This document shows positions 1-64,000 of a DNA stretch of 64,000 nucleotides, piece after piece (positions within the stretch are counted from its first letter, which is position 1; each line of letters opens with the position of its first letter). The position numbers and the translations under genes are program-made. A model generated the notes under the pieces. The model did no database searches and had not been told where the DNA came from. It saw only the letters and a program-made list of their open reading frames with translations. Source of the DNA: Candidatus Uhrbacteria bacterium (GTDB lineage Bacteria > Patescibacteriota > Patescibacteriia > UBA9934 > GWF2-40-263); the NCBI GenBank assembly GCA_016844925.1, contig JAERTI010000043.1, positions 197,110-261,109 on the forward strand. Direction: 5' to 3'.

Positions 1-73
1 CGTAGTCCACGCTCGCCTTTTGTGTTACCATAGCGTCACATTGTTCTTTAGCTCCTTATCTTAGCTCTTTTTT

Positions 74-589
74 ATGTCGAATCGACATCTATCACGTACG
101 ATTGCTCTGCAGTCACTTTATCAATGGGACTTTTTAGGCATGCCGGAGGGAAAACTTCCGGAAATTATTGCATTCAACCGAGAGGAGTTTGCACCAAAGT
201 TCGATGATGAGGGGTTTGTAGAGGAGTTAATAGAAGGGGTCATTGATAAGCGAGATGAACTCGATGAGGTCATCGTGCATTTTGCACCGAATTGGCCACT
301 CGATGCGATCACGATTGTTGATCGCAATGTTCTGCGCCTGGGAATCTACGAGTTGAAGATTGCGGAGAAGATTCCTGCCAAGGTGGCTATTAACGAAGCC
401 ATCGAGCTGGCAAAGGGATTCGGAGGTCAGTCCTCTGGTCGTTTTGTGAACGGAGTTCTTGGAGCGATCTATAAGGACATGATGGCACGAGGGGAGATTA
501 AGGAGGTAGATAAGGCGAAAGAGGAGAGTGGGGCTAGTGAGGAGAATAAAGAAGCAGAGCCCAGCGATGCTGGGTCCGCCGAAAAGTAA
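74..589 (+). CDS. nusB: Transcription antitermination factor NusB with a ~40-aa Lys/Glu/Ser-rich C-terminal tail
   Basis: N-terminal [15 protein letters not shown] and [11 protein letters not shown] blocks are NusB-like; lies directly upstream of rnc; the C-terminal tail is low-complexity. Confidence 0.75.
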
Positions 590-598
590 CAATCAACT

Positions 599-1291
599 AT
601 GAAAGAAGATTTCAGCGAGTTGGAGCAGGCGATTGGGGTAACGTTTCAAAACAAAGACATGTTACGCCAGGCGCTTGTTCACCGCTCATACCTAAACGAA
701 CATCCAGATTTTCCACTCGGACACAACGAACGATTGGAGTTTCTGGGAGATGCCGTGATGGAGCTGGTGGTGACAGAATATCTCTACGAGAATTATGAGA
801 ACCCAGAAGGGGAGCTCACCAACTGGCGCGCTGCGCTTGTGAACTCAGAGATGATCGCCAAGCTTAATGATGAGCTTGGAGCCGAGCCATACCTTCACCT
901 TTCCAAGGGGGAGTCCAAGGACAAGAACTCAAAGGCGCGTAAGTATATTCTTGCCAATGCCTATGAGGCGATCATTGGAGCAATTTACCTAGATGCGGGT
1001 TGGGATGCAGCGAAAGAGTTCATTCTCAAGCGCGTCAAAAAAGAGCTGCCCATTATTTTGGAGAAGCGGTTGTATATCGATCCAAAGAGTCGGTTCCAGG
1101 AATCAGCTCAGGAGCACTTGGGCATTACGCCATCGTATAAAGTTCTCTCTGAGACGGGACCTGATCACGAGAAAGTGTTCGAGGTTGGTGTCTATCTTGG
1201 GAAGACTAAGGTGGCAACGGGATCTGGAACAAGTAAGCACGAGGCTCAGGTGGCGGCTGCGACGGCAGGGATTGAGCTCAAGGGCTGGTAG
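599..1291 (+). CDS. rnc: Ribonuclease III
   Basis: ERLEFLGDAV catalytic signature plus a C-terminal dsRBD-like segment (GPDHEKVFEV...). Confidence 0.9.
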   Translation: MKEDFSELEQAIGVTFQNKDMLRQALVHRSYLNEHPDFPLGHNERLEFLGDAVMELVVTEYLYENYENPEGELTNWRAALVNSEMIAKLNDELGAEPYLHLSKGESKDKNSKARKYILANAYEAIIGAIYLDAGWDAAKEFILKRVKKELPIILEKRLYIDPKSRFQESAQEHLGITPSYKVLSETGPDHEKVFEVGVYLGKTKVATGSGTSKHEAQVAAATAGIELKGW

Positions 1292-1300
1292 AAATAAAAA

Positions 1301-1349
1301 ACTCCGACGTTCGTTCGGAGTCGACCGACCCCGTGAGGGTCGGTTTTTG
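1301..1349 (+). terminator. Two stacked hairpins with a U-tract after rnc
   Basis: ctccga...tcggag hairpin, then gaccgaccc-cgtga-gggtcggtt followed by TTTTTGA. Confidence 0.55.
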
Positions 1350-1363
1350 ATTGGAGTCCAGTT

Positions 1364-1774
1364 CTAGGTGCTGAGGCGACCGAAGCGGCGGAAGTTGCCG
1401 GAGGTCAGAACCTTCTCGATCGGGGCCTCGATGATGCCCTTGGTGCTGTTGGCGGCGTGGATGAAGCTCAGTCGATCTTCAGCAACGACTCCGACGTGGC
1501 CGATGTGGTCCGGAGGAAGGTTGGCTACATCCTGGTAGCACTTTCCCCTCATGAAAATCAGATCGCCAGGGCGTATATCGCCTTGCTGAATCCTGATCAT
1601 CACTGCTGCCTGTTGGGCAGCCTTGCGGGGGAGTTCTACACCGAACTGGCCGTGGAGCCATTGTGTGAAGCTGGAGCAGTCGACGATGTCTGGGGCCCAT
1701 TCGGGCAGGGCCATGAGCTGGTAACGACCCAGCCCGATTCGACTGCGTGCCAGTCGAACAAGTTGCAAGTTCAT
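1364..1774 (-). CDS. NlpC/P60 (C40) family peptidase
   Basis: DCSSF...HVGVV...FIHA Cys/His/His arrangement typical of NlpC/P60. Confidence 0.6.
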   Translation of the reverse strand: MNLQLVRLARSRIGLGRYQLMALPEWAPDIVDCSSFTQWLHGQFGVELPRKAAQQAAVMIRIQQGDIRPGDLIFMRGKCYQDVANLPPDHIGHVGVVAEDRLSFIHAANSTKGIIEAPIEKVLTSGNFRRFGRLST

Positions 1775-1860
1775 GGGTACCTCCGATCCGATGGCAGGAT
1801 AAACAAACTAGTCCTTCGCGTCAAAAAGAAAAACACCACGCGGGGCGTGGTGGCGTTGGC

Positions 1861-2940
1861 CTAGAGGTCCAGGCCGAAGATGCGGTTGAATTCGTGCCGA
1901 CTGATGCCCATCCTGAGTCCCCAGTAGGCGAGGTAGTCCTGGGGGCAAAGCAGGAGGTTGTTTGCAAGACCCAGGTAGGAAGCATCAAGCGCCAAGAAGG
2001 CGTGAATGGTCGTGACACCGACACGTTTGAAGTCGATGTGGCACCCAGAGCAGCCGAAGATGATTTCTCCGAAAAGGTGGGGGTCCATGTCCCACTCCTT
2101 CAGAGTGTTGACGAGGGCCGTCCGGCGTTTCATCATGAGTCCCTCATTCTCACCCTTGCGGACGCGCACTCGATCCCGTGTCGGTCGACCGAAGCGCTTG
2201 TAGAGCCTCTCCCGGGCTTCGCGCTTGCGCTGCACCAGGTCTCGTTCCATGTTGAGCCCCTTGGGCGCCTCCCAGTTGTCGGGGAGGTGCATGGCCGCGT
2301 GCAGGACCGGGACGTGCTCTGCCAGATCTCTCTGGAGCGTGATCGTGTCACGCGTGTTGCGCGCCGGGTCCCTCATCAGGAGCTCGCCGACCCAGTTGGC
2401 CTGGTTGATCAGGCCGCCGTCCTTGATCCGGTAGAAGGGGGAGTGACGGAACGGGTTACCTGTCTTGCTCACGTCGCCGAATGCCGTGATTGGCTGTGCA
2501 AGTGCCGTGAGCACGACGGGGTCGAGTAGGTACACAGGGCGCCAGCCGAAGTCCCAGGCGTCGAAGTCGGGCGGGAAGCCCGTGCGCACCAAGAGGGTGT
2601 AGACCAGACGCTGCAGTTTTCTGTGGTGCTGCCCCCAGTCGAATCGGAAGAGTTCTCCGCACAGGCGGACACCCCACTGCTTGAGCGTACCGATGATCTC
2701 CGTGGGGAGCTCGGCCTGCTCGATGGGGGTGTTGCAGAAGGTGAGCACCTCTTCTTCACTGAGACGAAGTTCACCGGAGTGAACGACGGCTCCCAGCCTC
2801 CCTTCGCGTCCCAGTTGCAGGGCACGCAGCACGAGCTTGTGCTGAGGTCCGTTGCGCTTGCCACGGCGGAGGAGATCGTAGAACTGGTGCCAGGCGTCGC
2901 TGGCGGTCAGTTTGTTTCGGTCAGTTTCAGAGCTAAGCAT
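1861..2940 (-). CDS. Hypothetical protein (high GC), Cys/His-containing C-terminal segment
   Basis: 359-aa ORF with coding-like composition; no family recognised; its start is next to the tRNA-Lys gene. Confidence 0.45.
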   Translation of the reverse strand: MLSSETDRNKLTASDAWHQFYDLLRRGKRNGPQHKLVLRALQLGREGRLGAVVHSGELRLSEEEVLTFCNTPIEQAELPTEIIGTLKQWGVRLCGELFRFDWGQHHRKLQRLVYTLLVRTGFPPDFDAWDFGWRPVYLLDPVVLTALAQPITAFGDVSKTGNPFRHSPFYRIKDGGLINQANWVGELLMRDPARNTRDTITLQRDLAEHVPVLHAAMHLPDNWEAPKGLNMERDLVQRKREARERLYKRFGRPTRDRVRVRKGENEGLMMKRRTALVNTLKEWDMDPHLFGEIIFGCSGCHIDFKRVGVTTIHAFLALDASYLGLANNLLLCPQDYLAYWGLRMGISRHEFNRIFGLDL

Positions 2941-3117
2941 GGCTCTCTCGGTGTTGGAAGGTTCAATCGACGGGGCTAGCGTCGAACCACAGTGCCGTGT
3001 CGCCGCGGGGTTAGCGCATACGATCTGGTGGGCAATGCGTTGATAGTTAATAGGATGGAGGACCTGATGTCAATAAAATCAGCAACAAAAATACCCCGTC
3101 TAAAGACGAGGTATTTT

Positions 3118-3194
3118 TGGTACACCGGGTGGGATTCGAACCCACGGCCAAGAGATTAAGAGTCTCCTGCTCTGACCAACTGAGCTACCGGTGC
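3118..3194 (-). tRNA. tRNA-Lys (anticodon CTT)
   Basis: Reverse complement folds as a cloverleaf: GCACCGG acceptor, GGAGA-CTCTTAA-TCTCT anticodon arm, GGTTCGAATCC T-arm, encoded ACCA 3' end. Confidence 0.85.
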
Positions 3195-3223
3195 ATGTCG
3201 ACGGCCTTAGTATGCCAGGAGGA

Positions 3224-3252
3224 TTGACGAACGTCAAGATATGGGCTATTAT
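3224..3252 (+). promoter_or_regulatory. Sigma70-like promoter for tRNA-Arg
   Basis: TTGACG, 17-nt spacer, TATTAT, ending 13 nt before the tRNA 5' end. Confidence 0.5.
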
Positions 3253-3264
3253 CCCCCTCGCAAT

Positions 3265-3341
3265 GCAGGCGTAGCTCAGCTGGATAGAGCACTTGTCTTC
3301 GGAACAAGGGGTCGGGGGTTCGAATCCTCCCGCCTGCACCA
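3265..3341 (+). tRNA. tRNA-Arg (anticodon TCG)
   Basis: GCAGGCG acceptor, CTTGT-CTTCGGA-ACAAG anticodon arm, GGTTCGAATCC T-arm, CCA end. Confidence 0.85.
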
Positions 3342-3343
3342 CA

Positions 3344-3370
3344 AAACACATCCCTCAAGGGGTGTGTTTT
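3344..3370 (+). terminator. Intrinsic terminator after tRNA-Arg
   Basis: aaaacacatccc-tcaa-ggggtgtgtttt, a perfect hairpin flanked by A and T tracts. Confidence 0.6.
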
Positions 3371-3406
3371 GTTGTAATTAAAAACTCGCCGGTGTGGCGA
3401 GGTGGC

Positions 3407-3649
3407 CTAGTTCAGACCAAGAGCAGCGTAGGGGCGCTTTCGTCTCTGGATGTCAGTCCAGATGATGTGGGTGGCTTTGCCGAAACGGTGAGTCTCCAGG
3501 CAACCAACCAATGAGCCGAAGCAGAAGAACAGGATCTGGCCCAGGTTCTCCGCTGGCTCAAGGATCAGTACCAGTGCCGGCATGACCGCGGCGAAGATCA
3601 TGAACGCTGTGCACAGGCCCATGAGTGCAAGAAAGATGTAGTTGAACAC
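3407..3649 (-). CDS. Small membrane protein (2 predicted TM helices)
   Basis: 80 aa with two hydrophobic helices (IFLALMGLCTAFMIFAAVMPALVLIL). Confidence 0.35.
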   Translation of the reverse strand: MFNYIFLALMGLCTAFMIFAAVMPALVLILEPAENLGQILFFCFGSLVGCLETHRFGKATHIIWTDIQRRKRPYAALGLN

Positions 3650-3730
3650 AGAACTCCCTTCGAGGATTTCTCATATGGCAGCCTAGCAATACGGAAAGAA
3701 AAAAGCGAGCTTGCGTGGCTCGCGAGGGTC

Positions 3731-4444
3731 CTAGGGGTAGGGCAGCCGCTGGGGGCAGCCGATACGGGCCCAGGTGGGGAATGGGATGCGGACGCGGCAG
3801 GAACGGTTCTTGATCCTGCAGTGCAGGTTGTCGTTGGTGCCGGTCTTGTCCATGGGGCAGATGCAGGTGGCACGGTGGATTCCCGGGGGGAGATCCGTGA
3901 AGCTCACCATCTGCATGCCGTGACGCTGTCCGGTGTGGATGGCGTGGATGTTGGTGGTGGTCGCCAGGATGTTCTTGTCCCGGTGCGTGTGAAGCAGTCG
4001 GCGGTAGAGCGCGTCGCCGATGGGCATGGCCTTGGGGCCGCGTGCCTTGTAGCGATGGTCCGGGACCACCACGAAGGTGCCCAGCTCGTACCACATCTGT
4101 CCGGTGTGATCACGACCGAGATCCCAGAGCACGATGCAGCCCACCACGCGACCGCGTTCGGTCGTGTCGATGGCGAGCGTGACGCGACCCTCGCGCGCCG
4201 CCGGCTCCAACTGTTCGCGCGTCTTGGTGAGCAGGTGGGGCTCAGCGCCGGTGATGTCTTCGATCTGGGTGTACCAGGCGTCGTCACGGGTGAGAGTGCC
4301 AGCATCTGAGACGTATCGGATGCCGGGCGTCTGCCGCTCGCCCAAGTGCTGCAGCACGGTGGCACCAGCCGGGCTGGTGCGCAGTGCGGTCCTCATATCT
4401 GCCGGCACAACGCCGGTCACTGCCTCGAACATCTGAGAAATCAT
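3731..4444 (-). CDS. GNAT-family acetyltransferase-like protein with a Cys-rich C-terminal tail
   Basis: VVGCIVLWDLG ... ELGTFVVVPDHRYKARG resembles GNAT motifs; C-terminal tail CICP...HCRIKNRSCR...IGCP. Confidence 0.45.
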   Translation of the reverse strand: MISQMFEAVTGVVPADMRTALRTSPAGATVLQHLGERQTPGIRYVSDAGTLTRDDAWYTQIEDITGAEPHLLTKTREQLEPAAREGRVTLAIDTTERGRVVGCIVLWDLGRDHTGQMWYELGTFVVVPDHRYKARGPKAMPIGDALYRRLLHTHRDKNILATTTNIHAIHTGQRHGMQMVSFTDLPPGIHRATCICPMDKTGTNDNLHCRIKNRSCRVRIPFPTWARIGCPQRLPYP

Positions 4445-4667
4445 CCCGTCTCCTTGGTCCTTGCTTCAGCTTCTGAAATAGCTAAACAAGAAAACCTCCC
4501 ATGCAGGGAGGCTCTCTTTTAGCACGAATGTTCTTCGAGCATCAAATAGAGACTCCCATGGAGAGAGGCTTTTTGCTGCTCTTCTTCTTTGCAGAAGTGA
4601 AATTCATACCAAAGACAGTCTTACATAGCTTGGCAGATACGGCAAGCTCCCGTATCCTTTTGTCTGT

Positions 4668-5546
4668 ATGAAACAGATCGGTGATCACATTTGGCAGATC
4701 TCAGCCAAGGCTGAGGGGCCGCACCTCATGATTATTGGCGGAACGCACGGAAACGAGCGGACGGGTGTTGAAGTTGTACGTGCTTTGGTGGATAAGGGGC
4801 TTTCTCTTGAGGCTGGAACACTGACGCTCGCGCTTGGGAATTTGAAGGCTATTGAAATTAATGAGCGTTGCAGTGAGCCTCATGTAGATTTGAATCGGTC
4901 CTATGCAGAGGATTTGCTGGAGAGGGAGCCGAAGGGGTCCTATGAGGATCAGCGCGCACGAGAGCTTGCTCCACACATTGCAGCAGCCGATTACGTGATT
5001 GACATTCACGCAACAAACAAACCTTCAGAAGCGTTCATCTGCTCACTCTTTGCGCCAGAGCATCTTCGCCTCCACGACTTCTTTCCGGTGAGTAAGGTTC
5101 TTGGTGATCCTGAGTATATTCTCGGTGGCGCACCTGTGACGACAGACGAATACGCTGATGCATTTGGCGGAGCTGGTATTTGCTATGAGACAGGACAGGC
5201 TGGTGACACAAGTCGTGTGCAGGAAGTTCTGGAAGAAATGCTTGGTGTCATGAAGGGGCTTGGTCTTACAGGTGACGGTGGAGTCTCTTCTCCCGTAGGG
5301 GGTAAAGAGTACTACACGCTCTCACACAGAATTCTTTTGACAGAAGCCGGCTTCACATGGGAGTCGGGGTACGGTAACGGATCCTGGGAGGCGTTTACGA
5401 CAGGTCAGGTTATTGGTCATCACGGCGATGAGCCACTTACGGCTGAGTATGATGGCGTCGTCGTGTTCCCAAAGATCGATAAGCACTGGCAGCTAGGATC
5501 CTCGGTAGGGTACCTGGCAAAGCGCATTGAAATTGATACTAACTGA
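4668..5546 (+). CDS. Succinylglutamate desuccinylase / aspartoacylase (AstE/AspA) family zinc hydrolase
   Basis: GGTHGNERTG and DLNRS motifs. Confidence 0.7.
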   Translation: MKQIGDHIWQISAKAEGPHLMIIGGTHGNERTGVEVVRALVDKGLSLEAGTLTLALGNLKAIEINERCSEPHVDLNRSYAEDLLEREPKGSYEDQRARELAPHIAAADYVIDIHATNKPSEAFICSLFAPEHLRLHDFFPVSKVLGDPEYILGGAPVTTDEYADAFGGAGICYETGQAGDTSRVQEVLEEMLGVMKGLGLTGDGGVSSPVGGKEYYTLSHRILLTEAGFTWESGYGNGSWEAFTTGQVIGHHGDEPLTAEYDGVVVFPKIDKHWQLGSSVGYLAKRIEIDTN

Positions 5547-6825
5547 TATGAAGTACTCAACATTATTTGGAAAGACAACCAAGGAGGCACCACATGACGC
5601 GGATAGTCCAAACGCGCGTCTTCTGACACAGGCTGGGTATATTCATCAGCTTATGGCTGGTGCCTACACCTATCTCCCACTTGGCCTACGAACTCTTAAA
5701 AAGATTCAGCAGATCGTCCGTGAAGAAATGGATGCGATCGGCGGGCAAGAGATCTCCGTTCCAATGCTCACGCCAAAGAAGGTGTGGGAGGACACCGGGC
5801 GCTGGGGGATCGACGTGTTGTATCGCTTTGAAGGTGCTGGCGGAAAGGAGATGGCACTCGCAGCAACGGCTGAGGATATGGTTACGCCGCTCGTAAAGTC
5901 GTTTACAAGCTCGTACAAAGATTTTCCTGTGCTCGTGTACCAGATGAACGACAAGTTCCGCAACGAGCCACGGGCGAAGTCGGGGCTCTTGCGTGGGCGT
6001 GAGTTCAACATGAAGGATCTCTATTCATTTCACCTCACCCAAGAGGGGTTCGAGGAGTTCTATGAGAAGTCTAAGGGTGCTTACCTGAACGTCTATCAAC
6101 GTTGTGGCCTCGATGCCATGGTGGTGAAGGCTAGTGGCGGAGACTTCACGGAGAAGTTCTCTCATGAGTTCCAGGTGAAGACCGAGGCTGGTGAGGATCG
6201 AGTGTACGTCGACAAAGAATCCGGTGACGCACTGAACCGAGAGGTGGTGCCAGAAGAGGACTGGGAGAATACAGACAAGTACGATATTCATAAGACCATC
6301 GAGGTGGGAAACATCTTCCCGCTTGAGACACGCTTCTCGGACGCGATTAAGTTCACGGTGCAGGGAGCCGATGGTTCTCCTCAGAAAGTGATCATGGGGT
6401 CATACGGCATTGGTCCATCTCGTGTGATGGGATCGATTGTGGAAGTCCATCATGACGAGAAAGGGATTCGCTGGCCAAAGGCTGTGGCACCGTTCCATGT
6501 GTACATGGCAAGTCTCTCGAGCAAGGATGAGGCCGTGCAAGCGCGCATCGACGAAGTGGCTGCTGGGCTCCATGACGAGCTTGAGGCAGCGGGCGTAGAG
6601 GTGCTCTGGGATGAGCGCAACACACGTCCTGGATCGAAGTTTGCTGATGCAGACCTTATCGGGCTGCCACTGCGCTTGGTGGTCTCAGAGAAGACCCTCG
6701 CGGAGAACGCTGTTGAGTGGAAGGAGCGTCATGAAGATGAAGCTCGCCTGGTGGGCATCGATGATTTGGTTGAGCAGGCAAAGCAGTGGCTTGCGGCACC
6801 AGAGAGGCTTACGTCACACGAATAA
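5527..6825 (+). CDS. proS: Prolyl-tRNA synthetase (short form, no INS editing domain)
   Basis: N-terminal ARLLTQAGYIHQLMAGAYTYLPLGLRTLKKI, class II motifs, 432 aa. Confidence 0.85.
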   Translation: MKLILTDMKYSTLFGKTTKEAPHDADSPNARLLTQAGYIHQLMAGAYTYLPLGLRTLKKIQQIVREEMDAIGGQEISVPMLTPKKVWEDTGRWGIDVLYRFEGAGGKEMALAATAEDMVTPLVKSFTSSYKDFPVLVYQMNDKFRNEPRAKSGLLRGREFNMKDLYSFHLTQEGFEEFYEKSKGAYLNVYQRCGLDAMVVKASGGDFTEKFSHEFQVKTEAGEDRVYVDKESGDALNREVVPEEDWENTDKYDIHKTIEVGNIFPLETRFSDAIKFTVQGADGSPQKVIMGSYGIGPSRVMGSIVEVHHDEKGIRWPKAVAPFHVYMASLSSKDEAVQARIDEVAAGLHDELEAAGVEVLWDERNTRPGSKFADADLIGLPLRLVVSEKTLAENAVEWKERHEDEARLVGIDDLVEQAKQWLAAPERLTSHE

Positions 6826-6827
6826 GT

Positions 6828-6852
6828 AAAAACAGGCTTCGGCCTGTTTTTT
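6828..6852. terminator. Bidirectional intrinsic terminator between proS and mqo
   Basis: aaaaacaggc-ttcg-gcctgtttttt. Confidence 0.7.
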
Positions 6853-6854
6853 GA

Positions 6855-8207
6855 TTAGCGTCGCCTAAGGTCATCGCAGAGACGTTGTTTATCGAAGGTG
6901 AATTCCTCACCGAGGATTTTGATCAACTGCTCTGCGTCCTCTATGCCGCTTTGTAGACAAATGGACGCTCCGGGAGATGGGGTGATGTTAAAGACGACGC
7001 GCTTACCAGTGATCTTTGCCGAGCCCATCTGTAAGTTCTTTGTGTTTGTGTTAACGATTTGTGGACGTACGCCGCCATAGCCTTTGGCAAAGCGAATGTC
7101 TTTGTGTGTCATTGAGGGGATGATGTGTTGAACTTGCTTCACAAACAGACGACGACCTAGACCTGGAATGTCGTAGAGGAAGTTGCGGATGACGTAGCGA
7201 AAAAGAATAGGGTCCGAGATAATGTTCAAGAGCGAGAGGATGGCATCGAGGCGAAGGCGGAAGAGTTTCATGAAGTCGATGAATGACTTTGGGTTTCCAC
7301 GCTCGAGCCAGGGGAGGACTTTTGCTGTTGGGCCAAAGCGTGTGAGGGTTCCGTCATTTACTTCTGGGTCACCATGGATGGCGGCGAAGGGGAGTTTTTT
7401 GAGTTGGAGTGTGTAGACTTTTCCATTGAGTAGGCCGCGTATGCGGGAGAAGTAAAAACTACCAAAGACAGGGAGCAAGATGAGCTCACGACCGTAACCT
7501 GAGCGATGAGCGAGCCGGAGGCTGTTTGCACCGGCAGCGATTTCAAGGGCACGTGCTGTGATCATGGTTCCGTCACCAGTTTTGATTTCTGTGTACTCAG
7601 GGTGTTCTCTGAACGATTCGATGCAGCGCTGGAGATACACATCTATGTGTTTCCCTTCAGCATTTCTTGCTCGGGCAACGAATGACTCAGCAAGCTTCCC
7701 GTAGTTCACTGCAAAGCCATCCGTTGAGACAAGACCCAGAAGCGGTACGTGTAAAGGTCGCTCTCGTACAATGTGTGGTTCAAGTTTTATGAGTTCGTCT
7801 CGGTAAGCCTTTCGAAGTTTTGGGAATAGTTCGGCAAAGGTATCGAATCGTTCTTCAAGTTTTTTGACTTCGGTTTCGCCAACACCCAGGACCATCTTGT
7901 GTGTTTTGGTGTAGAGCGCTGGATCAGGATCAATATTTTCGATGTAGCCTGCGACAAGGTCTGCCCCGCGTTTCACTCGTGAGGCTTTTTCAAGGGTGTA
8001 GTTTGTTTCGATGTCACCAAAGTGAAGCGTCTGACTGTTGTTTGTGGAGCGGGAATTTACCGATCCGATCTGTCCAGACTTCTCGAATAAGGCTATGCGC
8101 TTTATATTTGTGTAGTTGGCAAGGATATAGAGAAGAGCGGCACCGGTGACGCCACCACCGACAATAACCACATCGTAATCGCGAGTCTGCTGTTGTTGAT
8201 CGTACAT
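6855..8207 (-). CDS. mqo: Malate:quinone oxidoreductase-like FAD enzyme
   Basis: DVVIVGGGVTGAAL FAD motif; NNSQTLHFGDIETNYT resembles the Mqo NNAGTGHSAL-ELNYT block; VNYGKL and LPVFGSFY blocks. Confidence 0.6.
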   Translation of the reverse strand: MYDQQQQTRDYDVVIVGGGVTGAALLYILANYTNIKRIALFEKSGQIGSVNSRSTNNSQTLHFGDIETNYTLEKASRVKRGADLVAGYIENIDPDPALYTKTHKMVLGVGETEVKKLEERFDTFAELFPKLRKAYRDELIKLEPHIVRERPLHVPLLGLVSTDGFAVNYGKLAESFVARARNAEGKHIDVYLQRCIESFREHPEYTEIKTGDGTMITARALEIAAGANSLRLAHRSGYGRELILLPVFGSFYFSRIRGLLNGKVYTLQLKKLPFAAIHGDPEVNDGTLTRFGPTAKVLPWLERGNPKSFIDFMKLFRLRLDAILSLLNIISDPILFRYVIRNFLYDIPGLGRRLFVKQVQHIIPSMTHKDIRFAKGYGGVRPQIVNTNTKNLQMGSAKITGKRVVFNITPSPGASICLQSGIEDAEQLIKILGEEFTFDKQRLCDDLRRR

Positions 8208-8284
8208 AGTTTTGATTCGACGTCAGATTGCTGTTACGGTATCACCGACGTTATTCGACTGTCTGTAGTCTTGATTACAATCCT

Positions 8285-8932
8285 ATGCAAGCCTTTTGGC
8301 ACCTCAAACAAACTGACATTTTTTCTGAGATTCCTGATGAGGAAATTAAACAACTCCTCTCAAAAAGCTCTGATGAATGTTTTCATTCCAAGCAAACGAT
8401 TTACACCCCAACGGATTTACAGAAGAAGATTTTTCTTGTGAAGACAGGGGAGGTTACGCTATTCCAGACCAAGGGCGGAAAGAGGATGATTATTGATATT
8501 GTGGCACCAGGTGGACTGTTCGGTGCCTTCGACCCAAGTGCTCTCACACTCGATCATTTTGCACAGGCGGCAGCAGGGACGCGGATTTGTGGGTTTGCCA
8601 CCGAAGATTTTTTAAAGATCCTCTCGACGCATCCAGGTGCCATGCTTAGTACGCTCAAGCAGCTCTCGCAGCGCATCGCAGATTATGAGCAAGTGCTGGT
8701 GGTGTCTCATGGGGAGGCAAAGGAGCGTGTGCTCCAGGCACTGAAGCGATATGCGAGAAAAACGAAACCGTTTCGATTGTTTAAAATGAATGCACAGTGC
8801 GCTCGTCTGACTCATCAAAAGCTGGCGCAGCTCGCCGGACTTAATCGCGTGACCGTCACACGTGTGATTCAGGAGCTTGTTAAAGATGGCATCATTGAAG
8901 TGGACCAAGAGACCAAAGAAATTTGTTTCTAG
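8285..8932 (+). CDS. Crp/Fnr-family transcriptional regulator
   Basis: cNMP-binding-like N-terminus (KTGEVTLFQTKGG...FG) and C-terminal HTH (LTHQKLAQLAGLNRVTVTRVIQELV). Confidence 0.7.
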   Translation: MQAFWHLKQTDIFSEIPDEEIKQLLSKSSDECFHSKQTIYTPTDLQKKIFLVKTGEVTLFQTKGGKRMIIDIVAPGGLFGAFDPSALTLDHFAQAAAGTRICGFATEDFLKILSTHPGAMLSTLKQLSQRIADYEQVLVVSHGEAKERVLQALKRYARKTKPFRLFKMNAQCARLTHQKLAQLAGLNRVTVTRVIQELVKDGIIEVDQETKEICF

Positions 8933-8987
8933 ATGTGGTAGCTCAGGCTACGGAAACAGAAGAACGTGAAGATGTCGGTGGTAGACT

Positions 8988-9458
8988 TTGTCTATCATTA
9001 ACTCTTCACGATTTTTTATGTCACATTCAGTTGATACGGCCCATGTCCCATCAGGGCTAAAAGGGGGACTCATCGCGGGTATTTTATTCGGAGCCATGAT
9101 GGGCATGATGGGTATGCTTCCTATGGTTGCCATGCTTGTTGGAAGTGAGTCTGCAGGTCTAGGGTTTTTTGTTCATCTGGTTTTTAGTGTTGTCATCGGA
9201 GTGGGATTCGCTCTCGTCTTTGGGCATAAGGCAGCGCGTAAAAGCAGTGACGCCATTACCTGGGGGCTTGTCTATGGATTCATCTGGTGGATCTTGGGTC
9301 CTCTCGTGATTATGCCTGTATGGCTTGGTATGGGGTTGCAACTTTCGCTTGAAGGAGCTCAGATGGCACTTCCAAGTTTGTGGGGTCACCTGGTGTATGG
9401 GTTTGTGCTTGGGCTCATGTACCATCTATCGATCACTAAACTGGATCTTGCTAAATAG
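8988..9458 (+). CDS. Integral membrane protein of unknown function (4 TM)
   Basis: Hydrophobic helices with Gly/Met-rich segments. Confidence 0.45.
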   Translation: MSIINSSRFFMSHSVDTAHVPSGLKGGLIAGILFGAMMGMMGMLPMVAMLVGSESAGLGFFVHLVFSVVIGVGFALVFGHKAARKSSDAITWGLVYGFIWWILGPLVIMPVWLGMGLQLSLEGAQMALPSLWGHLVYGFVLGLMYHLSITKLDLAK

Positions 9459-9527
9459 GCACACAGAAGGGTCCTTCGCGGGGCCTTTTTTGATAGAAAA
9501 ATCCCCACCGCGTTAGGTGGGGGGTGT

Positions 9528-10478
9528 TTAGGGAGTCAGATTGGGGCGGGTCTTGGCGGCACCGCGTGGGAGCGGATTGCCGTCCAGGTCCTGCCACGGG
9601 AAGACTCTCAGGGAGGGGTCACAGTCCTTGTGGAAGGCCGTGAGCCCCAGCTCTTCGATGTCGCGAGGCACCATCTCCCAGTCGTAATCGAACAGGGGAT
9701 TGTGAGCATTACCGAGGCGGTCGAAGATTCGCGTCTCGTAGCTCAGGCGCAACCAGGTTCGCTTCGTGGGAACGGTTGCTTCCATGCCTCGGTGGGCACA
9801 GTAGCAGTCCATGAGGGTGATTTCCCAGGGGTCGCTCTGCCAGCGGCCAGCGCTCCCTGCCTCTGCCACCCAGTAGTTCATTGCCCAGAACACATCGTGC
9901 TTGGCAATGTCGAGCTGGGAGAAGTCGAAGGCCAGGGGGTAGTACCAGGTGGGTAGGCAATTGGCCACCGTGTAGGTGTGATTGCCTTCCACGGTTGGTA
10001 TCCACCGCGCTCCCTGAAATCCATCGACGTGGACGGGAGCTTCTCTGAGCTGACTTCCAGGTTGTACCAGGGCCTGGTCGATGGTCAGATAGGCGTAGTA
10101 GTCGATGTGCCTCTCTGGGTTCAGGGCCGACTCGTTGGCTGCCAATCGTCTGATGACGTGAGCGAACTGAGCCAATTCTCGTGGGAGTCGGTACTCCAAG
10201 CTCCCAGGCATCTTGATGGGCATGTCCAGGGTGCGGGGAGCACCAGGAGTCATAAAGCGTGCACGGTTCTGCGGCTCCACGAGTCCGAGTCGCAAGGGGA
10301 GACGAGGATCCAGGAAGCGATCGAGATCAAACGGTTTGTTGAGATCACGCCGCACCTTGGAGGTTTCGTCGATTCCCTCTGGGAGCCAGGGGCTTGGGGT
10401 GAAGATGATGCCACCGTCTTTTGAAAACATTGGCATTGAGTAGCGCTTACCCCGATAGCTGGCGTGTTCTGTGTTCAT
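9528..10478 (-). CDS. Hypothetical protein (high GC), translationally coupled to the upstream oxidoreductase gene
   Basis: ATGA start/stop overlap at 10475-10478; no family recognised (a PVHVDGF His-x-Asp is the only motif noted). Confidence 0.4.
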   Translation of the reverse strand: MNTEHASYRGKRYSMPMFSKDGGIIFTPSPWLPEGIDETSKVRRDLNKPFDLDRFLDPRLPLRLGLVEPQNRARFMTPGAPRTLDMPIKMPGSLEYRLPRELAQFAHVIRRLAANESALNPERHIDYYAYLTIDQALVQPGSQLREAPVHVDGFQGARWIPTVEGNHTYTVANCLPTWYYPLAFDFSQLDIAKHDVFWAMNYWVAEAGSAGRWQSDPWEITLMDCYCAHRGMEATVPTKRTWLRLSYETRIFDRLGNAHNPLFDYDWEMVPRDIEELGLTAFHKDCDPSLRVFPWQDLDGNPLPRGAAKTRPNLTP

Positions 10479-11446
10479 GGTGTTCTCCAGGATGTAGCGG
10501 TTTCCAAGCGTCGCGTGTTGCGCAGGCCGATGAGGGCACCGGGAACGCAAGGGGAATTCGTTTCGATGGCTCGAGTGAATGCGCGGAGTTCCTGCTCATA
10601 GGGGTCAACGGTTTGGAATTCGACCGGGTTGCCGTTGAGCGTAATCACTCCTGCGCCGCGAGCTCCGAGCGTTTCCGTGCACAGGATTTCTGTGGTCTTG
10701 CTTTGCACAGAAATCGTGCGAGGCTTACGGGTGATGCCGCTGACAAACATGTCGACGAGTGGTCCGTCTGTGAATGCCATTGAGATCAGTGCCTGTTCAT
10801 CGCGCTGATGGTAGATCGCATTGCTCGAAAGGATCTTGATCTCGGGGCACCCGGATTCGTCACCGGTGATGAGCCAGGTGGCCAGGTCGATCAGATGCGT
10901 TCCGAGGGCGGAGAGCACCCACCAACGACCGAGTTCCCCACGGGCACGCCAGGGGGAGTCTTCTGGGTTCATCTGGTACGTCCAGTTCATGGAGATGCGG
11001 TGTAGTTGCCCAAGGTTCCCTGAAGCAATCTGTTGCCGCAGCCACTGGTGACCTGCGTGGTAGCGCAGGTGGTAGCCCACCTGGAGACGTACGCCCGCTG
11101 CTGATCTTGTTGAGAGCATGGCCAGGGCATCGTGCTCGTTGGTGGCCATGGGCTTTTCAACAAACACATGCTTGCCAGAGTTCATCAGAGTGATGGCCTG
11201 TGCGGCATGCAGTGCATCGGGACTCGCGATGATGACAGCGTCGATGGACGGATCCTGTGCCAGGGTGTCGAGCTTTGTGTAAACACGGCCCTGAACACTC
11301 AGGCCCTTGAGGAAGGCTTCGCCACGCGTGTGTGAGCGACTGAGTACGCCACAGAGACGGGCATGTTCAATCTTGCAAAGAGCGGGGCCCAGGTGGCGCG
11401 AGGCAACCTGACCAGTGCCAATGATGGCAAAACGGATGGGTTCCAT
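10475..11446 (-). CDS. Gfo/Idh/MocA-family NAD(P)-dependent oxidoreductase
   Basis: IRFAIIGTGQVA Rossmann motif, VFVEKPMA block; GGGAGG SD upstream of the ATG at 11446. Confidence 0.7.
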   Translation of the reverse strand: MEPIRFAIIGTGQVASRHLGPALCKIEHARLCGVLSRSHTRGEAFLKGLSVQGRVYTKLDTLAQDPSIDAVIIASPDALHAAQAITLMNSGKHVFVEKPMATNEHDALAMLSTRSAAGVRLQVGYHLRYHAGHQWLRQQIASGNLGQLHRISMNWTYQMNPEDSPWRARGELGRWWVLSALGTHLIDLATWLITGDESGCPEIKILSSNAIYHQRDEQALISMAFTDGPLVDMFVSGITRKPRTISVQSKTTEILCTETLGARGAGVITLNGNPVEFQTVDPYEQELRAFTRAIETNSPCVPGALIGLRNTRRLETATSWRTP

Positions 11447-11518
11447 GGTTCCTCCCATGAGCTGACGAATCGTCATCAACTCGTGGAAAAGGCCGAGCGT
11501 GCGTAGCTCGGCGAGGGG

Positions 11519-12673
11519 TTACTTGATGGCAAGCATGCGGTCGATGCCCACCTTGGCCCGCTGGGCAACGGACCGTGGGATATGGACCACACGATCGTTC
11601 TGAAGCGGGTTGCGGGGATCGCAGCAGTCATCACACAGGATGATCTCCAGTCGGTCACCTTCCAGTTCAGCCAGGAGCTTCTCAAGCGTGCAGGCCTTCA
11701 TGTACTGACACGTGGCCTGCGCACTGACCGCATCGAAGGTCTTCTCAGGAAGCTCCTTGCGCAGGCGGTAGATCATGCCCAGCTCCGTTGCGATGAGGAA
11801 GCGCTGGGCGTTGCTTTGCCGGGCGCGGTCCAGCATCTGGCTGGTGGAGAGGAAGTAGGCGCGCTCACGAGGAATGATGCCCTGTTCGAGCTTGAGCAGG
11901 CAGGTGCTGGCACAGCCACATTCGGGATGAATGATCAGCTCGGCATCAGGATCTTCGTCCAGAGCACGCTCGGCAGCATCATCGCCGATCTTCTCGTGGA
12001 CGTAGCAGCAGGCATTCCACCCCTGGTGGTGGTAGGTGTAGATGTCGATCAGGTCTGGGTCGACACCGAATTCCACCACGGCCTTCTGGCGCATGACGGC
12101 CCCGAGGAACTTGTCGGGGGCCAACAGGATGCGTCTGCCGGGGAACTGGCGAGCGGCTTCAGCGATGATCAGGTGAGTGTTTCGGCTGGTGCAGATGTAG
12201 TCGCTGAGTGACTTGGTGTACACATCCGAGTTCACGTAGCTGATGACGATGCCCTGCGGATTTGCCTCCTTCCATTTCTCGATCCAGCGGTGACTCGTGC
12301 CGAAGACCAGGCTACAGCCGAGCACTTGCGGGCGATCGGGGACGAACACGCGCGTTGCATCGCCGGTGATGATCTTCGCGGTCGCTCCCATGAAGTAGAC
12401 GCTCTGGAAATCCACACGTGGAACGCGTCGGCGCGCGACTTCCAAGGAGAGTCCGAGAGAGTCGCCGACAAGCGCGGCAACTTCATGGAGTTCCGGGAAG
12501 ACGTAGTTGTGTGCGACGACCAAGGCATTCTTCTCTCGCGCTCGAGCTCTGATGGCTAGCGCCAGTTCCGCGAGTTCGAGGCATTTGGCAGCGGTGTAGC
12601 GGCCAGGGTAAAGATTTTCTGCGTGGGTGTTGAACAGCGTGTGCCATTGTGAGGCCAGTTCACGTGCGTGCAT
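11519..12673 (-). CDS. nadA: Quinolinate synthase A
   Basis: VVAHNY...VGDSL, VYFMGA, IIHPECGC and FLIATELGMIYRL blocks. Confidence 0.8.
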   Translation of the reverse strand: MHARELASQWHTLFNTHAENLYPGRYTAAKCLELAELALAIRARAREKNALVVAHNYVFPELHEVAALVGDSLGLSLEVARRRVPRVDFQSVYFMGATAKIITGDATRVFVPDRPQVLGCSLVFGTSHRWIEKWKEANPQGIVISYVNSDVYTKSLSDYICTSRNTHLIIAEAARQFPGRRILLAPDKFLGAVMRQKAVVEFGVDPDLIDIYTYHHQGWNACCYVHEKIGDDAAERALDEDPDAELIIHPECGCASTCLLKLEQGIIPRERAYFLSTSQMLDRARQSNAQRFLIATELGMIYRLRKELPEKTFDAVSAQATCQYMKACTLEKLLAELEGDRLEIILCDDCCDPRNPLQNDRVVHIPRSVAQRAKVGIDRMLAIK

Positions 12674-12812
12674 GATTCCTCCGAAGTGAGTGTTTCCTCA
12701 GCGTCACCCTAACAACCAGGAGCATTCTTTGTCAGCACCTGTGTCATAAATACAAACAGATAGAATGATTATCTTTATTTTCTTATGAAAGATTGATTAT
12801 TTTGTAAACAAG

Positions 12813-12829
12813 TGTCACTATTTGTGACA
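12813..12829. promoter_or_regulatory. Perfect inverted repeat TGTCAC-N5-GTGACA abutting the start codon of the TrmB-like regulator, in the nadA divergent region
   Basis: tgtcactatttgtgaca immediately 5' of the ATG at 12831; the intergenic region is AT-rich. Confidence 0.45.
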
Positions 12830-12830
12830 T

Positions 12831-13559
12831 ATGGATGTGGATACAACGTTATTCAGTCAAATTGGTCTCTCTGAGCAACAAGGGAGAATCTATCTTGCCC
12901 TTCTTGAGGTGGGCGAAGGAAGTGTTGCCGAGGTGGCGCGTAGGGTTGGGCTGCATCGAGCGGTTATCTATAAAGATTTACCTGTCTTGCTCGAATTAGG
13001 AGTCGTTTCAATGGTTCTCCATGGAAAGCAGAAGCGTTATAAGGCTGCTCCTCTAAGAGTGCTCAAGCGTATTGAGAACGCTCGATCCGAATCATTTTTA
13101 GTTGAGTTGGAGGGGTTGATGAAAACGGTTCAGGGAACGCAAACGCCAGGCGTACAGATTCTGGAAGGAGCCAAGGGGTTGCAGCAAGTGATGGAGGATG
13201 TGCTTGCGACGCTTAAAAAGAGTGATGTTCTGTATCGCTATAGCTCCAGGGATCCAAAAACAGACATCAGCCTCTATGCGCCAAAAGACTATTCCATCAG
13301 ACGTCAGGCAAAAGGGTTTGATCAGTACACGATTACAAATCACGCACTGAAAACCTCTTCTCACATTAATCGAATGAATCGTGTTTCAAAGGAAGTGCCG
13401 GTTCAAGAAGATCTTTTTGAGTACAACATTTCGCTGCTTATCTATGGCTCTAAAGTTGCTGTTGTTGATTTTGATCGGGAGCAAGCTGTCATTCATGATA
13501 ATCAGGCGCTTGCAGATTTTCACAAAAGAATTTTTCTGTTGCTCTATCACCGTCTCTAG
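12831..13559 (+). CDS. TrmB-family winged-helix transcriptional regulator
   Basis: N-terminal LSEQQGRIYLALLEVGEGSVAEVARRVGLHRAVIYKDLPVLLELGVV. Confidence 0.6.
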   Translation: MDVDTTLFSQIGLSEQQGRIYLALLEVGEGSVAEVARRVGLHRAVIYKDLPVLLELGVVSMVLHGKQKRYKAAPLRVLKRIENARSESFLVELEGLMKTVQGTQTPGVQILEGAKGLQQVMEDVLATLKKSDVLYRYSSRDPKTDISLYAPKDYSIRRQAKGFDQYTITNHALKTSSHINRMNRVSKEVPVQEDLFEYNISLLIYGSKVAVVDFDREQAVIHDNQALADFHKRIFLLLYHRL

Positions 13560-13715
13560 TTGACAGATCATCTCAGTGAGCTACGCTTCTTACGTATGAA
13601 CAACACATGCCACAAGGGAATCATGCCACTCTTCGCGGATTACTCCGTGCAGAGTTTTTGTTTCTCGGGTGGTAGAGCTGTGATGTCGTAAGAGTGTCTT
13701 ACGTGATCAATGTTC

Positions 13716-13742
13716 AAACAACCCGGGAAACCGGGTTGTTTT
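13716..13742 (+). terminator. Intrinsic terminator
   Basis: aacaacccgg-gaaa-ccgggttgtttt. Confidence 0.55.
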
Positions 13743-13807
13743 GATTCTCGAATACGTCGAGGTCAATTAATTCACTTCTCTCCGACGATCGTGGGGTTCA
13801 CGATCGC

Positions 13808-15010
13808 TTGGTTAGAGTTACCCAAGACGGAGACACTATGTCTGCAGCACGCACGTACTACCTCTTCTTCGCGCTCATTTACATCGGCATGGGTTCGACC
13901 GTAACGGCCTACACGCCGTTCCTTCAGGAGATCGGCCTCTCGCTTGGCCAGATCGGCTTGGTGAACGCCATCTTCTGGACGGTGCTGATCGTCAGTGAGC
14001 TTCCCACAGGGATGATTGCCGACGGACGCTCACGGGCGTTCTCCCTCAAGCTGGGAGCGATCTTCTACGGCGTGGGTGCGCTCGGTTACACCCAGGCGAC
14101 GGGCTTCTGGAGCGCAGCGGCGGCTGAGTCACTCATTGCCATCGGTGGCGCGTTTGTCTCTGGTGCGGGTGCGGCGTGGATTGCTGATGCCTTGCATCGC
14201 GAAGGGCGGAGCGATGAGTTGCGGCACGTTTACGCCACTGAGTCGCTCATCAAGTCAGGTCTCATGCTCATCGGAGGGTTTGTTGGAGCGGCAATCGCTC
14301 TGGTGGACTACCGACTGATTTGGGTGCCGTTCGCCTTGAGCGCACCGGTGGCTGCCTACGTCGCTCATCGGCACATGAATGGTCAGGGGGAACCGCTCGA
14401 GTACGTCAGTGAGCTCACGGCCTTCCGGCTCGCCTTCGCACAGCTGCGACGCTCACGGGCTCTCATCTGGGTGATCGGTGCGCTCATCGTCTTCGGGGCG
14501 GTGATCTCGTTCAACCACTATTGGGCCATCTACTTCAAGGCTCAGGTGGGGCAGATGGGTCTCGCGCTGATCTGGCCGGTCATGTACCTGGGTCTCATTG
14601 GAGCCGCCCAGCTCGTGCGAAAGGCTCGCATTCCGCTCGGTGCTGAAGCAAAGCTCATCGTCCTGGCCGTGTTTGTGTCGGGGGTGGGTCTGGGACTCAC
14701 GGCCATGGCACCTGCACTGCTCTTCTCGATTCCTGCCTTGGTGGTGCATGAGTTTGGTCGAGGGCTCTTCCAGCCGCTCACTGACAGCTTTGTGCAGCAT
14801 CGCGTACACAGCAGCTACCGCGCGACCTTTGGTTCGCTCCAGTCCTTCTTGGGACGTATGGGGTTCGCCATTGTTCCAGTGGTTGTTTGGCTGAGCATCG
14901 AAGGGAAGCCCAACACCCCCGAGACGATCGAGTGGGTCTGGCTCGCTTGCGCCGCATTGCTGATCTTGGGTTCTGGCGCGCTTTGGTTCACGCGTCCGAG
15001 TGAACGCTGA
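13808..15010 (+). CDS. MFS transporter
   Basis: 12 hydrophobic helices; GMIADGRSR motif between TM2 and TM3. Confidence 0.7.
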   Translation: MVRVTQDGDTMSAARTYYLFFALIYIGMGSTVTAYTPFLQEIGLSLGQIGLVNAIFWTVLIVSELPTGMIADGRSRAFSLKLGAIFYGVGALGYTQATGFWSAAAAESLIAIGGAFVSGAGAAWIADALHREGRSDELRHVYATESLIKSGLMLIGGFVGAAIALVDYRLIWVPFALSAPVAAYVAHRHMNGQGEPLEYVSELTAFRLAFAQLRRSRALIWVIGALIVFGAVISFNHYWAIYFKAQVGQMGLALIWPVMYLGLIGAAQLVRKARIPLGAEAKLIVLAVFVSGVGLGLTAMAPALLFSIPALVVHEFGRGLFQPLTDSFVQHRVHSSYRATFGSLQSFLGRMGFAIVPVVVWLSIEGKPNTPETIEWVWLACAALLILGSGALWFTRPSER

Positions 15011-15013
15011 ACC

Positions 15014-15044
15014 AAAAAACCTCCCCACACGGGGGAGGTTTTTC
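15014..15044. terminator. Bidirectional terminator between the MFS gene and the HU gene
   Basis: aaaaaacctcccc-acac-gggggaggttttt. Confidence 0.7.
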
Positions 15045-15058
15045 TCATTCTAGTGAGT

Positions 15059-15349
15059 CTAGATTTCACGCTTTCCTTTCAAGGTGTCCTTCAAAGCCTT
15101 TCCAGCTTTGAACTTCGGCACGACAACGGATGGGATGGTGATCTTTTCTGATGGGTTCTGTGGGTTCACACCGATGCGTCCTTTACGCAAGCGTGCACTG
15201 AATGTTCCGAATCCAGCGATGGTGACCTCGTCACCGTTAACCAGTGTTCGGGTTACGATTTCTTCAAATGCGGCAATGAAATCTTCACCGAGTTTCTTTG
15301 AGATATCGAGTTTGTCTGCAAGCCGTGCAGCGAGCTCAGCTTTGTTCAT
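15059..15349 (-). CDS. hup: DNA-binding protein HU
   Basis: MNKAELAARLADKL...GFGTFSARLRKGRIGVNPQN is HU/IHF-like; start trimmed to M21 of the ORF. Confidence 0.85.
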   Translation of the reverse strand: MNKAELAARLADKLDISKKLGEDFIAAFEEIVTRTLVNGDEVTIAGFGTFSARLRKGRIGVNPQNPSEKITIPSVVVPKFKAGKALKDTLKGKREI

Positions 15350-15411
15350 ATAGTTGGATTTTGGAAGTGAGAATACCCGAAAGTTAGCAGAGAAATGCAC
15401 TATTGTCAATC

Positions 15412-16983
15412 TTACCTTGCGTATTCAATGACGCGTGTTTCTCGAATAACCATGACTTTTACCTCTCCAGGATAGGAAAGTTCCGCTTCAATTCTGTTGG
15501 CAACATCTTTCGCTAAGCGATACGCCTCTAGGTCACCAATGCGCTCAGGATTAATGAATACACGCACCTCGCGTCCGGCTTGAATGGCATAGGCTTTTTC
15601 TACACCATCGAATGCACTGGCAGTGCGCTCAAGTTCTTCCATGCGCTGAATGAATTGTTCCAAGCTTTGTTTTCGTGCGCCGGGACGTGCTCCGGAGATA
15701 GCGTCTGCGGCCTTTACGATCGCGCCCTCAATGGTGCGTGGGCGGTCTTCGTGGTGGGCGATGGACTGATAGCAAAGCTCCTCAGGGAAGCCGAATTTTT
15801 TCATGATGTTATAGCCGATCTCTGGATGGGCGCCCTGCATGTCGTGATCAACGGATTTTCCGATATCATGAAAGAGACCACCTTTCCTACAGTTAAAGCT
15901 ATCAGCTCCGAGGTCATCTGCCATCATGCCAGCGATCATTCCTACCTCGATTGAGTGCTGAAGGGCATTTTGTCCGTAGCTGGTTCGGTACTTCATGCGA
16001 CCGAGAATGGAGATTAGCTTTGGATCAATGGAGCCTACGGGGATGCCAAGCTGGTAGAGAGCCTCCTCACCAGACTTACGGAGATCCTTTGCAAGCGTCT
16101 TCTTCGCATTCATGACGCACTCTTCAATGCGAGCGGGATGGATGCGACCATCTTTAATGAGCTCGTCCAAGGCACGCTTGGCAACCTGACGACGGATAGG
16201 GGAGAAGCCGCTGACGGTGATCTGTCCGGGGGTATCGTCTACGATTACCTCCGTACCGGTCAGCATCTCAATGGCTTTAATGTTGCGCCCCTCTTTTCCG
16301 ATAACACGTCCTTTCATCTCTTCATTTGGAAGATCTACTTTTGTGGTGGTTGTCTCGGTGGAGACAGGGGAGGCGAATCGACTCAGGGCGAGTGAAAGGA
16401 CTTGGCGAGATTTCTTTTCAATCTCTTCTTCGCTCATGCGCTCTGCTTTGCGCAGACGGCTCATGAGAGACTCTTCGATGTCAGCCTCTACTTGCTTGAG
16501 CAGGTGCTCTGAGGCTTGTTCTGTACTCATGCCTGCAACTTCTTGAAGCTTAGCGAGCTGTTCATCTTTGAGCCCGGAGAGCTTCTCCTTGATACCTTCG
16601 ACTTCTTTTGTTCGTTGTTCAAGTTTGGTGGTCTTCTCTTCAACCTCCATCAACTTCTTGTCGAACATGTTCTCGCGCTTTTCCAATCGACGCTGTTGGT
16701 CTTGGATATCGCGACGACGGGCCTGCTCTTCGTGCTTAGCCTCGTCGATAATTTTCAAGGCCTTCTCTTTCGCCTTGATCAGAGCGTTCTGCTCTCGGGT
16801 CTTGGTCTCCTGAAGAATCTGTTGTTGCTTGTTCTTGGCGTCGGCAAGCATTTTCTCGGCTCGCGCTTCCGCTTCGTCCGCGGTGCGTTTTGCCTTGGCC
16901 TTGCGCAGGGCGTACCCCGCAGCAATTCCTATAAGCAACGCCACTAGGAACGGGATTATTTCGGTGAACATAAAACTTCTCAC
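15412..16983 (-). CDS. rny: Ribonuclease Y
   Basis: N-terminal TM helix, coiled coil, KH domain (GRVIGKEGRNIKAIE) and HD domain (HSIEVG...HDIGK). Confidence 0.85.
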   Translation of the reverse strand: MRSFMFTEIIPFLVALLIGIAAGYALRKAKAKRTADEAEARAEKMLADAKNKQQQILQETKTREQNALIKAKEKALKIIDEAKHEEQARRRDIQDQQRRLEKRENMFDKKLMEVEEKTTKLEQRTKEVEGIKEKLSGLKDEQLAKLQEVAGMSTEQASEHLLKQVEADIEESLMSRLRKAERMSEEEIEKKSRQVLSLALSRFASPVSTETTTTKVDLPNEEMKGRVIGKEGRNIKAIEMLTGTEVIVDDTPGQITVSGFSPIRRQVAKRALDELIKDGRIHPARIEECVMNAKKTLAKDLRKSGEEALYQLGIPVGSIDPKLISILGRMKYRTSYGQNALQHSIEVGMIAGMMADDLGADSFNCRKGGLFHDIGKSVDHDMQGAHPEIGYNIMKKFGFPEELCYQSIAHHEDRPRTIEGAIVKAADAISGARPGARKQSLEQFIQRMEELERTASAFDGVEKAYAIQAGREVRVFINPERIGDLEAYRLAKDVANRIEAELSYPGEVKVMVIRETRVIEYAR

Positions 16984-17195
16984 TACCGGAGAAGCTTTCG
17001 ATGAGTCTACATTGTGGCAAAAAGGATCCTACAACAACAAATCTTCCTGCTCAGAGGAAGAAGCTGAATGAATAGCTGTGTTGTCAGCAAAAGTATGCAT
17101 AGGGAAGCTTTTCACCTTCATCGAGAAGCGTCGTCCGGACTAACTATAGAATGGTGAATTACGCCTCCGAAGCGTAGCACCGGCCCCCTTCACTG

Positions 17196-17906
17196 TCAAA
17201 GCCGTTCTAGTAAATCTTGGACGGGAATCAAAGCAGGTTCTACGGCCCCCTCAAGGCTCTTAAGAGGGTGTGATTCATCGATCGAGAACGGTCCAATGGC
17301 CGTCCGGCGGAGCTCTTGAACATAGCCACCACCCCCAAGAGCGACTCCGAGGTCTCGAGCGATGGATCGGATGTATGTGCCAGAGGAAGAATGGATCGCA
17401 ACGCGTAAAGGTTCGGTCTCCAGTAGATCGATCGAATGAATCGTTATCTGTCGAGCAGCGGCCTTCATGGGCCTGCCCTTACGAGCCTCCTCGTACATTT
17501 TCTTTCCTCCTATTTTGATGGCGCTAAAGGCTGGGGGGACTTGTTCGATCTCGCCGACGAATTGATTGAGTGCTTCAGGGGTGAGTAGTTGAGAGAGAGG
17601 GGCCTCTTGAATGTTGCCCTCGCGGTCGTCGGTATCCGAGCTCGCTCCAAGGACAAACTCCGCCTCATACTTCTTGTCAAGCCCCACAAGCTGCTGCATC
17701 TGTTTTGTCGCCGCGCGCCCAACACCAACAATCAATAGTCCGGTCGCAAACGGATCGAGTGTTCCAGCGTGACCAACTTTCCGAATGCCTGTGTAACGTC
17801 GAACACGATCCACGACATCATGACTGGTCATGCCAGCGGGTTTATCAATAAGGAGGAAGCCTTGACGATCAAGCATTTTTTTCTTAGGGTCGGGTGTCTT
17901 AGACAT
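17196..17906 (-). CDS. truB: tRNA pseudouridine(55) synthase
   Basis: LLIDKPAGMTSHDVV ... GHAGTLDPFATGLL. Confidence 0.85.
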   Translation of the reverse strand: MSKTPDPKKKMLDRQGFLLIDKPAGMTSHDVVDRVRRYTGIRKVGHAGTLDPFATGLLIVGVGRAATKQMQQLVGLDKKYEAEFVLGASSDTDDREGNIQEAPLSQLLTPEALNQFVGEIEQVPPAFSAIKIGGKKMYEEARKGRPMKAAARQITIHSIDLLETEPLRVAIHSSSGTYIRSIARDLGVALGGGGYVQELRRTAIGPFSIDESHPLKSLEGAVEPALIPVQDLLERL

Positions 17907-17965
17907 AGCGTTAAGGATCTTACCGGATCTTCAGCGCTGTGGCTAAGGTCGGCTACTGATGCACT

Positions 17966-18616
17966 GTGCATGAGAACAGTCAGGCTACTGCAGCAGGAAG
18001 GAGCATGTCACTCATTGGACAGAGTTGGGAGCTCATGTCGGAGCTCGCCAAGCGTACCCCTTGGGGACGCATCAGAATTCAGCCCCTCATCGAGGACATC
18101 GGTCAGGTGAGCATGGAGTTCGTTGCGTTCCTGGAGAACGGTGGTCGCGTCTACCCCCGACAGGGTCCGGTTTTCGACTTCGACGTCGAGCCTTACATTC
18201 CGGACGGCTGGGAGATTCGTCCCGAGGATCAGATCACTAGTCGTCTGACGGGTTCTTGGCAGCTGGATGTCACGAAGGTTGGCCTGTACTCAAGCGAGAG
18301 GCAGCAGGGTCAGAAGACGGTTCGAGGCGTTGATCTCCTGTGTGAATTGGAAGGCAAGAGAGTCCTTCCTGCCCACGTGATCGAGGAGCTGCTTAAGTAT
18401 CCGGTAATGATTCCTGACTCCTGGAAGCACCGAAACGTGTATTTCTGGGGAACCGTTTATCGCGACGCTTCGGGGTGTCGGCAGATCCGAATTCTCAGCT
18501 GGACTGGCGCGCAGGGGTGGCACTGGAGTTCTCATTACCTCGAGCGTGACGATGGTACCCGTGTCATGCAAGGGCTCTGGACGAGCCAAGGGTATGCGGT
18601 ACACGTCGTAGACTAG
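17966..18616 (+). CDS. Hypothetical protein, paralogue of the 20194-20775 gene
   Basis: Shares FVxFxxNGGRV, PDGWxIRxEDQI, KVLPAHVxxxLLxxPxxIPxxWK and (V/I)YFWGTVYR blocks with the 20194 ORF. Confidence 0.5.
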   Translation: MHENSQATAAGRSMSLIGQSWELMSELAKRTPWGRIRIQPLIEDIGQVSMEFVAFLENGGRVYPRQGPVFDFDVEPYIPDGWEIRPEDQITSRLTGSWQLDVTKVGLYSSERQQGQKTVRGVDLLCELEGKRVLPAHVIEELLKYPVMIPDSWKHRNVYFWGTVYRDASGCRQIRILSWTGAQGWHWSSHYLERDDGTRVMQGLWTSQGYAVHVVD

Positions 18617-18648
18617 GACGTTCGTTTCCTACAGCATTTCGCGCATTG

Positions 18649-18695
18649 CCTCTCACAACCCGGCACGCGGGTCATGAGAGGTGTTTTTATTTTAT
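18649..18695 (+). terminator. Intrinsic terminator
   Basis: cctctca...tgagagg stem enclosing a cccg/cggg stem, followed by TGTTTTTATTTT. Confidence 0.6.
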
Positions 18696-18777
18696 TCCAA
18701 AATATTGAGGTTAATTGACACCAACCACCTCATCTAGTTAACTCCACGGCCTGAGGGACTCATAAAGGGGAGACGTT

Positions 18778-19974
18778 ATGACTCAAACAGAGCGACTGGC
18801 AAGAAATCCGCGGCTGCTCTTTTGGGGGCGTGCGTTGTTCGATGTGAAGATGCTCACCGCCGTGGTGGTGCTCTTCTATCTCCACCGGGGCGTGACCATC
18901 GACGAGGTGTTCTACCTGAGCATCGTCTGGTCCATCGCTTCTCTTCTGACGGAGGTGCCTTCCGGTTGGCTTTCCGATACGTTTGGACGCAAGCGTACCT
19001 TGCTCCTGGGAGCGGGGCTCATGGTTGCCTGTCAGGTGATCTACCTGTTCGCCCATGGCCCGCTCATGTTCATTCCCATATTCGTGTTGATGTCCGCAGC
19101 CTTCTCTTGTTTCTCAGGGACCGACGAGGCCCTGCTGTTCGAGAGTCTCAAGGCGTCCGGGCAAGAGGGGGAGATGACCAAGTTCAACGGCAGGCTCGCG
19201 TCTGCACGAACGTTGTTCAAGATCCTGACCCCGCTTATCGGCGCTTGGGTTGCCAAGGACTTGCTGGAGTGGCAGTTCCAGATCCTGATCTGGGTGAACA
19301 TCATCGCCGTGAGTGGTTCGGTGTTGTTCCTCTCTCGGCTGCACGAACCGCCTCAAGAGCTCTCTGTCTCGCAGATGGAGCTCGGGACGCTTCGTAAAGG
19401 CATCGCGACCATCAAGAGCCATCCCTGGCTCCTGCACGCGTCGCTCAACCGGACACTCCTATTCATCGGTGTGTTCATCACCTGGCGTGCGTACCAGCCA
19501 TTGGTTGTCGAGCAGGGGGTGGCCGTGGAGTGGCTCGGTGTGTTCGACTTCTTCGTCTACCTGTCTTTGTTCGCGGCCAAGTGGCACCTCGACAAGATCG
19601 TGGCGTGGATGGGCATGGCACGGTTCATGTTTGTCTCTGCGGCGACGGTCGTCTGCGCCCTTCTCGTGGCGATTCTCAGTCCGGCGGCCTGGGTTCAATT
19701 CCTGGCGCTTCTGGTTGTCATCTCGGTCGGCTCAGCGCGCTGGCCAGCATTCGCCCACGCGATAAATCACCGGATCGAGTCTGGTGCCAGGGCAACAACG
19801 CTCTCAGTACTCAACATGCTCAAGGGGGTCCTCGACATCCCCATTCTCCTGTTTGCAGGCTGGCTCGCTGGGCAAAGTCTCGTCTACTCGCTCTGGCTTG
19901 CACTAGCCCTGGCGATCATCACGATCCTCGCGTTTCCTATGCGGCAGCGCGATCTGACCGTTGAAACGGTCTAA
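18778..19974 (+). CDS. MFS transporter
   Basis: Multi-TM protein; DTFGRKRT motif. Confidence 0.7.
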   Translation: MTQTERLARNPRLLFWGRALFDVKMLTAVVVLFYLHRGVTIDEVFYLSIVWSIASLLTEVPSGWLSDTFGRKRTLLLGAGLMVACQVIYLFAHGPLMFIPIFVLMSAAFSCFSGTDEALLFESLKASGQEGEMTKFNGRLASARTLFKILTPLIGAWVAKDLLEWQFQILIWVNIIAVSGSVLFLSRLHEPPQELSVSQMELGTLRKGIATIKSHPWLLHASLNRTLLFIGVFITWRAYQPLVVEQGVAVEWLGVFDFFVYLSLFAAKWHLDKIVAWMGMARFMFVSAATVVCALLVAILSPAAWVQFLALLVVISVGSARWPAFAHAINHRIESGARATTLSVLNMLKGVLDIPILLFAGWLAGQSLVYSLWLALALAIITILAFPMRQRDLTVETV

Positions 19975-20008
19975 CCCACCCATCAGCAGGGGTGGGATTT
20001 TTATTTTG
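19975..20008 (+). terminator. Intrinsic terminator
   Basis: cccaccc-atcagcag-gggtggg then ATTTTTATTTT. Confidence 0.6.
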
Positions 20009-20193
20009 TCCAAATTCGAGGGGATTATTCGGGTACGGTGGATGAACTGTTACTTTTTAAGGCCTTCTGTTTATTACAATGTTTTAGGCGCGGCGTTTAG
20101 TGTCGTCTGGATCGGCATTGAGCGCTGTGTCTAAGGTCAGCTACCTGTGTGTTGTGCGCAGGTTTGTAAGCCTCGCAGTAGAGGAATTGAACG

Positions 20194-20775
20194 ATGGCTG
20201 GTTCAAACCAGGTCCTCGAGTTTGTGGGGAAGGTCCTCACTAAGGTCCCGTGGGGGAAGGTAAGCCAGAGCAGGCTCCAGACCGTGATCAACGACGCTGA
20301 TCGCGTTGCCGAGGAGTTCGTCAAGTTCATCAACAATGGCGGTCGTGTGCAGGTAGGACCTCCGTCGGTCCTTGATCTCGATGCCGATCCGCATATCCCC
20401 GATGGTTGGAGCATTCGCCTCGAGGATCAGATCGGCAGTCACCTTGCTGGCAGCTGGGAGGTGGACGTCGCCAAGATCAACCTCTACCGTCAGCAAGTTG
20501 ATAAGTCTATCGTGGGTTACGAGCTCAAGAAACAACTTGAAGGTCAGAAGGTTCTCCCTGCCCACGTACTCGACTACCTACTCGAGCATCCGGAGCTGAT
20601 TCCTGGACATTGGAAACGTGAATGGATCTACTTCTGGGGAACGGTTTACCGCATCTCTGATAGGTGTTTGTGCGTCCGTTGCCTCCGCTATAATGGGCGT
20701 GGATGGTTCGGGTATTACTCCCCCCTCGATATGTGGTTGGGTCACCATGCTCCTGCAGCGTTCGTCTTGAGCTAG
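20194..20775 (+). CDS. Hypothetical protein, paralogue of the 17966-18616 gene
   Basis: See the 17966 entry. Confidence 0.5.
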   Translation: MAGSNQVLEFVGKVLTKVPWGKVSQSRLQTVINDADRVAEEFVKFINNGGRVQVGPPSVLDLDADPHIPDGWSIRLEDQIGSHLAGSWEVDVAKINLYRQQVDKSIVGYELKKQLEGQKVLPAHVLDYLLEHPELIPGHWKREWIYFWGTVYRISDRCLCVRCLRYNGRGWFGYYSPLDMWLGHHAPAAFVLS

Positions 20776-20941
20776 GTTCTGGGGACATGCTCTTGATTCA
20801 GGACTTCTGGATTCTTGTTTTCTAGCCTAACGCTCGAGAGCAGTGAATGCGCTTATTGCCCAACACGGGGCGATGAGTGCTTTTTTATTTTAATCAGATT
20901 TATTGACCAAATCCCCATTTTTGGCTACACTCGCGTACGTT

Positions 20942-22978
20942 ATGAATATTACAGAACTTGCACGTCGTCTTCGTGTCCGCCCGGACGAGCTCCGCAGTAA
21001 ATTGCCAGAGCTCGGTTTTAGTATCGGACGCAAGGCTATTAAGGTTGACAACCGACAGGCTTCCAAGATCATGCGCGCTTGGAGCGAGATGAAACGTCGT
21101 GAGCGTCTTGCTGAAAAGGTGGAGCGTCAGAAGGCTCGCAAGCAACTCAAGGAACTTCCAGAATCTGAACGTAAACAAATCACGCTACCGAATATTGTGA
21201 CGGTGCGTGATTTTGCTTCCATCCTTGAGATGCCAGTGCCACGACTCATGCAGGAGCTCATGCAAAACGGGATCTTGGCTTCTATCAACGAGCGCATCGA
21301 TTTTGATACCGCGTCCATCATTGCTGAGGACATGGGGTACCGCGCCCTTCGTGAGGAAGGCGAGACAGATGTTGAGGAAGATGCCGAGGGCATGGAGAAG
21401 ATTAAGGAGCGTGTTGAGGGTGAAGATAAAAAGAACTTGCAGGAGCGTCCGCCGGTGATTGTGGTGATGGGGCACGTGGACCATGGAAAGACCCGTCTGC
21501 TCGACGCAATTCGAGAGACAAATGTGATGGATACCGAGGCGGGTGGAATCACCCAGCACATTGGTGCGTACCAGGTGGAGCGTAAGGGACGTCAGCTGAC
21601 GTTCATCGACACGCCAGGTCACGAAGCCTTTACGGTGATGCGATCTCGTGGAGCGAAGGTGGCTGACATCGCGATCATTGTGGTGGCTGCCGATGACGGT
21701 GTGCAGCCGCAGACGCGTGAAGCGGTGAACATCGCCAAGTCTGCTGGTCTACCGTTTGTTGTTGCCCTGAACAAAATTGACCGAGCGGAAGCGAATATCG
21801 ATAAAGTAAAAAGTGAATTGTCAGAACTAGATCTCGTTTCAGAAGACTGGGGTGGTAAGACCATCATGGTGCCAATTTCTGCGAAGCAGGGAACGAACAT
21901 TGAAGATTTGCTGGACATGGTTCTGCTCGTTGAAGAGATGGAGAAAGAGAATATTGTTGCCAACCCTAATACTCGCGCGCTGGGGACTGTTATTGAGTCT
22001 CACGTTGATCCAGGTGCCGGTCCTGTGGCCACAGTCTTGGTGCAGAGCGGAACACTGAAGGTTGGTGACACGCTTGGCCTGCGAGGAAGTCTCTACGGTC
22101 GCGTGCGCGCCATGAATGACTGGAAGGGGGATTCCATGAAGGTGGCAGCACCTTCAACGCCAGCGAAGATCATCGGGTGGAAGCTTGCTCCAGCGGTGGG
22201 AGACATTATGGAGGTTCCAGAGAATGCGAAGGACCTGGAGCGCATCAAGGCAACGGATATGTCTCGTAAGGCTACGGAAGATGTGGCGTCCATTAAGCAC
22301 TTTGCGAAAGAAGGCGATGGAGAAGAGGGTGATGAGGGTAAGCAGATCCTCAACCTGATCATTCGCGCCGATGTACTTGGATCGCTAGAGGCCATTCTCG
22401 GAATGCTTGATAAGATTCAGCATGAAGAGGTTGGTGTGAAGGTGGTGCAGAAAGGACTCGGAAATATTACGGATGTAGATGTGAACTCTGCTGAGGCATC
22501 CAAGGCCATCTTGATCGGATTTAACGTCCAGCCAGGTGGTGGGGCCGAGGAGCTCGCTCGGGATAAAGAGGTGGACCTACGTCAGTACAAGATTATCTAC
22601 AAGTTGTTTGAGGACGTCTTGGCTGAGCTAGAGAAACGTGTGCCGTCTGAGACTATTATTACTGAGCAAGGTCACTTTGAAGTATTGAAGAACTTCCGCA
22701 AGACTGACAATGGTTGGATTGTGGGAGGACAGGTAAAGAATGAAAAAATTACTCCGGGCGCCAAGATTCGTCTTAAGCGCGGCGAGGAGTATGTTGGTGA
22801 AGGAGAGATCATTTCGTTCCAGCTGGGAGCGGCTGAGCTCAAGGAAGCTCAGATTGGACATGAGTGTGGAATGCGCTACAAAGGAAAGGTAAAGCCTGAA
22901 GAAGGGGACCTTATGGAGGCCTACACACAGGAGCGCAAAGCAAAAGAATTCAAAATTGAAGGGATCAACCTTCGCTAG
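20942..22978 (+). CDS. infB: Translation initiation factor IF-2
   Basis: GHVDHGKT G1 motif, DTPGHEAF, NKID; start moved to MNITEL behind a TTGACC-N17-TACACT promoter. Confidence 0.9.
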   Translation: MNITELARRLRVRPDELRSKLPELGFSIGRKAIKVDNRQASKIMRAWSEMKRRERLAEKVERQKARKQLKELPESERKQITLPNIVTVRDFASILEMPVPRLMQELMQNGILASINERIDFDTASIIAEDMGYRALREEGETDVEEDAEGMEKIKERVEGEDKKNLQERPPVIVVMGHVDHGKTRLLDAIRETNVMDTEAGGITQHIGAYQVERKGRQLTFIDTPGHEAFTVMRSRGAKVADIAIIVVAADDGVQPQTREAVNIAKSAGLPFVVALNKIDRAEANIDKVKSELSELDLVSEDWGGKTIMVPISAKQGTNIEDLLDMVLLVEEMEKENIVANPNTRALGTVIESHVDPGAGPVATVLVQSGTLKVGDTLGLRGSLYGRVRAMNDWKGDSMKVAAPSTPAKIIGWKLAPAVGDIMEVPENAKDLERIKATDMSRKATEDVASIKHFAKEGDGEEGDEGKQILNLIIRADVLGSLEAILGMLDKIQHEEVGVKVVQKGLGNITDVDVNSAEASKAILIGFNVQPGGGAEELARDKEVDLRQYKIIYKLFEDVLAELEKRVPSETIITEQGHFEVLKNFRKTDNGWIVGGQVKNEKITPGAKIRLKRGEEYVGEGEIISFQLGAAELKEAQIGHECGMRYKGKVKPEEGDLMEAYTQERKAKEFKIEGINLR

Positions 22979-23106
22979 AGAACGAGCAAGCACCTGGGCT
23001 TTCCCAGGTGCTTTGATTTCTGTACACTGTTGCCGTGTAGTCTGTGCTACTGCAAAAGGTTTGTGCACATGCTTAGATACACCCTGAACTCATAACCAAC
23101 ATTTTT

Positions 23107-23424
23107 ATGGCCGAAGTTACATTTACATCAGAGAACTTTGATGAAGCTGTGTTGCAGTCAGATAAGCCAGTCCTCGTTGATTTTTGGGCGCCATGGTGTG
23201 GTCCTTGTAAGATCATGGCACCGATTGTAGAAGAGCTTGCTGGAGAAGTGGAAGGAGCTGTTATTGGAAAAGTAAACGTTGATGAGCATTCTGCGATTGC
23301 TCAGAAGTTCAACATCCTTTCTATCCCAACCTTTATTATTTTCAAGGGAGGTCAGGTGGCAGAGCAGTTTTCTGGATCCATGAGCAAGGACCAGCTTCGC
23401 GAAAAGCTTGAGAAGCACATCTAA
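23107..23424 (+). CDS. trxA: Thioredoxin
   Basis: WAPWCGPCK active site. Confidence 0.9.
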   Translation: MAEVTFTSENFDEAVLQSDKPVLVDFWAPWCGPCKIMAPIVEELAGEVEGAVIGKVNVDEHSAIAQKFNILSIPTFIIFKGGQVAEQFSGSMSKDQLREKLEKHI

Positions 23425-23426
23425 TT

Positions 23427-24365
23427 ATGGATGCCGAGAACGTCATTATTATTGGCTCCGGTCCTGCTGGGTACACAGCCGCTATTTACGCGGCACGCGC
23501 GGACCTCAAGCCATTTCAGTTTGAGGGGCAGCAGCTAGGTGGTCAGCCTGGTGGTCAGCTTATGCTCACCACAGAGGTCGATAATTTTCCGGGGTTTCCT
23601 GAGGGGCTCATGGGACCTGAGATGATGCAGCGTTTTAAAAAGCAGGCAGAGCGTTTCGGGACGCGGATGGAACCTAAGGACGTGACGCGCGTAGATTTTT
23701 CGCAGCGTCCGTTCAAGGTGTGGGCTGGTGAAACAGAGCATCAGGCGCAGTCTGTCATCATCACAACGGGAGCACAGGCCATTTGGCTTGGTGTGCCAGG
23801 AGAGGAGAAGTATCAAGGTCATGGAGTGAGCGCATGCGCCACTTGTGACGGATTCTTTTTCCGCGACAAGGAAGTGGTCATTGTTGGTGGGGGAGACTCT
23901 GCCATGGAGGAGGCCATGTTCTTGACCAAGTTCGCGAGCAAGGTGACCGTCATGCATCGTCGTGATGAACTGCGCGCTAGTAAGATTATGCAGAAGCGCG
24001 CCATGGACAATCCAAAGATTGAGTTTGCCTGGAGTACGGTGGTAACTGAGGTGCTTGGTAACGGAGAGAAGATGACGGGACTCAAGATTAAGGACGTAAA
24101 GACAGGTGAAGAGCGTGAGTTTGAGGCCGGTGGACTCTTCATTGCGATCGGCCACAAGCCAAACACAGGCATCTTTAAGGATCAGTTGGAGCTCGATGAA
24201 CAGGGCTATATCGTCGTTCGACCAGGTTCCATGATGACGAGTGTTGAGGGGGTATTCGCTGGTGGAGACGTTGTAGACCACACGTATCGACAAGCGATCA
24301 CAGCAGCTGGTACTGGTTGTATGGCCGCACTCGATGCTGAGCGATGGTTGGCAGAACAGGAATAG
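23427..24365 (+). CDS. trxB: Thioredoxin reductase
   Basis: IIGSGPAGYTAAIYAAR FAD motif, CATCDGFF redox centre, VVGGGDSAMEEA NADPH motif. Confidence 0.9.
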   Translation: MDAENVIIIGSGPAGYTAAIYAARADLKPFQFEGQQLGGQPGGQLMLTTEVDNFPGFPEGLMGPEMMQRFKKQAERFGTRMEPKDVTRVDFSQRPFKVWAGETEHQAQSVIITTGAQAIWLGVPGEEKYQGHGVSACATCDGFFFRDKEVVIVGGGDSAMEEAMFLTKFASKVTVMHRRDELRASKIMQKRAMDNPKIEFAWSTVVTEVLGNGEKMTGLKIKDVKTGEEREFEAGGLFIAIGHKPNTGIFKDQLELDEQGYIVVRPGSMMTSVEGVFAGGDVVDHTYRQAITAAGTGCMAALDAERWLAEQE

Positions 24366-24467
24366 ATTTGAAAACTAGCCATAGGGGCTAGTTTTTTGGT
24401 TGCTTATCCACTGTTGTAGCACAGGCTATGGTTCGCCCTCTTGGCGGTGTGCTACCCTGGGTTCACT

Positions 24468-25688
24468 ATGAACAATCCATTTGAAAATGCGCTGGCTCAG
24501 CTTGAGCGCGCTACGAGCCTCGTCTCGTTCGACCCAGACTTTTTGCGAGTTATTCGTCACCCAAACCGGCAGGTGCGCGTGAGCATTCCGGTAAAAATGG
24601 ATGACGGACGGTTAGAGGTGTTTGAGGGGTATCGTGTGCAATTTAACAATGCGCGCGGGCCGTACAAGGGGGGGATTCGATTCCATCAAGATACGGACAT
24701 CGAGGAAGTGAAAGCGCTCGCGTTTTGGATGGCGCTTAAGACGGCCGTTGTAAACATTCCTATGGGAGGTGGTAAAGGAGGTGTGACGGTCGATCCCAAG
24801 CCGTTTACCGATGGGGAGAAAGAACGTCTGTCCCGAGGATGGATGCGTGCTATGGCTGAGGTGGTTGGTCCTCAGCAGGATGTGCCAGCACCGGACGTGA
24901 ACACGACGCCTCAGATTATGGCGTGGATGGCTGATGAGTACGGGAAAATTACGGGAGACACTAGCGGGGCGGTTATTACAGGAAAGCCGCTGGATGCTGG
25001 TGGGTCTGAAGGTCGCGGCACAGCGACAGCGCAGGGAGGCTTTTACGTATTCGAATCGTTGCGTGAGCGACTTGGTTTGCCGGAGCAGTGCACGGTGGTG
25101 ATTCAGGGATTTGGGAACGCAGGTCAGTTTGCTGCCAAAATCTGGAGCGATGCCGGTCATAAGGTGATCGCTGTATCCGATTCGCGTGCGGCTGTGGTGA
25201 ACCCTGAGGGGCTCGACGTGGCAGCGCTTATCGACCATAAGGCGTCGACAAGATCCGTGAGAGACTTTGCTGGCGCAGAGACGATTGAATCGATCGACGT
25301 ACTTTATCAAGAATGCGACCTGCTTATTCCTGCAGCGCTGGAGAACCAGATCCATGAGGGGAACGTTGAGAAGATTCAGGCGAAGGTCCTTCTTGAGCTC
25401 GCCAATGGTCCAACGACGCCAGAGGCTGATGATGCACTCTTTGGTCGCGGTATCCCCGTTGTGCCAGATATTCTCGCCAATGCTGGTGGGGTGACTGTCT
25501 CGACGTTTGAGTGGGAGCAGAATGTCAAAGGCGAGAGCTGGAGCGAGCAGGATGTGTTTGAAAAGTTGAAGGTGATTATGGATCGCGAGGCTGTGGCGAT
25601 TGCCGATCGGGCAAAGGAATTGGATACAGATCTACGTCGCGCAGCGTTCGTTGTAGCACTAGAGCGACTTCAGGAGGCCATGAAATAA
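24468..25688 (+). CDS. Glu/Leu/Phe/Val-family dehydrogenase (glutamate dehydrogenase-like)
   Basis: PMGGGKGGV motif and GFGNAGQ Rossmann motif; start trimmed to MNNPFEN. Confidence 0.8.
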   Translation: MNNPFENALAQLERATSLVSFDPDFLRVIRHPNRQVRVSIPVKMDDGRLEVFEGYRVQFNNARGPYKGGIRFHQDTDIEEVKALAFWMALKTAVVNIPMGGGKGGVTVDPKPFTDGEKERLSRGWMRAMAEVVGPQQDVPAPDVNTTPQIMAWMADEYGKITGDTSGAVITGKPLDAGGSEGRGTATAQGGFYVFESLRERLGLPEQCTVVIQGFGNAGQFAAKIWSDAGHKVIAVSDSRAAVVNPEGLDVAALIDHKASTRSVRDFAGAETIESIDVLYQECDLLIPAALENQIHEGNVEKIQAKVLLELANGPTTPEADDALFGRGIPVVPDILANAGGVTVSTFEWEQNVKGESWSEQDVFEKLKVIMDREAVAIADRAKELDTDLRRAAFVVALERLQEAMK

Positions 25689-25700
25689 AACAAACAAAAA

Positions 25701-25750
25701 ACCCTGAACGTTGTCAGGGGACCGCCTCTCGTATGGGGCGGTTTTCGTTT
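25701..25750. terminator. Pair of hairpins acting as convergent terminators
   Basis: ccctga...tcaggg and accgcc...ggcggt with TTTCGTTT / A-tract flanks. Confidence 0.5.
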
Positions 25751-26666
25751 AGCTACCCGTCAGGTCCAGGTTCCTGCGCACCATCGGTGCAAGGAGACTG
25801 TCCGGCCAGGTGAGCCGTGTGAAGTCGGTGAACAAGTCGACGTCTTCGCAATGGGCCTTGGGGACGTGCACCAGAGCCGCTTGGAACTTCAGGTCGCTTC
25901 TCAGGCACTGCGAGACATCCTTGGCAACTTCTTGAGCTCCATCGAAGATCCTTCGTCGATCCCAGTGGTCAGGGCCACGAAGGTGTGGGTCCGGGTAGGT
26001 TTGCACCCACCAAGCCTGCGCGCTCTCAATACCAACCTTGACCTTGATGCTCAAGCAGATATTGATGTCTTGCTCCAGCCAGATCAGGTCTACGCCGAGT
26101 CCGGCGTCCTCGTGGATGGAGGGGAGGAGGACGCGGGCATGTTCTCTGGCTGTGAGCGAGCGGATGCAGTAGGCCGCTGCTGATGCCCCGGCGAATGCGC
26201 GGCACCATTCGTCCCCGTTGATGCCGGGAGAGTTGTGGGCTCCACGTACGTGCATCCAGTGCTTCTGCTCCAGGTCGCACAGCAGGAGTGCGAGCTTGTG
26301 CTGGATCATGGCACCGAGGGCGCACATGGCGGAGAATTCTGGTGCTTCCGGAGGGAAGCCTTGGAGTTGTTGTTGCCACTTGTGTAGCACGATCAGATCG
26401 ATGAGCTGCCTTCCTGTGATGTCGTGCCAGTAGCGCTTTGTTGCGAGGCGAAGCTCGAATCCGTAGAACTGCGCGTTGAGTCCGAAGGAGCGCTTCTGGC
26501 CCAGGCGTGAACGGTTTGGATGCGGGAGGTTGGACCTCGCCAACTTCTTCGCGTCCTTGTACGCGGCTGTGCTAATCCAGTTCAATCGTGGCGAGACTCT
26601 CCGGAGCTCCCGGTGGTCTGCCAGATAATAGTCGAGCACAAGTGACCTCCTTTTCTCGAGCGACAA
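25749..26666 (-). CDS. Hypothetical protein (high GC), tandem paralogue A
   Basis: Shares PHP(N/D)R, QFYG, IVLHKW, AGASAAAY, LLPSxHED, GxDxxWLE and AWW blocks with the adjacent ORF. Confidence 0.5.
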   Translation of the reverse strand: MSLEKRRSLVLDYYLADHRELRRVSPRLNWISTAAYKDAKKLARSNLPHPNRSRLGQKRSFGLNAQFYGFELRLATKRYWHDITGRQLIDLIVLHKWQQQLQGFPPEAPEFSAMCALGAMIQHKLALLLCDLEQKHWMHVRGAHNSPGINGDEWCRAFAGASAAAYCIRSLTAREHARVLLPSIHEDAGLGVDLIWLEQDINICLSIKVKVGIESAQAWWVQTYPDPHLRGPDHWDRRRIFDGAQEVAKDVSQCLRSDLKFQAALVHVPKAHCEDVDLFTDFTRLTWPDSLLAPMVRRNLDLTGS

Positions 26667-26773
26667 TCTCGAGAGAAGGGACTGTATGTTAGCGACAGGT
26701 GACCGTCAAGGAAGTCAGATTGTTTTGTAAATAAATACACCGCCTGTCGTGGGCGGTGTTTGCGTGGGAGCGG

Positions 26774-27664
26774 CTAGGTGCCGGTTCCGCGCAGGGGGGC
26801 TCGCGAGCGAGCGGCGTGGATTTGGTCCAGGAGCGTCTCGGGCCAGGTGGTGCGCTGTCGGCACAGGTCCAGTCGGATCGGCTTGCCTCGTTCCTTGCCT
26901 ACGTGGACGAGGATGGGTTCGAAGCGACGGGGGTTGCCTTCTCTGGTCTGTTCGTTGGAGCAGTTGCGTGCTCCGCGGGCGATGCGGGCACGTTCCCGCT
27001 CGATCCCTTGAAGGTTTCTTCCATTGGGTTCGCTGGCGATCCACCAGGCGCGCACGCGGGACACGTCTACACGTGCCTTCACGCTCACGGCCATGGAGAA
27101 GTTGCCTTCGAGCCAGAACACGTCAATGCCATGGACGACATCTTCGTGAGCGGAGGGGAGCAGGACCGTGGCGTTCTGTCTCTTGCACAGGGCCATGATG
27201 GTGTAGGCGGCGGCGCTGGCTCCTGCGATGTTGATGTGCCACTGTCGTTCAGAGAGTCCTCTGATCCGACCGAGGTTGTAGAGGCGGTTCCATTGACTCA
27301 GGTTGAGTTCTAGCAGTAGGAGCGTGAGCTTGCGCTGCATCATGGTGCCGATTCCGGCGCGCAGAGCGATGCCTTGTTCGCACTGCAGGTGCTGGACGTC
27401 GAGGAACCACTTGTGCAGGACGATCACTTCCAGGAGCGATCGGTCAGGCTGCTTCGCGTACGGCGTCTTGCCGCGAAGATGGAGTCCATAGAACTGGCTG
27501 ATGAACCCTTTGGACTGGCTTCCATTCAGGATGGTGCGGTCCGGGTGCGGGATGCGCTCTGCAGCAAGCTCCAGGGCCTGCTTGAAGATCTTGTCGGGGA
27601 TGTTCCTTCTTCGCTGTGACCAGTAGAAGATGGCGCGGCGGGTGCCTAGGAAGCCATCGAGCAT
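26774..27664 (-). CDS. Hypothetical protein (high GC), tandem paralogue B
   Basis: See the 25749 entry. Confidence 0.5.
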   Translation of the reverse strand: MLDGFLGTRRAIFYWSQRRRNIPDKIFKQALELAAERIPHPDRTILNGSQSKGFISQFYGLHLRGKTPYAKQPDRSLLEVIVLHKWFLDVQHLQCEQGIALRAGIGTMMQRKLTLLLLELNLSQWNRLYNLGRIRGLSERQWHINIAGASAAAYTIMALCKRQNATVLLPSAHEDVVHGIDVFWLEGNFSMAVSVKARVDVSRVRAWWIASEPNGRNLQGIERERARIARGARNCSNEQTREGNPRRFEPILVHVGKERGKPIRLDLCRQRTTWPETLLDQIHAARSRAPLRGTGT

Positions 27665-27784
27665 GGTCTACACCTCCTTTTCTCAGGTAGATCTGAGGGT
27701 GGAGACTACAGGTATTTTGGGGAAATGTCAAGGAATTAGCCTTAATATTGGCCTAAAAATAGGGATCTGCTATGATTTGCTGGT

Positions 27785-30166
27785 ATGCCTTACGACCATC
27801 AATCGATTGAAAAAAAGTGGCAAGAAGTCTGGGAGAAATCTCAGGAAGGGCGCGTGGACGATTCAGGGACCGACGCGCTTTATTATTTGATCATGTTCCC
27901 GTACCCCTCTGGGGCGGGGTTGCACGTGGGTCACGTTGAGTCGTACTCAGCGGTAGACATCGTTTCGCGCATGGAGCGCATGCGTGGCAAGAAGGTGTTG
28001 TTCCCCATCGGGTATGACGCATTTGGTTTGCCAGCGGAGAACTACGCGATCAAGACCGGTGTGCATCCGGCGCAGACAACGCAGACAGCGATCAATACAT
28101 TCCGCAAACAGCTCAAGTCCATCGGACTGTCATTCGACTGGGATCGAGAGATCTCCACGGCGGATCCGTCATACTACAAATGGACCCAGTGGCTGTTTTT
28201 GTTGTTTTACAAAAATGGACTTGCCTACCGAGCCAAGTCTCCGGTGAACTGGTGCACGGGGTGTAATACCGTGCTTGCGAATGAGCAGGTTGTTGATGGT
28301 GTTTGTGAGCGTTGTAAGAATGAAGTGATTCAGAAAGAGCTCGAGCAGTGGTTCTTTAAGATTACGGACTATGCCGAGCGGCTCTTAGCAGGTCTTGATA
28401 CGGTCGACTGGCCAGAGAAGATCAAAGCCATGCAACGCAACTGGATCGGAAAGAGCGTTGGAGCAACGGTCGACTTTCAGCTCGATGGACGCGACGATAA
28501 GGTAACGGTATTCACCACTCGACCTGACACCCTCTACGGCGCTACCTACATGGTGCTCGCTCCTGAGCACGCGCTCGTCGAACAAATCGTTACAGACGAC
28601 CAGCGCGCCGAGGTGGAAGCGTATCGCGTTGCAGCAGGGAAGAAGTCCGCGCTGGAGCGCACCGAGCTGCAGAAAGAAAAGTCAGGTGTGTTCACCGGGG
28701 CGTACGCCATCAACCCTGTAAACGATGAGAAGATCCCTGTCTGGGTGGCAGATTACGTGATGGTTACCTACGGCACAGGTGCAATTATGGCCGTGCCAGC
28801 ACACGATGAACGTGATCATGAGTTTGCGGTGAAGTATGATATTTCGATTAAGGAAGTTGTTCAGGCTCCTGAGGAGGTCGAAGGATGTTTTACTGGTGAA
28901 GGTGTGGCGATTAACTCTGGAATCCTCGACGGACTCAGCACAGTCGATGCGAAGGCAAAAATGATCGAGCACCTCGAACAGAATGGAATCGGAGGGGCGA
29001 AGACTACCTACCGCATCCGTGACTGGCTTGTTTCTCGTCAGCGTTACTGGGGGGCACCGATTCCGATTATTTGGTGTGAGAGTTGTGGTCCACAAGCCGC
29101 CCCTGAGGAGCAGCTGCCTGTGCAGCTGCCTGACGATGTGGACTTTAAGCCAACAGGAGAGTCGCCATTGGTTGGTTCTAAGACCTTCCATGAGGTCACT
29201 TGTCCTGCATGTAGTGCACCTGCTCGCCGGGAGTCTGACACGATGGACACCTTCGTGGACTCCTCATGGTACTACTTGCGCTACTGCGACCCGCACAATG
29301 ATGAAGCGTTTGCTGCACGTGAGAAGCTTGATCACTGGTGTCCTGTCGATCTCTACGTTGGTGGAGCAGAGCACGCAGTGATGCACTTGCTGTACGCACG
29401 ATTCTTTTCTTATGCACTTCATGATCTTGGATACGTCGGCTATGAGGAGCCGTTCATGAAGCTGCGCAACCAAGGTCTTATCCTCGGGCCAGATGGTGAC
29501 AAGATGAGTAAGTCCAAGGGGAACGTGGTGAATCCTGATGAGGTGGTGAGTCAGTACGGCGCCGATGCGATTCGGTTGTACGAGATGTTCCTTGGGCCAC
29601 TGGAAGACGCTAAGCCGTGGGACACCAAGGGTGTTGTGGGAGTACGTCGGTTTCTGGAAAAAGTTTGGAAGTTGCAGAACAAGCTCGGCGAGGCACCTGT
29701 CGAGGGGCTCGAGACTCAATTGCACAAGACGATTAAGAAAGTCACGAGTGACTTTGAGGAGCTTCGGTTTAACACGGCGATTGCTAAGCTCATGGAGCTG
29801 ACGAATGCTATGACCGCTACTGAGAGTGTTGGCCGCGATCAGTACAAGATTCTCGTGCAACTCCTCGCACCACTTGCTCCGCACCTTGGTGAGGAGCTGT
29901 GGCAGGTGTTGGGTCATGAGGGGTCTGTCTTTGCATCAACTTGGCCAACGTACGATGAGAGCAAGACCGTCGATGATGTGATTCGAATGGCCGTGCAGGT
30001 GAATGGAAAAGTTCGTGGTTCACTCATGGTGGCTCCAGACGCTGCAGAGGATGCTGTGCTCACCGCCGCGCGTGCTGATGAGAACGTGGCAAAGCACCTT
30101 GAGGGCAAGGAGACGGTAAAGGTGATTTACGTTGCCGGAAGGATTTTGAATATTGTGGTGAAATAG
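27785..30166 (+). CDS. leuS: Leucyl-tRNA synthetase
   Basis: HVGHVESY (HIGH) and KMSKS motifs; 793 aa. Confidence 0.9.
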   Translation: MPYDHQSIEKKWQEVWEKSQEGRVDDSGTDALYYLIMFPYPSGAGLHVGHVESYSAVDIVSRMERMRGKKVLFPIGYDAFGLPAENYAIKTGVHPAQTTQTAINTFRKQLKSIGLSFDWDREISTADPSYYKWTQWLFLLFYKNGLAYRAKSPVNWCTGCNTVLANEQVVDGVCERCKNEVIQKELEQWFFKITDYAERLLAGLDTVDWPEKIKAMQRNWIGKSVGATVDFQLDGRDDKVTVFTTRPDTLYGATYMVLAPEHALVEQIVTDDQRAEVEAYRVAAGKKSALERTELQKEKSGVFTGAYAINPVNDEKIPVWVADYVMVTYGTGAIMAVPAHDERDHEFAVKYDISIKEVVQAPEEVEGCFTGEGVAINSGILDGLSTVDAKAKMIEHLEQNGIGGAKTTYRIRDWLVSRQRYWGAPIPIIWCESCGPQAAPEEQLPVQLPDDVDFKPTGESPLVGSKTFHEVTCPACSAPARRESDTMDTFVDSSWYYLRYCDPHNDEAFAAREKLDHWCPVDLYVGGAEHAVMHLLYARFFSYALHDLGYVGYEEPFMKLRNQGLILGPDGDKMSKSKGNVVNPDEVVSQYGADAIRLYEMFLGPLEDAKPWDTKGVVGVRRFLEKVWKLQNKLGEAPVEGLETQLHKTIKKVTSDFEELRFNTAIAKLMELTNAMTATESVGRDQYKILVQLLAPLAPHLGEELWQVLGHEGSVFASTWPTYDESKTVDDVIRMAVQVNGKVRGSLMVAPDAAEDAVLTAARADENVAKHLEGKETVKVIYVAGRILNIVVK

Positions 30167-30168
30167 TT

Positions 30169-30735
30169 ATGGAAGGTGTTCCCAAGGATGCAAAGAAGGT
30201 TTTTGGTGGCGTGCTTTTTGATGTCTATCAGTGGGATCAGGAGATGTACGATGGCAGCATGGCTGTATTCGAGCGGCTCAATCGGCCAAATACTGTAGAG
30301 ACCGTTCTTGTGACGCCAGAGAATAAGATCATCATTGAACGACAGCGACAGCCGGATAGGGAAGACTGGTTTCTCTCTAGTGTTGGTGGAAGGATTGATG
30401 AGGGAGAAGATCCACTTGTGGCTGCCAAGCGAGAAGTGTTAGAGGAATCTGGATATGAATCAGACGATTGGGAGCTTCTCCATGTCTGGCGTCCGACGAG
30501 TAAGATTCTTTGGGACGATTATGTGTATGTGGCTCGTGGAGCACAAAAGGTTCAGGAGCAGGAGCTCGATGGGGGCGAACAGATTGAGCTTATGGAGGTG
30601 AGTTTTGATGAGCTGCTCGATTTGATTGATTCCAGGGAGCTCTCGGGATTCTCACAGATCTTTCGTGAGATGTGCATCCGTGCAAAGTACGATAAGCCTA
30701 GCTATGAAGACTTAAAGAAAACGATTCTTGGATAA
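30169..30735 (+). CDS. Nudix hydrolase
   Basis: Nudix box GGRIDEGEDPLVAAKREVLEESG; the start is 3 nt after the leuS stop. Confidence 0.75.
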   Translation: MEGVPKDAKKVFGGVLFDVYQWDQEMYDGSMAVFERLNRPNTVETVLVTPENKIIIERQRQPDREDWFLSSVGGRIDEGEDPLVAAKREVLEESGYESDDWELLHVWRPTSKILWDDYVYVARGAQKVQEQELDGGEQIELMEVSFDELLDLIDSRELSGFSQIFREMCIRAKYDKPSYEDLKKTILG

Positions 30736-30775
30736 GAAGAACTGCCCGTACGGGCGGTTTTTTGTTTGGGAATGT

Positions 30776-30825
30776 AAAAACCCATCGCTTGAGTGAGACG
30801 TCGTGTGTCTCGCTGTTGCGATGGG
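30776..30825. repeat. Nested palindromic element (copy 1), terminator-like
   Basis: aaaaacccatcgc ... gagac-gtcgtgt-gtctc ... gcgatggg; related to copy 2 at 31678. Confidence 0.4.
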
Positions 30826-30832
30826 GTGCGTC

Positions 30833-31576
30833 CTAGCCGGCCTTCTCCTGGGGGAGTTCGGTCTTGTAGAGGACCTTGCCGGTCAGGGGGTTGCAGACGG
30901 TGCCGTCGTCGATGGCGCCGTAGCTCCAGAACGGGTCGTTCGGGTCGTCGCCGCGAGCGCCGTAGTTCCAGAAGTGGATGTTGTCTCCGCGCTGGACCGT
31001 GAACTGGTCCTTGCGGGTCCGCGCGCGAGCGACGCCGGACTGGACGTTCTCGGGCAGGGCCATGCCGGGGCGGATGTTGAGCAGCGCGATGAGCAGGTCA
31101 CCGCGGCTGGTACGCGCCCTCCCGATCAGGGTGACCTTGCGGGTCATGGGCGCGGGAGCGTTGGTGACCACGGGAGCGCGCAGGGCGGCGTGGAGCTCGG
31201 TCATGCGGCTGATGAGCGGCTTGGCCAGGTCCAGCTCGCCGGTCACCAGCGTGCGGCCCTCGTGCCACCGCAGCTCGGCGGAGGGGTCTCCGTCGCGCAG
31301 GGCGATGGTGGTCCAGCCGATCAGGTCCGAGTGCTCGATCTCCAGGGCGAACACCTTGCCCTTGTTCTCGGTCGCGATGCGCTGGAGCGGCTTGAGGACC
31401 ACGTCCTTGAACCACTTGCTGTCCAGCAGCTCCGGGAGGGTCATCCAGCGAGCGAACATGCCCGCGACGGGCTTGCCGGCCTGCTTGAACCCCCTCTCGT
31501 TGATCATTCGCTTGTGGGACATCTCGACCGTGACGATGATGTCCTTTCCTCCGGCGGTGAACACGCGCGGCTTCAT
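30833..31576 (-). CDS. Hypothetical protein (high GC)
   Basis: 247-aa ORF, no family recognised. Confidence 0.4.
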   Translation of the reverse strand: MKPRVFTAGGKDIIVTVEMSHKRMINERGFKQAGKPVAGMFARWMTLPELLDSKWFKDVVLKPLQRIATENKGKVFALEIEHSDLIGWTTIALRDGDPSAELRWHEGRTLVTGELDLAKPLISRMTELHAALRAPVVTNAPAPMTRKVTLIGRARTSRGDLLIALLNIRPGMALPENVQSGVARARTRKDQFTVQRGDNIHFWNYGARGDDPNDPFWSYGAIDDGTVCNPLTGKVLYKTELPQEKAG

Positions 31577-31677
31577 CTGCTAACTCCTGTCAGGGTACAT
31601 GTCACAGGCGGAGCGCATCTCGGCCCATGAACGCAGCAGAATAGCAGAATGAGTGGAAATGTCAATGGAAAAGAAGA

Positions 31678-31729
31678 GACCCATCGCACGCGATGAGACT
31701 CTTCTTGTCTCGTCGACGTGCGATGGGTC
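31678..31729. repeat. Nested palindromic element (copy 2)
   Basis: gacccatcgcacg ... gagac-tcttcttgtctc ... cgtgcgatgggtc. Confidence 0.4.
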
Positions 31730-31752
31730 GCGTTAGGGGTTGGTTGTGGCCT

Positions 31753-32469
31753 CTACTTGAGGCCCATGGAGCTGGTGCGGGTGGTCCACTCGCCGATCTC
31801 GTAGACGCGGTACTCCATCAGGCGGGCGTTCCACTGCGCGCACTGGGTGGAGTTCAGCTCCGCCGAGAGGTTGCCCTCGCAGGAGAACTGGAGCGGGATC
31901 TTGTGGTTCGACTCCGCACCCTCAACCCAGAACAGCGCGACCTCCACCTTCACAGCTTCGCCGGAGAGTCCGGTGATGCTGAGGTTGGTGACGTTCGTGC
32001 TGAAGCTGGAGAACATGCCATCCTCCACGACCATCGTCTCCTGGCCGTCCACGTAGTGGACGCTGTCGAGACCGTTCACACGAATGGCGATCCGCGTCGC
32101 CTCCTTGCTCGGGAGGCCGTAGTGGAACCAGCGGATGTCGCCGAAGTCGAGCGTCTGCGACCCTTGCCCCATGTCGATGGTGAGGGGCTTGTAGGGCTTG
32201 GTCATCGGGCCGCGCGCGAACTCGGGCCAGTTCACGTCGTGGTTCTTGACCGTGACCGCGGACTGGTCGTCGTTGAACAGGTCGACGCGCACCACGCCGC
32301 GCATCTCGTCGCAGATGCGACCGAAGTTCATCTCGGCCGTGACCGCGGGGTCGATGCAGTACTGGTTGTAGGCGTTCTGCGGGTTCTGCACCGCCGGTCC
32401 TCGGTCGTAGCCACCCGCGAGGGCGACGCTGGAAACGAGGATGGCGATCAAGCTGCTGATGTAGCGCAT
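31753..32469 (-). CDS. Secreted hypothetical protein (signal peptide)
   Basis: N-terminus MRYISSLIAILVSSVALAGG looks like a signal peptide; high GC. Confidence 0.5.
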   Translation of the reverse strand: MRYISSLIAILVSSVALAGGYDRGPAVQNPQNAYNQYCIDPAVTAEMNFGRICDEMRGVVRVDLFNDDQSAVTVKNHDVNWPEFARGPMTKPYKPLTIDMGQGSQTLDFGDIRWFHYGLPSKEATRIAIRVNGLDSVHYVDGQETMVVEDGMFSSFSTNVTNLSITGLSGEAVKVEVALFWVEGAESNHKIPLQFSCEGNLSAELNSTQCAQWNARLMEYRVYEIGEWTTRTSSMGLK

Positions 32470-32712
32470 GGAGTCCTCCGATGTGCGCAGTGAAACGATG
32501 GGCTTGAGGAGTTGTCCCTCATGAAAAATCCCGTAAAACAGACATTCGTGGAAAATCGCTGCTTAACGGGACCCTCCTTACTGTGAATTATGACAGAAAA
32601 AGATAGCATAAAATAGGTGTTTTGTCAATAGAATTAGGTAAAAAAACCCATAAAAAGTGGGTATAAAAAGCGTCTTTATTATTGCTTCGTTCTCTGTTAA
32701 ACTCTCTTCACT

Positions 32713-34038
32713 ATGAATCTTGTCATGATTGGAACAGGCTATGTGGGCCTGACGACCGGGGTCGGATTTGCGAGTCTCGGACACAATGTTGCGTGCGTTG
32801 ATGTCAACGCAGAAAAGATTGCCCAGCTTGATATGGGGAAGGTGCCGTTCTATGAGCCGGGCGTTCAGGACGCTCTGACCATGGTTCAAGAGCAGGGAAA
32901 GATTGTGTTCACCACGGACCTGAAAAGCGTCATTGGTGGTGCGGACATCATCATGCTTGCTGTGGGGACGCCATCGACACGAACTGGTGAGGCGAACCTT
33001 GAATATTTATTCTCTGCCGCAGAACAGGTTGGATCGCTCTTGGATCACGAGGCAGTGATTGTGACCAAGTCGACCGTTCCCGTTGGAACAAACCGTCTTG
33101 TTCTTGAGAAGGTGCGTAAGGGGATGTCAGAGGCTGGTCGCGCAGAGCTCACGAGTCTCATCAACATCGTTTCTCTCCCAGAGTTTCTCCGAGAGGGAAC
33201 AGCCTTTGAAGATTTTCACAACCCAGACCGTGTCGTGATTGGTGCGGACGATGAGATTGCGGCACAGACCGTTGCCAAGCTCCATGAGGGTCTTGATGCC
33301 CCTCATGTCATTACAAAACTCGAGTCTGCAGAGCTCATCAAGTACGCAGCTAATGCTTTGCTCGCTACTAAGATTAGCTTCATCAACGAGATCGCCAACC
33401 TGGCTGAGCGCGTCGGAGCGGATGTACGTGATGTGGCAGAGGGGATTGGGCTTGATAAGCGCATCGGACCGCACTTTCTGCGTGCCGGTGTAGGCTATGG
33501 CGGTTCTTGTTTTCCAAAGGACGTGAGTGCGCTTGCACAGCTCGGTGGGGCTAAGGGGTATACCTTTAAGCTTCTCTCCAGTGTGATCGAGGTAAACAAT
33601 CGCCAACGAGAAATTTTCTTTAAACGTATTTTGGACGAGCTCGGTGGTGTGAAGGGGCGCCGTATCGCCGTCTGGGGGCTGGCGTTCAAGCCGGACACGG
33701 ATGATATTCGTGAGAGCGCTGGTGTTGATATCGCGCAGCGTCTACATGCCCATGGTGCAGACTTAGCGGTGTATGATCCGCAGGCCATGAACAACACACG
33801 GCGTGTGCTCTCCGATCACGTTGAGTTCACTACCACAGCCATGGATGCAGCGCGCGGGGCTGAGGCACTCATTGTGCTGACAGAGTGGCCGGAGTTTAAG
33901 GAGGTGTCGTTTGAGATGTTGCGAGAGAATATGGTTGGTCAGCATATTTTTGACGGACGAAATCATTTCGCGGATATGGATCTGCATAAGAGAGGGTTCT
34001 GTTACCAGGGGGTCGGACTTGGAACTTGTGCGAGTTAA
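32713..34038 (+). CDS. ugd: UDP-glucose 6-dehydrogenase
   Basis: IGTGYVGL NAD motif and GGSCFPKD catalytic Cys motif. Confidence 0.85.
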   Translation: MNLVMIGTGYVGLTTGVGFASLGHNVACVDVNAEKIAQLDMGKVPFYEPGVQDALTMVQEQGKIVFTTDLKSVIGGADIIMLAVGTPSTRTGEANLEYLFSAAEQVGSLLDHEAVIVTKSTVPVGTNRLVLEKVRKGMSEAGRAELTSLINIVSLPEFLREGTAFEDFHNPDRVVIGADDEIAAQTVAKLHEGLDAPHVITKLESAELIKYAANALLATKISFINEIANLAERVGADVRDVAEGIGLDKRIGPHFLRAGVGYGGSCFPKDVSALAQLGGAKGYTFKLLSSVIEVNNRQREIFFKRILDELGGVKGRRIAVWGLAFKPDTDDIRESAGVDIAQRLHAHGADLAVYDPQAMNNTRRVLSDHVEFTTTAMDAARGAEALIVLTEWPEFKEVSFEMLRENMVGQHIFDGRNHFADMDLHKRGFCYQGVGLGTCAS

Positions 34039-35506
34039 GACCATCATCAATTCACCATCAAAAACACTCGCCAGCGCTCTGGCGGTGTTTTGTTTTGGTA
34101 TAGCGTTGGGGCCATTGGTTCCTGCCACGTGGTGGGAGGGGCTTCTGGTGGCAACGATTGGTTCGATAGCCGTCGCAAGCTTTCTGAAGCGACGAGATCT
34201 TCGATTCATCTTTGTGCTCATGGCAGTCTTGTTCTTTGCCTTATTTCGTTTCACCCAAGCAAGCTTGCCTTCACATGTTTCAACGGTTGCCGATGCGCCG
34301 AGCTCTGAGATTCGTGTCTCAGGTGTGATCGATGCGGAGGTTGAGCGTCGCGTTGGGAAACAGCGGCTTGTACTCGATCAGGTTGCGCTTGCTGATGAGT
34401 CGCGTGCTGGTCGTCTGCTTGTGTGGGCGCCGCTGTATCCCGAATTACGTTACGGCGACGAGTTGGTGTTTAACTGTCGGGTAGAGGCACCAGAGCCCTT
34501 TGAGGGGTTTGCCTACGACCGTTTTCTTGCGAGCCAAGGAATTCTAGGTGTGTGTTACCGTCCAGCGTACATCGATGTTCAACCAAACGAATCGTTCTCT
34601 CTAGTTGGTAGCATTCTTTCATTCAAGCGCGCCGCGATTGATACGCTCGAGCAAATAACTCCCGAGCCCCACGCTTCGTTCCTGGCTGGTCTCATTTTTG
34701 GTGGAAGCTCCTCGCTCTCGCCTGAGCTCAAGGATGATTTTTCTACCACAGGTACCTCTCATATTCTTGCGGCCTCCGGATTCAACGTCTCGTTATTCTC
34801 GTTGATATTTCTAAGCTGGATTCTCTCAACGAGTCTTGGACGTCGTCGTGCGCTCATCCTAACGAGCGTTCTGATTGCTGCTTATGTTGTTATCGCCGGA
34901 GCTACACCTGCGGTCGTACGCGCTGGCCTGATGGGTGGGGTGGTGATCATCTCCCACACCGTGAACCGAAAACAATCGCTTCTCAATGTGATGCTGGCAG
35001 CGGCCGCGCTGATGCTCCTCATGAATCCGCTTATCTTGCACGCTGACGTCGGGTTCCAGCTTTCGTTTGTGGCAACGGCTGCGGTACTTGGTCTAACCAA
35101 GCCCATCGAGAAGCATCTTTCCTTTATTCCAAAACAGTTCGAACTCCGCACGTCTTTTGCTGCCTCACTGGCAGCGATCGTACTCACACTCCCGATCATG
35201 CTTTGGCACTTTGGCGGATTATCACTCATCGCGCCGCTGGCTAACCTGCTCGTCCTCCCGTTTGTTGTCTATGCCATGGGGGCAACGCTCATTGCTCTCG
35301 CGCTCTCACTCGTTTCTCTTCCTCTTGCAACCTGGATAGCTCTGCCTGCCTGGAGTCTTTCGTCCATTATGCTCTGGTTCATTGTTACGCTTGGTGCGGT
35401 TCCGCTGGCAGCGGTTGAATTTGCACACGCACGTCTTTTGGCATTCGTGCTCGCAGCGCTCTACTTCTTATTCTGGTTTCACAAGCGGTATGCGCGCGCC
35501 AGCTAA
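33911..35506 (+). CDS. comEC: ComEC/Rec2 competence-channel domain protein (real start probably near or after the ugd stop)
   Basis: Multi-TM protein with the ComEC core (SHILAASGFNVS...); the ORF overlaps the ugd 3' end, so the start is uncertain. Confidence 0.6.
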   Translation: MRCCERIWLVSIFLTDEIISRIWICIREGSVTRGSDLELVRVKTIINSPSKTLASALAVFCFGIALGPLVPATWWEGLLVATIGSIAVASFLKRRDLRFIFVLMAVLFFALFRFTQASLPSHVSTVADAPSSEIRVSGVIDAEVERRVGKQRLVLDQVALADESRAGRLLVWAPLYPELRYGDELVFNCRVEAPEPFEGFAYDRFLASQGILGVCYRPAYIDVQPNESFSLVGSILSFKRAAIDTLEQITPEPHASFLAGLIFGGSSSLSPELKDDFSTTGTSHILAASGFNVSLFSLIFLSWILSTSLGRRRALILTSVLIAAYVVIAGATPAVVRAGLMGGVVIISHTVNRKQSLLNVMLAAAALMLLMNPLILHADVGFQLSFVATAAVLGLTKPIEKHLSFIPKQFELRTSFAASLAAIVLTLPIMLWHFGGLSLIAPLANLLVLPFVVYAMGATLIALALSLVSLPLATWIALPAWSLSSIMLWFIVTLGAVPLAAVEFAHARLLAFVLAALYFLFWFHKRYARAS

Positions 35507-36389
35507 GCCTCACTACGTCACGCGAAAGCGACTCAGAGAAGCGGCACTGGTTCTTGGGGCGATCCTCGTCTCTTTGGTACTTTGGTTTGTTTCCGTTGAT
35601 CCATCACTGCCCTGGGAGGATAAACCGCTGCGGATGTGGATGTTGGATGTTGGGCAAGGGGATGCCATCTTCTTTCAGCTTCCGACGGGCGAGGAGTTGC
35701 TTATCGATGGTGGGCGATCGAGTCAGGTGCTCTCAAAACTTAGTACCATTTTGCCGCCGTGGGACAGTCATCTCGACGCCCTGGTCTTAACACACACAGA
35801 CGCAGATCATGTCACGGGTTTGGTGAGTGTGCTCGAGGTATTTGATATAGATGTCCTTATGGATACGGGGCATGAGGGGCAGACAGCGGTCGCACAGCAA
35901 TGGAGCGAAGATCATGGTATTGCCAGACGTACGCTCAAGGCCGGGGATGTGCTTGAGTATGGTGAGGTAGTGATTCGAGTCTTGTGGCCAAGCGATGAGG
36001 GCTACGCATCGCTCGAAACAAACGAAAGAAACGACCTGTCCCTGGTGCTCCACGTGGTGTACGGAGAGACATCTCTGCTGCTCACGGGGGATGCAGAAGA
36101 GGCCGTGGAAGAGGTGCTCTCCGCGTTCGTTCCTGATGTGGATGTGCTCAAGGTGGGACACCATGGGTCACTGACATCCACGAGCTGGTCACTCCTTGAT
36201 ACGGCGCTTCCAGAGTACGCCCTCATCGGTGTTGGTGAAGATAATAGCTATGGCCATCCACATCCCATTATCCTTTCACGCTTATCGGAGGTTGGGGCAA
36301 CGGTATTTAGGACAGATCTAGATGGAACGATTCTCGTGGAGAGCTATGGAGACGAGCCAACGGTAGCCCCACATCCCTTGCCGTTCTAG
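35490..36389 (+). CDS. Metallo-beta-lactamase-fold protein (ComEC C-terminal domain as a separate ORF)
   Basis: LTHTDADHVTG and VGHHGS motifs, N-terminal TM helix; in a different frame from the upstream comEC ORF. Confidence 0.6.
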   Translation: MRAPAKPHYVTRKRLREAALVLGAILVSLVLWFVSVDPSLPWEDKPLRMWMLDVGQGDAIFFQLPTGEELLIDGGRSSQVLSKLSTILPPWDSHLDALVLTHTDADHVTGLVSVLEVFDIDVLMDTGHEGQTAVAQQWSEDHGIARRTLKAGDVLEYGEVVIRVLWPSDEGYASLETNERNDLSLVLHVVYGETSLLLTGDAEEAVEEVLSAFVPDVDVLKVGHHGSLTSTSWSLLDTALPEYALIGVGEDNSYGHPHPIILSRLSEVGATVFRTDLDGTILVESYGDEPTVAPHPLPF

Positions 36390-36433
36390 TTTAATCATGG
36401 TAGTTTTGGCGCAAAATAACGAAAGAATACATT

Positions 36434-36901
36434 ATGCCAGACACACAAAAGACCCTCGTTTTGCTTAAGCCAGATGCACTCCAGCGTGACTTGCTCGGTG
36501 ATATTGTCAGTCGCTTTGAGCGCAAGGGACTCAAGCTCGTTGGAATGAAGTTTATTCGTTTGAGCGATGAGATGCTCGATGAGCACTACGCCCATCTTTC
36601 CGACAAGCCATTCTTCGCGAGCTTGAAGCAGTTCATGATGCAGACTCCTGTGGTAGGAATGGTCCTTGAGGGATACGACGCTATCGGCGAGGTGCGAAAG
36701 ATTGTTGGTTCCACCAACCCACGTGAGGCTGACGCTGGAACCATCCGCGCAGACTTCTCCATGAACGTTCCATCTAACTTGATCCACGCATCTGATGGAG
36801 AAGAGGCAGCTGCCGCAGAGATCAAGCGTTTCTTCCAGGACGAAGAGCTCTTCCAGTACGAGAAGATCACTGATCGCTTCATCTTCGGTGAGGGAATCTA
36901 A
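36434..36901 (+). CDS. ndk: Nucleoside diphosphate kinase
   Basis: TLVLLKPDALQR ... NLIHASD. Confidence 0.9.
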   Translation: MPDTQKTLVLLKPDALQRDLLGDIVSRFERKGLKLVGMKFIRLSDEMLDEHYAHLSDKPFFASLKQFMMQTPVVGMVLEGYDAIGEVRKIVGSTNPREADAGTIRADFSMNVPSNLIHASDGEEAAAAEIKRFFQDEELFQYEKITDRFIFGEGI

Positions 36902-36904
36902 GCT

Positions 36905-37501
36905 ATGGGCGTAGAGGATGAGCGTCGGAGAGCTTGGGAGGCTCTGCAAGAGCAACGAGAAGTACTTCGTCAGTCTCTTTCAGAGAAGCTTCATGCATCC
37001 ATGGAACAACTTCTTGGTGAGCGTGTAGATATTCAACTCGATCCATCGAACCAAGAGTTGTTACCCGGCCTTGAGAAGGATTCGTTAAACGAAGAGCTTC
37101 TCACAGATATTCGTCAGTTTCTTGCCCTACTTCATGAGGATGGCTCATGGCAGGATCGAAAGAGCCAGGAGATAGAAGTTGAACACTTTCTTCAGCGTTC
37201 AGTTTTCGGTCAAGAAAATCCTGTTTGGGGTGCACGTGCTGAGTTTTCAGGAAACGACAAATATGGACTCACATTGGGTCTTGGGGATGTGGAATTGAGC
37301 CGGCTTTCCATGGAGCAGATTGTTCGAGAAGAAGCGCAGCTTGATGAGACGTGGTACGTGACACTTTATGGTGTCTATGTGCAGTCGCGACCTGAGAAGA
37401 TGGAAGATCTTGCTAAGAAGATTGCTCAGGCGGGCTTGCCACTTGATCCATGGATCCAGATCTGGTTGAAAGATCGACTCAAAGAACAAAAGACAACATA
37501 G
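36905..37501 (+). CDS. Hypothetical protein
   Basis: 198-aa acidic ORF, no family recognised. Confidence 0.4.
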   Translation: MGVEDERRRAWEALQEQREVLRQSLSEKLHASMEQLLGERVDIQLDPSNQELLPGLEKDSLNEELLTDIRQFLALLHEDGSWQDRKSQEIEVEHFLQRSVFGQENPVWGARAEFSGNDKYGLTLGLGDVELSRLSMEQIVREEAQLDETWYVTLYGVYVQSRPEKMEDLAKKIAQAGLPLDPWIQIWLKDRLKEQKTT

Positions 37502-37502
37502 A

Positions 37503-37530
37503 AAAAACAGGGCTTGACCCTGTTTTTTTG
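37503..37530 (+). terminator. Intrinsic terminator
   Basis: aaaaaacagggc-ttga-ccctgttttttt. Confidence 0.7.
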
Positions 37531-37542
37531 TTGGAGTAGGTT

Positions 37543-54631: not shown

Positions 54632-54925
54632 ATGAAGTTAGAAAACAAAGACACGGAGAACTTGTTTCTCGCCATCTTGAGTCTACAAACCCTTGAAGAA
54701 GCCAAGGCGTTCTTTCGAGATTTGTTGACTGAGAAGGAGATTGAAGAGTTTTCTAATCGTTGGAAAGCGGCGCGTATGCTCTCAGAAGGAATCCCGTATT
54801 CAAAGATTCAGATGGAGACGGGGCTTTCATCTCGCACGGTAGCTCGTATTTCTAAATGGCTTCAATCAGGTATGGATGGCTACAAACTTCTCATTAACCG
54901 AACCCATCATCATGACGATCTCTAG
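54632..54925 (+). CDS. TrpR-like (YerC/YecD family) DNA-binding protein
   Basis: LLTEKEIEEFSNRWKAARML...IQMETGLSSRTVARISKWL. Confidence 0.65.
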   Translation: MKLENKDTENLFLAILSLQTLEEAKAFFRDLLTEKEIEEFSNRWKAARMLSEGIPYSKIQMETGLSSRTVARISKWLQSGMDGYKLLINRTHHHDDL

Positions 54926-54996
54926 GAGATGCGTCATTTGAGTTTTCAAAAACACGCGTCTCCCGGCGCGTGTTTTTTATTCTGTAATCAAACACT

Positions 54997-55698
54997 ATGA
55001 ACAAGATATTACTTATTGGAGGAACCCACGGTGACGAGCCCGTTGGTGTGCGTGCACTTGAGGCAATTGAGGGGCGTCGAAGTGACTTCGATTGGATCGA
55101 GGGAAACCCACGAGCACTAAAGGTTGGAAAACGATTTACGCAGACAGATTTGAACCGCAGTGCTCCCGGTGACTTACAGTCGGAGAATTATGAGGAGAGA
55201 CGGGCGGCTGAGTTGGTGCGACTCTCTGCCAAGTATGAGTACACCATCGATCTGCACGGTACGAGTAAGCAGACAGGCATCTTCTTGATCGTGACGAACC
55301 CTACACGGGCGAATCTTCGGCTCGCGCGGATGCTCGATGTTGATCGTGTGGTGATCTGGCCAGCGATCACGCCCGACTTGGAGGGGCCCGTGAGTGAGTT
55401 CTTCCCCTGTGGGCTGGAGATTGAGTGTGGGTCGAAAGATGCTCCTCAGACGCAAGTGGAACTAGAGAAGATTCTAGAGACGTTTCTTGAGCGGGGTGAG
55501 CGGACGTCAGAGCGGGGGCAGGTTTTCTATGAGGTGTACGGAGAGCTTCGCGGAGACCCAGGTGTCGAGCTTGAGGAATTCGTCGAGGTGACAGTCGACG
55601 GGGAAACGTTCACGCCGCTGCTCGTTGGAACCTATCAAGATGCGTATGGCGTGGCGTGCTACAAGCTTCGCCGTGTGGATCCGGAGACGTTGCGTTAA
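54997..55698 (+). CDS. AstE/AspA-family zinc hydrolase (second copy in the window)
   Basis: GGTHGDEPVG, DLNRS, IDLHG. Confidence 0.65.
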   Translation: MNKILLIGGTHGDEPVGVRALEAIEGRRSDFDWIEGNPRALKVGKRFTQTDLNRSAPGDLQSENYEERRAAELVRLSAKYEYTIDLHGTSKQTGIFLIVTNPTRANLRLARMLDVDRVVIWPAITPDLEGPVSEFFPCGLEIECGSKDAPQTQVELEKILETFLERGERTSERGQVFYEVYGELRGDPGVELEEFVEVTVDGETFTPLLVGTYQDAYGVACYKLRRVDPETLR

Positions 55699-55755
55699 GC
55701 AACGCTCCTGTCCCTGCCACTGAAACGCTTTCAGTGGTGAGACCAGGAGAGAGCC

Positions 55756-56334
55756 ATGACGATCCGACTGATTGATCCGACGCGCGATATGGATCGCGCC
55801 ATCGAGCTGTACCAGACCTGCTTTGCCGAGCCGCCGTGGAACGAGCGGTTCGATGAGGGTGAGCTCCGTGCAGAGTTCATGGAGAAGCTCAGCTGGCCCG
55901 ACGCCATTTTCCTCGTCGCAGAGGATGATGACGGCCAGGTGATCGGCGGCGCGCTGGGCTTCCATGTGTGCCGTAAACCTGACGTGTGCGAGCGCATCCC
56001 CGATGTGGATCGCAACAGCTTCTACGTGGCCGAGCTCTTCGTGGATCCGGACGCTCGGGTTCGCGGGGTATGTCGCAAGATGAACAGCGCCCTGCTCGAG
56101 CTCGCACGTCGCTTCGGCTACAGCCGTGCGAGCGTGCGCACGAGCGTGGAGCAGGGGATCATCCGGCATCTGTTCGTTGGTGGGCTCGAGTTCACTGTGG
56201 TGGCTCGGCAGGACGTTGTCTCCACCAAGTGGATCGATGGCGTCGAGCAGCAGGTGCCTGACACGCGAGTGCTCATGTGCGGAGCGATTCCCAACATGCA
56301 GGCGACGACCAGTGTCGCTGCAACGAGAGTGTGA
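55756..56334 (+). CDS. GNAT-family acetyltransferase (high GC)
   Basis: GNAT-like core (FLVAEDDDGQVIGGALGF...ELFVDPDARVRGVCRKM). Confidence 0.55.
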   Translation: MTIRLIDPTRDMDRAIELYQTCFAEPPWNERFDEGELRAEFMEKLSWPDAIFLVAEDDDGQVIGGALGFHVCRKPDVCERIPDVDRNSFYVAELFVDPDARVRGVCRKMNSALLELARRFGYSRASVRTSVEQGIIRHLFVGGLEFTVVARQDVVSTKWIDGVEQQVPDTRVLMCGAIPNMQATTSVAATRV

Positions 56335-56344
56335 TGCACTCAAG

Positions 56345-56371
56345 ACGGTAGGTGACTACCGTCTTTTTTTC
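56345..56371 (+). terminator. Intrinsic terminator
   Basis: gacggtag-gtga-ctaccgtc-ttttttt. Confidence 0.65.
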
Positions 56372-56389
56372 TTGTAGACTGCTGAGCAT

Positions 56390-56827
56390 ATGAAAGCTGT
56401 TGTGCAGCGCGTTAAACGCGCATCTGTGACCGTTGACGGAGAGGTGACTGGGGCGATTAAACAGGGGCTCTTAGTGCTTTTGGGTATCCATCAAGACGAT
56501 ACAGATGACAAGATTGAGAAGATGGCTGGGAGGCTAGCTCGTCTGCGGATCTTTGAAGATGACGAAGGAAAGATGTCGCGGTCAGTTCAAGATATCGGCG
56601 GGGGTGTACTCGTCGTGAGCCAGTTCACGCTTTGTGCAGATACAAAGAAAGGGAACAGACCGAGCTTCGTTGAGTCGGCGCGACCTGAGAAGGCGGAGCC
56701 GATGTACGAGGCTGTGGTCGAGGCGCTGCGCGCACTGGACGTACCTGTTGAGACCGGGCGTTTCGCTGCGATGATGGATGTGGAGCTGGTGAACGATGGG
56801 CCTGTAACGATCCTGTTCGACTTTTAA
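56390..56827 (+). CDS. dtd: D-aminoacyl-tRNA deacylase
   Basis: MKAVVQRV...SQFTL...NDGPVT. Confidence 0.9.
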   Translation: MKAVVQRVKRASVTVDGEVTGAIKQGLLVLLGIHQDDTDDKIEKMAGRLARLRIFEDDEGKMSRSVQDIGGGVLVVSQFTLCADTKKGNRPSFVESARPEKAEPMYEAVVEALRALDVPVETGRFAAMMDVELVNDGPVTILFDF

Positions 56828-56835
56828 AAGACACT

Positions 56836-56898
56836 CCCCGGTTCGCCGGGGATTTTTGTTTGGAAAAGTAAAAACCCACCCGTCGTAGAGGGTGGGGG
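56836..56898. terminator. Convergent terminators: dtd on the + strand, nadE on the - strand
   Basis: ccccgg-ttcg-ccgggg-atttttg and aaaaacccaccc-gtcgtaga-gggtggg. Confidence 0.6.
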
Positions 56899-56904
56899 TG
56901 AGGC

Positions 56905-58866
56905 CTAGGCGGCCTCGAGGGCGTCCAGCTCGTCGAGCCAGACCTTGAGCAGGTTCACGTCCGGCGGAGCGCGCCAGTCGCCGCGGGGGGACAGCGCCAC
57001 CGAACCCATCTTGGGGCTCGAGGGGACGTTCTCCCGCTTGTACTGCATTCGGCTGAACCGCTTGTAGAACAGGCGGAGCCACTTGCGGATGGTGACCTGG
57101 TCGTAGGTGCCTTTGAAGGCGATGCCGGCCAGGAAGTCCGTCTTGGTGGCGCTGAAGCCGTGGCGCAGCAGGCACCAGAGGAAGAAGTCGTGCAGCTCGT
57201 AGGGGCCGACGATGTCTTCCGTCTTCTGTTCGATCTCCCCGGAATCGGGGCGCACCAGCTCGGGGCTGATGGGCGTGTCGACGATGTCGAGGATCGTGGC
57301 CGTGGCCTCGGGGAAGAGGTTCTTCTGCGCGACCCAGTTCACCACGTGCTTGATCAGCGTCTTGGGGATACCACCGTTGGGGTTGTACATGCTCTGTACG
57401 TCCCCGTTGTAGGTGCACCAGCCCAGGGCGATCTCGGAAAGGTCGCCGGTGCCGATCACGAAGCCCAGGTCCATGAGGATCTCGGTTCGCTCACGCGCCT
57501 GAGCGTTCTCGCACTTGAGGCACTTCCAGCACGGCTCGTGGCCGATGGCCTTGAGGCGGGCTGCCACCAACTCTTCGATGGGGATGACCTTGACGGTGAA
57601 GCCCAGAGCCTTGGGCAGGGCCGTGGAGTTGCGCAGAGTCCGCTCCGTGGTGCCGGGCCCCGGCATGGAAACGGCCGTCACGTCCTTGATGTCCCAGTCC
57701 ATGCGCTTGTACAGCTGGGCGAGCTCGAGGGCGGTGCAGGACGAATCCAGGCCGCCGGAGTTGCCGAAGACCACCTTGGGGCTCTGGCCGCGCCCCACAT
57801 GGAGCAATCGCCGGCGCAGGCCGATGATGGCGTGCATGAACACGTCATCGCAGCGTCGGTCCAGCGTCGCGGGGTTGCTGGGTACGAATGGGTGCGGGTC
57901 GATGCGTGCGTGCAAAGGCTTGTTCTTGAAGAACCAGTCGAGGCTGAAGGTCTCGACCTGTACGCGTCGCACGGGCGGGGCTTGGGCGATACACTCGCCG
58001 AAGCTGCCGGTGAAGATGCGTTCGTGGCGCAGTCGGCCGACGTCGATGTCTCGGATGAGCGACTGAGGCCCTTGCGCGAACCGTTCGGTCTGTCCGATCA
58101 CGTGCCCGCCTTGGGCGATGAGGCAGTGCCCATCGAAGACGACGTCTCCGGTGGACTCCTCGATGCCGCTGGCGGCGTAGACGTAGGCGCCGATCTGGTC
58201 GCCCGAGCGCTGCGCGATCATCTGTCGGCGGTAGTCCGCCTTGCCGATCTCGCTGTTGGATGCACTCAGGTTCACGATGATCTCGGCGCCAGCCACGGCC
58301 AGGAATGCTCCTGGCTGAATGGGGAGCCAGCCGTCCTCGCAGATCTCGACACCGAAGCTGCCGGCACACTGGCCGTCGAACATCAGGTCGAAGATCAGGT
58401 CGGTACCGACCGGCACCTCCTTGCCCAGCAGCGTCATGGTGCGCGACTTCAGGTGGCTCGCGGGCTTGAACCAGCGGGCCTCGTAGAAGTGCTTGCCATT
58501 GGCGAGCATGCTCTTGGGGATGACCCCGAGCACTTCGCCCATTTGGCAGACCACGGCGACGTTGAACAGCATGCCATCCATGACGAGCGGCATGCCGACG
58601 ACGATGACGGCCTTGACGCTCTCCGTCTTGGAGAGAAGCAAGCTCAGTGCCGCCAGAGCGGCGGTCTGCAGAGACGGCTTGAGGAACAGGTCACCGCAGG
58701 TGTAGCCCGTGAGCGAAAGCTCCGGGGTCACGATGAGCTGAACACCCTTCTCCATGCACGTGAGATCTTCGAGCTGTGCGATCTCCGCGGCATTGGCCAT
58801 GGGATCAGCAACGTGGACCGGTGGGACCACGGTAGCGACGCGGACGAATCCGAGGTTGGGTTCCAT
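56905..58866 (-). CDS. nadE: Glutamine-dependent NAD+ synthetase (nitrilase domain + NAD synthetase domain)
   Basis: N-terminal CN-hydrolase domain (VATVVPP...TPELSLTGY) and C-terminal PP-loop domain (GNSGGLDS); start set at MEPNLGF. Confidence 0.8.
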   Translation of the reverse strand: MEPNLGFVRVATVVPPVHVADPMANAAEIAQLEDLTCMEKGVQLIVTPELSLTGYTCGDLFLKPSLQTAALAALSLLLSKTESVKAVIVVGMPLVMDGMLFNVAVVCQMGEVLGVIPKSMLANGKHFYEARWFKPASHLKSRTMTLLGKEVPVGTDLIFDLMFDGQCAGSFGVEICEDGWLPIQPGAFLAVAGAEIIVNLSASNSEIGKADYRRQMIAQRSGDQIGAYVYAASGIEESTGDVVFDGHCLIAQGGHVIGQTERFAQGPQSLIRDIDVGRLRHERIFTGSFGECIAQAPPVRRVQVETFSLDWFFKNKPLHARIDPHPFVPSNPATLDRRCDDVFMHAIIGLRRRLLHVGRGQSPKVVFGNSGGLDSSCTALELAQLYKRMDWDIKDVTAVSMPGPGTTERTLRNSTALPKALGFTVKVIPIEELVAARLKAIGHEPCWKCLKCENAQARERTEILMDLGFVIGTGDLSEIALGWCTYNGDVQSMYNPNGGIPKTLIKHVVNWVAQKNLFPEATATILDIVDTPISPELVRPDSGEIEQKTEDIVGPYELHDFFLWCLLRHGFSATKTDFLAGIAFKGTYDQVTIRKWLRLFYKRFSRMQYKRENVPSSPKMGSVALSPRGDWRAPPDVNLLKVWLDELDALEAA

Positions 58867-58966
58867 GTGAGTCTCCAGTTGGAAGGTTCGTTTCAAACGT
58901 GAGAGCACGATCAGGCTTGATCTTGCGCTCGCGTAAAAGCTCGTGCGTGTCACGAGCAGGAGTGGA

Positions 58967-59659
58967 TCAAGGGGTCAAGTTTCCGAGGATCCAGGAGAGG
59001 TAGTGATCGCGTGTGTCGTCGGTCAGATTGCCAGAGATCCTCTGATCCACCATCTGGAAGAGAATCGTGGCACGCAACCACTGAGCGAACGCGAAGGTAC
59101 GAATCCCTTGGTGGACGGTGTCCGGGTCGATGAACTGGGAGATGGGCATGCGCACGCGATCGATGCGCTCACCTTCGTCCTTGTTCCCCAGGCCCGTCTC
59201 GGGTCCCGTGACCTGATCGTCCTCGACGAAGACCACGGAGAGGAAGGCTCGTTCGGCGAGGATGCCAGCCGACAAGCTCATCGAGTGACCGCCGTTGAGC
59301 ATCTGCACGTCCTCTTCGGTGATGGTCGTGCCACACTCTTCCAGCGCTTCCTTGACCAGCAGGGCCTTGGGGCCCAGGTCGACGTCGAAGCGCCCCGCGA
59401 CGGTCTCGGTTTCCGCGCCGGTGGGGTTCTCCTCCCGGCGCTGGGAGAGGTGCTCCTGGCGAATCAAGATGACCTCGCCGCGCGTGAGATCGACGAGCAG
59501 GCCGTTGACCGAGTTGCTGACCCGGACGACTTCACGGTTGAACCCGTGACCGTCGTTCCAGACCTCTACGACGCAGAAGCCTTCGTGCGCGAGAGCAACC
59601 ACCTCAGGGGGGTATTGTTCTTCGGACATGGTTCCTTCTCCAACGATGTCTCTCTGCAT
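58967..59659 (-). CDS. Nudix hydrolase (ADP-ribose pyrophosphatase-like)
   Basis: Nudix-box-like GRFDVDLGPKALLVKEALEECG; ~230 aa. Confidence 0.55.
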   Translation of the reverse strand: MQRDIVGEGTMSEEQYPPEVVALAHEGFCVVEVWNDGHGFNREVVRVSNSVNGLLVDLTRGEVILIRQEHLSQRREENPTGAETETVAGRFDVDLGPKALLVKEALEECGTTITEEDVQMLNGGHSMSLSAGILAERAFLSVVFVEDDQVTGPETGLGNKDEGERIDRVRMPISQFIDPDTVHQGIRTFAFAQWLRATILFQMVDQRISGNLTDDTRDHYLSWILGNLTP

Positions 59660-59710
59660 CGAGAGGCATCTTTGAAAAGGGGCGAGAGCGTGTCTCGCCG
59701 CCAGCGCGTG

Positions 59711-60781
59711 CTAGTACAGCACGTCGCCGTTGTGGTCCCAGTTGCGGTAGCCGTGGCCGTCGGGCTTGTGCACGATGGACTTCATCACGGTGCCGCCGTT
59801 GGCTTCCTCGCAGCGGGCGAACGTGACGTTCACGCCGTGGGAGGGATCCTTGAAGATGCCGCCGACCAGGAACACGGGCGTGCCCCAGGGGAGGGGGTTG
59901 CCCAGGCTCAGGCCATCCGGGTTGTCCGGGATTTCGGCGATGAGCTCGAACGCCTCCTGGAGGGGTCCGATGTCGATCCAGTTGTCGGCGTTCCACTGCA
60001 CGACTTCCTGGTTGCTGACCTGGTAGCTTTCGGGTCGCCAGACCTCGCGGATCACGACCATCTGCACACCCATGTCACCGAGCACACGGATGTAGTCCAT
60101 GATGTCGTCGACGTTCGCGATGCCCTCGCGGTTGATCACCAGCGAGGCACGCACGAGCAGTCCGAGCTCTCGGGCTTGCTTGATCAGCCCGATGGGGCTG
60201 TGCTTCTGCAGCATCAGCGCACGGTTTGTGTCCGGCTCGTGGTGAGCGATGGACAGCGTGATCATGGTGAGGCCGGCGTCGACCAGCTTCTTGAGCAGAT
60301 TCTCCTTGGGCATGCCCGGCAGCATCAGGTAGCCGTTGGTGTGCATGTCCACGAGCGGGACGTACTCACGTGCCGTACGGATGACGTCGATCAGGTAGTC
60401 GTCGTCCTCCTGCGTGGGGTCCGCCCGTCCGGTGAGGATGGCGTGACTGGCCCCGAGCTGCTTGGCGTAGCCGAGTCCGACGCGGAGTCGGTCCATGTTG
60501 AAGGTCTTGCGAGTGCGCGGGTCCACGTCCGTGGTTCCAGGGGTGGTGCGGCTGATGCAGAACTTGCATCCGGCCGTACAGCGAGGGTTGTCGCTCATCT
60601 GGAACGAGATCGACTGCGCGCGCATCTGGCCCGAGCCGTGTGCGATGGGACGGGACTCCTCCGGCTCCACGGAGGAGCTGGCGCGCGCGGCGCGGAGCGA
60701 GTGCAAGAACAAGGTGCCTGCAGCACGAAGCGTGCCGCGCAGGCCGAATCGGGATCGGGTCATGGCTGTCTCCTTCAGCAT
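59711..60781 (-). CDS. Radical SAM enzyme of unknown specificity with a ~50-aa N-terminal extension
   Basis: CTAGCKFC (Cx3Cx2C) motif, then G-rich and NG motifs; AAGGAGA SD 6 nt before the first ATG. Confidence 0.65.
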   Translation of the reverse strand: MLKETAMTRSRFGLRGTLRAAGTLFLHSLRAARASSSVEPEESRPIAHGSGQMRAQSISFQMSDNPRCTAGCKFCISRTTPGTTDVDPRTRKTFNMDRLRVGLGYAKQLGASHAILTGRADPTQEDDDYLIDVIRTAREYVPLVDMHTNGYLMLPGMPKENLLKKLVDAGLTMITLSIAHHEPDTNRALMLQKHSPIGLIKQARELGLLVRASLVINREGIANVDDIMDYIRVLGDMGVQMVVIREVWRPESYQVSNQEVVQWNADNWIDIGPLQEAFELIAEIPDNPDGLSLGNPLPWGTPVFLVGGIFKDPSHGVNVTFARCEEANGGTVMKSIVHKPDGHGYRNWDHNGDVLY

Positions 60782-60861
60782 CGTCCGCCCCAGGTTGGGG
60801 CAGGCGGTGAAAAGGGGCGAGGGGCATCGGGGTTGCCAATGTCTCGCCGCGTTGTGGTTGT

Positions 60862-62154
60862 TCAGACCGTCTGGAGGACGTTGTAGGTCTCCTCGTAGCC
60901 GAACACGCGCTTGTAGCGCTCGATCTCCTCGGGGTCACCGATCGCCTTGGCGATGTTGTCCGAGAGCTTGACCGTGCTGTACCAGGTGCCGCCCACGTAG
61001 CGGGCGTACCAGGGCTTGATGACCAGCGAGCGGGTCGGGAGACCCAGGTCGTTGGTCAGGTTGGTGCCCCAACCGAAGCTCACCTTGATGCGGCCTCGGA
61101 AGTGGTAGAACAGCTTCAGAATGGTCGGCAGGTCCAGGCCGTCCGAGAAGATGAGCATCTTCCCACGCGGGTCGATGCCGAAGCTCTCGTACAGAGCGAT
61201 GAGCATCTCACCGTAGGCGATGGGGTCGCCCGAATCGTGGCGGAAGCCCTTCCACTGTTCCAGCTGCTTGCGCAGGAAGTCGCGGAAGAAGGCCTTGGAA
61301 CCGAAGGTGTCGGTCAGTCCGATGGAGAGACCTTCGCCGTAGGTGGCCCACCAGATGTTCAGCATCTCCTGCTGGCTGGCGAGCAGGGCCTTGTCCGGGT
61401 CTTCTGCAGCGCCCGTGAGGGCCGCGATGATCATGGGCTTCTGGTGGCCGTTGGTGCCCATCGGAAGCAGATCGTGGAGCATGGCGGATTCGACGTTGGA
61501 CGTGCCCAGGAACTGGCCCTTCAGCACTTCGGCCATGACCTGGTCCACGTAGTGCTGCCAGGCTCGGAAGGCGCGACGGCGCGTGCCGAAGTCGCAGACG
61601 AGCAGTCCGGGATGCTTCTTGATCTCGAGGATCTTTTCCCAGAGGCGCTTCTTGCCCTCGGCAATGACCACGTCTCGCTCCAGGCGCGACATGCCTCGCA
61701 GGCTCTTGCGCGTACGCAGGCCATTGATGGATGCCAGGCCGGGGACTTCCCAGTGGATGCCCTTGGACCAGAGGCCCATGAAGCGAAGGTCGAGCTGACC
61801 TTCGGGGGTCTCTTCCAGACCGAAGGTTGGCCGCTGAAGCGTGCGAAGGTGATCCATGTACGCGGGACCGAACATCCGGTCTCCGTATTCGTCGGTGCCC
61901 AGCACGTAGTGCAGCTCGGTTCGCTTGAACCGGTCGTCTTCCAGCGTCTCGAGGGTGGCGGTCAGCTCGTCGACGTCCAGCTCTTCTGCCAGAGGAACGT
62001 CGGTGTTCCGGTTGGTCAGGCGGTAGTCGACTTCGACGTTGCCATAGTGCAGCACGATGGGTTGCCCCATCGAGTAGGTATAGAAGTCGTCATCGAGCAT
62101 GCCGCCGACGACAGGCCCTTCACATGCGGCTTCGACAAGAGGGTCGCTCAACAT
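60862..62154 (-). CDS. pncB: Nicotinate phosphoribosyltransferase
   Basis: DDDFYTYSM N-terminus, DFGTRRR and GTSN blocks typical of PncB. Confidence 0.75.
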   Translation of the reverse strand: MLSDPLVEAACEGPVVGGMLDDDFYTYSMGQPIVLHYGNVEVDYRLTNRNTDVPLAEELDVDELTATLETLEDDRFKRTELHYVLGTDEYGDRMFGPAYMDHLRTLQRPTFGLEETPEGQLDLRFMGLWSKGIHWEVPGLASINGLRTRKSLRGMSRLERDVVIAEGKKRLWEKILEIKKHPGLLVCDFGTRRRAFRAWQHYVDQVMAEVLKGQFLGTSNVESAMLHDLLPMGTNGHQKPMIIAALTGAAEDPDKALLASQQEMLNIWWATYGEGLSIGLTDTFGSKAFFRDFLRKQLEQWKGFRHDSGDPIAYGEMLIALYESFGIDPRGKMLIFSDGLDLPTILKLFYHFRGRIKVSFGWGTNLTNDLGLPTRSLVIKPWYARYVGGTWYSTVKLSDNIAKAIGDPEEIERYKRVFGYEETYNVLQTV

Positions 62155-62203
62155 GTCTTTCTCCAGGTTGATGGTACAACCCCGCGATGATGGTCATCAC
62201 GGG

Positions 62204-62264
62204 GAGAAATCTGGACTCGAGGGTCTCGAGCGCAGGTTTCTTGTAAATAGGTCGCGCCGCCGAG
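62204..62264 (-). promoter_or_regulatory. Conserved leader element, copy 1 (upstream of pncB)
   Basis: aaatctggActcgag-ggt-ctcgagCgcaggttt imperfect 34-nt palindrome plus a conserved taaatagg...ccgag flank; shared with the nadD::nadK leader. Confidence 0.5.
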
Positions 62265-62328
62265 CCGAGACGGTCTCGACAGGGCGGGCGACAGAGTTGA
62301 TCATGACACGTCGTTCGCGAGCGACGTG

Positions 62329-63771
62329 TCAGCTGGGGAAGTAGAGTCCCCGGATCTTGGCGGCCAGGTCGGTCTCGGGGAAGAAGCCGAGGGTGGCCGC
62401 GTGGGTGCGCGAGAGGCGCATGGAGATGCGGATCACGTTGCTCATGCGAACCTTGCCGTTGAGCAGAAGCTGCATGGGGCGCTTGTGAGCCTGTTCGATG
62501 TCCACGGTGACTTCATCCTGCGCGCTGAGGCGGGCGAAGTTCCAACGCTGACCACGGTAGGTGGTGCCAGCGCCGACGAGGACCATCTCGGGCGTGCCGG
62601 CCGTCAGAGGCATGCCGCCGTAGGAGCGAGCCCAGCCGGTAGAGCCGGCCGCGGTGGCGAGCATGAGTCCGTCTCCGGAGAGCCAGTCGAAGACGAGCTC
62701 GCCGTTGAGGTAGACCCTCATGGCCCCGCTCTGCACAGACTCGCCGTTGCTCATCGCGCGGATGAACGCCTCGTTGAACGCGAGTTCCTTGATCTGACTT
62801 CCATCCTGAGCCAGAGCACTGACTTCCAGCAGAGGCTGTTGGTACAGGTGCACGATACCGCGACGCAGACGCGCCTCGAGTTCATCGACGGTTCCGTCGT
62901 TGAGCAGGAAGCCGACGGTGCCGGCGTTCAGACCGATGGACGGCCGTGGGTCGCCGAGGTTTCCTTGCACGCAGTCGAGCTTGAAACCGTCACCACCAGC
63001 TTCGATCCTGTGCGTGATTGGACCTTGGGCGAGTGCGTAGACGCGATCACACATGAGTGCCAGTGCGACCTCGCGCTCGCGGCGCTTCGGATCCTTGCTG
63101 ACGTTTACCAGCACCTGCGCGCGACCAGTCAGCTTCTGGCGGACCGGTCCCAGGGCTGCACCGCTGGTGTACAGGCGCCACTGGCGCATGTATGCGGCAA
63201 CACCGCGAGAGACGAGGTGTTCGTACTCCTCGTGCAGACCGGCACAGTTGCGGATCTCCTTGCTGGAGCCGGCACGGGTGTCCTTGAGAATCAGGCTGCG
63301 CGGAGGTAGGTCGCTCTGGTTGAATCGATAGCCTGCCCTGGGCAGGAACAGGAACCGAGATTGGGACCAGAGCATCTGGCCCTTGTGCCAGCTCTTGTGG
63401 ATCTGACTGTTCTGCGTGGCGCCGTTCTCGATCAGGTCTCCACCGATGACGATCCAGACGTCGTGCCCAGCAACCTTCAGGCGCTCATGAATGTCCCAGG
63501 TGCGCTCGTACTCGTCACGCTCCAGGTCGCTTAGGTCCAGGATGATGCGCGGATCGCGATCACCGAAGGCGATGCGGCACATGTTGGCACGGTGCAGGGG
63601 AGTGGTGTCCCCGTTGCTCTCTTTGTCCGGTCGACCTCCACAGGGGATGATCAGCAGACGGTCATCGGGGGTCATGTTCTCCAGGATGATGTCCACCATG
63701 CTTTCATGGTGTTTCCCGGGCGGGTTGAAACTTCCACCGAGGAAGTAGGTCCGTCCAGACGGTGCGTTCAT
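62329..63771 (-). CDS. nadD: Bifunctional NadD-like nucleotidyltransferase / NAD kinase fusion
   Basis: N-terminus FLGGSFNPPGKHH and GSSKEIR...VAAYMRQWRLY (NadD/NMNAT-like); C-terminus AGGDGF, NAGTVGFLL, FNEAFIR...DGLMLATAAGSTGWARSYGG (NAD kinase-like). Confidence 0.65.
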   Translation of the reverse strand: MNAPSGRTYFLGGSFNPPGKHHESMVDIILENMTPDDRLLIIPCGGRPDKESNGDTTPLHRANMCRIAFGDRDPRIILDLSDLERDEYERTWDIHERLKVAGHDVWIVIGGDLIENGATQNSQIHKSWHKGQMLWSQSRFLFLPRAGYRFNQSDLPPRSLILKDTRAGSSKEIRNCAGLHEEYEHLVSRGVAAYMRQWRLYTSGAALGPVRQKLTGRAQVLVNVSKDPKRREREVALALMCDRVYALAQGPITHRIEAGGDGFKLDCVQGNLGDPRPSIGLNAGTVGFLLNDGTVDELEARLRRGIVHLYQQPLLEVSALAQDGSQIKELAFNEAFIRAMSNGESVQSGAMRVYLNGELVFDWLSGDGLMLATAAGSTGWARSYGGMPLTAGTPEMVLVGAGTTYRGQRWNFARLSAQDEVTVDIEQAHKRPMQLLLNGKVRMSNVIRISMRLSRTHAATLGFFPETDLAAKIRGLYFPS

Positions 63772-63820
63772 GGGTTCCTCCGAAGGTCAAAGGGCGGGGC
63801 TCCAAGACCGGGATGGTCGT

Positions 63821-63879
63821 GGAGTAAAATCTGGGCTCGACTGGATCGAGCGCAGGTTTTAAATAGGCCCGCTGCCGAG
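63821..63879 (-). promoter_or_regulatory. Conserved leader element, copy 2 (upstream of the nadD::nadK fusion)
   Basis: aaatctggGctcga-ctgga-tcgagCgcaggttt with the same flanks (ttaaatagg, ccgag). Confidence 0.5.
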
Positions 63880-64000
63880 GAGGAGTACTCCAAGGCGGGC
63901 GGGCAAGGGGTGTGAACTACGAGAGTCGCTTCGCCAGGATGGCGCCGCGGGACGCCATGGTCCACAGGCCGACGTGGTGCGCGGCCTCGCGCGGGTGGCC

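Follow-up and report, generated by a model that had tools for sequence, protein, structure and literature searches.

The window, a stretch of 64,000 nucleotides, ends in a block of five consecutive minus-strand genes. All five open reading frames reported by a sequence-only reading of this DNA are present, and with the adjoining features they are arranged as follows.

56835-56852, plus strand: terminator of dtd, converging with the terminator on the nadE side
56875-56896, minus strand: intrinsic-terminator-like hairpin with a T-run, closing the operon 3' of nadE
56905-58953, minus strand: nadE, glutamine-dependent NAD+ synthetase (longest ORF, 682 aa)
58967-59659, minus strand: Nudix hydrolase (a weak Pfam NUDIX match, 21.9 bits for a cutoff of 21.1)
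59711-60781, minus strand: radical SAM protein, 356 aa (Pfam Radical_SAM)
60862-62154, minus strand: pncB-like nicotinate phosphoribosyltransferase, 430 aa (Pfam NAPRTase_N and NAPRTase, 2.7e-43)
62207-62239, minus strand: 33-nt imperfect palindrome, copy 1, in the nadD::nadK-pncB spacer
62329-63771, minus strand: nadD-like::nadK-like fusion, 480 aa (NCBIfam TIGR00482 and NF003406)
63827-63859, minus strand: 33-nt palindrome, copy 2, in the pncA-nadD::nadK spacer
63917-64000, minus strand: 3' end of pncA (last 84 nt), the rest of the gene lying beyond the window

Pfam and NCBIfam profiles, together with motifs, upheld the identities proposed earlier: a glutamine-dependent NadE, a Nudix hydrolase, a radical SAM (rSAM) enzyme, PncB and a NadD-like protein fused to a NadK-like one. 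NadE combines the Pfam domains CN_hydrolase and NAD_synthase, scores 698.5 bits against the NCBIfam model NF002730 ‘NAD(+) synthase’ (cutoff 473), and shows the Glu/Lys/Cys glutaminase motifs (PELSLTGY, IPKS and EICEDGW) as well as the SGGLDS PP-loop. Its start is probably at 58866, as in the 653-aa product given by other sources, and the Nudix gene probably starts at 59629, where the same sources place the start of a 220-aa product. This Nudix hydrolase carries a recognisable Nudix box (KEALEECG / ...GRFDVDLGPKALLVKEALEECGT) and weakly matches the NCBIfam YffH/AdpP and NudK profiles; judging from its sequence, it is probably an ADP-ribose/ADP-sugar pyrophosphatase. Its orthologues occupy the same operon in many loci. 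PncB falls just under the NCBIfam cutoffs, with 355.8 bits for NF003704 (379) and 247.5 bits for TIGR01514 (269.55).

The end of the window cuts the cluster, which continues with pncA and then nrtR on an independent contig (L001) identical to the window sequence over 10,464 nt. The gene order is nrtR / pncA - nadD::nadK - pncB - rSAM - nudix - nadE. The pncA product is an isochorismatase-family nicotinamidase of 258 aa (Pfam Isochorismatase 29.6 bits, cutoff 27), and NrtR joins a Nudix domain to a winged helix (Pfam NUDIX and NrtR_WHD). The nrtR gene and two NrtR boxes lie ~1-1.9 kb past the window end (L001 8068-8849). The claim that the block encodes a full Preiss-Handler route plus NADP formation, with the Nudix and rSAM genes interleaved, is supported, and pncA and nrtR extend it. 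A reduced-genome host, as guessed, agrees with the taxonomy of the named close relatives, all of which are Patescibacteria/CPR (Parcubacteria, Uhrbacteria, Komeilibacteria, Falkowbacteria and Buchananbacteria). The block is likely to hold the structural genes of an NAD(P) salvage/recycling operon under NrtR control, which a clade of Patescibacteria (Parcubacteria/Uhrbacteria and relatives) has held at a conserved chromosomal position.

Evidence for this control lies in the operators. In at least 14 loci, the sequence TTTGTGT-N7-ACACnAA, a palindrome of 21 bp, overlaps the nrtR promoter at its -10 box, and a second NrtR-type site, TAAGTGTA-N5-TACACTTA, is located after nrtR. Both predicted sites fit the published core GT-N7-AC, and the operon type nrtR-pncA-pncB-nadD-nadE was described in the same work (PMC2330246). 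In the window lineage the predicted boxes stand upstream of, and not over, the pncA promoter region, and no such box was seen ahead of the internal operon genes. The 33-nt palindrome (AAACCTG-CGCTCGA-N5-TCGAGT-CCAGATTT) occurs twice in the 64 kb where no copy would be expected, and L003, the closest relative, has it at both corresponding positions, with a compensatory change in the stem. It folds into a hairpin and has no Rfam match; it may serve as an operator or as a 5'-UTR hairpin.

The N-terminal half of the fusion protein (residues 11-201) matches TIGR00482 (NadD) at 9.3e-18 over profile positions 2-194 of 194, and the C-terminal half (residues 256-473) matches NF003406 (NAD kinase) at 4.2e-29, both under the curated cutoffs. 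The motifs GGSFNPPGxHH, GSSxEIR, GGDG, GLNAGTxGFLLN and DG..GSTGW are kept in 17 homologues; the HxGH motif is altered, its first His being replaced so that it reads PGxHH. The structural model has a pLDDT of 91, and its last ~275 residues align in space with L. monocytogenes NADK1 at a target TM of 0.77-0.79. Sequence and model together indicate that residues ~1-205 are an NMNAT/NaMNAT-type adenylyltransferase and residues ~205-480 a complete NAD kinase fold. The family is rare: a search of 5.8 billion clusters gave 26 word-sharing homologues (E<=1e-3). All CPR fusion contexts examined (L001, L003, L004 and L030-L032) are NAD operons, and a 31%-identical relative has a planctomycete-like context. 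NadD and NadK catalyse non-consecutive steps, and their fusion is unusual unless the adenylyltransferase also takes NMN.

From the families of the proteins, a pathway can be proposed in which PncA would convert nicotinamide to nicotinate, PncB would form NaMN from nicotinate and PRPP, the NadD-like domain would turn NaMN (or NMN) into NaAD (or NAD), the glutaminase-bearing NadE would amidate NaAD to NAD, and the NadK domain would phosphorylate NAD to NADP. The Nudix enzyme would probably cleave ADP-ribose, a by-product of NAD consumption, to AMP and ribose-5-phosphate. ADP-ribose is the anti-repressor ligand of NrtR, so the operon would turn on during NAD consumption and its own Nudix enzyme would damp the signal.

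The block had been described as a high-GC island, with genes at 65-68% GC and dtd at 52%. The contrast is real, but the values are 62.0-64.6% and 54.3%, respectively. As a whole the block has 63.1% GC, versus 54.8 +/- 2.9% (maximum 59.9%) in 2-kb windows elsewhere in the stretch, and GC3 is 0.78-0.89 in the operon (0.88 in nadE) versus 0.60 in dtd. High GC3 is also found in other ORFs (0.94-0.95 at 30833-31576 and 31753-32469, 0.84 at 3731-4444). A tetranucleotide comparison, suggested by the sequence-only reading, did not set the block apart: its correlation with the rest of the window (0.41; window mean 0.56, minimum 0.33) is inside the window's own range, and it resembles the other high-GC3 genes. 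Across 24 related loci, whose background GC spans 33% to 67%, the operon has a higher GC than the flanking DNA in 23, with a mean excess of 5.8 points (Wilcoxon p = 6e-7, for loci that are phylogenetically non-independent), and it is clearly GC-poorer in none. The excess starts exactly after nrtR, itself at background GC. The flanks are also shared, with the same genes (acyltransferase, a 119-aa gene and nrtR at one end, dtd at the other) found in L003, L004/L034, L021 and L031, where identity of the fusion to that of the window is 73% in L003 and 44% in L004/L034. High GC is a long-standing trait of the operon across the clade rather than a mark left by recent transfer to the window genome.

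What stands of the idea of horizontal transfer is replacement gene by gene inside the operon among CPR lineages, and not import of the whole module. Between the window and L003, flanks and some operon genes are 59-82% identical, but NadE is only 38% identical, the genes at the pncA position have no detectable similarity, and the rSAM gene is absent from L003. From these sequence comparisons, pncA and nadE appear to have been replaced relative to L003, and gene-level turnover does occur. One could then propose, tentatively, that a resident operon has had its genes repeatedly exchanged among Patescibacteria, the GC excess being a by-product of GC-richer CPR donors or of GC-biased gene conversion. 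The mixed picture given by L003 agrees with this, as does the conflict between the affinities of PncB (59% L003, 56% L018, 35% L008/L021) and those of the rSAM protein (50% L018, 67-68% L008/L021), and NadD and NadK are fused at some loci and separate at others. However, exchange by itself does not predict a GC shift in one direction only, and the unreplaced orthologues (fusion, PncB and Nudix) are GC3-rich in the window and L003 alike.

The new element of the operon is the rSAM protein. It has one cluster site of the CxxxCxxC type (CTAGCKFC), an invariant C-terminus (HKPDGHGYRNWDHNGD(I/V)LY) and only two further conserved cysteines, C93 and C323; no SPASM, twitch or peptide-recognition domain and no auxiliary-cluster cysteines were found in it. 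Basic residues conserved in the alignment (R64, R77, R210, R244, K333 and R345) would suit a phosphorylated substrate. The fold is MoaA/viperin-like, with MoaA, viperin and BlsE as best structural matches, all of which act on nucleotides or nucleosides. The family is unnamed, 46-88% conserved and so far found only in Patescibacteria. A same-strand NAD gene lies within 6 kb in 34 of the 39 non-redundant rSAM loci that have at least 3 kb of flank. All 29 loci whose rSAM protein is at least 48% identical to that of the window are embedded co-directionally in NAD operons, and in 21 of these 29 NadE is at most 3.5 kb downstream, usually with the rSAM gene directly upstream of it. In the most divergent subclade, NAD genes are nearby in only 5 of 10 loci. 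The protein outlasts its neighbours in conservation (62% identity between the window and L004, versus 44% for the fusion). The core route can do without it, since the operons of L003, L030 and L032 lack it. By its sequence and distribution, it is a conserved but dispensable accessory of the NAD operon. Our best guess is a MoaA/viperin-type enzyme that would bind NaAD, NAD(P), ADP-ribose or a mononucleotide and abstract a ribose hydrogen, a radical step that would feed, repair or divert the pyridine-nucleotide pool ahead of NadE.

The NadD-NadK fusion and the uncharacterised rSAM protein point to so-far undescribed NAD chemistry. A more radical proposal, which we regard as improbable, is that the cluster goes beyond NAD salvage: the rSAM enzyme and the divergent PncB-, NadD- and NadK-like proteins would have new specificities, and the pathway would lead to a modified nucleotide of the pyridine or adenine type. 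NaAD may, for example, be phosphorylated to NaADP before amidation, or NadE may amidate a carboxylated intermediate made by the rSAM enzyme, by analogy with the QueE/QueC pair. The scores of PncB and of both fusion halves under curated cutoffs, the altered HxGH motif and the tight linkage of the rSAM gene, mostly directly upstream of nadE, agree with such a pathway. Operons of relatives also add genes for ADP-ribosylglycohydrolase, SLOG, histidine phosphatase and nucleoside-deoxyribosyltransferase-like::Nudix proteins, typical of nucleotide-derivative metabolism. However, NadE is above its equivalog cutoff, the regulator and predicted operators are of the NAD-regulon type, and rSAM-free operons exist. 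Moreover, small CPR genomes need one housekeeping set of NadD, NadE and NadK, and no second set is present within the 64 kb.

It is more doubtful still that the rSAM gene only travels along with the operon and has an unrelated function, for example as a maturase for another protein. Some operons do lack it, and the divergent subclade adjoins RtcB/RNA ligase and UDG genes, and in L062 NAD genes are absent from the vicinity. Nevertheless, the 29 NAD-operon loci span several CPR classes with otherwise shuffled gene order, a homologue of 29% identity likewise lies between NadE-like and NadD-like genes, and the protein, with none of the SPASM, twitch or peptide-recognition domains, has its nearest folds among enzymes that act on nucleotides.

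Recent insertion beside dtd, in a lower-GC host, of the whole five-gene module from a high-GC phylum is very unlikely and largely refuted: the block is the longest GC-rich stretch of the window, ~8 points over its mean, with its high GC3 and lowish tetranucleotide correlation, but that correlation is within the window's range, the synteny of both flanks is kept down to 44% fusion identity, the GC excess is common to 23 of 24 orthologous loci and ends at the resident regulator gene, the families of the rSAM and fusion proteins are essentially restricted to CPR, the closest named relatives of NadE are Uhrbacteria (50-51% identity), followed by generic bacterial NadE of Acidobacteriota and Bacteroides (47%), with no high-GC phylum among the named matches in the best 120, and no integrase or mobility genes, tRNA or direct-repeat boundaries were found at the operon edges.

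Bifunctional NAD enzymes include NadR (NMNAT and ribosylnicotinamide kinase), NadM-Nudix and the archaeal NADP phosphatase/NAD kinase (NF010678). Like these, the fusion is predicted to hold two NAD-pathway activities in one polypeptide, and its NadK half matches NF010678 among other NCBIfam NAD kinase models; unlike them, it pairs a NadD-like domain with NadK, a combination of which we found no description in the literature searched.

MoaA is a GTP 3',8-cyclase, and viperin/pVip are NTP 3'-deoxy-3',4'-didehydro synthases. The rSAM protein shares with them a partial TIM-barrel core and the N-terminal CxxxCxxC; MoaA (E 1e-11, query TM 0.59) and viperin (8e-10) are its best Foldseek matches, and these families also give the best PDB sequence matches. 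It differs from MoaA in lacking the auxiliary-cluster cysteines and in scoring 25-35 bits versus moaA cutoffs of 284-325, and no viperin or PADLOC model matched it. Unlike both, it has a unique C-terminal motif (HKPDGHGYRNWDHNGDILY) and a context of NAD salvage rather than molybdopterin synthesis or defence.

The operon resembles the NrtR-regulated Preiss-Handler operons reported in 2008 (PMC2330246), in which the Nudix and winged-helix regulator adjoins pncA, pncB, nadD and nadE, and a 21-bp palindromic operator with a GT-N7-AC core lies over the regulator's own promoter. It differs from them in that nadD is fused to nadK, so that NADP formation is included, that catalytic Nudix and rSAM genes lie inside the window operon, that its relatives add prs, nucleoside hydrolase, ADP-ribosylglycohydrolase, SLOG and histidine phosphatase genes, and that its hosts are Patescibacteria, outside the 2008 survey.

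The minus-strand NAD(P) block near the end of the window was found to hold the five ORFs that had been read from the sequence, and both Pfam and NCBIfam agreed with the family proposed for each. The operon runs on upstream into pncA and then nrtR, as seen on L001, a Logan contig that agrees with the window at every position over 10,464 nt and extends past the window end. The genes are:

56905-58953, minus strand: nadE, glutamine-dependent NAD+ synthetase (CN_hydrolase and NAD_synthase domains; NF002730 at 698.5 bits against a cutoff of 473)
58967-59659, minus strand: Nudix protein (weak but recognisable match)
59711-60781, minus strand: radical SAM protein (CTAGCKFC)
60862-62154, minus strand: PncB-type phosphoribosyltransferase (Pfam NAPRTase N-terminal and catalytic domains, both strong)
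62329-63771, minus strand: nadD-like::nadK-like fusion (N-terminal half NadD, full profile; C-terminal half NAD kinase)
63917-64000 (last 84 nt), minus strand: 3' end of pncA, isochorismatase family (from L001)
L001 8109-8783, about 1 kb past the window end: nrtR (NrtR_WHD, 2.4e-27, and NUDIX, 1.3e-17)

By its sequence, the product of 56905-58953 is predicted to be a glutamine-dependent NadE, with the curated cutoff passed, the catalytic Glu/Lys/Cys contexts and the SGGLDS motif present, and a nitrilase-type glutaminase fused to a PP-loop synthetase. The PncB scores fell slightly under the NCBIfam cutoffs (355.8 against 379 and 247.5 against 269.55); as the NadD and NadK matches are also below their curated cutoffs, all three appear to be divergent members of their families. 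The functional reading of the block as a Preiss-Handler route plus NADP formation, with the Nudix and radical SAM genes interleaved, was right and could be extended, since pncA, nrtR and NrtR-type boxes on L001 define the unit as nrtR / pncA - nadD::nadK - pncB - radical SAM - nudix - nadE.

The NrtR operator has been described as a 21-bp palindrome with a GT-N7-AC core (PMC2330246). Two 21-bp palindromes with this core were found near nrtR and are candidate NrtR boxes (L001 8068-8087 and 8830-8849): in the nrtR promoter, TTTGTGTATAATTGACACCAA overlaps the -10 box; TTAGTGTAATTTATACATCA sits in the nrtR-pncA spacer, after the nrtR terminator. Both keep their positions across many related loci. 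No such box was found ahead of the internal genes of the operon, and only chance-level matches were seen near the nadA-like gene of the window. The operon is predicted to be an ADP-ribose-responsive NrtR regulon. Other potential cis-elements were present. Folding of the intergenic spacers of the operon gave, in every one, stable hairpins with short T-tracts after them (z-scores from -3.4 to -7.5); these hairpins are also kept in L003, the locus of the closest relative. A 33-nt palindrome, AAACCTG-GCTCGA..TCGAGC-CCAGATTT, occurs before pncB (62207-62239) and before nadD::nadK (63827-63859); these are the only two copies in the window, where none is expected, and both equivalent sites in L003 carry it with a compensatory change in the stem. 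Rfam does not match it, and it could be the operator of a second regulator or a 5'-UTR hairpin. Rfam searches of the operon at E<=1 and of the whole window at gathering thresholds detected neither riboswitches nor any other RNA family in the spacers, and the only matches in the window were two tRNAs (3121-3338).

The NadD half of the fusion gave a full-length match to TIGR00482, at just 65 bits against a cutoff of 112.45. Its (H/T)xGH motif reads GGSFNPPGxHH, with Gly in place of the first His/Thr, and the counterpart of ISSTxxR, GSSxEIR, is conserved; the GSFNP stretch resembles the eukaryotic NMNAT motif. In the NadK half (NCBIfam 101.5 against a cutoff of 211), GGDG, GLNAGTxGFLLN and DG..GSTGW are invariant, and the motifs of both halves are conserved in 17 fusion homologues. 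In the structural model (pLDDT 91), the last ~275 residues form an entire NAD kinase fold that superposes on Listeria NADK1 at a target TM of 0.77-0.79. Motifs and modeled two-domain fold together indicate that the C-terminal half is a predicted NadK. NadD and NadK are separate genes of one operon in several loci, and a full-text literature search returned no description of a NadD-NadK fusion. Outside Patescibacteria (CPR), a 31%-identical fusion was seen at L005 (9664-13673) in a planctomycete-like context of DUF1501 and sulfatase genes, flanked by an HTH_3 gene and the gene for a 709-aa protein of no family, with no NAD operon.

The sequence-only reading had taken the GC content of the block as a sign that the whole module was acquired horizontally. 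The compositional contrast is real, with 63.1% GC in the block against 54.8 +/- 2.9% in 2-kb windows elsewhere, but it had been overstated by a few points: the genes measured 62.0-64.6% and the neighboring dtd 54.3%, where 65-68% and ~52% had been claimed. The block is the longest GC-rich stretch of the window, ~8 GC points higher, with GC3 of 0.78-0.89. The same deviation is common to the orthologous operons of relatives and to other genes of the window. Operon GC exceeded that of the flanks in 23/24 loci, which are related and not independent samples, by a mean of 5.8 points and a maximum of 12, over background GC contents of 33% to 67%. Within the window GC3 is bimodal, with informational genes (IF-2, LeuRS, a class II aaRS, RNase Y and ComEC) at 0.5-0.6 and many accessory genes at 0.7-0.95. 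Two ORFs, 30833-31576 and 31753-32469 (both minus strand), reach 0.94-0.95, above the NAD operon, and 3731-4444 (minus strand) is a further example of the high-GC3 genes.

Three causes of the GC3 excess are candidates: codon-usage selection, transcription-linked mutation, or exchange among CPR lineages together with biased gene conversion. The very high-GC3 genes are mostly on the minus strand; positive GC skew along the entire window makes this the probable lagging strand. Strand alone was rejected as the cause: the operon and nrtR share one orientation, but GC3 in nrtR is at background. In L001, L003 and the related CPR locus L004, GC3 climbs from 0.45-0.56 for nrtR to 0.82-0.94 for the gene that follows. 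Recent import of the whole module from a high-GC phylum is unsupported, given that the radical SAM protein and the fusion are essentially restricted to CPR, the position is conserved, the GC excess is clade-wide and window GC3 is bimodal. The tetranucleotide signature of the operon was inside the range of the window and grouped with the other high-GC3 genes. No high-GC phylum appeared among the named top matches of NadE (the best from Uhrbacteria, at 50-51%), and matches to the radical SAM protein and the fusion came almost exclusively from Patescibacteria. Gene calls, a repeat scan and a tRNA search showed no mobility genes, direct repeats or tRNAs at the operon borders. A chimeric assembly as the source of the GC step was dismissed, as the same junctions occur in several relatives as well as in the NCBI window record and L001, two records that may share one sample. 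Across genomes of 33-67% GC, the operon loses its GC3 excess abruptly at nrtR, a warning that composition contrast alone mis-calls horizontal transfer in these genomes.

The named close homologues are all from Patescibacteria. For the fusion the match is a Parcubacteria group bacterium (73% identity), and the named matches of the radical SAM protein are from Uhrbacteria, Komeilibacteria, Buchananbacteria, Falkowbacteria and Parcubacteria. In relatives the operon is framed by the same neighbors: dtd at one end and, at the other, nrtR, a 119-aa gene and an acyltransferase gene. This position is conserved in L003, L004/L034, L021 and L031, with the fusion at 73% identity in L003, 44% in L004/L034 and 43% in L031. 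Between the window and L003, identity is 82% for Dtd, 79% for NrtR, 73% for the fusion, 62% for the Nudix protein, 59% for PncB and 38% for NadE; the gene in the pncA position shows no detectable identity, and the radical SAM gene is missing from L003. Single-gene turnover inside the operon occurs.

Elsewhere in the window, a divergent homologue of quinolinate synthase NadA was seen at 11519-12673 (minus strand; Pfam 1.5e-65; NCBIfam 223 bits against a cutoff of 294), beside genes for a GFO/IDH/MocA oxidoreductase (10475-11479) and a 340-aa protein of no family (9528-10550), both also on the minus strand; all three have high GC3 (0.71-0.75). No nadB or nadC was seen within the 64-kb window. 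These findings are relevant to the question of whether salvage is the only route open to the host. Seven paralogous proteins of ~500-555 aa, with a hydrophobic N-terminus, no Pfam match and mutual identities of 25-56%, are encoded in an array on the plus strand (37543-39210 and 44087-53560). A further copy lies across the NAD operon (L001 1218-2627), and L003 has copies on both sides.

Genome and metagenome scans for the radical SAM gene were combined into 55 non-redundant loci, of which the 39 with at least 3 kb of flank were used for the counts. An NAD gene was present within 6 kb on the same strand in 34/39 loci, and in 29/29 where the protein is at least 48% identical to that of the window; in 21/29, nadE is within 3.5 kb downstream. 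Three sister-family contexts (proteins of ~290 aa) were retrieved, and the informative one, L028, has NadE-like and NadD-like genes flanking a 29%-identical homologue; the other two were uninformative or too short. The radical SAM gene is dispensable: it is missing from the operons of L003 and of two further related CPR loci, L030 and L032. In the most divergent subclade (45-46% identity), the genes ahead of it are one for an RNA ligase or RtcB and one of the UDG family. At L054 (6976-14190), pncB and an NH3-type nadE still lie 1.2 kb downstream, and L062 (5872-12229) has a second small radical SAM gene and no NAD genes. A His_Phos_1 histidine phosphatase gene is immediately upstream of the radical SAM gene in 7 related CPR loci. 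Extra genes in related operons (L014, L012, L009, L024, L004) encode an ADP-ribosylglycohydrolase, an SLOG/LSDAT_prok protein, PRPP synthetase (prs), a nucleoside-deoxyribosyltransferase-like::Nudix fusion and IU-nucleoside hydrolases, and several proteins of no family are encoded in such operons (for example L004 15784-17260 and 18381-19274).

The protein itself belongs to the radical SAM superfamily, with C67/C71/C74 (CxxxCxxC) invariant in the alignment and a PF04055 score of 35.7 against a gathering threshold of 29.5. Identity within the family is 46-88% among the best 120 of 149 matches, and 36 representatives came from an exhaustive profile search (E<1e-30). The window and L004 proteins are 62% identical, against only 44% for the fusion. 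Besides the single CxxxCxxC site, two more cysteines are conserved, the alignment shows no SPASM or auxiliary-cluster motif, and the C-terminus is invariant (HKPDGHGYRNWDHNGD(I/V)LY). Neither this group nor its ~290-aa sister groups are claimed by a curated NCBIfam family. The window protein carries a ~45-aa N-terminal extension (residues 1-45; 60650-60781, minus strand), predicted as a low-confidence helix and shared by few family members, most of which begin near the conserved HGSGQMRAQS. In its AlphaFold model (pLDDT 86), the nearest folds were MoaA, viperin and BlsE, whose substrates are nucleotides or nucleosides, at a TM of just ~0.5-0.6. It is not MoaA (GTP 3',8-cyclase), as TIGR02666/TIGR02668 gave 25-35 bits against cutoffs of 284-325 and, unlike MoaA with its C-terminal auxiliary [4Fe-4S] cysteines, it has no C-terminal Cys triad. 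Viperin was also rejected, with no NF038283 match and a neighborhood of NAD salvage, not defence; PADLOC gave zero matches among all five operon proteins, and the pVip/defence reading was therefore dropped.

From family knowledge, PncA would deamidate nicotinamide, PncB would phosphoribosylate the product, the NadD domain would adenylylate, NadE would amidate with glutamine-derived ammonia and the NadK domain would phosphorylate. The Nudix enzyme probably hydrolyses ADP-ribose, giving ribose-5-phosphate back for PRPP, and this removal would take away the anti-repressor of NrtR, a negative feedback. For the radical SAM protein, a radical step on a pathway nucleotide is the likeliest role we can offer, if a tentative one. 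We would put slightly below even odds on its acting, by a radical reaction not known before, on an NAD-pathway nucleotide of the pyridine or adenine type, with NaAD, NAD(P) and ADP-ribose as candidates. The rare NadD::NadK fusion would then be part of the same lineage-specific rewiring. We know of no radical SAM enzyme in NAD metabolism, and none was found in the full-text literature search, which also returned no link of radical SAM enzymes to NAD salvage or NrtR and nothing on CPR NAD metabolism. If this assignment is true, it would be the first case of radical SAM chemistry in NAD metabolism, and the pathway would gain a previously unknown step or NAD-derived metabolite. As a single-cluster-binding protein of ~315 aa, the radical SAM protein is a tractable target.

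Patescibacteria are ultra-small, mostly uncultured bacteria believed to obtain most building blocks from partners, and the upkeep of the NAD(P) pool is central to this dependence. A whole clade of them keeps a dedicated salvage and recycling operon whose predicted activities span all steps between nicotinamide and NADP. Set against known systems, the locus is the known NrtR/Preiss-Handler operon type with additions. Its points of interest are the clade-wide GC3 anomaly, the NadD::NadK fusion and the linkage of a radical SAM protein to NAD genes; the fusion and the strongly conserved radical SAM protein, nearly always wired beside nadE, have no described counterparts.

Follow-up and report, generated by a model that had tools for sequence, protein, structure and literature searches.

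The DNA analyzed, referred to here as the window, is a 64,000-nucleotide stretch from Candidatus Uhrbacteria bacterium in which every gene of the NAD cluster lies on the minus strand. The gene calls place a nadD::nadK fusion at 63771..62329 and pncB at 62154..60862, with a radical SAM (rSAM) gene, a Nudix gene (59659..58967), and nadE further along. A canonical intrinsic terminator was called at the operon end after nadE (56864..56896, minus strand) and is the only one on the gene strand within the cluster, and the promoter scan found no sigma70-like promoter on that strand within the cluster. The genes are predicted to form an operon in the order pncA - nadD::nadK - pncB - rSAM - Nudix - nadE, transcribed as a polycistronic mRNA from one promoter downstream of nrtR that has a candidate NrtR box, and the transcript would end at the single canonical terminator. 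Elsewhere in the genome, ordinary genes have a long-T-run terminator followed directly by a TTGAC promoter, and the organism uses consensus sigma70 promoters. An archaeal TATA box or a bacterial -35/-10 element in CCTATTTA(C)AA was ruled out on that ground and on the lack of a properly spaced -10.

The cluster is a GC-rich island whose gene content varies among relatives, and the closest named relatives are CPR MAGs. A phage origin was ruled out, as no viral contig matched and the genes flanking the cluster are ordinary cellular genes. The Nudix gene of the window was likewise ruled out as the NrtR regulator; its product is YffH/AdpP-like and lacks a winged-helix domain, and the gene for an NrtR homologue is found just beyond the window end.

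A conserved element in the leaders of pncB and nadD::nadK

The first-pass annotation had described an element of about 60 nt shared almost base for base by the leaders of pncB and nadD::nadK, and this was borne out. The segments 62204-62264 and 63821-63879 are identical in 49 of 64 alignment columns, and the local alignment of the two whole spacers scored 47, compared with 13.2 +/- 2.5 for shuffles (maximum 22.5), which confirms a shared element far beyond chance. Across the 64 kb, the 33-nt pattern AAACCTGCGCTCGA-N5-TCGAGNCCAGATTT has exactly two occurrences (62207-62239 and 63827-63859), against an expectation of 0. On the minus (gene) strand, both leaders have this common 33-nt imperfect palindrome together with common flanks, and the folds of both far surpass those of their shuffles (z of -6.3 and -5.6). 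The two identical mismatches (C.A and C.C) and the differing loop reported for both copies are present, as is the 11-bp hairpin after copy 1 (62180-62204); the counterpart of that hairpin after copy 2 (63800-63824) had been overlooked. The motif had also been described as absent from the other intergenic regions. Within the window this holds for the full motif, which no other spacer contains, but shorter relatives are found in four further spacers.

Architecture of the full module

The full module runs, in order, from the stop codon through a hairpin H1, a U-rich linker, the palindrome (H2), a third hairpin (H3), a CA-rich spacer, and the SD to the AUG, and neither its orientation nor its distance from the SD varies. 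In the pncB leader, the linker, H2, and H3 of copy 1 (62180..62257, minus strand) matched the covariance model R1 with 75.5 bits (E 4e-17), while the plus strand gave only 22 bits. An extra hairpin, H0 (62307..62328; CACGUCG...CGACGUG), is predicted straight after the stop codon of the fusion gene; it belongs to copy 1 only and is not present in relatives. H1 of copy 1 (62251..62292; GUCGCCCGCC...GGCGGCGCGAC) is GC-rich and terminator-like, and every relative has an equivalent of different sequence, H1 varying freely and being unrelated between genomes. Between H1 and H2 is the linker CUAUUUAC (62243..62250). No other single-stranded stretch of the module is as well conserved as the linker, whose U9 and U11 are near-invariant in an alignment of 19 sequences.

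H2 of copy 1 (62205..62242) consists of a basal stem AAGAAAC/AUUUCU, the C.A mismatch, CUG/CAG, the C.C mismatch, CUCGAG/CUCGAG, and the loop ACC. Its family consensus has a conserved base, AGAGAC/AAAC-CUG...CAG-A-UCUCU/UUU, with C.A and Y.Y mismatches and a variable tip. H3 folds as CCCCGUGAUGA-CCA-UCAUCGCGGGG in copy 1 (62180..62204) and has the family consensus CCYCAYGA...UCRUGRGG. The CA-rich spacer (UUGUACCAUCAACC), the SD GGAG, and the pncB AUG follow at 62152..62179 and are unpaired in the consensus fold; in relatives, a YUCAAC-like motif recurs ahead of the SD.

Copy 2, in the nadD::nadK leader (63800..63873, minus strand), matched model R1 with 62.1 bits (E 1e-13). It has the same parts on the same strand, namely a predicted H1 at 63867..63904 (GCCCGCCCGCC...GGCAGCGGGC), the linker CUAUUUA at 63860..63866, H2 at 63827..63859 (AAACCUGCGCUCGA-UCCAG-UCGAGCCCAGAUUU), H3 at 63800..63824 (CUCCACGACC-AUCCC-GGUCUUGGAG), and a spacer with the SD GGAGG and the nadD::nadK start codon (AUG) at 63769..63799. 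No intrinsic terminator, defined as a GC-rich hairpin with a run of at least 5 U, was called on the gene strand of either spacer; all that follows H1 is CUAUUUA or CUUUUCA. Canonical terminators were called at other places in the window.

Covariation and the DNA operator reading

Across 24 copies from 16 related loci, 90.8% of cells pair, compared with 32-50% in slid controls; 17 of the 22 pairs change on both sides, and the observed pairing values were reached by none of 500 shuffles. A MAFFT alignment of 14 copies, left unfitted, gives 87% paired cells, compared with 30-48% with slid partners, and two-sided changes occur in 15 of 22 pairs. H3 covaries separately (7 of 8 pairs change on both sides), and RNAalifold independently recovers both H2 and H3. 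The pairs U28-A, A36-U, and A67-U are invariant beside freely covarying neighbors. The H2 loop accepts insertions of ~30-110 nt. Stem sequence, beyond pairing alone, is kept across genomes that are 33-46% identical, and conserved unpaired nucleotides are few, below the number in typical aptamers. Covarying structure, fixed orientation, and functionally related downstream genes, the generic marks of a structured cis-regulatory mRNA leader, are all present. Assigning the strand by wobble asymmetry was uninformative, with 17 G.U against 17 A.C, and the conserved C.A reads as G.U on the opposite strand.

The element had been proposed to be either a cis-acting RNA or the operator of a dimeric transcription factor. 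The covarying arms, the loop insertions, the second hairpin, the gene-matched orientation, and the location in NAD clusters all favor the first of these. A palindromic DNA operator, at which a dimeric factor of the NrtR, NiaR, or NadR type blocks transcription inside the operon, could account for an imperfect inverted repeat adjoining NAD genes, with an NrtR homologue encoded two genes upstream, just outside the window, but we consider it very unlikely. The spacer between the conserved arms covaries so that pairing is preserved, which a protein operator does not need, and the spacing of the arms extends from 17-21 nt up to an additional 30 to 110 nt (L109, L017, L002/L003). H3 covaries as a hairpin of its own and always has the same orientation. 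No sigma70-like promoter on the gene strand is nearby in these spacers, whereas NrtR operators are sited in the promoters of the genes they regulate, where NrtR binds them and ADP-ribose brings about its release. Known NrtR operators are 21-bp palindromes with a GT-N7-AC core (PMC2330246); like the present element, they are inverted repeats in NAD gene clusters linked to NrtR, but they differ from it in length and core, the palindrome here having 33 nt centered on CG-N7-CG, and in lacking its variable spacing and covarying spacer. A conserved box that does have the GT-N7-AC core, (T)AGTGTA-N5-TACA, recurs downstream of nrtR, at a distance of 20-90 nt, in 11 of the 18 loci.

Restriction of the module to NAD clusters

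Model R1 was searched against the window and ~1.6 Mb of related and unrelated loci, and matched only leaders: those of nadD::nadK (9), pncB (9), an ADP-ribosylglycohydrolase gene (4), and an unnamed NAD-cluster gene (2). A scan of metagenomes for the sequence pattern, ignoring gene context, returned 14 loci. Three of these, with 5 model hits of 58-67 bits, are all in NAD clusters; one further locus scored 20 bits and has none of the NAD-cluster reference proteins, and the remaining loci had no model match at E<=0.01. Viral sequences gave no matches to the module. A cruder regular expression for the H3 core (C-CRYGA...TCRYG-G) proved unspecific, with 15 matches in 132 kb inside clusters and 42 in 493 kb outside. 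Shared ancestry of the spacers within a single GC-rich island could explain part of the apparent NAD specificity. A literature search found no prior description of NrtR in Patescibacteria or of pncB-associated riboswitches.

Scatter in front of unrelated genes, which the first-pass annotation had named as the sign of a generic repeat, was not seen: every model-supported copy in the ~1.6 Mb is in an NAD cluster. REP/BIME-type dispersal was absent as well, with two full copies in 64 kb and model hits restricted to NAD clusters in the loci searched. A selfish repeat of this kind, or a cassette boundary for the gain, loss, and shuffling of NAD genes, is nevertheless suggested by several features. 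Within a genome, the H2 copies match one another completely or almost completely, whereas orthologous ones differ (L001, L005, L103), the clusters of relatives differ in gene content, the cluster is GC-rich, and the loop takes insertions, as integron attC sites do. The attC core sites read RYYYAAC / GTTRRRY and have a neighboring integrase. The basal stem AGAGAC/AAAC...UCUCU/UUU is unlike this attC core in a comparison made by eye only; integrase families were absent among the called neighbors and no recombinase gene is adjacent. With the fixed orientation and SD distance, the absence of copies outside NAD operons in the loci searched, and the lack of viral matches, a mobile or cassette origin appears improbable.

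Short modules at other junctions

The shorter relatives in the four further spacers of the window consist of a GC hairpin, CUUUUCA or CUUUUA, a hairpin with a C.A mismatch, and an SD, all on the minus strand. One precedes the radical SAM gene in the pncB-rSAM spacer (60785..60861; H1, CCUUUUCA, and a hairpin). Another, in the rSAM-Nudix spacer (59630..59702), precedes the Nudix gene and comprises H1, CCUUUUCAAA, GAUG-C-CUCUC...GAGAG-A-CAUC, and an SD, and the one before nadE in the Nudix-nadE spacer (58867..58956) comprises H1, CUUUUA, ACG-C-GAGC...GCUCUC-A-CGU, and an SD. The fourth (11444..11512) is after nadA and before a GFO/IDH/MocA oxidoreductase gene, and reads GCCGAGC...GCUCGGC CUUUU CCACGAG...CUCAUGG GAGG. 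Short modules were traced with the 10-mer TTTC[CA]A[CT]GAG and by inspection, since alignment A7 was too uneven for a covariance model. In the window, the sequence UUUUCCACGAG-YUGAUGAC...GCUCAUGG precedes the oxidoreductase gene of the nadA operon; in L097/L103 it precedes nadE, and L010 has a close variant (...CUGACAAC...) at the called start of nadE. The likeness between the post-nadA and nadE modules is sequence-specific conservation across non-orthologous junctions.

Some form of the module is found at nearly every junction of the NAD clusters. Such reiteration within one operon is unusual for riboswitches and counts against the explanation that we favor below. It is, in turn, what would be expected of a constitutive mRNA punctuation module that senses nothing and fixes expression ratios within the operon, a reading we consider less probable. 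Tentatively, H1 might protect the upstream 3' end or partly terminate transcription, with the AU-rich linker as a site for an endonuclease of the RNase Y type; in the same cautious spirit, H2 and H3 might shield the new 5' end and hold the CA-rich standby site and the SD open. H1 resembles the terminators of the genome with the U tract shortened, the linker is the best-conserved single-stranded part, the consensus leaves the SD region unpaired, and a gene for RNase Y is present in the window (15412-16983). Because no switching fold is visible, a constitutive processing or stabilizing role is a strong rival. However, a general nuclease or stability function would be expected in other operons, and none was found in the 64 kb or in the flanks of related loci. 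A purely structural role also does not require the conservation of stem sequences seen across genomes 33-46% identical and across non-orthologous junctions.

Intercistronic processing or stabilizing hairpins are known from the RNase III sites of the T7 early region, RNase Y processing of cggR-gapA, and REP stabilizers. They share with the present module stereotyped hairpins at cistron junctions with an AU-rich single strand alongside; unlike it, they are not pathway-specific and do not keep their stem sequence across distant genomes.

Comparison with known NAD+ riboswitches

A search with the Rfam models for NAD+ riboswitches, suggested in the first-pass annotation, returned no match to NAD+-I or NAD+-II. 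No Rfam family reached its gathering score in the window, and none was found even at E<=10 in 58900-64000. The leaders have no conserved alternative pairing or SD-sequestering helix, and SD partners differ by leader. An anti-SD within the 3' arm of H2 or the 5' arm of H3 was rejected as a means of sequestering the SD, as the predicted partners are inconsistent among leaders. The reading of the element as an NAD-responsive riboswitch is therefore unproven, given the lack of an NAD+-I or NAD+-II match, of a conserved alternative fold, and of an SD-sequestering helix, together with a reiteration at multiple junctions that riboswitches seldom have.

Both known NAD+ riboswitch classes recognize only parts of NAD+, with NAD+-I binding NAD+/the ADP moiety. 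A diverged member of NAD+-I (the nadA motif) or NAD+-II (the pnuC motif) is extremely unlikely here. NAD+-I is described as having a ACANCCCC bulge in tandem bulged stem-loops (PMC7297122), and the tandem hairpins before NAD genes loosely recall these two bulged stem-loops. The likeness extends to a cis-acting structured RNA ahead of NAD-biosynthesis genes, with adjacent stem-loops and internal irregularities. However, the ACANCCCC bulge is missing from the gene strand of both leaders, its sole nearby match (62176-62183) being on the strand opposite to the genes, and Rfam gave no match. The taxon is CPR, not Acidobacteria or the pnuC-motif taxa, and the present element is reiterated between cistrons and ahead of salvage genes. 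With NAD+-II it shares an association with the NAD pathway near the SD, but it differs in the missing model match, in the gene set, and in having no conserved pseudoknot with the SD. No NAD+-II-type pseudoknot was found and the SD is unpaired in the consensus, although this is a weak test, the tools being blind to pseudoknots.

A putative RNA module of the NAD regulon

We favor, at about an even chance, the explanation that the palindrome is H2 of a new cis-acting RNA module specific to the NAD regulon and recognized by a putative ligand or protein. The module probably acts as RNA rather than as single-stranded DNA. The conserved sequence of H2 and H3 would be the recognition site of a trans-acting factor specific to the NAD regulon, either a pathway metabolite, in the manner of a riboswitch, or an RNA-binding protein following a PyrR- or ANTAR-like logic, and binding may set how efficiently the downstream cistron is translated and/or how stable it is. 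Through partial termination or cleavage, H1 and the linker would act as punctuation in the message, and they would also protect the upstream cistron at its 3' end. The NAD cluster of the window has no evident candidate RNA-binding protein.

PyrR binding loops in the pyr operon and ANTAR dual hairpins in eut operons are examples of protein-binding RNA sites reiterated in one operon. As in those systems, one conserved hairpin element is repeated ahead of several cistrons, which suits a single trans-acting factor. In contrast, the PyrR and ANTAR sites overlap and precede a terminator, whereas the terminator-like hairpin comes first here, no antiterminator logic is visible, and the binding protein is only putative. 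Resemblances to a PyrR site (UCCAGAGA), to an ECF-type GAAC in some H2 loops, and to the DarT motif TNTC/TTTW in the linker were set aside, as each occurs in only some copies or is too short to be meaningful.

Patescibacteria (CPR) are uncultured, ultra-small, symbiotic, and salvage-dependent bacteria whose genomes are reduced, and to our knowledge almost nothing is known of how they regulate their genes. An RNA module that is pathway-specific, covaries strongly, and is repeated through their NAD operon offers a concrete and testable way into their post-transcriptional control. Were it to bind a metabolite, it would represent a new class of NAD-pathway riboswitch; were it to bind a protein, a new RNA regulon would be defined; and if it is constitutive punctuation, it would reveal how separately tuned cistrons are made out of a long, foreign-looking, GC-rich operon. 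More speculatively, the module might be a third, CPR-specific class of NAD-pathway riboswitch or the RNA operator of a new NAD-responsive RNA-binding protein, reiterated before each salvage cistron and providing, with NrtR, two-layer control of NAD homeostasis at the DNA and RNA levels. NrtR itself would act separately, on DNA at the promoter; boxes of the NrtR type are located at the promoters of nrtR and pncA, and also upstream of nadA.

A structured element shared by the nadD::nadK and pncB leaders

The NAD genes considered here lie on the minus strand of the window, in the order pncA-like isochorismatase (end about 63920, running off the window), nadD::nadK fusion (63771..62329), pncB (62154..60862), MoaA-like radical-SAM gene (59711-60781), YffH/AdpP-like Nudix hydrolase gene, and glutamine-dependent nadE. 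With 26 clusters among 5.8 billion proteins, the fusion protein is uncommon, and both of its halves scored far under the thresholds curated for the standard NadD and NadK models. Its closest full-length relatives were nearly all from CPR MAGs, and more distant ones (29-35% identity) came from MAGs of Desulfobacterales, Blastocatellia, and Planctomycetes.

The spacers preceding pncB and the fusion gene share a block in which 49 of 64 aligned columns are identical, with a local alignment score of 47 compared to 13.2 +/- 2.5 in shuffles. A 33-nt imperfect palindrome, AAACCTGCGCTCGA-N5-TCGAGNCCAGATTT, has exactly two occurrences in the window, against 0 expected. On the gene strand, the spacers before pncB (copy 1, covariance-model match at 62180..62257) and the fusion gene (copy 2, match at 63800..63873) folded into the same series of elements, with z-scores of -6.3 and -5.6. 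The series consists of a GC-rich hairpin (H1), the linker CUAUUUA, the palindrome (H2), whose two copies share a C.A and a C.C mismatch, a third hairpin (H3; CCCCGUGAUGA...UCAUCGCGGGG in copy 1 and CUCCACGACC...GGUCUUGGAG in copy 2), and an open CA-rich stretch followed by the SD and AUG. The first-pass annotation had described both a common block upstream of these genes and the same two mismatches in each hairpin, and both descriptions held.

An extra hairpin, CACGUCG...CGACGUG, directly follows the fusion stop codon (62307-62328, minus strand); it accompanies only copy 1 of this genome and is absent from the related loci L002 and L005. Most leaders, including those of relatives, also carry a YUCAAC-like CA-rich motif 5-12 nt upstream of the SD (62165-62179 and 63782-63799 in the window), which UUUCAA in the linker resembles. 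This motif may be a standby/enhancer site or a second recognition element.

Covariation across relatives

In the orthologous spacers of close relatives, the aligned outer arms AAACYTG / CCAGMTTT were conserved, the H2 inner stem was altered on both sides (CTCAA/TTGAG in L005, GGTTCAC/GTGAACC in L002), and the H2 loop of L002/L003 carried an insertion of about 76-109 nt. Distant clusters, with fusion proteins 38-46% identical, had the same architecture before the fusion gene, pncB, and an ADP-ribosylglycohydrolase gene. In a 14-copy MAFFT alignment fitted to no structure, 87% of cells were paired, compared to 30-48% with slid partners, and 15 of 22 pairs had double-sided changes. A covariance model made from this alignment recovered non-seed copies in L016, L019, L023, L028, L097, L103, L108, and L109. 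The alignment of the final set (24 distinct copies from 16 loci) was model-fitted and hence biased towards the model; in it 90.8% of cells were paired versus 32-50% in slid controls, double changes were found in 17 of 22 pairs, and the observed values were attained by 0 of 500 shuffles. Both the unfitted 14-copy result and an independent RNAalifold prediction agreed with it.

Conserved features were AUUU in the linker; an H2 basal stem of AGAGAC or AAAC, then CUG...CAG-A, with the C.A mismatch in 10 of 19 copies and, above that, a mismatch rich in pyrimidines; three base pairs that do not vary, set beside neighbours that covary freely; and an H3 consensus of CCYCAYGA...UCRUGRGG. The sequence of H1 had fully diverged between genomes.

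We assign the element to sense RNA from its fixed orientation, its position between stop codon and SD, and its operon context, because Watson-Crick covariation is symmetric and the wobble counts, which give no support for a sense strand, were equal (17 G.U and 17 A.C, a conserved C.A being a G.U on the opposite strand).

Structured H2-loop insertions of about 30-110 nt were seen at L002 3195-3300, L003 about 2060-2232, L109 1648-1750, and L017 11412-11505, that of L003 having an additional internal duplication relative to L002. Within one genome, H2 copies were identical or nearly so (L001 9913-9945 and 11533-11565; L005 9916-9948 and 11509-11541; L103 3000-3078 and 4282-4361), and orthologous copies elsewhere differed, a pattern suggestive either of gene conversion among the spacers or of their co-evolution with a single trans-factor.

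Distribution of full and short modules

The covariance model was searched against 223 kb made up of the window and 11 related loci, 476 kb from additional loci with the fusion gene, and 810 kb of unrelated genomes. Matches were confined to 9 leaders of nadD::nadK, 9 of pncB, 4 of the ADP-ribosylglycohydrolase gene, and 2 of a conserved but unnamed cluster gene; the window gave exactly two (75.5 and 62.1 bits), both on the gene strand, and the unrelated genomes gave none below E = 0.47. Scanning metagenome contigs for a sequence pattern, with gene content ignored, yielded 14 loci. Three of these had model matches at 58-67 bits (5 matches), all in NAD clusters; one reached 20 bits only and had no NAD-cluster reference protein; the remainder had no match at E<=0.01. 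Viral contigs gave no match. Model-supported copies lay in NAD clusters, and the scatter before unrelated genes that the first-pass annotation had held against its own proposal was not found in the searched loci.

That annotation had further stated that no other spacer carries the element, which is correct for the full form only, since short modules occupy the remaining cluster junctions (in the window, the pncB-radical-SAM, radical-SAM-Nudix, and Nudix-nadE spacers). These comprise H1, CUUUUCA or CUUUCC, one hairpin with the base CCACGAG...CUCRUGG, often with a C.A mismatch, and the SD. One more is found at a distance of 50 kb, in the spacer that separates nadA from the following gene of its operon. 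In 1.64 Mb, the 10-mer TTTC[CA]A[CT]GAG following a GC-rich hairpin was found in NAD operons only. Near-identical short modules preceded different genes, namely nadE in L097 and L103 and an oxidoreductase gene in the window, and in L010 a close variant was located where the start of nadE is called.

The nadA operon (9528-12673, minus strand) includes two genes joined by an ATGA overlap, one for a GFO/IDH/MocA oxidoreductase and one of 340 aa without a family; neither nadB nor nadC was identified. Oriented divergently to nadA is a gene (12831-13559) for a TrmB-family regulator.

Membership in a known NAD+ riboswitch class is highly improbable. Rfam yielded only two tRNAs at gathering score over the window, no family that matches the element, and nothing relevant at E<=10 in 58900-64000; the ACANCCCC bulge characteristic of NAD+-I is absent from the gene strand of both leaders. 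Literature searches found no published description of such an element. The element constitutes a new family within a known general kind of RNA, and its reiterated intercistronic layout in CPR NAD operons is unusual.

NrtR and the promoters of the NAD genes

An NrtR homologue (Nudix plus WHD_NrtR, 224 aa) is encoded just outside the window end (L001 8109-8783). In contigs carrying the fusion or its relatives, nrtR is directly upstream of pncA, two genes upstream of the fusion. The recurrent order is acyltransferase, 119-aa gene, nrtR, NAD cluster, with dtd following in L001, L002/L003, L005, and L009. The relatives that share this neighbourhood are labelled Parcubacteria, Uhrbacteria, Falkowbacteria, or 'Patescibacteria group', which makes it probable that the window, too, comes from a CPR bacterium.

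The first-pass annotation had left the choice between a cis-acting RNA and a dimeric transcription factor operator. That proposal is partly borne out: the data support the RNA, with a riboswitch as one candidate form of it, and do not support the operator. A double-stranded operator at the palindrome fails to account for them, since the sequence between the arms covaries, arm spacing ranges from 17-21 nt to >100 nt, H3 covaries as a hairpin of its own, and the gene strand inside the cluster lacks promoters, the sole find of a scan being the perfect TTGACA-16-TATAAT of nrtR. The only canonical terminator found by that scan follows nadE. DNA-level readings are together unlikely. In the study that defined them (PMC2330246), NrtR sites were for the most part palindromes of 21 bp built on a GT-N7-AC core, unlike the CG-N7-CG centre of the palindrome. 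In 11 of 18 loci a fitting box, (T)AGTGTA-N5-TACA with a GT-N7-AC core, lies between nrtR and pncA at 20-90 nt downstream of nrtR; elsewhere it is almost absent. In L001 and L011 a related box overlies the -10 of nrtR, and another occurs upstream of nadA (12741-12755). Taken together, the boxes of L001 lie at 8072-8086 and 8833-8851. These boxes are probably the real NrtR operators. NrtR therefore most likely acts at promoters, with the hairpin element as a second layer.

The radical-SAM gene is a conserved cluster member (66-70% identity in L016, L017, and L028), and several further conserved genes, of about 190-220, 277, and 380 aa, lack any Pfam assignment. In L011 12843-19717, public gene calls are on the wrong strand; the cluster continues on the plus strand, encoding a second-type NAPRTase, a PRPP-synthetase-like protein, a nucleoside hydrolase, and others. 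The G+C of the cluster (window 56900-64000; L001, L005, L008-L011, L015-L017) is 5-14 points, mostly 7-10, above its flanks. The excess holds also relative to nrtR, in all module-bearing relatives outside a more distant clade (L018, L019, L022, L023, L027), and the island is retained across genomes of differing backgrounds.

Possible modes of action

We give an even chance to action on the element by a NAD-regulon-specific trans-factor, with a metabolite and an RNA-binding protein about equally favored. Such a factor would recognize those portions of H2 and H3 that are conserved and, when bound, would set translation or stability of each downstream cistron. Consistent with this are the confinement to NAD operons, seen at two separate loci, the invariant base pairs, and the retention of stem sequence, not just pairing, across deep divergence as well as among junctions that are not orthologous; H1, where structure alone would matter, is wholly diverged. 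Constitutive punctuation is a possible but less favored reading, with H1 giving 3' protection or partial termination, the AU linker being cleaved, and H2 and H3 giving 5' protection. A module at every junction of one operon with stereotyped spacers, and the presence of an RNase Y gene, are in keeping with it, as is the lack of a visible switch: the SD region is open in the consensus fold and frequently paired, with inconsistent partners, in single-sequence ensembles, and neither revealed a conserved expression platform.

Ordinary genes of this genome have long-T-run terminators directly followed by TTGAC promoters; H1 hairpins look like those terminators but have just 3-4 U. Six tandem ORFs of about 500 aa (44087-53560, plus strand; the one scanned had no Pfam family) mostly end in a hairpin terminator, with a TTGAC-type promoter-like site next at the inspected junctions, a layout that contrasts with the NAD operon.

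What the first reader, a model, noticed from the sequence alone, without database searches (positions are those of the whole stretch)
62329..63771. Apparent NadD (NaMN/NMN adenylyltransferase) - NAD kinase fusion protein
The N-terminal ~190 aa carry the nucleotidyltransferase GGSFNPPGKHH (an HxGH-type variant) and the C-terminal NadD signature GSSKEIR...VAAYMRQWRLY. The C-terminal ~290 aa carry the NAD kinase blocks AGGDGF, NAGTVGFLL and FNEAFIR...DGLMLATAAGSTGWARSYGG. A single polypeptide catalysing NaAD formation and NAD phosphorylation is an arrangement I do not recognise as standard.
Basis: partly seen in the sequence, partly recalled or inferred. Interest (0 to 1): 0.55.

Follow-up and report, generated by a model that had tools for sequence, protein, structure and literature searches.

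The report
Fused NaMN adenylyltransferase–NAD kinase gene
One uninterrupted bacterial gene joins two familiar NAD(P)-making enzymes (a NadD-type adenylyltransferase and an NAD kinase) inside a nicotinamide-salvage operon; the fusion is real and conserved in well over a hundred lineages, but it is a new arrangement of known parts, not a new kind of system.

Summary
Window 62329-63771 (minus strand) is one 480-aa ORF. Residues ~1-205 match NadD-type nucleotidyltransferases and residues ~206-480 match NAD kinases. It is not an assembly artefact: an independent assembly is identical over 10.4 kb, and about 130 full-length homologues (28-79% identity) keep both halves with catalytic motifs conserved. 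The gene sits in an operon next to nrtR: PncA, fusion, PncB, radical-SAM protein, Nudix, NadE. That is the Preiss-Handler route from nicotinamide to NAD, plus the kinase step to NADP. The most likely function is a bifunctional NaMN adenylyltransferase/NAD kinase catalysing two non-consecutive steps. One twist: the HxGH signature reads GxHH, and the first His appears to have moved two positions, a pattern that co-varies across the family. Related architectures exist: stand-alone halves, a CobT-like triple fusion in Gemmataceae, and one four-domain protein carrying an extra canonical NadD. I found no paper describing the fusion; NCBI names a 73% homologue 'NAD(+)/NADH kinase'. Verdict: a real, conserved, uncharacterised domain architecture of moderate interest, and a new variant of a known kind. 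Activity is untested. I could not establish whether it is the only NadD/NadK in its genome.

The parts
62329..63771 (-). Complete fusion gene, 480 aa plus stop
   Evidence: ORF list and translation. Identical in an independent assembly. Full-length homologues.
63157..63771 (-). N-terminal NadD-like nucleotidyltransferase domain (res 1-205)
   Evidence: Pfam CTP_transf_like above gathering score. TIGR00482 E 9e-18, res 11-201. B. subtilis NadD 1kam E 3e-23. Stand-alone homologues of 201-205 aa end at this boundary.
63706..63738 (-). GGSFNPPGKHH (res 12-22): variant of the GxFxPx(H/T)xGH ATP-binding signature. Gly replaces the first His, and there is an extra His at position 21.
   Evidence: Residue-by-residue alignment to 1kam, GGTFDPPHNGH. 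Co-variation of positions 19 and 21 across 130 sequences.
63250..63270 (-). GSSKEIR (res 168-174): counterpart of the NadD ISSTxxR motif
   Evidence: Aligned to 'VSSTMIR' of 1kam. S170 in 113/130 and R174 in 130/130 sequences.
62329..63156 (-). C-terminal NAD kinase domain (res 206-480) plus stop
   Evidence: PRK04761 E 4e-29. PDB NAD kinases E ~1e-22. Foldseek TM 0.78 to LmNADK1. A stand-alone 271-aa homologue, P0023, occupies the same operon position in L008.
62986..62997 (-). GGDG (res 259-262), NAD kinase catalytic motif
   Evidence: Read directly from the sequence. Conserved in 128-130 of 130 sequences.
62614..62673 (-). DGLMLATAAGSTGWARSYGG (res 367-386): NAD kinase glycine-rich substrate-binding motif (canonical ...GSTAY..S.GG)
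   Evidence: Alignment to 2an1 and 7mh7. D367 in 121/130, G376 in 130/130, S377 in 123/130.
63775..63781 (-). Shine-Dalgarno GGAGGAA, 4 nt (3 intervening bases) before the ATG
   Evidence: Read directly from the sequence.
63827..63859 (-). 33-nt imperfect palindrome / hairpin in the leader of the fusion gene
   Evidence: Pattern search: 2 sites in 64 kb, 0 expected by chance. Conserved at the same position in L003. RNA fold z = -7.5. Covariation.
62207..62239 (-). Second copy of the same palindrome / hairpin, in the leader of pncB
63917..64000 (-). 3' end of the upstream PncA-like isochorismatase-family gene (cut by the window end)
   Evidence: L001 gene call plus Pfam Isochorismatase E 9e-7. 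Coordinates mapped.
60862..62154 (-). PncB, nicotinate phosphoribosyltransferase (430 aa)
   Evidence: Pfam NAPRTase E 3e-43 plus NAPRTase_N. NCBIfam PRK05321 E 3e-106.
59711..60781 (-). Radical SAM protein of unknown function (356 aa) within the operon
   Evidence: Pfam Radical_SAM E 1e-8. Only weak MoaA-like hits. 65-70% identical in L006 and L008.
58967..59629 (-). Nudix hydrolase (220 aa), weakly similar to ADP-ribose / NudK pyrophosphatases
   Evidence: Pfam NUDIX E 2e-4. PDB 1viu and 3o6z E ~4e-4. Gene call.
56905..58866 (-). NadE, glutamine-dependent NAD synthetase (CN_hydrolase + NAD_synthase)
   Evidence: Precomputed Pfam on the L001 gene call. Coordinates mapped.
56875..56896 (-). 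Terminator-like hairpin plus T-run directly after nadE; probable operon end
   Evidence: Consensus scan.

Best explanation
The gene encodes a bifunctional enzyme of NAD(P) synthesis. The N-terminal NadD-type domain adenylylates nicotinate mononucleotide (NaMN + ATP -> NaAD + PPi). The C-terminal domain is an NAD kinase (NAD + ATP or polyphosphate -> NADP). The gene is co-expressed in an operon next to nrtR with PncA, PncB and NadE. The locus therefore carries nicotinamide -> nicotinate -> NaMN -> NaAD -> NAD -> NADP, and the fusion supplies the third and fifth steps. These two steps are not consecutive, because NadE acts in between. The fusion most likely serves fixed-stoichiometry co-expression, and perhaps co-assembly, of the two ATP-dependent steps. 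The adenylyltransferase uses a rearranged ATP-binding signature in which the first histidine of HxGH has moved two residues (GxHH). What is shown: the ORF, both homologies, motif conservation, the operon context and the recurrence of the fusion. What is inferred: both activities, the NaMN preference and the reason for the fusion.
For: Both domains are supported by profiles and by a confident model matching solved NAD kinases. Catalytic and substrate-binding residues are conserved across 130 full-length homologues. N-domain: His22 114/130, R47 120, K50 109, W128 123, S170 113, R174 130. Kinase domain: GGDG 128-130, N282 127, N333 124, D367 121, G376 130. That pattern indicates purifying selection on both active sites. 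Positions 19 and 21 co-vary: Gly/Ala19 goes with His21 in 79 sequences, while His19 or Thr19 never has His21. This fits a relocated catalytic His better than decay. The operon supplies every other Preiss-Handler step (PncA-like, PncB, NadE) but has no separate NadD. The same synteny holds in relatives at 42-79% identity. An NrtR gene and canonical GT-N7-AC NrtR boxes lie just upstream. Stand-alone versions of each half exist, including a 271-aa NAD kinase at the same operon position in L008. Each half is therefore an autonomous unit.
Against: No activity was measured. All NCBIfam equivalog cut-offs are missed (NadD 65 vs 112 bits; NAD kinase 101.5 vs 211 bits), and Pfam NAD_kinase_C is below its gathering score. 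The canonical first His of HxGH is absent. In some distant family members the signature is fully degenerate (GRQQ in P0026; STFDPPSLSD in P0088, which also carries an extra canonical NadD). The NadD-like domain can therefore lose catalysis in some lineages. In L008 the operon lacks any NadD-like domain, which weakens the 'missing step' argument. The two proposed reactions are not consecutive, which is unusual for enzyme fusions. I could not check whether the genome has other nadD or nadK copies; none occurs in the 64-kb window.
Confidence: 0.68

Rival explanations
1. The C-terminal half is an active NAD kinase, but the NadD-like half is a non-catalytic pyridine-nucleotide-binding module. It might act as an allosteric sensor or an oligomerisation scaffold that tunes the kinase to NaMN/NaAD/NAD levels.
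For: The first His of HxGH is replaced by Gly. The N-domain scores lower than the kinase domain. Some relatives have a fully degenerate signature (P0026). One (P0088) places a canonical NadD (GGAFDPIHRGH) in front of a degenerate NadD-like domain, as if to supply the lost activity. L008 manages with the kinase alone at this operon position.
Against: In the window's subfamily, His22, R47, K50, W128, S170 and R174 are conserved. The missing His reappears at position 21 in strict co-variation with Gly/Ala19. Stand-alone 201-205-aa proteins with the same A/GxHH signature exist. The operon otherwise lacks the NaMN adenylyltransferase step.
Confidence: 0.13
2. The N-domain is primarily an NMN (not NaMN) adenylyltransferase. 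The two domains would then catalyse consecutive steps, NMN -> NAD -> NADP, and the fusion would channel newly made NAD to the kinase.
For: Enzyme fusions usually join consecutive steps. The signature resembles the eukaryotic NMNAT form, which I recall as GSFNPITNMH (from memory, not tested). The Planctomycete relatives carry Thr at position 19. pTM 0.90 suggests a fixed inter-domain geometry. Relatives' operons add nucleoside hydrolases and an ADP-ribosylglycohydrolase, which are nicotinamide-recycling functions.
Against: The locus encodes PncB (which makes NaMN) and NadE (which consumes NaAD). Both are pointless without an NaMN adenylyltransferase. The locus has no NMN-producing enzyme such as NadV or an NR kinase. 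The best profile matches are bacterial NadD (E 3e-23), not NMNAT (E 1e-11). Dual specificity is possible and would blur this rival into the best explanation.
Confidence: 0.1
3. Re-ordered pathway: the kinase domain phosphorylates the N-domain's own product, NaAD, to NaADP (NAADP). NadE then amidates this to NADP. The fused domains would then act consecutively.
For: This would explain why these two particular steps are fused. It parallels eukaryotic CoA synthase, in which an HxGH adenylyltransferase is fused to a kinase that phosphorylates the newly added adenosine ribose (from memory). The family-specific GSTGW in place of GSTAY shows some remodelling of the dinucleotide site.
Against: There is no direct evidence. 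The kinase motifs are otherwise canonical. A stand-alone orthologue occupies the same operon slot in L008. The many family members with GSTAY (101/130) are also fused. As far as I recall, characterised NAD kinases do not use NaAD efficiently (memory, not tested).
Confidence: 0.05
4. The fusion is an artefact: two adjacent genes merged by a frameshift, a lost stop codon or a chimeric assembly.
For: None was found. The only general ground is that high-GC DNA gives long spurious ORFs (see the overlapping shadow ORFs).
Against: An independent assembly has an identical sequence. A 79% homologue occurs on 15 contigs from several sources. About 130 full-length homologues down to 28% identity have a conserved junction, 'LYTGR..G'. 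GC3 is uniform in both halves, 0.77 and 0.80. The AlphaFold model is continuous and confident across the junction.
Confidence: 0.01

Closest known systems
Bacterial NadD (nicotinate-nucleotide adenylyltransferase; TIGR00482; e.g. B. subtilis 1kam, E. coli 1k4k)
   Same: Residues 1-205 align end to end with NadD. Shared features are GGxFxPP, the final His of the signature, the P..G.R.DK block, an invariant Trp (W128) and the SSxxIR motif. The pathway context (PncB upstream, NadE downstream) is also the same.
   Different: The signature is GxHH instead of HxGH. The score is below the equivalog cut-off (65 vs 112 bits). It is covalently fused to a kinase. 'TRTW' sits where NadD has 'SYTF'.
NAD kinase (NadK/PpnK; closest model PRK04761, the short ~257-aa type; structures LmNADK1 2i1w, M. 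tuberculosis 1u0t)
   Same: GGDG, NxGxxGFL, NE and DG....T..GST motifs are present. The two-subdomain fold superposes with TM 0.78 over the whole target.
   Different: It has no free N-terminus; a linker of about 8 residues joins it to the NadD-like domain. It reads GSTGW instead of GSTAY. It scores below the equivalog cut-off (101.5 vs 211 bits).
Other bifunctional NAD(P) enzymes: MJ0917-type NADP phosphatase/NAD kinase (NF010678), NadR (NMNAT + ribosylnicotinamide kinase), NadM-Nudix
   Same: The principle is the same: two NAD(P)-pathway activities on one chain. NF010678 matches the kinase part (E 1.5e-7). NadR is described as a multifunctional NAD enzyme in PMC2330246.
   Different: The partner domains and domain order differ. 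None of them pairs a NadD-type adenylyltransferase with NAD kinase.
Adenylyltransferase-kinase fusions of other cofactors (eukaryotic CoA synthase PPAT+DPCK; bacterial FAD synthetase RibF), recalled from memory
   Same: An HxGH-class nucleotidyltransferase and a kinase for the same cofactor sit on one polypeptide.
   Different: Those fusions catalyse consecutive steps. Here NadE should intervene. There is no sequence relationship in the kinase halves. This comparison was not tested here.

Membership tests
NadD / NMNAT nucleotidyltransferase family | Profile match to the cytidylyltransferase-like Rossmann domain across the full NadD length | tested here: met
   Pfam PF01467 23.7 bits, above the gathering score of 21. 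TIGR00482 E 9e-18 over 2-194 of 194 profile positions. 1kam E 3e-23.
NadD / NMNAT nucleotidyltransferase family | ATP-binding signature GxFxPx(H/T)xGH with both histidines (or Thr at the first position) | tested here: inconclusive
   The sequence is GGSFNPPGKHH. The last His is present (114/130 in the family). The first position is Gly, not His or Thr, but a His at +2 co-varies with it. The canonical form is not met; a shifted form is present.
NadD / NMNAT nucleotidyltransferase family | C-terminal ISSTxxR motif | tested here: met
   GSSKEIR aligns to VSSTMIR of 1kam. R174 is invariant in 130 sequences.
NadD / NMNAT nucleotidyltransferase family | NCBIfam equivalog threshold for NadD | tested here: not met
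   65 bits against a cut-off of 112.45. I therefore file it as a divergent NadD-like subfamily, not as an equivalog.
NadD / NMNAT nucleotidyltransferase family | NaMN (or NMN) adenylyltransferase activity | not testable with these tools
   Needs an enzyme assay or genetic complementation.
NAD kinase (NadK/PpnK) | GGDG motif with the catalytic Asp | tested here: met
   Residues 259-262. Conserved in 128-130 of 130 family members.
NAD kinase (NadK/PpnK) | NxGxLGFL, NE/D and DG...T..GSTAY..S.GG substrate-binding motifs | tested here: met
   NAGTVGFLLN, FNEAF and DGLMLATAAGSTGWARSYGG align to 2an1 and 7mh7. Trp replaces Tyr in GSTAY; across the family the position is Y in 101 and W in 23 of 130.
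NAD kinase (NadK/PpnK) | Two-subdomain NAD kinase fold | tested here: met
   AlphaFold pLDDT 91.5. Foldseek E 1e-16 to 1e-17 and TM(target) 0.76-0.79 to LmNADK1, P. aeruginosa and T. maritima NAD kinases.
NAD kinase (NadK/PpnK) | Curated thresholds (NCBIfam equivalog; Pfam NAD_kinase_C gathering score) | tested here: not met
   PRK04761 101.5 vs 211 bits. PF20143 17.7 vs 23.7 bits. It is a divergent member; homologues in the family do pass PF01513.
NAD kinase (NadK/PpnK) | NAD 2'-phosphorylating activity | not testable with these tools
   Needs an enzyme assay.
NrtR-controlled NAD regulon | Adjacent nrtR gene (Nudix + NrtR winged-helix domain) | tested here: met
   L001 8109-8783, about 1.2 kb beyond the window end, carries NUDIX + WHD_NrtR. 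It is conserved in L003, L005, L008, L065, L068 and L069.
NrtR-controlled NAD regulon | 21-bp palindromic operator with a GT-N7-AC core (PMC2330246) upstream of the regulated genes | tested here: inconclusive
   Boxes fitting the core lie at the nrtR promoter (TTTGTGTATAATTGACACCAA) and just downstream of nrtR, ahead of pncA, in L001, L003 and L005. The promoter box is also present in L008. None lies directly upstream of the fusion gene, so control would have to act through co-transcription from pncA. These boxes were found by eye, not by a calibrated scan.

The most novel reading that the evidence does not exclude
The NadD-like/NAD-kinase fusion family does not simply duplicate the housekeeping NadD and NadK. 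Instead it runs a channelled or re-ordered route in which the kinase acts on the adenylyltransferase's own product. One version is NaMN -> NaAD -> NaADP (NAADP), then amidation to NADP. In the Gemmataceae proteins that add a CobT-like NaMN-dependent phosphoribosyltransferase domain, the family might even build a non-canonical 2'-phosphorylated dinucleotide. The relocated catalytic His (GxHH) and the rigid two-domain architecture would be adaptations to this.
Probability: 0.06. Interest if true: 0.75.

Novelty: new variant of a known kind. Interest (0 to 1): 0.4.

Why it matters
NadD and NadK are essential, near-universal enzymes and antibacterial drug targets, and both are normally stand-alone proteins. 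A conserved natural fusion has several uses. It shows that the two ATP-dependent steps of NAD(P) synthesis can be physically coupled. It offers a compact one-gene part for engineering NADP supply. It gives a natural experiment on the HxGH signature, with the catalytic His shifted by two residues. It also flags an annotation gap: databases call these proteins just 'NAD kinase', so pathway reconstructions for these genomes would wrongly report NadD as missing. The nearest deposited relatives are labelled Parcubacteria and Uhrbacteria, and full-length relatives occur in Gemmataceae. None of this overturns known biochemistry unless the re-ordered-pathway reading proves true.

Tried and rejected
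Phage origin. I first suspected a phage NAD-reconstitution locus. There was no nucleotide match to 50,697 phage records. The only protein hits were weak and kinase-only. PHROGs gave nothing useful and PADLOC gave no hit. The window carries LeuRS, IF-2, RNase Y, ComEC and tRNAs, so it is a bacterial chromosome.

Sequencing or assembly artefact: rejected.

Known RNA families in the flanking leaders: Rfam found nothing at E <= 1.

The 33-bp palindrome as an NrtR operator: rejected as a canonical site because it lacks the GT-N7-AC core. Canonical-looking boxes lie near nrtR instead.

Gene neighbourhood of the Planctomycete homologues (L016): no NAD or cobalamin genes nearby, so it was uninformative.

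Second nadD or nadK copy in the window: none found.

The first attempt to scan genome contigs with the 24-sequence alignment failed because no stretch was conserved enough. A 10-sequence alignment worked.

Literature: four searches returned no paper describing the fusion. Subscription-only papers are not covered.

Model coordinates are not exposed to scripts, so I could not measure the distance between active sites or the domain interface.
Full report
OBSERVATION. The ORF scan shows one open reading frame at 62329..63771 on the minus strand. It is 480 aa long, starts with ATG and has no internal stop. A GGAGGAA ribosome-binding site lies 4 nt upstream. The + strand ORF that overlaps it (62326..63309) is an ordinary high-GC shadow frame. 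The window has 55.7% GC and the gene 62.8%. GC3 is 0.77 in the first half and 0.80 in the second, so the two halves show no compositional seam.

ARE BOTH DOMAINS REAL? Pfam places CTP_transf_like on residues 11-119, above its gathering score, and finds NAD_kinase_C weakly. NCBIfam is clearer. The NadD model TIGR00482 covers residues 11-201 over essentially its whole length (E 9e-18). The NAD kinase model PRK04761 covers residues 256-473 (E 4e-29), followed by about twenty other NadD and NAD-kinase models. All are below the curated equivalog cut-offs, so both halves are divergent members.

A profile built from 24 homologues was searched against PDB sequences. It hit B. subtilis NadD 1kam at E 3e-23 (profile positions 4-201) and bacterial NAD kinases at about 5e-23 to 1e-22 (positions 234-396). 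Eukaryotic NMNATs scored much lower (about 1e-11). An AlphaFold model built on that alignment is confident (mean pLDDT 91.5, pTM 0.90). It has a short linker of lower confidence around residues 201-210. Foldseek aligns its C-terminal half to solved NAD kinases with TM 0.76-0.79 normalised to the target. No PDB chain covers both halves; TM normalised to the query is at most 0.47.

IS THE FUSION AN ARTEFACT? No. The word-indexed search returned 26 relatives. Twenty-three of them are 457-496 aa and cover 95-100% of the query at 31-100% identity, and one further 440-aa relative covers 92%. They align without a break at the junction, where a conserved 'LYTGR..G' bridges the domains. The exhaustive HMMER search of 1.84 billion cluster representatives found 641 proteins at E <= 1e-30. 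About 125 of the best 150 are 440-500 aa and match the profile in one stretch from about position 4 to 473. A Logan assembly of run SRR13374099 is identical to the window over 10,464 bp. The 79% homologue occurs on 15 contigs from several projects.

ARE BOTH ACTIVE SITES MAINTAINED? I aligned 130 full-length sequences.
- Kinase domain: GGDG in 128-130 of 130, N282 in 127, G284 in 130, N333 in 124, D/E334 in 129, D367 in 121, G376 in 130, S377 in 123.
- N-domain: P17 in 122, H22 in 114, R47 in 120, K50 in 109, R61 in 126, W128 in 123, S170 in 113, R174 in 130.

The one anomaly is the HxGH signature. Aligned to 1kam (GGTFDPPHNGH), the protein reads GGSFNPPGKHH: Gly replaces the first His and His replaces the Gly. 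Across the family this is systematic. Gly or Ala at position 19 is accompanied by His at position 21 in 79 sequences. The 13 sequences with His19 and the 17 with Thr19 never have His21. I read this as a catalytic histidine relocated by two residues, not as decay. That is an inference. A minority (16 of 130) lack His22, and P0026 reads GRQQ, so some lineages may have lost the activity.

CONTEXT. The window is a bacterial chromosome, not a phage. It has no phage nucleotide match and only weak kinase-only protein hits. It carries LeuRS, IF-2, RNase Y, ComEC and two tRNAs. The nearest GTDB species representative is deposited as 'Parcubacteria group bacterium' (73% identity, fully syntenic). Other syntenic relatives are deposited as 'Candidatus Uhrbacteria', 'uncultured Gammaproteobacteria' and 'bacterium'. 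I did not verify these labels.

On the minus strand the gene order is as follows:
- NrtR (outside the window)
- a PncA-like isochorismatase-family gene (its last 84 nt are at 63917-64000)
- the fusion
- PncB (60862-62154)
- a radical SAM protein (59711-60781)
- a Nudix hydrolase (58967-59629)
- glutamine-dependent NadE (56905-58866)
- a terminator-like hairpin (56875-56896)

The core order NrtR, PncA-like, fusion, PncB recurs in relatives at 42-79% identity, with the PncA-like slot variable or unidentified in some relatives. Some relatives add an ADP-ribosylglycohydrolase, nucleoside hydrolases and PRPP synthetase. Sequences fitting the published NrtR operator (21-bp palindrome, GT-N7-AC core; PMC2330246) lie over the nrtR promoter and just downstream of nrtR in L001, L003 and L005; L008 has the promoter box. 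The locus is therefore a Preiss-Handler salvage operon. PncA, PncB and NadE are all present, and the only candidate for the NaMN adenylyltransferase step is the N-terminal half of the fusion.

MECHANISM. The best-supported reading is a bifunctional NaMN adenylyltransferase/NAD kinase (confidence about 0.68). The two reactions are separated by the NadE step. The fusion therefore probably gives co-regulation and fixed stoichiometry rather than channelling.

The rivals are these:
- A non-catalytic, sensor-like NadD domain (0.13). This is supported mainly by degenerate relatives and by P0088. In P0088 a canonical NadD (GGAFDPIHRGH) precedes a degenerate NadD-like domain (STFDPPSLSD) and the kinase.
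- An NMN-specific adenylyltransferase, which would make the steps consecutive (0.10).
- A re-ordered route through NaADP (0.05).
- An artefact (0.01).

Natural split forms exist. Stand-alone N-domains of 201-205 aa carry the A/GxHH signature (P0160, P0169). A stand-alone 271-aa kinase, P0023, sits at the same operon position in L008. These confirm the domain boundary and show that each half can function alone.

COMPARISON WITH WHAT IS KNOWN. Each half belongs to a textbook family. The combination does not appear in the PDB or in the searchable literature. NCBI names the 73% homologue simply 'NAD(+)/NADH kinase'. The architecture is nonetheless already present in public genomes, including cultured Gemmata strains. 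It is therefore un-described rather than unseen. I rate it a new variant of a known kind, with interest 0.4.

WIDER FAMILY. Full-length relatives at 27-30% identity occur throughout Gemmataceae and Isosphaeraceae. Their signature reads GSFDPPTxFH. In many of them the reading frame continues about 320 aa upstream into a DBI_PRT (CobT-like, NaMN-dependent phosphoribosyltransferase) domain. This gives proteins of 735-781 aa. Others carry an N-terminal extension of about 90 aa (P0090). Their gene neighbourhood is uninformative. These architectures keep open a small chance that the family does something other than housekeeping NAD(P) synthesis.

LIMITS. No activity data exist. The genome beyond the window was not searchable, so I do not know whether this is the only NadD/NadK. 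Taxon labels are as deposited. The NrtR boxes were found by eye.

Noticed in passing
window 63827-63859 and 62207-62239 (sense strand is minus); whole leaders 63772-63916 and 62155-62328: A 33-nt imperfect palindrome (sense: AAACCTGCGCTCGA-N5-TCGAGYCCAGATTT) precedes both the fusion gene and pncB. There are 2 sites in 64 kb against 0 expected. Each leader folds into three consecutive hairpins with z = -7.5. The third hairpin pairs a CUCC with a GGAG just ahead of the real Shine-Dalgarno. The element is conserved at the same positions in L003, L006, L065 and L069. In 9 of 22 pairs both sides have changed while pairing is kept. It is not in Rfam and is not a canonical NrtR box. It may be an uncharacterised cis-regulatory leader RNA, or the operator of another regulator, in NAD salvage operons.
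   Followed up: partly
window 59711-60781 (-): A radical SAM protein (CxxxCxxC present) is embedded in the NAD salvage operon. It has only weak MoaA-like similarity and no PADLOC hit. It is 65-70% identical in L006 and L008, where the fusion is only 42-45% identical. It also recurs in L065 and L068. Its function in NAD metabolism is unknown.
   Followed up: partly
L016 7041-9386, L010 7179-9386, P0097 (Gemmataceae and other Planctomycetes): A triple fusion: CobT-like DBI_PRT (NaMN-dependent phosphoribosyltransferase) + NadD-like + NAD kinase, 735-781 aa. The frame is open in about 10 independent loci and confirmed by Pfam in three proteins. The gene context is uninformative.
   Followed up: partly
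P0088 (762 aa) and P0090 (548 aa), metagenomic representatives: P0088 has four parts: an N-terminal module of about 90 aa, a canonical NadD (GGAFDPIHRGH), a degenerate NadD-like domain (STFDPPSLSD) and an NAD kinase. P0090 has the same N-terminal module in front of the two-domain fusion. This suggests the NadD-like domain has become non-catalytic in some lineages.
   Followed up: partly
L001 8068-8090 and about 8829-8849 (1-1.3 kb beyond the window's right end); same positions in L003 and L005 (first box also in L008): 21-bp palindromes fit the published NrtR operator core GT-N7-AC. One overlaps the -10 box of the nrtR promoter (TTTGTGTATAATTGACACCAA). One lies just downstream of nrtR, ahead of pncA (TTAGTGTAATTTATACATCAT).
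   Followed up: partly
window 44087-53560 (+): Six tandem ORFs of 494-525 aa lie head to tail. The two I scanned (44087-45664 and 50413-51963) have no Pfam hit. They look like a paralogous array of unknown proteins. Homologous ~510-530-aa genes without Pfam hits flank the operon in L002 and L003.
   Followed up: no
window 58967-59629 (-): A 220-aa Nudix hydrolase lies between the radical SAM gene and nadE. It is weakly similar to ADP-ribose and NudK pyrophosphatases and is conserved in L003, L006 and L065. It could remove ADP-ribose, the reported NrtR effector (PMC2330246).
   Followed up: partly
L006 2971-4077; L006 5393-6538 and 8680-9747; L068 10616-11710 and 13347 onward; L069 9059-10105: Relatives' versions of the operon carry extra genes: an ADP-ribosylglycohydrolase (E 4e-52) inserted between the fusion and pncB, inosine-uridine-type nucleoside hydrolases, and PRPP synthetase. 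These extend the locus towards recycling of NAD breakdown products.
   Followed up: partly
L001 3415-3447 (outside the window): A third, weaker copy of the palindrome core (CAACCTTCGCTCGA-N5-TCGAGCGCTGGTTC) lies at the 3' end of a 242-aa gene that converges on a Na+/H+ exchanger gene. The hairpin core may therefore also serve as a terminator elsewhere.
   Followed up: no
window 3118-3341: A divergent pair of tRNA genes, tRNA-Lys(CTT) on the minus strand and tRNA-Arg(TCG) on the plus strand, lies 70 bp apart.
   Followed up: no
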